A DNA stretch of 64,000 bases from Leucoraja erinacea (taxonomy: Eukaryota), in assembly GCF_028641065.1 (NCBI RefSeq), contig NC_073392.1, positions 19,592,001-19,656,000 on the forward strand, given 5' to 3'. Positions 1 through 64,000 of the stretch are shown in pieces. The notes beneath the pieces were generated by a model. The model saw only the letters and a list, made by a program, of their open reading frames with translations. It was not told the DNA's origin and made no database searches. The translations under genes were made by a program, and so were the position numbers. How positions within the stretch are numbered: the stretch's first letter is position 1; the number at the start of each line of letters is the position of its first letter.

Positions 1-806
1 GGTTATCCATTTTGGTGGCAAAAACAGGAAAGCAGACTATTATCTAAATGGTGGCCGACTAGGAAAAGGGGAGATGCAGCGAGACCTGGGTGTCATGGTA
101 CACCAGTCATTGAAAGTAGGCATGCAGGTGCAGCAGGCAGTGAAGAAAGCGAATGATATGTTAGCTTTCATAGCAAAAGGATTTGAGTATAGGAGCAGGG
201 AGGTTCTACTGCAGTTGTACAGGGTCTTGGTGAGACCACACCTGGAGTATTGCGTACAGTTTTGGTCTCCAAATCTGAGGAAGGACATTATTGCCATAGA
301 GGGAGTGCAGAGAAGGTTCACCAGACTGATTCCTGGGATGTCAGGACTGTCTTATGAAGAAAGACTGGATAGACTTGGTTTATACTCTCTAGAATTTAGG
401 AGATTGAGAGGGGATCTTATAGAAACTTACAAAATTCTTAAGGGGTGGACAGGCTAGATGCAGGAAGATTGTTCCCCGTGTTGGGGGAATTCCAGAACGG
501 GGGGTCCCGGTTTAGGGATACGGGGGAAATTTTTTAGGACCGAGATGAGAAGAACTTTTTTTCACACAGAGAGTGGTGAGTCTCTGGAACTCTCTGCCGC
601 AGATGGTAGTCGAGGCCAGTTCATTGGCTATATTTAAGAGGGAGTTAGATGTGGCCCTTGTTGCGAAGGGGATCAGAGGGTATGGAGAGAAGGCAGGTAC
701 GGGATTCTGAGTTGGATGATCAGCCATGATCATATTGAATGGCGGTGCAGGCTCGAAGGGCCAAATGGCCTACTCCTGCACCTAATTTCTATGTTTCTAC
801 GTTTCT
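1..806 (+). mobile_element. CR1-clade LINE (HER1-like), 3' fragment
   Basis: RDLGVMVHQSLK...[15 protein letters not shown]...[13 protein letters not shown]; 3' UTR ending in a (TTTCTATG)n-type tail. Confidence 0.9.
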
Positions 807-941
807 AGTCTTTTCAATCTTTCCTCATATGACAGTCCCGCCATCCCAGGGATCAATCTCGTGAACCTACGCTGCACTGCCTCAATCACAAGGATGTCCT
901 TCCTCAAATTAGGAGACCAAACTGTACACAATACTCCAGAT
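807..941 (-). mobile_element. Inverted CR1 ORF2 fragment abutting the previous tail
   Basis: Reverse complement encodes an [17 protein letters not shown]...LSYEERL-like segment. Confidence 0.75.
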
Positions 942-1160
942 ATTTGAGGACATTTTTTCTTTTTTTTTTACATTTGTATAAAAGGGCAGAGTATTTGTAG
1001 GCTGATTAGCATGATTCTGTTTGTGAAGCATGACAAAATATAATCTAAACTTTCCAAATGCATGTGGTTGCCTTGGGTCTCTGTACAGTAACATACACAT
1101 CTGTATAGTTTTTACTTGGTCAAGTTAAATTTATCATGTCACTTATTTTTTTCTAAACAG

Positions 1161-2009
1161 AAATTGACTTTTGATGACGATGCATCCTTTGGAAGTGACT
1201 GGTCTGATGTTGAGGACCCCATTCAATTAGCTACTTTTTCACAAGATTCCAGTCCAACAGATAACCTGGAAAGCTTCAAACCTGGCACTCCATTGAACGA
1301 CAAATATAATACACAGTCATCTTTTATGTATTCTACCCCTTCCGGTTCATGTGCAAAAAATTGGACTTCTCAGCAGTCTTCACAAGCTAGCAGTTTTATT
1401 GGTGATTGCTGTTATCATAACCTTGATGACGGAACAGAATCTTTCCCAAGTTACTCAAAAACAATTTCACAAGGTTCACAGTCTGCTATTTGCAGTAACT
1501 TGTCTTTTGAATCATTAGGCTACTCGTTTGATCATAGCAATAACATGGATGATAGTAAGAGTTGCGTCAACTCATCACAAGATGATTCAGAAGTTTGGGA
1601 CAATGATTCAGAGAATTGGTATCAAGAAAATTGGGGACTGAATTACCAAAGGGGTTTTGTGGACACTCATTGCCATCTGGACTTTTTATTCTCTAAATTA
1701 TCCTTTAAGGGAACTTTCACAAATTTCATGAAACTTTATGACAGCACATTCCCAGCTGAGTTTCATGGCTGTATCACTGATTTCTGTGACCCTCGTTGCC
1801 TGGTTCGTGGAAATTTATGGGAACATTTACTGGAAGAACCACTTGTTTGGGGTGCTTTTGGCTGCCATCCGCATTTTGCCCGCTACTACACAAATTCACA
1901 GGAAAGTGCAATTCTTCAAGCATTGAGACACCCAAAAGCTGTTGCATTTGGAGAGATGGGTTTGGACTACTCTTATAAGTGTTCAACAAACATTCCTGAC
2001 CAAAAACGG
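1161..2009 (+). CDS. TATDN2: TATDN2 large exon (Ser-rich region and TatD N-half)
   Basis: aaacag|AAATTG ... CGG|gtaagt; [30 protein letters not shown]. Confidence 0.93.
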
Positions 2010-5000
2010 GTAAGTAAAGAGCAGGAGGGACATTTTTTTGTAATCGACAAACAAATTTATTTGGTTACTTAAAAATTGTTGTGGTGACATAATAGCACTT
2101 GGTTAATGGTTTGCAAAAATGTGTCATTTAAAAGTCAATAAATATTATATGTGATTATTTGGTGCTGTTATGGCACCCTTTTCATCTGCCAGAGTAGCCA
2201 AATGAAAACACTTCTGACAATGGTGCATGTGGGTTAGGTGGATGTCTTGGATTGGAGAAGTTGGGATGGTGGAGTGGTGAGAAGGGAGGGACAAATGGTT
2301 ATGGGAGCTAAAGATTTATTAATAATTGGATTCTTGTTTTTGCCAGGTCTTTGAGAGACAGCTAAAGCTTGCGGTGGCATTAAAGAAACCACTTGTTATC
2401 CACTGCAGGGATGCTGATGAAGATCTTTTTGAGATAATGAAAATGAATGTGCCAAAGGACTACAAAATTCATAGGTGAAAGGTCATTCTGTTTATGCTTT
2501 GGCATTCCTTTTTTTTCTTGTGTAAAACTGTGATTCAGATGTGTTCACAAGATGATGGAGGTCTGAAGCAGGCAAAGCAGATCACTTCCAAAAGACGTGG
2601 TCTGCATTTACGGAACTATTACAAGCATAAGGTGCAATAGTAAGTTAAAATATAAAGGGTACCAGGATCTGGTAACGGGGGGTATAAAATAATTTTTTAA
2701 TAAAAACACGGTTGGTATATCCTTTTTTGCGGAGTTTTGTGTTATAATAGAGCGATTGTTTTTCTTTTTTTCTTTCTTCTTTTTTTCTTTTCTTTCTAGG
2801 GTCTTATTTCCTTTCTTTACTTCCTTCTCTAATTCATTCCCTAAGGGGCTTTCTTCTCCCAACACTTTCCTGCACCTTCACGATTCTTGCTTACTTTCCT
2901 TACTTCTTTTATTTCAATCTTTTTTAAAGCTCAAAAAATGAAGTGGTACAACATAATGTAATAAGATATATGTGATGTGTATTAATGTAAGTTACTGTAC
3001 TGTCAATAAAAATAAAATAAAAAAAAGATGATGGAGGTCCGCAAAATGATCTTCAGTCTTTTTATGCATGTAAGGAGCTTGCGGGTGGTTGATGTTTGGA
3101 CTTTGCTTACAAAGAAGATTGCCTGAAAGGAAGCTTCCAGAACAAAAACATTTTGGAGATTTGTACACATGCAAGACTTGTTCCACATAGATTCAGCCTT
3201 TTGTCCAGCCCAAGCATCCATAAACCTAGAAATGAACAGGCAATACTGAACCTCAGGACATTTAGTCCTTGCTGCAGAGAACCCTACAACTACGTGGTTC
3301 ATTTTCTTCCCCCTACTTGAATGATTCACAGACCTATAATGCTGCAGACAGTTTACATATCCTTTCTGCAATTACTCAACCCATCCAAACAGAGAGAAAG
3401 AACATATGCAAGTATTGGTGTTACACCAATTGTTTTTGTCATTGTGCGTAGTAGAGGGGTGGATTTGGGAAAAAATACAAAAAGCCGTAGTGAATTCTTC
3501 TACTCCATCTTCAGATAATTTATCTTGAAGGCACATATGCTGATGTGGGGGGCAAAAAATGGTCAATGTGTTGGTAGCTGCGCCATCCAAGATGGTGATG
3601 AGTTCTTGGGAATTATTGGAGCTCAGTCTTTTAAACCATTCTTGACTTGATATTTGGACCAAGACCAGACAAAAGCAAGGCGAGATTGAGGGAAAGTAAA
3701 ACACTTCATCCTCACTGAGAAGCCAACAACCAGCCAGTCAGTTTGGTTTATTGTCACGTGTACCGAGGTACAGTGAAAACCCGTTTGTTGTGTGCTACCC
3801 AGACCAAGAGGGATAAAAATACTCTAGGAAATTTCTTTCGGGCTTGTCCAGGCAAATGAAAGTAACTCAGTGAAGGACATGACCCACATGTAACTGAACA
3901 ATCTACCTGCCATTTCTCAAATGTGATCTCCACAAGCTTTACAACCAACAACGGGTCTAACTCCCTCTTTGTACAATGCTGTAGTAAATCTATTGTAAAC
4001 CAAGGATGTTAGTACATCAAGGGATATGTACAGATATTGCTGTAAATCAAATTTTGACATGTAACATGGTGAGTTGACAAAGAGTAATATTGTTTCCCCT
4101 CCAGCACTTGAATAATTGTTTGCACGTTTATGTTGATATATCTTACAAGGTACCTAGCGTGAGCTTTATGTTTTTGTGATTTTCAGAAAAACTTAGTCCT
4201 GCCAGAACCAGACAAATGATATTTGCTTTTATTTTTATATATTTTTTCCATTCTGCAGGCATTGCTTCACTGGCTCTTATGAGGTGATTGAGCCATTTCT
4301 GCAGGAATTTTCTAATTTATCAGTTGGATTCACAGCCCTGATCACCTACCCATCTGCTGGTGTGACCAAGGAGGCAGTCAGAAAAATCCCAATGGAACGG
4401 ATTGTCGTAGAGACTGATGCACCATACTTCTTACCCAGAGGGGTCAGTTGTTTATATAATTTCTTATGTAGTAATGGGTCAGAAGATTTGACTATTAATT
4501 TCTTATGTAGTAATGGGTCAGAAGATTTGACTATTATTTATTTATATGTGTGTGTGGTCAATTTTATTTCTATAGCACATTTAAAAACGTGCTAACGTGC
4601 TACAAACAGTGGTACATAGATCAACAATACATACATAGATGCATACATACAGAGCTCCCTCAGAAGACCTCAAGAAAGGCTTGAGAGTAGAAATAAGTTT
4701 TAAGTCTAGACTTAAAAGAGTTGATGGAGGGGGCAGTTCTGATGGGAAGAGGGATGCTGTTCCATAGTATAGGAGCTGCAACCGCAAAAGCGCGGTCGCC
4801 CCTGAGCTTATGCATAGACCGCGGGATGGTCAGTAACCCCAAGTTGGCCGATCTGAGGGACCTGGAGGTGGTATGGTGGGTAAGCAGATTTTTGATGTAG
4901 ATGGGGGCAAGCTTTATATACATAAAGAAGGAGCTTGAAATTGATTCGGAACCGCACAGGGAGCCAGTGGAGAGTGGCCAGAATCGGGGTGATGTGGTCC

Positions 5001-8000
5001 CTTTTTCGGGTGCCCGTCAGGAGTCTCGCTGCGGCGGGTATTGGCCCAATATAAATCATGCAATCTTGATATCTGCAAATATAGGAATCTTTAAAAAAAA
5101 GTTTTAATACTGATAAACATACAGCACAGAAACAAGCCTTTCGGTTCAACTCGTCAATGCAGATTATTTAAGCTAATCCTATTTTTTCGCATTTGACCCA
5201 AATCCTCTATTCCTTTCCTATCTAAGGGCCTTTTTAAATGCTGTAATTGTATTTCTCTGTCATTTCCTCTGCTTGCTCGTTTCATTTAACCACCATCAAT
5301 TACGTCTACACTCTGAGAAGTCAAATGGACGGTTTATTCTTCAGATCCCATTAACTTTCTTCTCTTTCACCTTAATCCTCCAACCTTTAGTTTTTAGTCT
5401 TCCCCAACCAAGAAAAGAGACTTACATTCCATCGTAGCTATTCTCCTCGTAATATATAAACCTCTCCTAGGTCACTCCTCAACCTCCTAAATTGCAGTAA
5501 AACTCAGTCCATCCAATCTCCTTACAGGTAAAACCCTTCATTCCAGGCAACATCCTGGTGAATCGCTTCTGCACTCTTTCTAATGCTACCACATCCTTCC
5601 TGTAATATGGTGACCAAAACGGTACATTAATATTCCAAATGCGGCCTGACCCAATTCTTATATTTCACTTCCTTAGAATTTCTTACACTTCACTTCCTGT
5701 GAAGGCAAGCATGTTGAATGCTGCCTTCATCACCCTATCCACATATGCCGCCATTTTCGGGGAGCTTTCAAGTTGCTCTCAAAGCCCCTTTGCACATCAA
5801 CATTCGAGAGGTCCATGCCATTTATTGTACATGTCCATTTAGTATTTGATGTCTTAAAATGTATCTCCTTACTTTTCTGGATTAAATTCCCTTCCACCAC
5901 ACTGCTCAATTTTTCAAATGATCTCCATCCCTCTGTATCCTTCCACAATCTTTTTTGTTATCTACTACTCAATCATTTTTTGTGTTACTCAATCATTTTT
6001 TGTGTTATCAGCAGACTTGCTAATCAATCAATCACATTCCTATCCAAGTCATTTATATTTATGACAAATAATAAATAGTCCCTGTGTTACACTATTGTTT
6101 TCAGACATCCAGTCAGAAAAATGCCCTCAAGCACTAACCTTTGCCCCCTATCACCAAGTCAAATTTGGGTCCAGTTTAAGATACGTTGGATCCCATGTGC
6201 CCAATCCTTCTGCACCAGTCTACCGTGCGGATCTTTGTCAAAAACCTTGCTAAAGTCCATGCAAACTATGTCTCGTGTACTGCTTTCATTTTTCTTAGTT
6301 GCCTCCTTAAATAACCCAATCGAATTTTTTACAAAGAAAGAATGTTCTCTTATAATACTTACAAAGTAAAGTTGGATCAAAACAACATCAGCTGATATCT
6401 GTAATTTAATCTGAGTTAATTTTGTAATGTAGCAGCCTTTCCAGCCAAAGTGATATTTACTAGGCACCAGAAAAGTAAAACCAATTCATGATTTTCTTCC
6501 TAACCCACAGCATAAATTGTTCCCAAACAAGTGTCGTTCAGCATTGACTATATCTACCTCCAGTTAGCATGACCAATATTTCCTTGCCGCGCTTTCACCC
6601 ATCTCATGTTATACTGCATGAGGTAAGTGAAAATACAAAGGTACCTAAGTATGAAAACACATAGCTCCAGATTCAGGGAGTTTCTTCCCAGCTGTTATCA
6701 CCAACTAGAGAGCAGTCCTGACCTACCATCTATCTCATTGGAGACGCTTGGGCAATTTTTAATCATTTTCCTGGATTTTATCTTGCACTAAACGTTATTC
6801 TCTTTATCCTGTATCTGTACACTGTAGACAGCTTGATTGTAATCATACATGGTCTTTCCGCTGACTAGATAGCCGCAACAAAAATGCTTTTTGCTGTACC
6901 TTGGACACATTATTTTAAACTGCAGTGGCAGTTCCATTTTGCCTCACCTTGATCATTTATGAATAAATTCCCAGCATTATGACGCCAGCAAAGCTGGCAA
7001 TATAAAACTGCCCATAAGGAATATGGATAAAATTATTTAGACTCCAGTTTAATCCTGCGGAGAACAGGCAGGACCCGTGATGGACTGGGCTGTGTTCACC
7101 ACTTTTTGCAATCTTCTTCGTTCCTGGACTTTGAGTTGCCAAACCAGGCCATGATGCAACCAATCAATATGCTCTCTACTGTACACCTTGAGAAGTTCAA
7201 GAGAGTAGTCATCGATATACTGAATCTCCTCAATCTTCTAAGGAAGTAGAAACGTTGATGGGCTTTTTTTATGATTGTATCAATGTGCTAGGTCCAGGAC
7301 AGATCTTCAGAGATATGCACATCCTGGAATTTAAAGTTTTTGATTCTCTACACCTGTACTTTTCTATGTTTACAAAATTGACTACCTGTACTTATATTCT
7401 GCGCCATTTGAGGTGCTATAGTGATGAGTCCACATTGTATTCCATTGGATCAATCAAGGGCTTTGTTTATTTTATTTTCATTTCAGCTCTCCTATAAAGC
7501 AAGCAGACTGAGCACTAAATCTAGGACAGCCTGGATTTATGGCTTGGTTTTGTAAAAGTTAATGCTATTGCAAATGTGATCTACAGTCAGTTTACTATCA
7601 TGGTGCCACTGTACAATGTGACTGTAATTAACAGACACCAAACAGTACCCTGCATTACAGAACTTTAGATATTAAATTACTCCCCTTACTCTCGCTATCG
7701 TAAGGTACAGGATACTGAGTTGGATGATCAGCCATGATCATATTGAATGGCGGTGCAGGCTCGAAGGGCTGAATGGCCTACTCCTTCACCTATTTTCTAT
7801 GTTTCTATCTATAGTAAAAGTATTTAAGGAAGTGGAAGCACTGTAGACCAGAGCCAGGAATTTATGCAAAATGTTGGAAAATTTGTTTTGAATGCAGCGA
7901 GAAGTAAAATTACTTGGTGCCTACCTGTACTCTTCCAAATTTTTTATAATGTGATGTTGTTGTCTAGTTTATTTTTGCAGGATATTTTAACCTGAACATT

Positions 8001-8164
8001 ATGTGCGTTTCCCTTACTTTCAGGTCCCCAAAGGGCTTTGTTCCCATTCCCATCCAGGACTTGGCTTATACACTGTAAAGGAAATTGCGAGGTTGAAAGT
8101 AATGACATTGTCCACAGTTCTTTATAAACTGAGAAGAAATACCCACAATCTATATGGAATATAA
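1161..8164 (+). CDS. TATDN2: TatD DNase domain-containing protein 2, 3' part (4 exons; 5' exons lie outside the window)
   Basis: Exons 1161-2009, 2347-2474, 4259-4442, 8024-8164 have GT-AG sites and consistent phase. TatD motifs DTHCH, GCHPH, GEMGLD, IHCR, HCF and ETDAP follow a Ser-rich region; the protein ends [10 protein letters not shown]. Confidence 0.95.
2347..2474 (+). CDS. TATDN2: TATDN2 exon
   Basis: [27 protein letters not shown]...DYKIHR; ccag| and |gtga. Confidence 0.93.
2564..3024 (+). mobile_element. 5'-truncated L1-like LINE with poly(A) tail and 15-bp TSD
   Basis: AAGATGATGGAGGTC at 2549-2563 and 3025-3039; ORF2-like C-terminus ...[16 protein letters not shown]; T-rich 3' UTR; AATAAA and A-tail. 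Confidence 0.8.
4259..4442 (+). CDS. TATDN2: TATDN2 exon
   Basis: [14 protein letters not shown]...[14 protein letters not shown]; gcag| and |gtcagt. Confidence 0.93.
4457..4534 (+). repeat. Perfect 39-bp tandem duplication
   Basis: TAATTTCTTATGTAGTAATGGGTCAGAAGATTTGACTAT x2. Confidence 0.9.
4561..5036 (-). mobile_element. L2-clade LINE 3' fragment
   Basis: [27 protein letters not shown]...[17 protein letters not shown]; same family as 42685-44213. Confidence 0.88.
5120..6300 (-). mobile_element. Degenerate CR1 LINE fragments
   Basis: [19 protein letters not shown] (RT motif) and CR1-like 3' region. Confidence 0.65.
7703..7810 (+). mobile_element. CR1/HER1 3' UTR tail
   Basis: GATCAGCCATGATCATATTGAATGGCGG...TTTCTATGTTTCTAT matches 697-800. 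Confidence 0.8.
8024..8164 (+). CDS. TATDN2: TATDN2 last coding exon
   Basis: [25 protein letters not shown]...NTHNLYGI*; tttcag| acceptor. Confidence 0.92.
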   Translation, partial: VPKGLCSHSHPGLGLYTVKEIARLKVMTLSTVLYKLRRNTHNLYGI

Positions 8165-8475
8165 ACAACTGACAAAATCGAATAGAATATGTAACCCCAC
8201 TTACTTTGAAATATACAGGTCCAAAAGCTTATATATATTCCAACGTTACATGAAAATGTCAAAAAGATTATTGATACAAATATCAGTCCAGTGCATTATT
8301 TTTTAAGCAACAGCTTTAAGTTTACATTATTTTATGTTTTAATTGTGTACTCCTTATTTCTTATTAACTTTTACTCAAGCTACAATTTTAACTTGAGACA
8401 ATTTGAAAAATGATACGACTCTTTAAACACTGACTAGTTTTTTTTTCAGTTTTGTCTTGAATTATTGATTTTCTC

Positions 8476-8500
8476 AATAAATAAAATAAAATAAATAAAT
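8476..8500 (+). terminator. Candidate polyadenylation signal cluster of TATDN2
   Basis: Overlapping AATAAA hexamers about 310 nt after the stop. Could alternatively be a retroelement A-tail. Confidence 0.45.
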
Positions 8501-8929
8501 ACAAAGTCTTTTCAAGTGTCAGCCTGGTTTCATGTCTCGTTGGTGCTGGTGCCGGTGCAGCGCGGTCAAATGAGTGGTCCGCTGCCCGGAGCCTTGGTCC
8601 CGCTCCACCCGGCCCCGTATGTGGGCGCTGCCGACTCACAGTCCGTGACAGGGTGGCCGCACAGGGTGGGCGGAGGGCGGCCGTGGTTGGACAGCGCCGG
8701 GGAGAGTGGGGGCTGTCCCGAGGGATGCATTCCTTCGGCTACTTGGTGCTCAGGTTCAGAGCAAAGATACTAGAGTATTTGGTTCAGAGCGCTCATTTTT
8801 ACAGCGCAAAAATTGATCATTTTGGCGTTTTTTAACAGGTAAGAAAGTACGTGTTTCGTGTGTTAACAGTGTATGCAGGAGGTTGCAATGTCCTCCAGAT
8901 AGTTTAAGCTGCTCCGTGCGTCACGCCCT

Positions 8930-9178
8930 TTGACCCGATGACCTTACGTACAACCTCCCTCCCCCCATAACAACAGAACACTCTGGACTCGCCGCATGAG
9001 CTTTCTTTGACCTTACTAAAATGGAGGCTGGGCATCGCATCACCTGACAAACGCTGCTGATTGACCTTACGAATAGGGCGCATGCGGAAACGTTAATGTG
9101 ACCTCACCAAGATGGCAGCGGAATTCTGTGCACGGGCCACGGCATAAACTGTCGGGAACTAAAGCAGCTCCTGTCGAT
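8930..9178 (+). promoter_or_regulatory. CCDC174 promoter / 5' UTR region
   Basis: CpG-enriched; NRF1-like GCGCATGCG at 9078-9086, YY1-like AAGATGGC at 9109-9116, repeated TGACCTTAC. Confidence 0.6.
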
Positions 9179-22930
<13,752 letters not shown>

Positions 22931-23699
22931 ACAGGAGGAATGACCCACAGACACTGGTGACAGGTCTGATTAAAGCATTTTCCCCACAGTTCAGCTATGC
23001 TGACATCTCTCTGCTATCCAATTGTCTGAACACTGACAATTGTTAATATAGAATTATTCACACAAATGTATAATACTGAGGAAAAGATAAGTACAGCTGA
23101 AAGTGTTAAGAGCTGGGTTTTCTTTTTTGAATTACCTCTTTCTGGAGGTGTGGCCATTTTTGCTTTTAATGACACAAGTATTGAAATAGCTTGGATAAGG
23201 ACCTCCAGCTGGTGGTAAGCAGTGTATGCATCTTCCCACACCACTATCATGGTTAATGGGCAAGTATCGGTGTCCTGTCACTGAACTCCACAATTAGTTG
23301 CAATGATAATGCCAAAACATTAAATAAACCTAGCTGTCTATCATTGGCCTTTTTAAAAATCAGACAAACTATGACAGCAAGACTGCTTCAGCCACTAATA
23401 TTTGGACGTAATTAATAAAAGGGGAAGTTGGTGGCACATTAATCAACTGTACTATAATTGTTGAAAAACTGCCATGAGGTTTTGACAGTGAATGATATAG
23501 CATTAAAGTTTCACTGAAAATACAGTTGAAGTGTGATAAATGAAATGGCTGCCTGTTGTATTATAATTTTCAGGCCATTCACTCAATTATGTACAAGCAA
23601 TAAGTTTAATTTTATACCTGGCACGGTGCTGTGATTCAGGTTCTCAATTGTACATTCTTAGCCATAGGTCTTCAGTGCTGAATGAACTTTCAAGATAAA

Positions 23700-23926
23700 C
23701 AGGGCGGCACAGTTATGGCGTTGGAGACCTAGGTTCGATTCCAACTATGGGTGCTGTCTGAATGGAGTTTGTACATTCTCCTGTTTTCTCAGCAATCTTC
23801 AGTTTCCTCCCACTTTCCAAAGACATACAGGTTTGTACGTTAATTGGCTTGGTATCCATAGTGCATGTAGGTTAATGTGGACTTGGTGGGCCGAAGGGCC
23901 TGTTTCAGCACTATTTCTAAACTAAA
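23700..23926 (+). mobile_element. tRNA-derived SINE (HE1/V-SINE-like)
   Basis: B-box GGTTCGATTCC, GGAGTTTGTACATTCTCC core, GGGCCGAAGGGCCTGTTTC...CTAAACTAAA tail. Confidence 0.8.
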
Positions 23927-25541
23927 TAGTTACTGGCATACCAAGTCCAAGTTCTACCATAGTATAATTTTCTTCTATTGAAGTCAGTGAGTTAGCAATT
24001 GAAGCATTCCCGATGCCACCTCTGTTCCTAGCTCCACAGCCCACATGCTGGACTAATGCTGAATTATTGATTTTTTGTTACTGAAGTTCCCCTGCCAAAC
24101 TACCTTCAGAGAGCTGGTCAGTCCTTCCAGTAGCAATTAATCTCTGATGGAATAGAAGCCTCTGGTGCAAATGTGTAGTTTTCCAAAGAATAGGAATGGT
24201 TCTTTAAATGTTTTATTGGACTCAAACTAGTAGCCATTGTTGCTTGAAAGCCAGCTATATTTTAAAACCATTGGCCATGAAGAGGATTAAAAACAAGTAT
24301 TACACTTTTAGGGAGCAAGTCTACAACCCGATACACTTGATGACATTCATATCTCCCAGTCTTGGTGTGGAAGCCAAGGTCCTACAGGAGGATGCACCTG
24401 AAAGCCATCAAATGACAGATGGTACATATTATGTTGAGAACCCAAATCAGATTTGCCAAACCGTAGGCTGGAGCCAGTGCAGCAGATACATTCACTTTAA
24501 GAGGAGACACCTCTACAACTCTAAGGCACATAACACATTGGCAACAAGCAGCACAAAACCCTGTGCTTCAACCTTTATTTCTATACCACTCTCCAAGTTA
24601 TTTAAGAACTTTCACTAGAACATATTGTCAGTTGCCTTTGACTTTTACAAAAGAAAACAGATGCAAATGAATTATGCCATTGCTTCATATGGTGGTCTTC
24701 ATGTTTTATAAAAGCTTGCAAACTGTTCTAATCATTGCAATTTCTAAGCTTACAAGCCAAGAATACTATGGAACTGAACAGCCGTCCATCAAACCCAGTG
24801 CTTGTCCAGCAGTCAACAGTCCCACTGGGCATAATGGAAATCAAATAAGGTATGCAATCTGCTGTCACTTCTGTGCATGTGGCACTGTATGCCAGCAGAA
24901 CATTTGGTAACTGATGGATGATCCGAGTCGTGCTGGAGCCATCGAAGGTTCACCTAAAGCAATTAGTCTCACTTCTTGTAACTCAAATCAAATACTTAAG
25001 AGGGAACCTTGGTGGCTGCTTCACCTCAGAATCCTAGGTTGAACAGTGCATTGTAGTGAGTGGACATGATTCAATCCACCACTGATTTGTTTTTAAATTT
25101 GTATATAGATTAAATGTAGAACAGGTTTTTGTATCCTCTATTGAAGAGCAAGGAAGCACAATACTTTACTTCATTTCATTGCAGATTGATGAGGGGAAAG
25201 AGGTGGTCCATTTCACAGTGCCATCATTCCAATGTTTTTGTTCCTAATGAACCATTCACAACCAAACAAAAAACCTTTGAATCCACTTTTCCCTCCCAGA
25301 TGTAACGTGTACCATATGCAGTTTGTTACCTATTCTGCAGAGAAAGGACCCTCAAAATGAATTTGGCTGTTGGTCAACTGAAGACAAGTACAATGTAAGG
25401 TTAACATCTCATAGATCAGAGATGCAGTGGCAGAAATCAAGACAACATAAAGCACCGCCCCAAGCTACAACCCGAAATGACAAATCTAAGCTGCTGACTT
25501 AATTTTATTTGCTCAAAGATGACCACACTTTGACAAGGAAG

Positions 25542-25632
25542 ACAAAAATGCTGAAGCAACATCTATGGAGTGAAGGAATATGTGACTTTGGGTCGAGACC
25601 CTTCTTTTCCAGCATCTGCAGTTCTTTCTTAA
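25542..25632. mobile_element. Short Penelope-derived insertion with 17-bp TSD
   Basis: ACACTTTGACAAGGAAG at 25525-25541 and 25633-25649; contains GGGTCGAGACCCTTC (reverse of the hammerhead stem II). Confidence 0.75.
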
Positions 25633-25712
25633 ACACTTTGACAAGGAAGTCATCTGGTCCAAGAAAAGGCATGGAAGAGTATGGGAACATTTGGCTTGCC
25701 CATTAAATTATA

Positions 25713-27273
25713 CAGTGCCCTCCATAATGTTTGGGACAAAGACCTATCATTTATTTATTTGCCTGTACTGCACAATTTGAGATTTGTAATAGAAAAAAAA
25801 TCACATGTGGTTAAAGTGCACAATGTCAGATTTTAGTAAAGGCCATTTTTATACATTTTGGTTTCACCATGTAGAAATTACAGCAGTGTTTATACAGTCG
25901 CCCCTCCATTTCAGGGCACCATACTGTTTGGGACACATGGCTTCACAGGTGTGTTTAATTGCCTCCTTAATGCAGGTATAAGAGCTCTCAGCGCCTAGTA
26001 TTTCCTCCCTTTGGAAACTTTTATTGCTTGTTTATCAACAAAGTTGTGCCAATGAAAGTCAAAGAAGCCATTATGAGACGGAGAAACAAGAATAAAACTT
26101 AGAGACATCAGCCAAACCTTAGGCTTACCAAAACCAACTGTTAGGAACATCATTAAGAAGAAAGAGAGCACGGGTGAGCTTAGTCATCGCAAAGGGACTG
26201 GCAGGCCAAGGAAGACCTCCACAGCTGATGACAGAAGAATTCTCGCTATAATAAAGAAAAATCCCAGAACACCTGTCCGACAGATCAGAAACACTCTTCA
26301 GGTGTGAATTTGTCAATGACCACTGACCGCAGAACAGAAATACAGAGGCTACACTGCAAGATGCAAATCACTGGTTAGCTGCAAAAATAGGATGGCCAGT
26401 TAGTTTGCCGAGAAGTACTTAAGAGCAACCACAGTTCTGGAAAAATGTCTTGTGGACCAACGAGACGAAGATTAACTAATATCAGAACAAAATATGGAGG
26501 AAAGAAGGAACTGCCCAAGATCCAAAGCATACCATCTCATTTGTGAAACACAGTGGTGGGGGTGTTATGGCCTGGGCATGTATGGCTGCTGAAGGTACAG
26601 GCTCACTTATCTTCAGTGGTGATACAACTGCTGATGGTGGTAGCATAATTAATTCTGAAGCGTATAGACACATCCTATCTGCTCAAGTTCAAACAAATGC
26701 CTCAAAACTCATTGCACGGCAGTTCATTCTACAGCAAGACAATGATCCCAAACATACTGCTAAAGCAACAAAGGAGTTTTTCAAAGCTACAAAATGGTCA
26801 TTTCTTGAATGGCCAAGTCAATCACCCAATCTGAACACAATTGAGAATGCCTTTTATATGCTGAAGAGAAAACTGAAGGGGACTAGCCCCCAAAACAGGC
26901 ATAAGCTCAAGATGGCTGCAGACCATCACCAGAGAAGACGCCCAGCAACTGGTGATGTCCATGAATTGCAGACTTCAAGCAGTCATTGCATGCAAAGGAT
27001 ATGCAACAAAATACTAAACATGATTACTTTCATTTACATTACATTGCTGTGTCCTAAACATTATGGTGCCCTGAAATGGGGGGACTATGCATAAACACTG
27101 TTGTAATTTCTACATGGTGAAACCAAAATGTATAAAAATGGCTTTTATTAAAATCTGACAACGTGCACTGTAACCACGTGTGATTTTTTTTCTATTACAA
27201 ATCTCAAATTATGAAGTACAGAGGCAAATAAATAAATTATGGGTCTTTGTCCTAAACATTATGGAGGGCACTG
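25713..27273 (+). mobile_element. Tc1-family DNA transposon, IR/DR type, full length, inactive transposase
   Basis: TA|CAGTGCCCTCCATAATGTTTGGGACA ... TGTCCTAAACATTATGGAGGGCACTG|TA; about 225-bp TIRs with inner DRs; VKHSGGGVMAWAC, LQQDNDPKH, WPSQSPNLNTIEN; frameshifted. Confidence 0.95.
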
Positions 27274-28374
27274 TAGCTTCTCCAGCAGTCTGACTATCAT
27301 GGCTGAAGCAGTACGAGAGATTATACACCTAGGCACCTTATAAATCTATGGAACATATCTAAAGTTTGTGCACCTGTATTTTACAGTAATGCAAGCTCAA
27401 CAACAGTGAAGGATGATATACACCAACAATGGTCTGTGTAAGCCGATTACTAACCGACTCCTAATAAGACCTAGGATCCACATGAATGTTCCCTAATCTC
27501 AGCTGGACCACGCAGAAAGTTTAATGGATCTTGTGCTAATATCGCAGGAAGAGGCACAATTGCAGCTTATGTCAAACAAATTAAAAAGCATCCTGAGCAA
27601 AAAAAACTCTGCATCTGCACTCTCATATCTTAAAAAGCATCCAAGATTGTAAATCCAATGCAATGGTTATACATCTTCATCACTGTGGCTTTGCCAACAC
27701 AACTGAGATTACTCAAGTTTGAATGATTCAACAGATCTAATAAACCAGTCTTTTATGTCAAGTTTTCCTCCCAGGAAATCTCAGACACACTTCTTAGGTA
27801 TCTCCTGGTTTTTTTCAATGCAACACACTTTTCACATGGGAGCTAGTGAACCTTGAGATTGTATCATGTGAACTATATCCAGAAGTCATGGACCAAATTA
27901 GCCTGCCCATTATTAAAATAATGCAATCCAGAAACTACCTGGGTTGGCATGCAATTTTCAACAGAATTAATGGATAGGTTTATGCCAGCCATTTAGCAAC
28001 AGGACATACTAACAGTGGCAAGGCCACGCACGTTTCATTTAATGCCTTATGAGTAGAGTAGGTCACGAGTGGTAGTAGGAAAGACTTACTTCCCTTTGCA
28101 CTATCCAGTTTGCTCTCCTTTATCAACACTAGGTAGGAGTCAGAGCTGTTAAGGTGGGGCAGCAGGATACAGCCTAAACTGCACTGGCAGCAGAAACAGA
28201 GAAGTCATGCAAAGGCAACATTGAGGCAGCTGACCTGTAAATGCCTGCCAGAATGATCATGAGGTTCTGGAACAGAAAAGTAAAACGCAAAAGACAAAAT
28301 AAATAACATTTCACACAGAGGTTAGTTATGAAGGCAAGGCATCTTGTTCAGATCCTTTTGGTTTACTTTCTTTT

Positions 28375-28602
28375 CTAGCTGAGGTCCATTATTTCTGTAC
28401 TAGCCACTGATGTGTTGTCCTTCTGAATACTTTCAAAAATGGATGCCATTTCGGGGTTGGATCTGATCTGCGACTGGAATTCTGCCATCAGCGCACTCTT
28501 CTCAGCTTCTGGGATCGTGAGCAGAGCTGCTACTGCCCTCATCGCCGAGCGTTTCAGCTCATCCTGCTTTTCAAATTCCTGTTTCACTGAGTTAGCCTTC
28601 AC
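28375..28602 (-). CDS. CAND2: CAND exon 15 (stop)
   Basis: [28 protein letters not shown]...EIMDLS*. Confidence 0.93.
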
Positions 28603-31600
28603 CTAAAGGAAAGGGGAAACAGGATTTATATAATCTCAAATACAGCTGTGCAGAAACAGCCAGTTTTACACGTCATACTTGGGTCATGATAAACATTTGT
28701 AAACTATTGCTTGGAACAGCTCTGGGAATGCTATGGCAAAGAAATTTGCTCAGCTGACACCAGGAATGACACACTTCAATTTGGAGATTAAAGAAACATT
28801 TTTTCCTTAGAAAATTGTGTTCCAAGTGGAAATCCAACAGAGGCGTCGGAAATTGAAGATTTCCCATGCAATAAATAGTGGACATTTATCATTGCAAGAC
28901 CTAACAGAAGGCAGGAGTTTTTATTTTTATTTTCACCAACGATCTATGAAATATCCTAATAGAGAGTTTTTTTTCCTTTTCACCATCAATTTACAGGCAA
29001 TGAAAGGTCCTATTAATAGAGAGAGAGATGTTGAAATAGAATCCATATCATGGATTTGGAATAGCACTGGAAATTAGAGCGGAAATTAGCAGTATGAGAC
29101 TAAGCGGGCAGGCTGAGAAAAGTAAACCTTGACTATCACTGCACAAAGCCAGTTGCAAATGAAAATTAGGCTTCTCATCGTAACTTGCAGGTCAGACATA
29201 AATGAAAATCCACTGTCTCGATCTTTAAAAACAACAAATACAACAAACTAAATATATCACTGCTGTGTATTCTAGGATTGTATTGGGCCAAGTAAATTAG
29301 GAAGGGAGATTAGACCAAAAATCAGAGGGAACAGTCCGTCCCTTCCCTCCCATATATATTGAAAAAAATAGAGGAATGGAAACCTCACATCCAATTTCAA
29401 TGATGTGGTAGAATATCACCCTGATCTTGGTCAAATACATGAACATAGCATGCTGCATTATTATTCTGGGAATGAAAGGGAGAGGTTAGGGGAGGAATGA
29501 CAGAAGTGGGATAGACAAGGCCTACCACATTATGAGGAATAACTTGGTCAAAGAAAAAGATTCAGCAGCATGGAATAGAAAGATAGATCATCAGAATGGG
29601 TGATATCATTGTGAAAATTGGAGAATATAGCAGTTCTCTTCCAGCTGGCAAGGCAGGAGTGAATGGGCTCATAGTGGATGCTGGTTAATGCACTAGCTCC
29701 ATAAGTGGAGATAGCAGAGCATGTAAAGAGTTGTAGATGGCTATGGCAAAATGGAAAGGGTGAAAATGGGGAAAAAAAGATTGTGGCAAAAGCAGGAAAT
29801 GGCAGCAAATGCCATTGGAAGAGTGCATAGTGGGCTTGCAACTGGGAATATCCACTAATCCCACGAAAGAGATAGGTGTTTATAACAGTAGTGTTTAGAA
29901 AGGCACAGTGATTGGAGAGCTAGCTCATTAAAACAGGAGGACGGAGACTGGCTGAGGGTATAAAAAGACTGGACATTCATGGAGAAAATGGAAATTTGAC
30001 ACCTTTTAAAATGACCGCTGATGTTGAAAGATTTCCTTGAAAAGACTGCACCGGGGGAAAATTGAATGGGAAAATTATGTAATACAAAGCAAAAACTAAT
30101 ACAGCCTTGAGGTTTGTGCTGGAGAACTACATGTTTGGAGGGGCTAGGTTTGTGTGTCATAGACCAAAGTAATGCAGAAAGTGGCGTCAACTGATGTGTA
30201 CATACAATGAGAGTGTTACCACTGATCTACAGCTATCCCATGAGAATATATGTCATAATCATACTTTATTAGCCAAGTATGTTTTGGAACATACGAGGAA
30301 TTTGATTTGCCACTGCCATACCATTAAAAAGCAACAACACACAAAATACATTTTAACATGAACATCCACCACAGTGACTCCTCCACATTCCTCACTGCGA
30401 TGGAAGGCGAAGAAAAAGTTCAATCTCTTCCCTTTGTTCTCCTGCGGTCGGGGGCCTCGAGCCTTCCGTTGACGGGGCGATCTTGGCTCCCGTAACCGGT
30501 GGCGGGCCCTCTGCGTCGGGGCGATCAAGCTCCTGCATCGGGGGGGGGGGGGATGTCAGCTCCCCGCGCCAAGCGATCGGGCTCCGGGTCGGGGCTGGTT
30601 GAAACCTTCTGCGACTGGAGGTTTGTGACTTCGATCTCTACCCGAGACTGCGAGCTCCGCAGTGTTAAAATCAGTAGGCCGCGGTTGGAGCGTCGATCCC
30701 AGTAAAGGGATCAGTTCTAATGGTAAGTCCATGCCCCCGAGGTGTGGCTCAGTCAGTCCCGAGCAAGGCCTCCAGCTCCGTGATGTTAGGCCGCAGAGAT
30801 ACGATCCGGAAAACAATCACATCTCTGGTAAGGTGAGAGACTGAAAAAAAGTTTCCCCCAACACCTCCCCCACATAAAACAAACCAGAGAACATTAACAC
30901 AAACTTTTAAAACACACTAAAAATAACAAAGACAGACTGTTGGCGAGGCTGCCACCGGCAGCGCCCCCCCTGGTGGTATATGGAAGTCTACGTGTACGGA
31001 ATTCCAAAGTGAGACCAAGATCTTTGAAACCACATCCCTTAATATCCCAAATGGCTTTGCAGTTGTTCAGCAAGATGGGGAAGGAGGAATAATTAAAATC
31101 ATTCAGCACACAGCCTATTCATTCCAGTGGGTATGCACTTCTCTCCACTCATCTTTCAACACTTTTTGTTTCTCGTGGTGGGGTATAAAGTTATAAAGAT
31201 CTAATTCAGTAAGCATGCTGGTGGCCTAATATCTATGCAACTATTTTCTTAAACCACATTAAACATTCTAGATACCAATTCCAGTAAAAGACTCACCTTA
31301 GTAGTGCATGTTGCACGCAGTGGTTCTACAAGCCTGTCCAATCTCTGCAGAACTGCACTGGGACTGACAGTTGACAATCGTGCTAACATGATGAAAGTCA
31401 GCATCTGCAAGATAACAAAAAACAAATTAGAAAGTAAAATTCAGATTTACTGGATCGGATAGTAATGCAAGATGACTTAACATAGTCAATAATTAAAAGT
31501 TGGATTGCCGTGAGCATGGGCATCTGAACTTGAACAGGCACAGACTAGAGGGCTGATCACCACCTCTCTCTTGCAGGATATTCTAACAGTTCCAAGTACA

Positions 31601-34600
31601 ATTCCAAAACAAATCTTTAGTCATCCCTTGACGAGCAACTCTCCTGCACAGCTGTGTCCAACTGCAGCTCACCTGGCTTTCACAGATATGTCCATTTACC
31701 TTGATGTCATAATGATCCTTTAATCCATCTTCCACATGGTTCAGAAACTCAAAGATGTCCAACCGATCCAGGCAGCTATCCAACAAAGTGTACATGCATT
31801 CAAAGGCAGCTTTCCGAATATCAAGTCCATCATCCACTGTGTGTTTGAAAGGTCCCATTTCTACCTGGAGAGAGATTTAAAGAAACAAATAAGTAGAAAA
31901 TGGAAGTAAAAAAGTTGTTTAAAAAGAAATAGCACCCACCATTCGTGCTAAATCAGTTATTTTGAAGGAACAAAATAGAATGTACAGAATTACATGGCCA
32001 CAGTCCCAAACTCTTAACATATCCTCACAGTTCTCAATTTTGCAGCATAAGCTGTATAATTCTCAGACCAAACATAGAAGGTACAGCAGCAGAAATCAGT
32101 TACACCTCTTTTACATTGTAGAGATTTCTTGCAACTAAGGGAAGTGTAGCCGGGTTTAATTCAGCACATCCATGGTAATGAGAAGGGGATAATGGGTCTG
32201 TCCCACATAGGCGACTCTTTAGGCGACTGCCAGTGACTAGTTTTAATGGAGTTCACCTACGACACCTGGCGACAACCTACGGCAGCAAAATCTGTCGCCA
32301 CTGTCAGCGAAAAATGTTCAACATGTTGAAAAATTTGCAGCAGTCAACCGAAGTCACCCAAACAAAAAAAAAAATCGCCAAAGTGGGACAGGCCTATAAA
32401 ACTGCCTCCTCACTTACCTGCTCCAGAGCTACGTGCAATGGCAGTGCCTCAACCCACTTTGTTGTTGCAATTGGAGGACTGCAAGATCGAGAGTATTTGC
32501 CTTTTCAGAATAATATCCTCTATCTAGGCCTGTTCATCAGACAGCAGCCCATGGGGAACCCAGTAGGTCAGTTATAGAATATTAGGAATCAGAAGCTCCG
32601 GATTCAATTCCCACCCAAAGCACTTCAACATAATTCAGGTCGACACCTTGATGAAATACTTCAAAAACAGCAATGTAACCCTGAAGCCTGAGCCAACAAA
32701 TTGTTGCCTTGTCACAAAGTGGAACTAATTCTTGATTAGTAAGGATGTCAAGAGTTATGGAGAGAAGGCAGGAGAATGTGGTGGAGAGGGAAAGATAGAT
32801 CCGCCATAATTAATGGCAGAGTAGACTCGATGGGTCAAATGGCCTGATTCTGCTTCTTTGACTTATGACACAGTTTTGAAAAGCAAGTAGGTTTAGTAAG
32901 GTTTAAGAGGGAACTGCAGATGCTGGAGGATTGAATGTGGTACAGAAAAAAGCTGGAGAAATCAGATGCAGCAGCATCTATGAAATTAATGGCAGAGTTT
33001 CGGCCCGTCTGAAGATGGGTTTCAAACGTTGGCCTGATTCTCGCTTCTTTGATGCTTATGCACCCACAGTTTTCCAGCTTTTTTGTGTAACCTTAGGTTT
33101 TGTAGTGTCCTGGCCAACGTTTCTCCTTAACTCGTAATATACTAACAGATAATTGCTCATGGGATCTTACCTTGCACAAATTGAATACCGCATTTGGAAT
33201 GGTGTTCTGGTACCTTTACCCATAATGAACAAGCCTTCTGTGTGTCACACATCCTTTTTTCTCCAGAGAGGCTGCTGACCGCTGAGTTACTCCAGCACTC
33301 TGTGTCTACCTTCTGTGAGATGTGCTTACCTCTCTGATGAGCTCCTTTCTGACCTTGGTTTCCTTGTACAACTGTGGCAACACAGTCTCCAGCAAGTCCC
33401 TGATCAACGAAGGCTTGTTGTGAGCTGCACAGTTGAACATGACCAAGGCAACACGCCTAACATTGAGATCCGGGTCCTCCAGAGTCCGCAAGAAATCGCC
33501 TGAAAAATAAAATTACATTTTGCAGCTCAGCATAGTTTAAAATACCTTTTAAAAAGAAAATAATCTCCCTAATAGTTGGCAAGTTTCTGCAGTGTACAGA
33601 GTTGCAGAGTCTACCTAAACCTGCCAGCTAATGGCGAACAATATAAATCACTAACCATTTCCCTCAAACTGAGATTATCAATTAATTTCAATGAGAATTT
33701 GAACTACGAGTGGGTCTTGGCAGAGAGCTGGCATAGACTGCTCCATGACAAAGCAAGGTAGCTATGCTTCACATACATTTGTTTTGAACTGTAACATGGG
33801 ATTGACACACCATGTATTGAGCTCAGTAGATAGAAATCTGTCCTCACACTTAACAAGTATCATGGTGACAACTTGAATTTGAGAAGAGGCTTGCACTCAG
33901 CCCAATGCAAAGTTACTTGCCAAAATAAGCTAATTCTGGGGTTCATAGAATGATTACAGAATGGAAATCAGCTCTATCCAAGAGCAATTCAGCTAGCCCC
34001 ACTCTCCCATAGTCCTGCAAATTATTTCCTTTCAGATATGTATCTAACTATTTTTTTAATGTTACAATTGTATCTGCCCCCATTAGTACCTGTGTGGATA
34101 GATTCAAACCCCTAACCAGTCAGTGCATACAATAAACATTCTCTCTCAACTCTGCCCAAACCCTTCCAATTTCTAATCATTAAATATTCTTGCCACCCCT
34201 TTCCCCAGATTTTATAGTTTATCCAAAAATCTGAAGACCCATATACCAGAAATAATATTGGGAAATCTCTTCTGTAAAGCCTTCACATCTTTCCAAGAAT
34301 ATGTCTAGAAAGGGACACAATATTCTACTTGTGGCACAACCAGTGCTTTAAAGGTTTGGAATGTCTATCTCACTCTTGCATTCTATTCTTCTACTTGAGA
34401 ACTTCTGGGATCCTATGTGCATTCACATATCCTGTATCACAACAAAGAAATTACATCAAATTTCCAAATTTATTTGTATTGGATTGCATTACCTGAACAG
34501 AATTCACCAACAGATGTTAAATTTAGGACAGAGAATATACAAGTTAAGAATCACCAGATCATGTTAATGTTCAAGATGTTTACACCCTTGGCATTGAATA

Positions 34601-37600
34601 TTTTAAGGCAATCTAACCATTATTCGACACACCGAAACCGAAACAGATAGGTGCAAGTCTCCAGACTCTCCCCAAAAGCCAAAGGATTGCTGGCATTGGA
34701 GGACACGCATGGCTCAGTAAACTCAGGGGCCTGATACACTGATCAATTACAATTTCTCAGAAGCCAAGCATACTGGAAAAAATAAATTACAACGGTATAT
34801 GGTACAGAAGATAAATGGTGCGATTAATGCATCATAAGATATTTCCTATTCAGAAATCTCACCTATGCAGCTCTTTAGTAATGGGTCAATTGCTTGTGGA
34901 TGGTCTGAGATCGTAAACTTGACAGCAGTCACCACTGTGCTTCGTGCATAGGCAGAACCTACGGATGGCACAACGGAAAATTAAAAAGATGAAACACAAT
35001 GTACATCAATTTTTTTAATAAAACATATGACATTTTAAATACAAATCTGGGACAAATTCCTTCACAATTTCAGTTCGAACACAAATTTGGCTAAAGACTG
35101 ATAAAAAGCAGAAGTAGTGAGTTTAGGAAAAGAACAGGCAGACCGCTCACTCAACATTAATGGGCCATATTGGAAAACAATGGCTGTTAAACAAGTAAAC
35201 GTATTTCATTTTGAAACCACAAACAGATGAGCTTATTTTGACTCTTGGAAGCTCACAACTAAATCAAAGGTCTAAGAGAATCAACCAACTGTTATTTGAA
35301 AATAACCTGCAATTTGGGATTTTTGCTCAAAAACTAGGGATGCTGAATTGAGAGAAGCAAAGATAGATGAGAGACAAATACCTGATAAATCCCTGACGTA
35401 TAATTCAAAATCATAGGTAGACAAAAGTGCTGGAGAAACTCAGCTGGTGCAGTAGCATCTATGGAGCGAAGGAAATAGGCAATGTTTCTCCAGCACTTTT
35501 GTCTACCTTTGATTTTCCAGCATCTGCAGTTCCTTCTTAAATAATTCAGAATCATGTTTTGTATCGCAATTAACCAAAATGTATCAACCTGATATACACA
35601 ATTTGTGTTTCAGGATGTGGACACTGCTTACAGTGCCAGCATTTATTTTGAAAATCCCCAATTGCCCTGCAGGACTGGTGGCAAGAAACAATCTTATTGA
35701 ACTGTTTGAAATCCTTATGGGGAAAGGGGAAGGTAAAGAGTTCCAGTATTTAGACTATGTGAACTTGAAGGGCAAGTGATATATATCCGAGCCAGGATGG
35801 CATGTAACTTGGAGAGGAAACTTGGTGACAATGTTCCCCTGCACCTGCCGACTTTCTTTCTCTTGGTCATTGAGGTCAAAGGTTCGACTTGATTTCTCTT
35901 CATGGTTCATCCTAGTTCTGATATCTGCATTTATTATGCCCCACTGGGCTATAACAATATTGCTCAGTGATAAACTATGAGCATAGAAAGAACACGTGAA
36001 TTGCCTGGTTAGTGACAGAAGTTGGGCTTCCCGAGTAGCATTTACAGGAAGAAAACTCAGGTTAACATATTAACAATGAGGCATATATTCACCACTAGCA
36101 TTATTGCCCCCAAATCATTAATGTGTTGAATTTTCACCCCACGTTTTCTAGACCAACATTACATTCTGGAACTCAGCAATTCATTTGTCAGGTGCATTAA
36201 ACAGAACTCCAAAAAGGTACCTCAGGGTAATGCAGAAAACTCAAATGGCATTATTTTAAAGTCAAATGCAATCTTCCCGAGCAATTTGGTCCAATTGCTA
36301 ATCTTCAAATAGAATCAAGTCACTGACAAGCATCAGCCCAAGCTTTGAAATACATTTTACAGCAATCATGGTATTTTTGAACCATGTTGTGCACAATTTG
36401 ACTTAGATTTCTAACATGAAAACTAAAATTATATGTAGACGTACTTAATTGATTATAACACATGTTGGGATATCAATTGACCATGAAAAGCAGATATTTT
36501 CTCACCCCCCAAACGATATCACAGGCAATGATGGCCCAATTCTATGCAGCCATCGTAGAGTCTGTCCTCACCTTCTCCATCATGTTCTGGTTTGGCTCAG
36601 CCACCAAGCACGACATCCGGAGGCTGCAGCGAATCGTCCGATCAGCTGAGAAGGTTATTGGCTACCACCTTCCCCCCATTGATGAACTGTACACTGCAAG
36701 GGCCAGGAAGCGAGCGGGTAAGATCATCTCTGACCCCTCTCACCCTGGCCACAAACTCTTTGAATCACTTCCCTCTGGAAGGTGACTCTGGACTGTCAAA
36801 GCTGCCACGGCCAGACATAAAAAAGGCTTTTTTCCACGAGTAGTAGCTCTACTCAATAACCAAAAATCTGTAGCCTCTTTTTGCTCTGGTATTTTATTTA
36901 ATTCACATGTTTAATCAATAATGTTATATTACTCTACAATGTTTTATTATTAATGTTTAATGTTTTATGTGTCATTCCTAACTGTCACTGTATGTCGGTG
37001 TCAATTGCGGGCAGAGCACCAAGGCAAATTCCTTGTTTGTGAATACTTGGCCAATAAACTTATTCATTCATTTATTCATAAACTTATTCATTCATTCTGA
37101 TGCATCAGGTGCAACAAATTATTTCTATACTCACCAGATGTAAGTTGTTTCTTTAGCCTGGGTAGCAAGTGGGATGGATCAATGAGGGTTAACTTTCCTA
37201 AACATTCAGCCACCACATTACGAGTTCCTTCTTCAACGCACTCGCAGTTTTTGAACAGCAAAGCCCAAATGTCTTGAATGTAAGGTTTTAAACTGTCTGC
37301 TGAGGAAGAACTAATAACCTCTTTCAGCGAATGCAGCAACAAGTACTGACGCTTGGGCTGACCACTGATCTCCTTGAGAATGAAAGGAAGATAGTCACTG
37401 AGGTTTCCCACGCTGATGTTCCCTAATGCATAGGAAGCCGCCGACTTTACTTCTTCACTAGGTGATGAAAATGCTTCAAGAATGACCACCTTGAGCTCTT
37501 TGTGTGCACCCAAGTTCATGGTGCGGCCTATCTCACCCAAGGAAAGTAGAGCCAGCAAACGAACTGAGTCAGAGGATTTGGGATTCTTCACCTCTTGAAC

Positions 37601-40600
37601 AAACTGGTTCACCACTGAACTGGCATCCTTTGGACAAGCTGAAGTAAGCGCTGCCACGCATTTCGCCACAGAGTAATAGGCTTGCTTGTGCAAAAGCACA
37701 GGACCACCTGACTGAGCTGATGAATAGATGGTTCCTGTCAACTGCTTGAGTAGCTCCATGTACCCCATGTTGGGAGTCTTGGATATGACCAAAGCCTGGA
37801 AGAAGTCCAAAATTGCATTCAGAGCCCCTCCTTGCAGCAGCGGTGAGTGAACCAGGTTGAATAGCTCAATCAGAATTGACCCACCGATCTTGGAAACAGA
37901 TGAAGGGTAGACTTTGGCTAGAGACGTCAAGAAGGTGATAGCCATCTGGGAGACATGCATGTCACTCTCCCCAATGAGGGACGGAAGCTCCTTCAAGACT
38001 GACTCAATCATCATTGGCTTTAGGCTGTCACTGTAGTTCTTAATCAGGATATCCAGTGCAGCAAGGGTGCTTAATTTTAATGCACGTTGGTTCTTCCTTA
38101 GAAAAGAGGCCAGGATGGGAACTGCTTCACCAAGAATAGGGCGCAGATCAATTTTTAAAGGAGAACTTGCAATCAGTGTCAAAGTCTTGACTGTGGTCAG
38201 TCGTGTGATTTCATTCTTCAGTCGTTCAAGGAAGATTAGCAATGTGGGATTCAGGTCAGCACCTAGACTGTCTCCCAGATTACAGATGATTTGCCCCGTA
38301 CAGGCAATTGCTCTCTCCTTTACTTCCTGGTCAATATCTGCTGCTTTTAATCTCTTCAAAGTGTTACTAAACAAATCCTTTACATATGGCTTAGCATCGA
38401 ACGAACAAGGTTTGCCCAGTGGACGGATCACCTCTATAAGTTGTTGAGTCACCAGCAGAGCCTCGGAGGTGATTTTGTAAAAAGGGTCACTGATGCAGGC
38501 CACCGTTGGAGGCAACAAAGTCTTAACATGGGGGTGAAACACTTCTGGGGGATGATTGCAGAGAATGACATGGAGGAAGGTCAGTGCATCAATCTTCATG
38601 TTTGAGGTACTTGATTTGTCAGTAAGGGAGTAAATAATGCCTGTAAAATAAAGAAAGTGGGATCAGTTCATTGTTTCTGAGCAATCAAATATTATGATTC
38701 AAGCTAGACAAAATTGTTGGAGAAACTCAGCGGGTGAGGCAATATCTATGGAGCGAAGGAATAGGCGATGGATCGGGTCGAAACGCTTCTTCAGACTAAT
38801 GTAGGGTGGGGGGGGGTGGAAAAAAGAAAGGAAGAGGCGGAGACAGCAGGTTGTAGAAGAGCTGTGGAGGGGAAGGAGGGAGAAAGCAAGGATTACCTGA
38901 AATTAGAGAAGTCAATGTTCATACCGCTGGGATGTAAATTACCCAAGTGAAATATGAGGTGCTGCTCCTCCAATTTGCAGTGGGCCTCACTCTGGCCATG
39001 GAGGAGGCCCAGGACAGAAAGGTTAGATTCGGAATGGGAGGGGGAGTTGAAGAGTTGAGCCACTGGGAAATCAGGTTGGTTAAAGTGAACCGAGTGGAGG
39101 TGTTGGGCGAAGCGATCGCCAAGCCTGAGCTTGGTCTCACCAATGTAGAGCAGTTGACACCTGGAACAGCGGATGCAATAGATGAGGTTGGAGGAGGTGC
39201 AGGTGAACCTCAGCATCACCTGGAAAGACGGCTTGGGTCCTTGGATGTAGTCGAGGGTGGAGGTAAAGTGACAAGTATAGCATTTCCTGCGGTTGCAAGG
39301 GAAAGTATCAGGGGAGGGGGTGGTTTAGGTGGGAAGGGACGAGTTGACCGAGGAGTTACAACAGACAATAGGTGCAGGAGTAGGCCATTCGGCCCTTCGA
39401 GCCAGCATAATTCATGGCTGATCATCCCCAATCGGTACCCCGTTCCTGCCTTTTCCCCATATCCCCTGACTTTAAGAGTCCTATCCAGCTCTCTCTTGAA
39501 AGCATCCAGAGAACCTGGCTCCACCGCCCTCTGAGACAGAGAATTCCACACACTCACAACTCTCTGTGAGAAAAATTGTTTCCTCGTCTCCGTTCTAAAT
39601 TACTTGCCTCTCGTTCTGAAACTGTGGCCCCTGGATCTGAACTCCTCCAACATCGGGAACATGTTTCCTGCCTCCAGCGTGTCCAAACCCTTAACAATCT
39701 TATATGTTTCAATAATATATCCTCTCATCCTTCTAAACTCCAAAGTGTACAAGCCGAGCTGCTTCATTCTCTCAGCATATGACAGTCCCGCCATCCCACC
39801 ACAGACAGACCGGTCTCTGTGGAAAGCAGAAAGGGGAGGAGATGGGAAGTTGTGGCCAGTGGTGGGATCCTGTTTGAAGTGGCAAAAATGTTTGAGAATT
39901 ATCTATTGTCTGTGATGGCTGGTAGGGTGGAAGGCGAGGAAAAGGGGGGCTCTGTCCTTGTTACGAGTAGGGGGATGGGGAGTGAGAACGGAGCTACGGG
40001 ATTATAGAGGAGACCCTGGTGAGAGCCTCATCTATAGTCAAAGAGGGGAACCCCCGTTCCTTAAAGAATGAGGACATCTCCGATGCCCTGGTTTGGAACA
40101 CCTCATCCTGGGTGCAGATGCAGCGCAGACGGAGGAATTGGGAGTAGGGTATCGAGTCCTTATAGGAAGCAGCGTGGGAAGAAGTGTAGTCCAGATAGCC
40201 ATGGGAGTCAGTTGGTTTGTAGTAGATGTCAGTCAGTAGTCTGTTACCTGCGATGGAGATATTGAGGTCAAGAAACGGTAGGGAGATGTCGGAAATGGTC
40301 CAGGTGAATTTGAGTGCCAGATGGAAGTTAGTAGCGAAATGGATGAAGTCATTGAGTTCTGCATGGGTGCAGGAGGTAGCACCAATGCAGTAGTCAATGT
40401 AGCAGAGGTAGAGTTCGGGGATAGAGCCATGGTACGCCTCGAACAAGGATTCAAGCTTATCACCAGAGGTCTCTCTACAAATTCACAGTCCATCCTCAGC
40501 CAAACCCAATCTCCTGGCCAACAACCTTGCAGACCGTGCCAAGATAGAAGTAAAAGCATTTGGTACATCATCTTTTTCTCAAATTTACAAAACTTTACAT

Positions 40601-43600
40601 AGGGATCTTCTTTGCAAATTATCTATTTCAGATAAGAACATTACGCTCAGTCATTATCCACACTCATTCATACCTGGTACCAAGGCTGGTATATGTTCTG
40701 ACAAGCCTCCAGGCAGGACACTAGCCAGTTCGGTTAAAAGGTTGAAACAGCCTTGACGCGTCTTCATACTCTTCTCCTTAAGCTGCTTGTGTAATGCTTT
40801 CACTATGCTAGGTACCTTCAGGAAAGAAAAGCAAAAGGGAGCACGGTGGGCAGAAGAGGGAGGGGCAAGGGAAATAGAGGCGAGGGAAGGTGGAATGGAG
40901 AGGGGATGAGGAATTAGAAGTGAGAGAACAAACATTTTCAAAGTTATATCAAGTTACTTATATGATGTAAACAGAACAAGCACACCAACAAATAGCAAAT
41001 ATTTGAGAAAAAATATTCGAGAGAAAGAACTACACATAGAATGCGGGGGTATTTATAATCACAAACCCAGCTCAATGGAAACCATGAGACGCAAGTAAAT
41101 GTCCTTGATATTCACATGCAACTACATTAAGATACTTTCGTGTGCAACTCTTGCAATTGCACATGCGTATCCCAAGATTAGCTCAACAAGTAATGCTTGC
41201 TAATGAATAGCCCATCTGAAAACAGTAAATATCTTGTGCAACTCAAATCCAATTTTTAATATCCTATGCAAGTGATTAATAAAGTATTACCCTGAGTAAC
41301 TTATAAACAATCCATTGTTTGGTAACTAATTTCCTATCCGCTACCTTGAATCACATTCTCAATCTGCTACTGGGGGAAAACGTATATAGCAGAATCCAAT
41401 TCCCAACCTGCTATAACTGCCAGTAACTGATTGATATGCTGGCTATGTTACACATTTACAATCTATATTAGAGTTTACTGCTTATTGCGATTACACAGCA
41501 GATATTAGCTCCTTATGTTTACTTGTCACCAAGCTTCCTATCCCATCCTAAATATCCTCTGATCTCACCTTGAATACAACGTTGAACGAGCACCCGATAA
41601 CCTACAGAGGATTCTAACCAACCTTGAATGAATTAATTGCCCCTCCACTCAATTCCATATTGTCATTATAATCATCTAATTTAGAGATAGTAACCCCTGC
41701 TCCTCAGCTTTTCAGGTAGAGGAAGCAGCCTCTTGGCACCTATCTTATAAATCCTGCTCAGAGCTATGCATTTTTCATAATAACTTTCAATCTTTGAAAC
41801 TGTACGGAATATTGTGTCACAACTTTAAAATAGTGAGTGTTCCATCACATATACCATTCCCTGCAATCTGATAGTGGTCTATACAACCACTCAGAATGAG
41901 AACATTTCCATCACTCATGTGTTCACAATGTAGCAACATGCAAAGGTAGGTTAAGGCTCACGTGACTGAAATGCATACCTAAAGAATGAAACTCACTTGG
42001 TTTTGAAGCATCACAAGGGGCATGTCTCCTTGCTCCAGTTCATCTGCATTCTGCAACCAGCTCTGAACTGGTTTAGTCTGCTTCAGGAGAGACACGTAAG
42101 CGTGAAATATATCAGCCTTCACATTCTCTTCCCGTTCCTTGAATCTAATAATGAGAGCTGGCGAGACAGTCTTATAAAACTCCTGCAGCATTTCGTGCCT
42201 GGTGCTTATAATGGCATCCAAACACTTGGTGGAAGCTCGACGCACTTTCCAGCTCATGTCATCATCATCCGTGTACTCCTCTTCACTGTCTGATTGTAGA
42301 ATCAAAATGTAAAAAAAAAAAAGCAAATTCAGGTAACAAAACCATCAAATTCATTGCTAAAATGTCTATCACCATTAATTTTATACCCGACTCCATCACG
42401 ACATTTCTACAGAGGTTCAATGCAAATTATGTGAAGACCAGCGTAGCAATGTAACAGGCAAGATTATGGTTTGTGCCGTTCACAATAAAAAAAAGTTGTC
42501 CCCATTTTCTTTGCAAATATGCATCCATCAAACATCATTACTGAAAGAGGTTATTTGTTCATTTATACATTGCTGAACCCTTTGCTTGAATTGGCAGCCA
42601 TGAATCAGCACACGTTAAAAAATGGCCATTACACTTTCTGTCAGTAAAGTTAGCAAAAACAATTCCCGTAGCAACAGTTCTCTGGCCACTGGCACTGTTC
42701 CTACCTGCTTCAAGCATGCGGTGGTCCATCCCCTCCTGCAAAAACCTAACCTCAACCCCGCCTTGCCAAGCAACTACAGACCTATTTCAAAACTGCCTTT
42801 CCTTTCAAAAGTCCTTGAAAAGGTAATTTTAAGTCAACTTATGCCTTACCTTCACCAAAATACTATCTTGGAAACTTTCCAATCAGGTTTCAGGGCCCAC
42901 CACAGCACAGAGTCTGCCTTGTTGAAGGTACATAATGACCTACTTCTCATCGTTGACTCCGGCGACTGCGCAATCCTGCTCCTTCTCGACCTCAGTGCAG
43001 CATTTGATACTGTCGACCACACCATCCTAATTGACTGTCTCCAGTACGGGGTTGGAATTGATGGCACTGCCCTGAGCTGGTTCATCTCCTACCTTAAAGG
43101 TAGGAGTTTCTCTACTAACATAGGCAACTCTTTCTCCTCCCCAGCTTGTCTCTGCTGCGGGGTTCCACAAGGTTCCATCCTTGGCCCCATTCTCTCCTTC
43201 CTGTATATGCTCCCATTAGGCAAAGTCATTCAAAGGCACGCCATTTCCTTCCATTGCTATGCAGACGATACACAACTCTATCTCCCCCTGAAACCCAACA
43301 ACCGATCAAATCTACTTAACCTTATTCACTGCCTCAAGATATAAAGTGTTGGATGGCCCAGAACTTCTTCCAACTAAACGAGAGTAAGTCTGAGGTCATC
43401 CTTCTCAGCCCCTCGGACTCAATCAAAACAATAGCAGGCCGCCTTGGAAGCCTTACCCCATTACTCAAACCTCCAGTCAAAAACCTTGGGGTAATGTTTG
43501 ACTCAGTTTTGAAATTTGACAATCAAGTCAATGCCGTGGTAAAAGCTAGCTTCTTCCAGCTTCGGAAGATAGCTAAAATAAAACAATTCCTGCAGTTCGA

Positions 43601-46600
43601 CGAGCTCGAAAAGATCATTCGCCCATTTATCTCCTCCCACCTCGATTACTGCAACTCCCTTTACACTGGCATCAGCCAATCTTCCCTGTCCCGCCTGCAA
43701 CTGGTCCAAATCGCCGCAGCGAGTCTCCTGACGGGCACCCGAAAAAGGGACCACCTCACCCCGATTCTGGCCTCTCTCCACTGGCTTCCTGTGCAGTTCT
43801 GAATAAATTTCAAGATCCTTCTTTATGTTTACAAAGCCCTTAACGGCCCCCACCTATATCAAAAGTCTGCTTACCCACCAAATCACTTCTAGGTCCCTCA
43901 GATCGGCCGACTTGAGGTTACTGAACATCCCGCGTCTAGACATAAGCTCTGAGGCGACCGTTCCTTTGCGGTTGCAGCTCCTAGACTGTGGAACAGCATC
44001 CCTCTTCCCATCAAAACTGCCCCCTCCATTGACTCTTTTAAGTCGAGACTTAAAACTCATCTTTACTCTCAAGCCTTTCTTGTTGTCCTCTGAGGGAGGG
44101 CTCCATGTATGTATTTATGTATGTACTTAATCTATGGACCACTGTTGTATAACGTTAGTGCCTCCACCAATGTAAAGCACTTTGGTCAACGAGTTGTTTT
44201 TTTAAATGTGCTATAGGAGGTCCTTGTTCATCAGTCAATGAAAGTAAGCATGCAGGTACAGCAGGCAGTGAAGAAAGCGAATGGCATAACAAGAAGAGTT
44301 GAGTATAGGAGCAAAGAGGTCCTTCTGCAGTTGTACAGGACCCAAGTGAGACCACACCTGCAGTATTGTGTGCAGTTTTGGTCTCCAAATTTGAGGAAGG
44401 AAATTCTTGCTATTGAGGGAGTGCAGCATAGGTTCACAAGGTTAATTCCCGGGATGGCGGGACTGTCATATGCTGAGAGAATGGAGCGGCTGGGCTTGTA
44501 TACTCTGGAATTTAGAAGGAAGGGATCTTATTGAAACATATAAGATTATTAAGGGTTTGGACACGCTGGAGGCAGGAAACATGTTCCCAATGTTGGGGGA
44601 GTCCGGAACGAGGTGCCACAGTTTAAGAATAAGGGGTAAGCCATTTAGAACAGAGATGACAAAACACTTTTTCCACACAGAGTTGTAAGTCTATGGGATT
44701 CTCTGCCTCAGAGGGCGGTGGAAGCCGGTTCTCTGGATACTTTCTAGAGAAAACTAGATAGGGTTCTTAAAGATAGCGGAGTCATGGAATATGGGGATAA
44801 GGCAGGAACGTGGCTGATTATGGATGGATGACCGAATGGCCTACTCCTGCACCTATTGTCTAGATTAGTATAACATACTAAGAGGCAAAGCTGGGCCACA
44901 AAACATTCCGAGATCACTGTGGGGCGACTGAGTATTCTTTAACTTAACTTGTTTAGAATTCTCACAATGTAACATTCAATCCCAGACCAGGCCACCCAGC
45001 ACCATCGAATAACAGTACTCTGATGAAAATTTATTGACCCGAAAGATTGACTCCTCTCCTCCACAGCTGCCTGACTTGTCGAGTATTTCAAGCATTTGTT
45101 TTATTATTTCTATAGCTACTTTCCTTGATTAAAATGCCCCACTGGCTTTAACAACTGATATACTAATTTCACCCTAAAAACATTAATGGGATTTTCTCTC
45201 TTCACTTGTCCTCTTTTCTTCTCGAGAGCTTATTTCTGCATTGACAGAGTTTTTCCAAAGGCCATTGTAAATATCCAGGCAATTCCCCCAAGAGATAGTA
45301 AATACTTGCTCATAATTTTGTGACTGAAACTAATAGATTTTTTTGCACAAGATTGTCAAGTGATACAAATCAAATCCAGGTTTCTAACGTATGGATAAGT
45401 CAAGGCCTAAATGAAAAGCAAAAAAGAGATTTTACTGGCCACCTCCTCTCCTATGTTCACCCCAAAGCTGTTGATTACAAATTGTTGTTTCATGGGCAAT
45501 AGAGATTTACAATACCTCACCAGTGGCATTTATTTTTGTCTGAGCTCATGGCTTGAGGTTATAGCATGGTTCACACTGATACTCTCCTCACCTGAAATCC
45601 ACATGTACCATTATTAACCCTGGATGATTGTCGTCCTTTTACCCAGGAGTGTTGAAAGTATCCCACAATAAAATCAGTCAACTAAGGTCAGCCAGTAACT
45701 CAATGGAGGGTCCTCTGGTTAACTATACACAGTATAAATTTGTCATTCTGGCCAGCACCGGAAAAGTCACAAGGCCTTTTCCTTTCCTCTTATTTATGAT
45801 GCCATTCCAACCATTTAACATTGTTGCATTTTGTTTAGAAAGTATAGAAGTAGGCAGCACAATGGTAGAGTTACTGCCTTCGATTCAGACAATGGGTGCT
45901 ATCTGTAGATTTTGCATGTTCTCCCAGTGATCACATGCGTTTTCCACGGGTGCTTCAGTTTCCTCCAATATTTCAAAGACATGCGGGTTTGTAGGTTAAT
46001 TTGCTTCTGTAAAATATCCCTGGCGTATAGGAATGAACAGGTGATTGCTGGTTGGCATGGACTCGGTGGGCTAGAGGGCCTGTTTCAATGCTGAATCTCT
46101 AAACTCACAAGTTTACCTCACATTGTTGAGCACTGACCTTGATCTTCCTCTTCATCACCCTTTTCGGTTTCCATAGCATCTTCATTATCCTCATCTTGGT
46201 CATAGTTGTAATTCGGATCATATGTGATGTACTTTAGGCACAATCCAATCATGGCAGGAATGTGAACTGACATTTCCTTTGGACACCTGAAAAGTGCAAA
46301 CAAAATATTATGCTAGCGGTTTGAAACTGCAGCAGTTATGAAGTTAGTTGTTTAACCATGCATCATTATATCAAATGTTTGCCAATATTTGGGTGCCATG
46401 TTGTCTGACAAAGCACAATACATTCCAAATCAGAATTTAAGCTGAAACGTTAGATGAGAAATGGGATAGTTGGCTTTGATGCAGCCTTACTGAGGCAAGA
46501 TAAGTAGAACAACGATTTGATGACCACACTAAGCTGGCTTTCGTTCATATTTCACTTGGGCAGCTTGCACCCCAGCGGTATGAACATTGACTTCTCTAAC

Positions 46601-49600
46601 TTCAAGTAACCCTTGCTTTCCCCCTCTCCATCCCTCCCCTTCCCAGTTCTCTGGCCAGTTGTACCGTCTCCGACTACATTTTATCTTTGCTTTGTTACCT
46701 TCTCCCAGCTAACAAAGATATATTCTACATTTTTCTTTGAACCTCATTCCCTTTGTCCTGTTTTCACACCTTACACTTCCTTATCTATGTACCTCTCTCC
46801 CCTGACATCAGTCTGAAGAAGAACCTCGACCCAAAACGTCACCCATTCCTTCTCTCCAGAGATGCTGCCTGTCCCGCTGAGTTACTGCAGCATTTTATGT
46901 CTATCATCAGTTCTCATGGTTTCTTCCAAGAGTTGTTCAACAAATATTCGTCAGTTGGCTATGGATGAACAGTGATCAGGGAGAGGTCTCCTTGCTACAG
47001 TTTTACTTGCTGCCATGAGACACCACTGGAGTCAATATAAAGAATTCTCAGGTCTCTCATTGTTCCACCATCCTCAATGGATTTGCACTGCCAGTAGAAT
47101 ACAACGCACCCGAGACTAAGTAACAGTGAGTAAACGAGTTAGAATGGCAACGGCACTGTCACACCACACACAATAAAGCTCATATTGTTAAAGAATGCTA
47201 TTTTTACTCCTCCTTCTTTGTAACCAATGCTTCCTTCCTCACCCCATCTCACCTTCAGCCTCTTCCATACTACGTTACACTGACTTCTGTACAATTCATG
47301 CATAATCCAACCAGTCATCATATTGTAAGAAGACAATCCTTCGCATGAGATCCAAAGAATGGATGAAAAAAGGATGAAAATATGAAATCAAGCTAGAAAG
47401 CAAAAAAATTGGACATAGTTTTTGAGACGGAGCATGGAAACAGGCCCTATGTTCCACCGAGAGCACGTCGACCATCGTTCACCCATTAACACCCGTTCTA
47501 GGTTATCCTACATTCCTACAAACCATCACGTCTTTGGGATGTGGGAGGAAACCCATGCAGTCAAAGAGAATGTACAAACTCCACACAGACAGCATTCAAG
47601 GTCAAGATTGAAACCGGGTCTCTGGCGCTGTTTGGCTGAATCTCCACCAGCTGCATCACTGTGGTTTCAGGTTTTCAAGTACAGAGCAGGATTGATCTAG
47701 AAACATGCCTCCAGACTGGGCTGGTGCACTATCATGGTAAAGGAGTGTGCTAACAAGCGCAGAGTAACGCACCTTCTCACAAATGACTCGAACGCCTGGA
47801 AGCAGTACTCCCGTAGCTCATCATCGTCCACATTGCAGTACTTTACAACCAGCGGAATAATATTCTCCAAATGCTCTCCTAAAAAACAGATACACACAGG
47901 AGATAGTCAATAAGGGGAGGGGGGGGGCCTTGGGGGGGGGGGGGGGGGGTTGCTAAATGTATAAATAAGCTCAAATTGATATTTGAAAAAGTTTATTAGC
48001 TCTTTAAGGCTCTTTCTTTAACACGTCATCAATCACACGCTGAATGCTGTCCCTAATCTTCAGAACTGAGCAAATCTGGGATTTCCACTTTGACTGTTGG
48101 GAAACATCAATGCTACATAGGGTGTAATATTAATGGTAATACTTCATGGTAATTACACAAGGTATTTCACAAAGATAGTGAAAATCTGGAAACTTCACCC
48201 CAAAATTCAGTATATTCAGGACAATTGAAAGAGATTGACGACTCTTTTTGGGCAAGTCTACAGGGGTAATGGAACCATAGTACACTGAAGGAGTAAAGAT
48301 ACATCAGTGGGAGATCTATCTGAATGCAGGATGCTCATTGGGATTAACAACTCACTACCGTTCTTATGCACATTTGGGTTTGATTTAAAGCTTGTTTTAT
48401 GCTATCCTAACAAGCCCTCTCGGGTCAGTTACAGGACGTTGCAGAGCACAATCCTACTCCACCAAGTTGTTAATCATAAGGCCATGGATTAACAATTCAG
48501 GATTTTTCACTATCTCTGCACAAGGTGCTATCACCTCCTCAATATGAACTTTGATAAAGATTTTATATTTTTATCCACCGAAAACGGTGTCTGAGACGGG
48601 CTGGGAAGATCATCAAAGACCCCTCACACCCCAACCATGGACTGTTTGCCCTCCTCCCATCAGGGAGGCGGTACAGGAGCCTCAGGTCACGTACCAGCAG
48701 GATGAGGAAAAGCTTCTATAACAACACAATCACACTGCTGAACTCGGAGTCCCGACGATAGATTTCTCTGGTCCCTCCGTCCCCCTTTGTTTAATCATTC
48801 TGTATTTCCTGATTATTCTGTATCTTCTCTCTTTCTATTTTTTTCTTGTTTTTTCTCTTTATGTACAACTACTACGGACTGACGCAAAACTGCATTTCGT
48901 TGTACTGATACTTGTATTTGTGCGATGACATTAAAGTTGAATTGAATTGAAAAAAAAAAAATATTGAGCAAAATGGAATTCGCTATTCTGATTGCACCCA
49001 TAAACGAGTGAAGAAAAAAGTCAGTATTGCTAAAACAGCTGAGAGCCTTGCAGGCACTCACCAACTCTGTGCCCAGCCTGTCGACTGATGGCACCAATGC
49101 ACTGGATGTAGGTTCTGGTCATGGAGGTAGATTCATTTTTTGATAGTTCCACCATTAGGTGATCCATTAGTTCAGAGAAGAGACAACTGCTGCAACTCAT
49201 CACCAGGTGCCCCAGAGAGATGATGGCTCTCTTCCGAACAGCTAGCCTTGGACTTGACAGCTGGGGTAGCAGACAACTCAGAATGGAAGAATGAAATGTG
49301 ATCAGAGTCCCACCTAATCTGTAAAGAAAGACAAGAGGAGATATTATGTTCTCCTTGAGTTATACATAGACCTGAGTGAGATGAAATCTCCCTTTAGTTC
49401 TGCTTTGACTATGACTAATCTTAATTCCAAAACTCAATTTGGCATCTCACATTTGACATATTCAGTTGGATGGCCATTTATGGCGAACAAAATCTATCTG
49501 GATTTCAAACAAGAAGTTAGAAAGATCTACACTAAAATCGGTTCAGCTTACTAATGAATTGTAATGTTAATTATTACAGTAATACCATATCAAGTACAGC

Positions 49601-52600
49601 GATAGTGTGCTTAAGTACAGCAAGTCCTGTACGTACAGTAAAACATTGTCCAGGGCCCGCAGGAATGATCAGATACAGAATTGTCAGACTTTTAATGTAA
49701 GGGGGGGTGGTTTGGGGAGGTTGAATAAAAGGAAGGTAAAAATTCCATTCTGTTTACTCCAGGTATACTCAGCAATAACACTTGTCTCATGATGAATAAA
49801 TGTAATTTTTGCAGAATCATGCATGAAGGTAGACATATAGTTCCTGATCCTCCTGCCGGTGGAAAAACCTTTCTTCATCAAAAACCTTCATGGGCAAGCA
49901 ACAGCAATCAAAACTTTTTTTCTTTACCTTATTCCTCCATCAAAAAGAATAGCAAAGCACAACCAAACTGACATACTCATTCAAAAGGAAAATGTTGTTA
50001 TTTTAATATACACAGGACCAGTGGGACCCGTTGGGTCCGTCACACGGGAGGCCTGGTCCCCCAACACAATGTTCCTCCTTGGTTCTTGGTTTCTTGGTCC
50101 TCCAAAATATTCCAAATGGAATTTAAACTGGAGGTGGTGAAGGGAGGGCTTAAGCCAGAAAGGGTTATTGGGAGAAAGAGCTACTTTAAATTTAGTTGCA
50201 TCTGGTTGGGTAACTATAGTTGGGTGGAGATTATTCTATGCTTTAATTGTGCAGGGGAAGAACGAATTGCTGTATACATCTGTCTTTGTAGCTGGGATCA
50301 CAAATTGGATCGAATGCCCTCGTCTGCTCCTAATTGGTTTGGGTTTGGTGTAGGTCTTGTAGTCTATGTCGAGCTGACCATTTAACATTTTGTAAAAACA
50401 GGTCAAACGGTGAGCTTCACGTCTGTCTTGGAGAGGGTTCCACCCCAGAGAATTCAGAAGTTTGGTGACACTCGCTTCTCTCTCATAGGTGTTAGTAACA
50501 AATCGAGCTGCCTGTCTTTGGACACGTTCGATGGAAGAAATGTTTTTATTTGTGTATGGGTCCCATGCTGCAACTGCGTAGTCCAAATGAGGTCTAACGA
50601 CCCACTCACCCATGGCCCCCAACTGCGCTGACGTGGCAATAACGTGTAAAAAATAAGATCAATGTGAATGCATCTCACTCTCCCTCTTCAGTCCCCTATT
50701 CCCCTCCTCCATTATCCTCCCTCTCCCCACCCTTCACCAACCCTCCTCTTCTTCCTCCCCTCATCTTCTTCCTCCCCTCATCCCCTTCCTCCCCTCTTTC
50801 CCCTCCCCATCTCCCTTACCTCGTTATCCCTCTTCCTATCCCAATCCTCCTCTTTTTCCCTTCATCCCCAGCACTCCCTCCGCCTCCACCCTCCTTCCCC
50901 TACGCTCAGTCACTTCCTTCCTCCCTCCATAACCCATCTCTCTCCCTGATTCCTGTCATTCCAAGAATTGAGCATCGGGTGTCTCCCGCAATGGCCGCCT
51001 CGCCAACCTCCACCCTCCTTCCCTGTTGTTTTATAGTACGTTAAATGTCAGTCATTCTGTAGCCTTCCTCCCTCCATAACCCTAATCTCGTTCGTTACGG
51101 AGATGCGATTTGTTCCCTGATTCCTGACATTCCCTAAATTGTGAGCATCGGACTGCTGGGGCCCGCAATGGCTCGCCTCGGGCTGTGGACAACATTGTGG
51201 AGCTAGCGATCACTTTCCCAGGGATTCGGAAGTTCCACCGCTGCCTGTTTTATAGTCGTGGAGTTCACAATGTTAGGGGCCATTTTGCAGCAGCTTCGAT
51301 GTAGCGAATGGTTTTTATGTCCGCGGAGGGTGGGTCCGGTAGGCGGCAGGAGGGGGGGTTTCAGGGGCCTCTGAAACTGTCCGCGTTTTATTATTTTTTT
51401 TCTGTGTTTTTTATGTAATCTCGTTCGTTGTGTGGGGGGGGGGGGGGTGGGGAAACTTTTGATGACCCGACCTTTTCTGTTCTCCGTATTGTATCTCCGT
51501 CCGCACTGCGGCCTAACATTGTGGAGCTGGCGGACTCTGCTGGGGACCGGCTTCAGGAGCTCCAACCGCGGGAACCTGTGGACTTAACATTGTGGAGCTA
51601 GCGATCACTTTGCCAGGGATCGACCTGGAGGGAACCGCTTTTCAGGGCTCCTGCAACGGCGACCGAGTTGCGGGGGTCGAAGAGCTCCCTGGGGCCTAAC
51701 ATTGGAATGGCCGCGGGACGTCGCGGCCGGGGTCTTTCACCAGACCCGGTGGTGCGACCTCCACCACCCGGCGTGGTTAATGGCCGCGGGACAATCCCAT
51801 CGCCAGCCGGGGGCTTTGGAGCTCCAAGCCGCAGGAGCTTTTTTTGGCCTTCCATCACAGCTATGTGATGGATGTTTATGTAAAATGTAATTTGTGTTGG
51901 TCTGGGGTTTATTTGTGTGTAATGTATGGCTGCAGAAACGGCATTTCATTTGGACCTCCAGGGGTCCAAATGACAAATAAATAACTATTGACTATTGAAT
52001 AAAGAGGGAAGAACATTAGACTTTATTGCCTTCCATCACAGTGAGGAATCCGCTGTGGTGGATGTTTATGTTAACTTTTATGTAGTTGTGTGTCTTGTTG
52101 CTTTTTTTTTAAATTTGGCTGTAACCCTTGATACTCCTAACACTATTTATATAGACCATGCTCTACCACACCACACACAAGGTTTACAAAAGAGGAAAAA
52201 AGACAGGCATAATTGGTTTTGGAAGATATCGCTGTACAGGATGTGCTTGAAGATTCAATTATATAATCCATTTGGGTAGCGTTAAGTAGCAGTAAAGTAC
52301 AGAAGGCATTCTGTTGCTGAATAATTAGTGGGAGAAAGTAGTAAACACAAAAGTACATTAGATATGTAAATGAATTGTACAACAATGATACTGGGGGCTT
52401 CAATGACCACAAATCATGTGTGGGTAAGATTAACGGGCAAAGGAGGGTGATTTCTGGTGTTCAGGAGGAGCTCCCCAATAACCATGTTTTCATTACAAGA
52501 AAGTGGGTATTACTGGATCAGGCTCTGGGAGAATATGAACAAAATGTTAATGTGAAAAAAATGGGGAATGGATATGACGACAGCAATATTAGTAAAATAT

Positions 52601-55600
52601 TTGGGATCTTGAGAATGATTAACAGAAGCACAAACTACAAAAGAAAGGAGGTTACATTGACACTTTATGACACTGACAGAGGATTATCCCAATTCTGCAC
52701 ACCATTTTAGGAAGTGATGAGAGATTTCAGCTGTAATACAAGATTGCAATGCAATACAATATTCCCCGAGGAGAAAACTCATTAAAATTTGTGGGCACAA
52801 AACCATGCATGCTTAGATAAACTAAAACAGGAGCAGCTTCTCCTACTAGCAAATGGTACAAAGTGATGGGCTAAACTTACCGGGATGAGAGAAAACCTTT
52901 TCTCAAATAGTTATAATTTCCACTACAAAAACATTCCTTCTGTACATTCAAAATAGTAGGAAAAGGAAAATAATTTACTGGGCAGCAGGAAAGGTGGAGA
53001 ATGGTTCGGACTGGATTGCCAAATAGCCTCCTTCTCTGCCATTACCATTCTATTTTTCTATCACACAATTTATTCCTTTGTCTGATGTGCAAACATCTTT
53101 ACCTGCTCAACATATCAGAGAGGATATCCAAGGCTTCCAGCTGGACAGATACATCTTCTTGTTTGGCAATAGCACTTGTCAGACGTCCCGTGATCTTCTT
53201 GCACACGTTAGCAGATAGGGCTAAACCTAGAACAAAGTAAATGTTTATTGTCCGTGGGATGCTGCTTACCCCAAGTGGTTTATCAAGTGGTAAATCAGTA
53301 TCTGCAGTTCCTTGTATCTCTACTTCCTGGCAAAGCAGCATCAAAGGGTCAAATGAAAAGTAAGTAAAGACAGTGGAGGACAGAGTTCCTACACTAGATG
53401 GTGATCCAAAAACATATGTCAAAAGGATATGGGCATTGTAGCATTCCCCTCTATACCTAGAGATACAGCATGGAAACAGGCCCTTCAGTCCACACTGATC
53501 ACCCGTTGACACTGTTATCCCACTTTTTCATCCACCCTACTCACTCGGGGCAATTTACAGAGGCCAATTAATGTGCAAACCTGCACATCTTTGGGACGCG
53601 AGAGGAAATAGGAGCACCCGGAGGAAGCCCATGTGGTCATAGTGAGAATGTGTAAATTCATCCTGGGTCAGCATCTCTGGCACTGCGAGGCATCCCACAA
53701 TCCCAAAAGTAGAACAGGTGAATTAAAAGGGTCTAAAATCAGGCCTAGGCTTATGATTGCACGAAAACATCAGAAAAGAGCACAAGGCAAGTGATTAAGC
53801 AAATGTTACTAGGTATAAAGGATTCACTTACCACTAGAAGCAGGAGGTAGCTCTGCAATGACAGTCTTCAGGCCAATGCTGGATATATCTCGTAGCTGTT
53901 CTTTGTCAGACAGCATATTGGTACATAATGTGTCCACAATAGTCTCCACCTGGTACTCTTTAACCTTGCTGACCAGGGGGCCCAGACTGTGGGGGAAAAA
54001 AACAAATGAAAAACCTGTGATCTTGGAATCTTAACATTGTTATCTTCTCTGCCTCTTCTTATCTTGTCTGATCGAAAGTGTGCTAAAGGCAGCATTTGTT
54101 ATGCTTGACTGCATTGGGAGGAATATCGAGTAGAAAAGTAAGAACATGATTCAGCTGTTAATGTCGCTAGTGAGACCACCGAGTATTGTATGCAATTCTG
54201 GTCACCCAGTGATAGGAAGGATGTCACTAAGTGGAAAGGATGCAAAAAAGATTCACCAGAATGATACCTGGCTTGCGGGCTTGAATTGTTGGGAGAGATT
54301 GGTTTGGCAGGGATTTTATTATTATAGAATAGGAGGCTGAGAGGGACATTATGGAGGTGCACAGGCTCATGAGGGGCAGGGTGAACACTTGGTCTTTCTC
54401 GGATTCAAAAACTTACGGATGGATGGGGGATATTTAAGGATCTCAGGGGCTACTTTTTTGTTACCATGAGGGTAGTCCATTTCTGGAACAGCCGTACAAT
54501 CACAAATGTTATGGCACACTAGTCCAACTGGGACCTGTTGGGTCCCTGTCACAAGAGGCCTTGTACCCCAACGCAATATTTCACCACAAACTCGTAGCCC
54601 CCATGGGAGGCGTGGTCACCCAACTCAAACAGTTCTCCAACGTAAGATTCCACCACTCCCCTGCCTCCCCCAGCACTGGATTAAAAAAAAATTCCAATTG
54701 CATTTCCCCTGCACTCCCAATTACAATACCAATTCCACCTCCCCCTCCTGTTCAAGCACGTGCTGCCAGGAGCTGGAGTAAGTAACATTGTTGCAAATGT
54801 CAGGTGGAGGACTGTGAGATCCCATTGTGTGATATAGCTCCTATTCAGGTGAAAACTTGGTGGAAGCACAGTGTTCCTGGATTGCAACTTTGTATGGCAG
54901 TTTGTTGCTGGGCCAGCAAGGATTTAGCCATGAAAATTTTTTTAAACTTGAATTTTTTAAACTTAAAAATCATGAATAACTTGTGAAATATAACATTAAA
55001 TCTGAAGGAAACTTGACAGGAACGACCACGGGACAAAGGTAAGGTTGTGCAAAATTTTTAGCATTACCGTGTACTGTAGTTCCAGAATCACATGGAACAA
55101 CAAACATAGATAGAAACAAGACGAGTTTTAGTAATATACTAGATCAAGTGGGACCCATTGGGCCCCGTCCCCCAATGCAATAATCCACCTCTCATCCGTT
55201 CCCCCAACGCAACCCATTTCGACAACTCATCCATAGCCCCCACAGGAGGTCTGGACCCCCAACGTAAGATTCCACCACTCACCCGTTGGGTCCGTCACAC
55301 GGGAGGCCTGGTCCCCCAACGCAACCCGTGCCCCAAAGTAAGATTCCACCATTCACCCATAGCCCAACTGTGCAGGTTTTAAACTTTAGAAAAAATGCAA
55401 TTGCACCAAGATTTAATGTGATGTAGATGCCACCGACAAAAAACAGCATCTGCAGTTCCCTTCTCCACAGGTGATTAATTGTCAGCTGTGGTTTAGAGTG
55501 AGTCTCTCTCTCAAACTCCGTGCAAACTGCTCGGCCACCCTGCAACCCGACTCTCCCTCCCTCCCTCTGCCCAATAGGTACATGACTATGTTCACTGCTT

Positions 55601-58600
55601 TTCGGAGGCAGCATGAAACGTAAAGTTGATGGTGGAGAGGTTGGTCTGTGTAATGGACTGGGCACATCCACAACTCTGCAATTTATTGTAGTCTTGGGCA
55701 GAGCTGTTGCCAAACCAAGCTGCATCCCAAGATGATGCTTCCTACTATGCTGGTGAGAGTCATTGGAGACATGCTGAACTTTCTTAGACTTCTTGAGAAA
55801 GTAGAGGTATTGGTGTGCTTTCTTCACCGTAACTTCAATGTGGTTTGTCCAGGACAAATTGTTGGTGATATTTACATCTAGGAGTCTTACACTCTTCATC
55901 TCCATTACAGCACCATTAATGCTGATTTGGGCATGTATACCACCTTGTTTCCTGAAGTCAATAACTTCATTGTCTTACTGACATTGATGAAGAGGTTGTT
56001 GTCTTGACACTATGTTACGAAGCTCTCCACCTTTGTTCAGTATTCTATCTTGTTATTGTTCGATGTTCAGCTCACTACAATGATGTCATCTGCAAACCTG
56101 TAAATGGATTTAGAGCAGATGTTGGCCCCTCAATCTTATATATATTGGGGCTGAGAATGATTCCTTGCACTATTGTTAAGAATTATCGTAGAGGATGTTT
56201 TGTTGCCTATCCTTGCTGATTCAGGAAGTTGAAGATTCAGTTGCAGAGGGGAGGTTCCTGCAAGTCCGGGAGTTAGAATGCAAGTTTTTCTGTTTCTATT
56301 ATAAGTTATCAATAACAAAATTACTTAATCCTTAACTCGTACGACTACTCCTTCACCTTCTTAATTTATTTAATCTTGTGGATGTTAAGAATTCAATTCA
56401 CCTTTCCGAAACCACATCACAGGAACTTCCCTTGAACTTCAATGTGTGCTTACAATTCATTCAAGTTATTCCTTATAGTCTGGACTTTTGTATAAGGAAC
56501 ATTTATTCCACACATTCTGAGCTGCATTTCTGCTCTGATCGATTATCCACAAGTTTCTTGTTTCTCTCCCCACTTGACATACTTGATGCCTAGTTTTCCT
56601 TTCAGTTGCAGTAGTAAAAGCACAATTGCTGACTATCAGCCTGTTCTCATTCGAGAAACTATTGAAACCAACTCCAATCTCACTAGGCCCCTCTCCCTTT
56701 ATCATCTTGCCAACATATGAATGGATTTGTTAACTGGTGCTTACCATTTCACAGCCAAGTTTTGTACCTCTCCATTTTTATCCTCCAGCAGTTTAAGCAG
56801 CATCTTCACCACTTTCTTCTCACTGTCATCATCCAACTTGATAGAGTCTTTCTGTAATTCCACCATCAGGTCATTGGTGGCCATGAACCTGAAAAACAAA
56901 AATTAATGAAGATTTATTAAAAACACAAACCAAACAGTTGAAAACAGCAGCAGTGGGGGCGATTACTTGGATAGATCTTGACCGTCTAAAAGTAGAATGG
57001 CCTTGAGATACCATGAGATCCCACTATTACCATGACGAAAATATCACCTACATATTAAATTAATATAGACCAGTACAGCCAACTAAAGGCTTTATAATCT
57101 ACAAATATCTAAGGCACAAATAGGTGTGAAATTCTTTTTTTTTTTATGAATCAGAGCATGCTGCCATTAAATGCTTTGATTTTCCTTTGAAAATTCTACA
57201 AAATAATCCTGCAAGATGATGCTGCATGCAAAGTGAATTCACAAAATATTCACACATGAACATTTTCTCAAAGTCGAAGAACTGACGACTATTAATACCT
57301 AATGGGCCTGTCCCACTTAGGCAATTTTTTTGGAGATTGCTGACGACCGTCATGGTCGTAGCAGGTCACTGAAAAAACAGCGACTGGACCCCTTTACGAC
57401 AATGTCTACAATAACCTACCACCTTGACGTCAAGTTGCGGCAAGCTACCGACAAACGGCAACCCATAGGACGTCCACACTTACGACAGCCTACGTTCACC
57501 CGAAACAAGGTAAGACAAGCTACGGTCAGTTGCTGGTTGACGTAGATAGTCGCCAATTCACCGGTCAGCACCAGCAACAACCAACGTCATCCTGGCGACA
57601 ACCAACGACAGGACCTATGTCAGGAGAAGTCAAGCTACGACAAGCCCACTGTCGCCGAAAAGTTTTGAACATTTCGGCGACCAGAAAAATGCTACGATTC
57701 TTTGGCGACTGAGGATATCATACAGGCGACACCCCGGTGACCGTGTGATGACAGCCTAGTGGTCTGTAGTCGCCTAAGTGGGGACAGGGGCATTAGATAA
57801 GACACAAAAAACTGGAGTAACTCAGCGAGTTATGCAGTATCTCTGGAAAAAAGGAACAGTGACATTTCAGATCAAGATTCTTCTACACTCTTCAGAAGAA
57901 GAATCATGACCCAGAAAGTCACCTAGTCCTTTTTTCCAGAGATGCTGTCTGACCCACAGTTTGTGTGTCTATCTAATGCCCCTGTCCCACAGGCGATTTA
58001 ATAACAACAGTCCTCGGGGCTCAAGGGGGGGGGGGGAAGAAGAGGGGGGGGGGGGGGGTGGGGGGGAGAAGAAAGTGCAGGGGGGGGGGGGGGGGGCAGA
58101 GAAAGAGTGGGGAAGAAAGTGTCCGGGAAGGGGAAAGAAAGATAAAGAGCTGGGGGGGGGGGGGGGGGGGGGGGAAAGGAAAGGGGGGGGGGGGGGAGAG
58201 AAAGAGGGGAGGGGGAGAAAGAGAGGGGGAGGGGGGGAGGGGGGGGGGAGAAAGAGAGGGGGAGGGGGAGAAAGAGAGAGGGGGAGGGGGAGAAAGAGAG
58301 GGGGAGGGGGAAAGAGAGGGGAGAAAGAGGGGGAGGGGGAGGAGAAAGAGAGGGGGAGGGGGGGAGAAAGAGAGGGGGAGGGGGGAGAAAGAGAGAGGGG
58401 GGGGGGGGAGAAAGAGAGGGGGAGAGCCGAGGGGGGGGGGGGGGAAAGAGTGGGGGGGGGGGGGAAAGAGCCGAGGGGGGGGGGGGGGGAAGAGGCGGGA
58501 GGTTGGGGGTGGGCCGAAGGGGGGGGGGGGGGGGAGGGGGGGGGGGGGAAGAGCGAGGGGAAGGGGGAAGAGCTGGGGTGGGGAGGAGGGGTGGGAGAGA

Positions 58601-58987
58601 AGAAACCTTGGGGGAGAGGAGAAAATGGGCCGGGCAGTACTGGGGTGAGGCCGAGAAATGGGGGGGAAGCAGAAGCGCGTAGGTGGGGCAGAGGCCGGAG
58701 GTGTGGGTGGGGCAGAGGCCGGGAGTGTGGGGGATTCCAACTCTTCCCTCCATCCTCCATCCGTGAGCAGCCCCACGCTTAGCCCGAGGCCGAAGCCGCG
58801 CAGTGCAGGGGGCCGGAGGGAAGCGGCGCAGCCCGGCTCTTGTCCGAGGTCGGCGAGCCCGCACACGAGGCCAGGGAGCTCTCCCCGGGGCCGCGGCCTG
58901 ACGCCGGGTCCCGCCTCACCTGAAGTCCTTGTCGCTGGAAGTCATCTTTTCCAGCAGGTTGGAGATGTGGTAGGAGACGTTGGTCAT
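28375..58987 (-). CDS. CAND2: Cullin-associated NEDD8-dissociated protein (CAND1/CAND2 family, probably CAND2); 15 exons, 1236 aa
   Basis: Exons 58987-58920, 56888-56745, 53986-53832, 53226-53103, 49318-49062, 47878-47773, 46286-46138, 42289-41997, 40815-40674, 38640-37135, 34958-34863, 33499-33330, 31864-31700, 31404-31297, 28602-28375 total 3711 nt, open. Family assignment is certain. The CAND2 call rests on linkage to TATDN2/CCDC174 (human 3p25) and CAND2-like residues (MLSRLG, QLSSPRL, CPKEM). Confidence 0.85.
30259..30968 (-). mobile_element. GC-rich non-autonomous retroelement with Rex1-like 3' tail
   Basis: Tail (rev) AAATTCCTCGTATG...TACTTGGCTAATAAA resembles 37022-37057; 30350-30410 also recurs at 52020-52075. 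Confidence 0.55.
31297..31404 (-). CDS. CAND2: CAND exon 14
   Basis: [36 protein letters not shown]. Confidence 0.93.
31700..31864 (-). CDS. CAND2: CAND exon 13 (TIP120 domain)
   Basis: [29 protein letters not shown]...DHYDIK. Confidence 0.93.
32193..32396. mobile_element. Harbinger-like MITE
   Basis: TAA|TGGGTCTGTCCCAC ... GTGGGACAGGCCTA|TAA; internal sequence shared with 57303-57792. Confidence 0.75.
33330..33499 (-). CDS. CAND2: CAND exon 12
   Basis: [22 protein letters not shown]...KVRKELIRE. Confidence 0.93.
34863..34958 (-). CDS. CAND2: CAND exon 11
   Basis: [31 protein letters not shown]. Confidence 0.93.
35415..35540. mobile_element. Fold-back Penelope-derived element with about 15-bp TSD
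   Basis: AGGTAGACAAAAGTGCTGGAGAAA / TTTCTCCAGCACTTTTGTCTACCT; flanks ATAATTCA(A/G)AATCAT at 35400 and 35541. Confidence 0.75.
36520..37072 (+). mobile_element. Rex1/Babar-like LINE 3' fragment
   Basis: [19 protein letters not shown]...[24 protein letters not shown]; (TTCA)n tail. Confidence 0.85.
37135..38640 (-). CDS. CAND2: CAND exon 10 (large HEAT-repeat exon)
   Basis: [19 protein letters not shown]...[11 protein letters not shown]; corresponds to track ORF 37088..38599. Confidence 0.95.
38706..40450 (-). mobile_element. Penelope-like element (Neptune type): RT C-terminus, Cys knuckle, GIY-YIG endonuclease, 3' tail
   Basis: LYLCYIDY (decayed YIDD)...LPFLDL...[18 protein letters not shown]; CNRRKCYTC...FTC; [19 protein letters not shown]...[12 protein letters not shown]. 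Confidence 0.9.
39361..39798 (-). mobile_element. CR1 3' fragment nested in the Penelope element
   Basis: [25 protein letters not shown]...; interrupts the Penelope ORF between RT and endonuclease. Confidence 0.88.
40674..40815 (-). CDS. CAND2: CAND exon 9
   Basis: [24 protein letters not shown]...HIPALVP. Confidence 0.93.
41997..42289 (-). CDS. CAND2: CAND exon 8
   Basis: [18 protein letters not shown]...MLQNQ. Confidence 0.93.
42685..44213 (+). mobile_element. L2-clade LINE, RT domain through 3' UTR, frameshifted
   Basis: [48 protein letters not shown]; L2-type tail TGTAAAGCACTTTG...TGTGCTATA. Confidence 0.93.
44231..44861 (+). mobile_element. CR1 LINE 3' fragment
   Basis: [14 protein letters not shown]...[13 protein letters not shown]; CCTATTGTCTA tail. 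Confidence 0.88.
45850..46105 (+). mobile_element. tRNA-derived SINE (HE1/V-SINE-like)
   Basis: Similar to 23700-23926. Confidence 0.7.
46138..46286 (-). CDS. CAND2: CAND exon 7
   Basis: [29 protein letters not shown]... Confidence 0.93.
46545..46905 (+). mobile_element. Penelope 3' end: GIY-YIG C-terminus, 3' UTR, decayed hammerhead-like core
   Basis: [20 protein letters not shown]; CTGAAGAAGAACCTCGACCCAAAACGTCAC at 46813-46842. Confidence 0.85.
47420..47665 (-). mobile_element. tRNA-derived SINE
   Basis: GAGAATGTACAAACTCCACACAGACAGCA core in reverse. Confidence 0.7.
47773..47878 (-). CDS. CAND2: CAND exon 6
   Basis: [35 protein letters not shown]. Confidence 0.93.
48590..48960 (+). mobile_element. 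Rex1-like LINE 3' end
   Basis: [29 protein letters not shown]; (TTGAA)n tail. Confidence 0.8.
49062..49318 (-). CDS. CAND2: CAND exon 5
   Basis: [38 protein letters not shown]...RQAGHRV. Confidence 0.93.
50078..50597 (-). mobile_element. CR1/L2-group LINE 3' fragment of a distinct family
   Basis: [15 protein letters not shown]...[12 protein letters not shown]...YSNSFFP; (AACCAAG)n tail. Confidence 0.8.
50670..50950 (+). repeat. Polypyrimidine (C/T) low-complexity tract
   Basis: CCT/CCCCT-rich. Confidence 0.8.
53103..53226 (-). CDS. CAND2: CAND exon 4
   Basis: [41 protein letters not shown]. Confidence 0.93.
53455..53690 (-). mobile_element. tRNA-derived SINE
   Basis: ACAGCATGGAAACAGGCCCTTC tail and core in reverse. 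Confidence 0.7.
53832..53986 (-). CDS. CAND2: CAND exon 3
   Basis: [51 protein letters not shown]. Confidence 0.93.
54519..55420 (-). mobile_element. Helitron-like non-autonomous elements, two units in tandem
   Basis: Minus strand ends in a GGG(A/C)CC(C)-type hairpin, a 7-nt spacer and CTAG, at 54519 and 55139; internal subrepeats. Confidence 0.6.
55590..56250 (-). mobile_element. Degenerate Rex1-like LINE fragment
   Basis: [25 protein letters not shown]. Confidence 0.65.
56745..56888 (-). CDS. CAND2: CAND exon 2
   Basis: [47 protein letters not shown]. Confidence 0.93.
57303..57792. mobile_element. Harbinger-like MITE
   Basis: TAA|TGGGCCTGTCCCACTTAGGC ... GCCTAAGTGGGGACAGGGGCA|TTA. Confidence 0.75.
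57796..57972. mobile_element. Fold-back Penelope-derived element
   Basis: GACACAAAAAACTGGAGTAACTCAGC... / ...TCCAGAGATGCTG...TTGTGTGTCTATC. Confidence 0.7.
58024..58620 (+). repeat. Poly-purine G-rich low-complexity/minisatellite tract
   Basis: G runs and repeated GGGGGAGAAAGAGAGG-like units. Confidence 0.9.
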
Positions 58988-59125
58988 GGTGGCGGCTGTA
59001 CGGGCCTGGGCTCGAGGCTGCTGGCACTCGACTGGCCGCCACTCGCTGCTCTTCCATGGGCAAAGATGGCGCGGTGCTCCGCCTGACGTCACCGGGATCC
59101 AGCGCCACCTGCTGGCCGCACAGCC
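58620..59125 (-). promoter_or_regulatory. CpG-island promoter of the CAND gene
   Basis: GC/CpG-rich around exon 1; perfect CRE TGACGTCA at 59084-59091; YY1-type AAGATGGCG at 59063-59071. Confidence 0.7.
58920..58987 (-). CDS. CAND2: CAND exon 1
   Basis: [23 protein letters not shown]|gtgagg. Confidence 0.93.
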
Positions 59126-59313
59126 ATCGACAGTGGGATGCAGAAGATCTAGATACACTCAATTGTCCCATTTACCGAGGTACAGTGAAATCGTTTTACA
59201 TACAGTTTAGTAGAAGTATTACTATACATAAGCACATCTTAGATACAGTACGAGTGTATAGAAATAGTACACAGGGACAGTATGTCATTGATTTCTCCAA
59301 GTTAGGGAACTAG

Positions 59314-59623
59314 TGATTTCTCTAACTTCAAGTAACCCTTGCGTCCCCTCTCTCCGACCCTCCCGCACTCTAGTTCTCCAACTAGTTTGACTGTCCTTCT
59401 GATTGATGTTACAGATTGTATGCCTCCGTGCCTTCCCCATAGCTAACAATAAACTACTCTGCATGTCCTTATCATGGTCTGCTTTGATCTTTCACACCTT
59501 ACCTCTCCGTATCTCTACACTCCTTCGCCCCTCAGTGTCAGTCTGAAGAAGTCTCGACCCGAAACGTCACCCATTCCTTCTTTCCAGAGATGCTTAGTTA
59601 CTCCAGCATTTTGTGTCTATCTT
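59314..59623 (+). mobile_element. Penelope 3' end with hammerhead-like core
   Basis: DFSNFK* then 3' UTR; CTGAAGAAGTCTCGACCCGAAACGTCAC at 59543-59570. Confidence 0.82.
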
Positions 59624-60352
59624 CAGTATACAAGTCGCCTGGTTTGGCGCCATTTTCAACTCTCCTGTTTGTTTTAAGTGCAGAGTTCTTAACCTGTCCG
59701 TGAAGGCCTTTGTCCCGGCGGCGTTGCAGGGTCGCTCCTGGCCAAGCGTTGCAGTTGGTGTCCTCTACTGCTGCTCCACCGCACCTTCACATAGAGGGCT
59801 CGGGGTGCAACGAGTTGTGTAGGAACTGAGGATGCAGTCGAGGGTTCAGTGATGGATGTGCACCAAGAGCAGAGTGGGAGGTCAAGAGTTCTATTTTGTC
59901 ATATGTCCCAGATACAACAATAAAAAATCTTACTTGCAGTAGCACAACAGAATATGTAAACATAGTACTCTGTAATCAATACAATTACTGAGAAAAAGTT
60001 CAGTGTGTATGTATAGATACACATAAAAACAAACAATAATAGTGCAAAAAGACAAAACCAATGCCCCCAAAATCTGTAAAGCAAGGAACTGCAAATACTG
60101 GTTTACACCAAAGATTATAGAGTGGAGCAAGATGGTTCACTCTTGCGAAATCCAATGGACTGACGTGTAGTACGCAACGGAGCGTAACTTCCGCCATTTC
60201 AGTAAACCCGATCCGAATTCAGTTATGCCTCTCGCAATGTAATCAACGTTGCGGAGGAACAGTTTGTGTGTTTTTAAATATTTTAAATTTTTAAAAAAAT
60301 CATCTTTCTAAATGCAGTAAACCCTCATCAATTTCCCACATCACATTCCCAC

Positions 60353-61087
60353 ATGCAACGAGACCTGGGTGTCATGGTACACCAGTCATTAAAAGTAGGC
60401 ATGCAGGTGCAGCAGGCAGTGAAGAAAGCGAATGGTATGTTAGCATTCATAGCAAAAGGAATTGAGTATAGGAGCAGGGAGGTTCTACTGCAGTTGTACA
60501 GGGTCTTGGTGAGACCACATCTGGAGTATTGCGTACAGTTTTGGTCTCCTAATCTGAGGAAAGACATTCTTGCCATAGAGGGAGTACAGAGAAGGTTCAC
60601 CAGACTGATTCCTGGGATGTCAGGACTTTCATATGAAGAAAGACTGGATAGACTTGGTTTGTACTCGCTAGAATTTAGAAGATTGAGGGGGGATCTTATA
60701 GAAACTTATAAATTTCTTAAGGGGTTGGACAGGCTAGATGCAGGAAGATTGTTCCCGATGTTGGGGAAGTCCAGGACAAGGGGTCACAGTTTAAGGATAA
60801 GGGGGAAATCTTTTAGGACCGAGATGAGGAATACATCTTTCATGCAGAGACTGGTGAATCTCTGGAATTCTCTGCCACAGAAGGTAGTTGAGGCCAGTTC
60901 ATTGGCTATATTTAAGAGGGAGTTAGATGTGGCCCTTGTGGCTAAATGGATCAGGGGATATGGAGATAAGGCAGGTACAAGATACTGAGTTGGATGATCA
61001 GCCATGATCATATTGAATGGTGGTGCAGGCTCGAAGGGCCGAATGACTTACTCCTGCACCTATTTTCTATGTTTCTATGTTTCTATG
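60353..61087 (+). mobile_element. CR1 LINE (HER1-like) 3' fragment, young copy
   Basis: Intact 211-aa ORF2 C-terminus, near-identical to 74-806; (TTTCTATG)3 tail. Confidence 0.92.
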
Positions 61088-61227
61088 ACCGTCGGCACTG
61101 CCTTGGTCGCTATTTGCTGAAGTAAGTGTGTGTGTGGAAACTTGCATGATTGGTAATCTGACTGAAAGCCAAATCTGACTGGACACACGCTAATACACAC
61201 AAAAACGGCACATACCTTGTACAGGGT

Positions 61228-61515
61228 GGAACTACAGATGCTAGTTTAAACCGAAGACTGGAGTAAATCAGCGGATCAGGCAGCATCTTTGGAGAAAAGG
61301 AATAGGTGATATTTTGGGTCGACTGGTCTTCTCCAGACTGACAGTCAATGGAAAGGGAAACGGGAGATAGGCATATCTTCCATTCATTTGTCCCTAGTAC
61401 CGTCTATATCTCTTGTTCCTCTTTCCACTGACTAAGTCTGAAGAAGGGTCTCAACCCGAATGTCACCTATTCCTTTTGTCCCGAAATGCCGCCCGGCCCG
61501 CTGCATTTTGTGTCC
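61228..61515. mobile_element. Fold-back Penelope-derived element with hammerhead-like core
   Basis: Inverted arms; CTGAAGAAGGGTCTCAACCCGAATGTCAC at 61438-61466. Confidence 0.75.
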
Positions 61516-62255
61516 TTTAATCTCTCAGACTGATATAGCATAATCTCTCTGAATTAGCTTGTGCTTCCTCTGCAAAAATCTTACAGAGCAAAATTGTCTT
61601 AAATCTGGATCAAGGACACAAAAAATCCAGCTATAGCTTCATATACCAGCCTAGAACCAATTACTTCTGCCAAAGGTTAGGTCAGTTTCATCAATCTCCA
61701 GAACAAATACAGAAGACAGGAACACAATGTTACCAAATTTATTGCAGTATCGCTGTTAATTTACTGGGGAAGGTGGGACTGGTTTGGTCAGTTTTTTTTT
61801 ACTATTATTGATACATTGAGCCGAGCGAGTTTTTTTCTCGTGACTTCTCTCTGCTTCGCCTACTTCATTCAACTCCAACCTGTCTCATTTCATTATCGCT
61901 GTTGCCACAATTTTCTGAAAAAAGGCGAGTGTGGAAACACGTTTAAGCCCTTGACATCAATCGCTTGGTGTCGTTTAGACAGGCGGCCCTATGTGCCAAA
62001 CAAGTAAAAACGCACACTGGTTTGGAGTCTCAACATATCAGCACGTCGAGTAACAGTCGTTTCGACCAAAGATCGTTTTTCATGGGGAACCTGAAGAAAA
62101 GGGTCGCCTATATTGGCGATTCGAGCAAATTATAGCAGAGCAGTACGCGCTGCTTGTAGATGAGGACGCCATGACGGAAGCCGGTTACGGAAATGGCGTT
62201 GAAGATTACCCATCACCTACTACGGCTTTTTCGCGGAGTGAACCATCTTGCACCG

Positions 62256-62465
62256 AAGATCAACACAAAATGCTGACAATGTATTTCATCGGGACAGGCA
62301 GCATCTCTATCTCAAGAAGGAATGGGTGACGTTTCGGGTCGTGACCCTTCTTCAGACAGTCTTACTTCTTCAGTCAAAAGAAGAGTCTCGACCCAGAAAC
62401 GTCACTCATTCCTCCTCTCCAGAGATGCTGTCTGTTCCGCTGAGTAACTCCAGCATGTTGTGTCT
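62256..62465. mobile_element. Fold-back Penelope-derived element with two opposed hammerhead-like cores
   Basis: Minus strand 62357-62326 GTCTGAAGAAGGGTCACGACCCGAAACGTCAC; decayed plus copy at about 62372-62405. Confidence 0.78.
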
Positions 62466-62479
62466 GGAGCTTATTTGGA

Positions 62480-62700
62480 GGTTGCAGTGTTTAATAGCCT
62501 GTAGGCTGCAGGGAAGAAGCTGAACCTGGACGTTACAGTTTTCAGACTCCTATATAATCTTCCCGATGGCATGAATGAAATTAATGTGTATTCAGGGTGG
62601 TGTGTGTCCACGATGATGCTGGCTGCCGTTTTGAAGCAGCGAGTCCCGTAAATCCCTTCGATGGTGGGGAGGTCAAAACCAGTGATAGACCGGGCAGTGT
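62480..62700 (-). mobile_element. Rex1-like LINE 3' fragment
   Basis: TARSITGFDLPTIEGIY...AASIIVDTHHP...PSGRLYRSLKT. Confidence 0.75.
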
Positions 62701-63423
62701 TCGTGAAAATTAGAGTTTGGTCGTGCGGCTCAGTTATGTCTCTTGGTGCTTTGCATGCCGGCTGTAATTCCGGGGATCGGGGTGTGTTCCTGAAGCTCAG
62801 GGTGCGCTGTGTGTCCTGGAGTTCAGAGTGTATTCCCTCTGTCATCCGCGGCGCTGCAGTTGCTCGGAACCTTTGTTGCGGGCCCTTGCAGCGAGCCGGT
62901 CGGTTTAGCGCGGACGCTGGTTTACGGCTTGCCACGTCTGAGCGGAGCGGTACCGGTATCGGGACCCACAGCGGCAACGGCAACCATGGTGAGCGGCTCC
63001 GGGCGGCTTGTGCCTTCCGCGGTGGGTCGGCGAGGGTTGGCGAGGCCGTTAACCGCCCGCTGCGTGCGGTCAGGAGGTCGTTCCGTGCGACGAGGGCGCC
63101 GGCGAGGCCCGGCCCCTGGCCTCGGCGCTGATCCCAGCCTGTTGCAGGGAACCCGGGCGGGACCGGCAGAGTGTTGGTGGAAGAGGAGGCAGAGGGTTTA
63201 TGGGTCTGTTCTCCGCCCCGTTCAGCTGCGGACACATCACCTCCTTCCACATCACACCAGTCCCTCAACTTGCTCCATCATCCAGATAGTGCATGACCAA
63301 TTGCCCGCCTTTGCCCGAGATCCTTAGTTGGCTCTGATTAAGAATACCGGCTTTAAAATGTAACAGTTTGTCTATCTAATAGGCTTTGTTATGAAAAACA
63401 TCTAAACAATGGGCCAACAACAA

Positions 63424-63510
63424 GGGGGTGATCAGCCATGATCACATTGAATGGCGGTGCTGGCTCGAAGGGCCGAATGGCCTACTCCTGCACCTATTGT
63501 CTATTGTCTA
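63424..63510 (+). mobile_element. CR1 3' UTR tail
   Basis: GATCAGCCATGATC...CCTATTGTCTATTGTCTA. Confidence 0.75.
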
Positions 63511-64000
63511 AAGACTTCAGTTTCAAGGAGGCGTAAGAGAGAACTGACCCGAATCTTGAGCAAAAAATGAAACTTGATTTTCCTTCACAACCCGTCTGCC
63601 AGTTTGCTGAGTTCCTCCAGCATATTGTTCAAGATTCATTTTGAAGCCATGCACACTGATTCTTGGCTGGCAGTTTGAAATCAGAGGTTTTATATGTGAT
63701 GATCCATTGTCTTTCAGGATTTTCCAGGCGGTTTAGGTGTTAAGAGTCATACAGCACTGACACAGGAGGGCATTCAAACTGCTGGCCCTTTACTACTAAT
63801 CTTACACTAATCCCATTTTCCTTTCATTCCTGTCAACTCCCACCTACTCCCTGGGTAATTTACACGGACCAATTAACCTAAAAGCCACCATGTTTTTCGG
63901 ACATAGAATGAAGCCGGGAAACCCATATAGTCTCAGTGCGAACATGCAAACTCCACACTGGAGTAACTCAGGAGGGCCAAGACAAAGTGTGGCAAATAAT

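Follow-up and report, generated by a model that had tools for sequence, protein, structure and literature searches.

The hammerhead-like motif at 62,326-62,357 on the minus strand of the window, the 64,000 nucleotides of Leucoraja erinacea contig NC_073392.1 that were analysed, is very probably the minimal hammerhead (min-HHR) belonging to the terminal repeat (pLTR) of a likely Neptune-type Penelope-like element (PLE) that bears an endonuclease (EN+). The copy that carries it is likely a dead, 5'-truncated inverted pair, the RNA of which is predicted to mask the ribozyme. The motif, its link to reverse transcriptase (RT) and GIY-YIG sequences, the inverted pair, the decay of the other copies and the abundance of the family were observed directly. 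The locus is composed as follows.

62,326-62,357, minus strand: the complete motif of a minimal type I hammerhead, made up of a helix I of 2 bp, CUGAAGA, an additional A, a stem II of 4 bp, GAAA, the ACGU palindrome and GUC
62,252-62,357, minus strand: left arm, a PLE terminal-repeat end piece that extends from the hammerhead as far as the shared 3' end (79% identity over 106 columns to the 46.5-kb copy)
62,358-62,369, unstranded: short centre of the inverted pair, containing a duplicated CTTCTT piece
62,370-62,466, plus strand: right arm, a second end piece in the opposite orientation, with a broken core
60,068-60,115, minus strand: PLE 'tail' piece, in all likelihood displaced from the left arm, with which it has 9 bases (62,252-62,260) in common

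From 62,357 to 62,326 the minus strand reads GU-CUGAAGA-A-GGGU-CACG-ACCC-GAAA-C-GUC-AC, which bears out letter by letter the CUGANGA, stem II, GAAA, ACGU and GUC elements named in the preliminary description; the minimal type I architecture proposed there was upheld as well. The CUGAAGA box occupies 62,355-62,349 and the GAAA box 62,335-62,332. An extra A follows A9 at 62,348, and G10.1-C11.1 closes stem II. This stem had been drawn as 5 bp closed by 2 bases, which cannot form; it is present, but as 4 bp (GGGU/ACCC) with a 4-base loop (CACG). The palindromic ACGU at 62,332-62,329 stands for the 15.1-16.1 region, without a helix III, and U16.1 and H17 of the min-HHR core are both present. The predicted cut site lies between 62,328 and 62,327. 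Helix I is 2 bp long, as had been cautioned, and is likewise 2 bp or shorter in 21 of 40 class relatives scored by the same rule.

The 32-base family pattern, with up to three mismatches allowed, matched the window twice (at this site and at 9,306-9,337) where shuffling led to an expectation of 0.00; the loose core pattern is weak, with 4 matches against 1.27 expected. BLASTN with the 62.3-kb locus yielded 13 matches, among them all six variants that had been listed earlier. These are family copies, but none of the six keeps the full motif, and the one near 62,372, described as a motif like the rest, is on the opposite strand and has CUGA changed to CAAA. An Rfam scan, suggested as a check, yielded no hammerhead hit with an E value of 10 or less, either for the whole window or for 62,200-62,500.

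The motif belongs to a family of which the following further copies in the window are the most informative.

38,703-40,452, minus strand: longest copy in the window, with the C-terminal half of RT, CX4CXXC linker, GIY-YIG, 3' UTR and a decayed hammerhead
46,545-46,911, plus strand: end of GIY-YIG, 3' UTR, decayed hammerhead and 3' end; reference for the reads
59,307-59,627, plus strand: last ORF codons, 3' UTR and a hammerhead lacking 2 stem II bases
61,214-61,525, unstranded: inverted pair with a one-sided tail, both cores broken
57,800-57,975, unstranded: inverted pair, both cores broken
10,130-10,346, unstranded: inverted pair with a one-sided tail and a 14-base exact target duplication, the centre having lost the hammerhead down to GUC
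35,400-35,555, unstranded: inverted pair with a tail and a 15-base target duplication (1 mismatch), centre deleted
25,525-25,652, unstranded: inverted-pair remnant of a tail and one arm, with a target duplication
9,249-9,348, plus strand: arm with an almost intact motif (ACAU for ACGU), adjoining a short inverted piece

The longest copy, which is interrupted by another element, a LINE, at about 39,365-39,805, is collinear with the RT, linker and GIY-YIG of full-length PLE proteins (E 6e-57 and 5e-29 against P0024 by tblastn), and Pfam places RVT_1 and GIY-YIG on proteins P0024 and P0039. The PLE of the window thus has an RT followed by a C-terminal GIY-YIG. Its linker is CNRRKCYTC, in the ORF at 38,893-39,324, and is of the CX2-5CXXC form that, preceding GIY-YIG, marks Neptune and Nematis according to the part of PMC8557442 available. 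Only Neptune and Poseidon appear for vertebrates in the accessible part of bioRxiv 2026.07.22.740005. By its sequence the element is likely an EN-bearing PLE of Neptune type, the linker being common to Neptune and Nematis. Its closest proteins are from the skates and rays Leucoraja, Rhinoraja, Amblyraja, Hypanus and Mobula, and a full-library search found 4,195 relatives of its endonuclease.

In this element the ORF stop is followed by a pyrimidine-rich UTR, the hammerhead, about 70 nt and the common 3' end, to which some arms add a tail; the motif therefore occupies the pLTR, the location of min-HHRs in PLEs. The preliminary description had tied it to the 3' repeat of a Penelope element, and this held, since copies with RT, Neptune-type linker and GIY-YIG carry it. 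It had also been placed just downstream of the GIY-YIG stop. It is downstream, but at a distance of about 100 nt in the 38.9-kb copy and about 205 nt in the 46.6- and 59.3-kb copies, and the ORF end that links the last of these to GIY-YIG consists of the final six codons only. An older, diverged PLE fragment with linker and GIY-YIG is found at 14,065-14,547 (minus strand), without 3' end or hammerhead.

A donor-like site overlaps the ORF stop (46,606; 38,897) and a pyrimidine-AG lies 20 nt past the cut site (46,860). An intron between the two that would remove the hammerhead was considered and rejected: no such joint was present among the best-supported 15 of 405, no loose ends were recorded at the acceptor, and the splice phase suits one of the two subfamilies. 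The open frame from CUG to the tail was likewise rejected as an N-terminus of the ORF. The protein search brought no candidate, no hit below E 0.5 was obtained with a profile built from 17 full-length relatives, and in a focused post-hoc test 10/100 and 92/100 shuffles were as good, which is not significant.

Inverted pairs are present at 10.2, 12.8, 35.4, 57.9, 61.3 and 62.3 kb, and remnants of such pairs at 9.3, 25.6 and 33.0 kb. Direct repeats of 15-20 nt with at most one mismatch flank three of the nine insertions tested, against 1/400 random pairs with repeats of at least 12 nt, and inverted pair, one-sided tail and target duplication occur together in three of the nine. The centres of the pairs vary from locus to locus, some being deleted at short shared words. 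At 10,250-10,266 the centre is collapsed precisely onto the helix III palindrome, ACGU (via CpG decay and an ATC slip), suggesting, as far as sequence can tell, a deletion or fold-back at the palindrome. At 57,780-57,990 a further inverted 15-base word, forming the ends of a short inverted-repeat element, lies on both sides of the PLE pair and creates a nested palindrome.

Decay of the motif is evident from the 12 arms that reach the core: seven keep CUGANGA and one keeps the whole motif. The core boxes had been expected to be conserved above their flanks. Over 14 aligned arms non-CpG core bases were kept in 103/118 cases and 3'-flank bases in 610/740 (p = 0.23), a comparison in which some flank cells are non-homologous ends that would favour the core; the expectation was not borne out. 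Neither was stem II covariation within the family, as there was no compensatory change among its copies in the window. When the arms were aligned to the 46.5-kb copy, 13 of 16 had their start in the interval from 31 nt ahead of the core to the cut site, three reached into the ORF and none started past the cut. Arms starting at a cleaved end were looked for and discarded, the four near-site arms beginning 1-6 nt before the site and none after it. The short units pass without a break into longer, 5'-truncated pieces of this element, which extend as far as RT.

Read mapping was carried out for 4 of 21 runs on 46,330-47,050 at 80% likeness. The 46.5-kb copy (370 nt) attracted 217,369 and 161,084 contigs from two DNA-like runs, and, out of 7,335,232 reads of poly(A) RNA (some 6% of one run), 16,471, giving the family about 0.2% of poly(A) reads. 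Mapping depths on this copy are not equal to copy number; with 217,369 contigs and 16,471 RNA reads on a single copy, the very high copy number claimed for the family was upheld. The RNA depth was 13,443 in the end piece and 3,673 in the core; immediately 5' of the core it fell approximately 18-fold, to 200, and it was 993 where the ORF ends. In the end piece it was even by strand (6,567 versus 6,876). Read starts or ends did not pile up at any place in the roughly 6% of one poly(A) run, which is a weak test, and the RNA ends proposed at the GUC site were likewise not seen there. The catalytic G12, part of a CpG, was G in 4,919 of 7,265 RNA reads (68%) as compared with a consensus of 88-93% at four further positions at which the reference copy has a private base, the A of the reference at G12 being a possible source of bias. 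This figure is as expected from unselected CpG decay. A-to-I editing was considered and rejected: A>G plus T>C accounted for 51 of the 151 places listed in RNA, and for a like share (31 of 90) in that study's DNA-like run.

Some observations count against the main reading. The 5' ends bunch near the hammerhead more than random truncation gives, the 62.3-kb pair is without a target duplication, and single contigs of run X15 have short units in head-to-tail order. Together, the bunched 5' ends and the 18-fold fall in depth could reflect a short self-propagating unit, although the pyrimidine-rich UTR is not alike in all subfamilies and is hard to align. A bolder and unlikely proposal is that the skate Neptune hammerhead, with its 2-bp helix I, would serve as a point where RT stops and turns round rather than as a cutter. 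The element would thereby have attained an enormous copy number as fold-back units of about 200 nt, leaving perfect hairpins genome-wide with antisense-locked ribozymes, and some of these units would be self-propagating mini-PLEs.

It seems less likely still that the short units form a ribozyme-bearing non-autonomous family, a retrozyme or fold-back 'mini-PLE' that would be transcribed, cut, circularized and copied by the Neptune protein. The very high abundance, the strong surplus of short end pieces and the clustered 5' ends are in its favour, as are a few head-to-tail joints of short units in single contigs of one run and the tandems derived from PLE pLTRs in one chondrichthyan sampled, according to the part of bioRxiv 2026.07.22.740005 (DOI 10.64898/2026.07.22.740005) consulted. 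Retrozymes are described there and in the available part of PMC7229834 as head-to-tail tandems with a complete ribozyme in each unit that yield circles, and PMC7229834 defines them by canonical hammerheads. The skate pieces share with non-LTR retrozymes the type I hammerhead, short non-coding units, the origin in a PLE pLTR and the high copy number; those in the window are, however, inverted or solo, and decayed. None of the 31 rows of Tandem Repeats Finder for the window contains a hammerhead motif, and two consecutive complete hammerheads in head-to-tail order are absent from it. The two motifs at 62.3 kb are on opposite strands, so that one transcript holds one sense copy preceded by its antisense; because it is on the other strand, the neighbouring copy is no dimer partner in one transcript. 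Moreover, the pair centres are unlike at every locus, the loose ends on the 5' side of the core vary (agreement 0.43-0.46), and the continuum up to RT-bearing copies leaves no discrete unit with fixed ends. A complete core in 1 of 12 arms and RNA without strand bias or end pile-up also argue against it. One opposite-strand joint was recorded, in 24 RNA reads, and circle-type joints were not found among the best-supported 15 of 405, from a poly(A) library unsuited to circles. The non-autonomous retrozyme-like family put forward in the preliminary description was not supported, in view of the missing tandems in the window, the variable centres, the grading into RT-bearing copies and two of the refuting observations named in advance, a core kept no better than its flank and a stem II without compensatory change among the window copies.

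The main reading, a relic inverted pair of a PLE end, is compatible with the structure of the 62.3-kb locus. Its two arms agree at 70/99 columns, and the core of the right arm has CAAAAGA for CUGAAGA and one base inserted before GAAA. The RNA of the pair folds at -111.4 kcal/mol (z -10.7), with a pair probability of about 0 for stem II and helix I, and the hairpin is predicted to bury the ribozyme core. In the folding computation the core alone, without the partner arm, also prefers a different hairpin. Contigs of a second organism span both flanks, and the insertion is therefore shared and not recent.

A 2.1-kb stretch with inverted ends (60,116-62,251) separates the tail piece at 60,068-60,115 from the left arm. 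Its inverted 24-base ends lie at 60,127-60,150 and 62,251-62,229, with a 9-base near-duplication, and it contains a CR1-like piece and another PLE pair; it is likely a decayed DNA transposon. A frameshifted reading within it, 62,172-61,946, is presumably THAP-like; none of three fragments of this remnant (61,946-62,172) matched Pfam. A LINE-like 3' UTR and the end of a LINE ORF (62,471) are situated in the same orientation on the minus strand at 59,880-60,067 and 62,467-62,800, and these flanking pieces are probably one interrupted element. The order of sequences suggests that the pair and its tail inserted into the LINE and that the DNA transposon split the insertion later.

Two host genes are found in the window.

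37,088-58,987, minus strand: CAND1-like gene, start codon at 58,987
1,092-4,600, plus strand: TatD-domain gene, converging with the CAND1-like gene

A 600-base G-rich low-complexity tract adjoins the start codon at 58,987. At 25,711-27,275 long inverted repeats surround a transposase-like ORF (26,480-27,094), by its appearance what we take to be a Tc1/mariner-type remnant.

That the 62.3-kb copy would be an active or co-opted ribozyme, cutting host RNA some 3.3 kb ahead of the CAND1-like start codon, is very improbable. Its motif is the sole complete one among the 12 arms and lies on the same strand as the CAND1-like gene. However, one survivor in 12 fits neutral decay, and the remainder of the arm is, with insertions, 79% identical to its sister copy. 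In minus-strand transcripts the inverted partner comes first and is predicted to sequester the core, the isolated core is predicted to misfold, and helix I has just its 2 bp. The double-hammerhead fold is 22.2 kcal/mol above the best two-strand fold (median of 40 class relatives, 15.7) and as bad as or worse than that of 33/40 class motifs, 7/40 animal relatives being as bad or worse, by nearest-neighbour energies that leave aside tertiary contacts and proteins.

Membership of the hammerhead class was examined in metagenome and prokaryote collections with a pattern in which the core and three stem II pairs were fixed. The core-only pattern matched at least 114 metagenome loci (other animals and microbes, without skate DNA), 29 loci in prokaryote genomes as a control, and once in viral contigs, which was taken as chance. 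Among the matches listed, a palindromic helix III follows the core in 63/100 distinct metagenome motifs versus 1/28 prokaryote motifs (p 8e-9). Of the distinct palindromic motifs among the matches listed, 58 in all and representing families of other animals outside the window's own, the helix I pair 2.2-1.2 holds and covaries in 52, the fourth stem II pair holds and covaries in 49, and the pair 2.3-1.3 does so in 42; 0 of 2,000 shuffles reach any of these counts, which are inflated by kinship among the sequences. The skate motif agrees with the class at pairs 2.1-1.1 and 2.2-1.2 and disagrees at 2.3-1.3. Minimal hammerheads of animals, dozens of them and derived from host DNA, are present in the public metagenome contigs (L002-L115), and at 9/58 loci among the matches listed another loose core lies on the other strand. 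A chance resemblance, for which the missing Rfam match, the 2-bp helix I and the marginal enrichment of the loose pattern could be cited, is barely credible and has already been largely refuted, on sequence grounds, by the palindromes and by the covariation of pairs outside the pattern, in addition to the PLE position, extra A and G-C closing pair shared with the motif of PMC4209133 in the part available.

The proposed course of events for the relic pair is as follows. A source element would be transcribed through a tandem repeat, and reverse transcription would start some 70-100 nt 3' of the cut site, on RNA uncut there; that the template was uncut at the site is indicated by the fact that every site-spanning copy keeps both sides. 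Copying would mostly halt no more than about 30 nt from the hammerhead core, after which a second short copy would be joined in inverted orientation. The pair would then decay neutrally, the left arm retaining all core bases by chance. The motif of the source element, if it cuts at all, may according to the literature do so with the assistance of protein or as a dimer via ACGU pairing.

Much of this has precedents. In the parts of the papers available, the motif class, its place in the pLTR, the opposite-strand pairs and the inverted-plus-tail structure are already in print. Minimal hammerheads were described in the pLTRs of metazoan PLEs (Cervera and De la Pena 2014, PMC4209133), with opposite-strand pairs 100-700 bp apart and a helix I typically of 4-5 bp, or 2 bp in D. 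virilis PLEs. The skate motif resembles them in its CUGANGA and GAAA boxes, the extra base between 9 and 10.1, G10.1-C11.1, the helix III palindrome, the location in a PLE terminal repeat and the mostly solo or opposite-strand truncated copies; it differs from the typical ones by its 2-bp helix I and 4-bp stem II. Cartilaginous fishes are not named among the hosts in the available part of that paper. Minimal PLE hammerheads are reported not to cleave as monomers and to be weak as dimers (PMC4209133; PMC6765202, which cites the dimer-cleavage work of Lunse et al.).

For insertions of EN+ PLEs an inverted 5'-truncated copy, a one-sided tail of 30-40 bp and an optional target duplication are reported in the parts of PMC8557442 and PMC3846280 available, and the skate insertions agree in their head-to-head pLTR pieces, the tail on one arm and the duplication in some. 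Unlike rotifer EN+ PLEs, the skate arms are usually about 100 nt, and the duplications measure 14-17 nt as compared with 8-10 nt in rotifers. For PAc, a Poseidon element of Anolis carolinensis, the available part of PMC11167929 reports that hammerhead mutants insert normally in vitro, that cleavage needs protein and that no reads end at the site. PAc and the skate element have in common a hammerhead that precedes the 3' end in genomic copies, the tail and the lack of reads ending at the cut; PAc belongs to another clade and its ORF begins inside the ribozyme.

No paper on a hammerhead ribozyme in elasmobranchs was found, the supplements of bioRxiv 2026.07.22.740005 being a place where the family may be listed, and a search by title for Penelope in skate or shark found none on the PLE family of the window. 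The 62.3-kb motif is likely a silent relic of a known kind and not a new ribozyme-driven element. With it, a motif class published since 2014 gains one host lineage, and it also serves as a warning that most such motif matches are dead end pieces. With so abundant a family it could be examined statistically whether cut or uncut RNA is the template of PLE insertions and why copying halts near the hammerhead, which bears on the role of PLE hammerheads in vivo.
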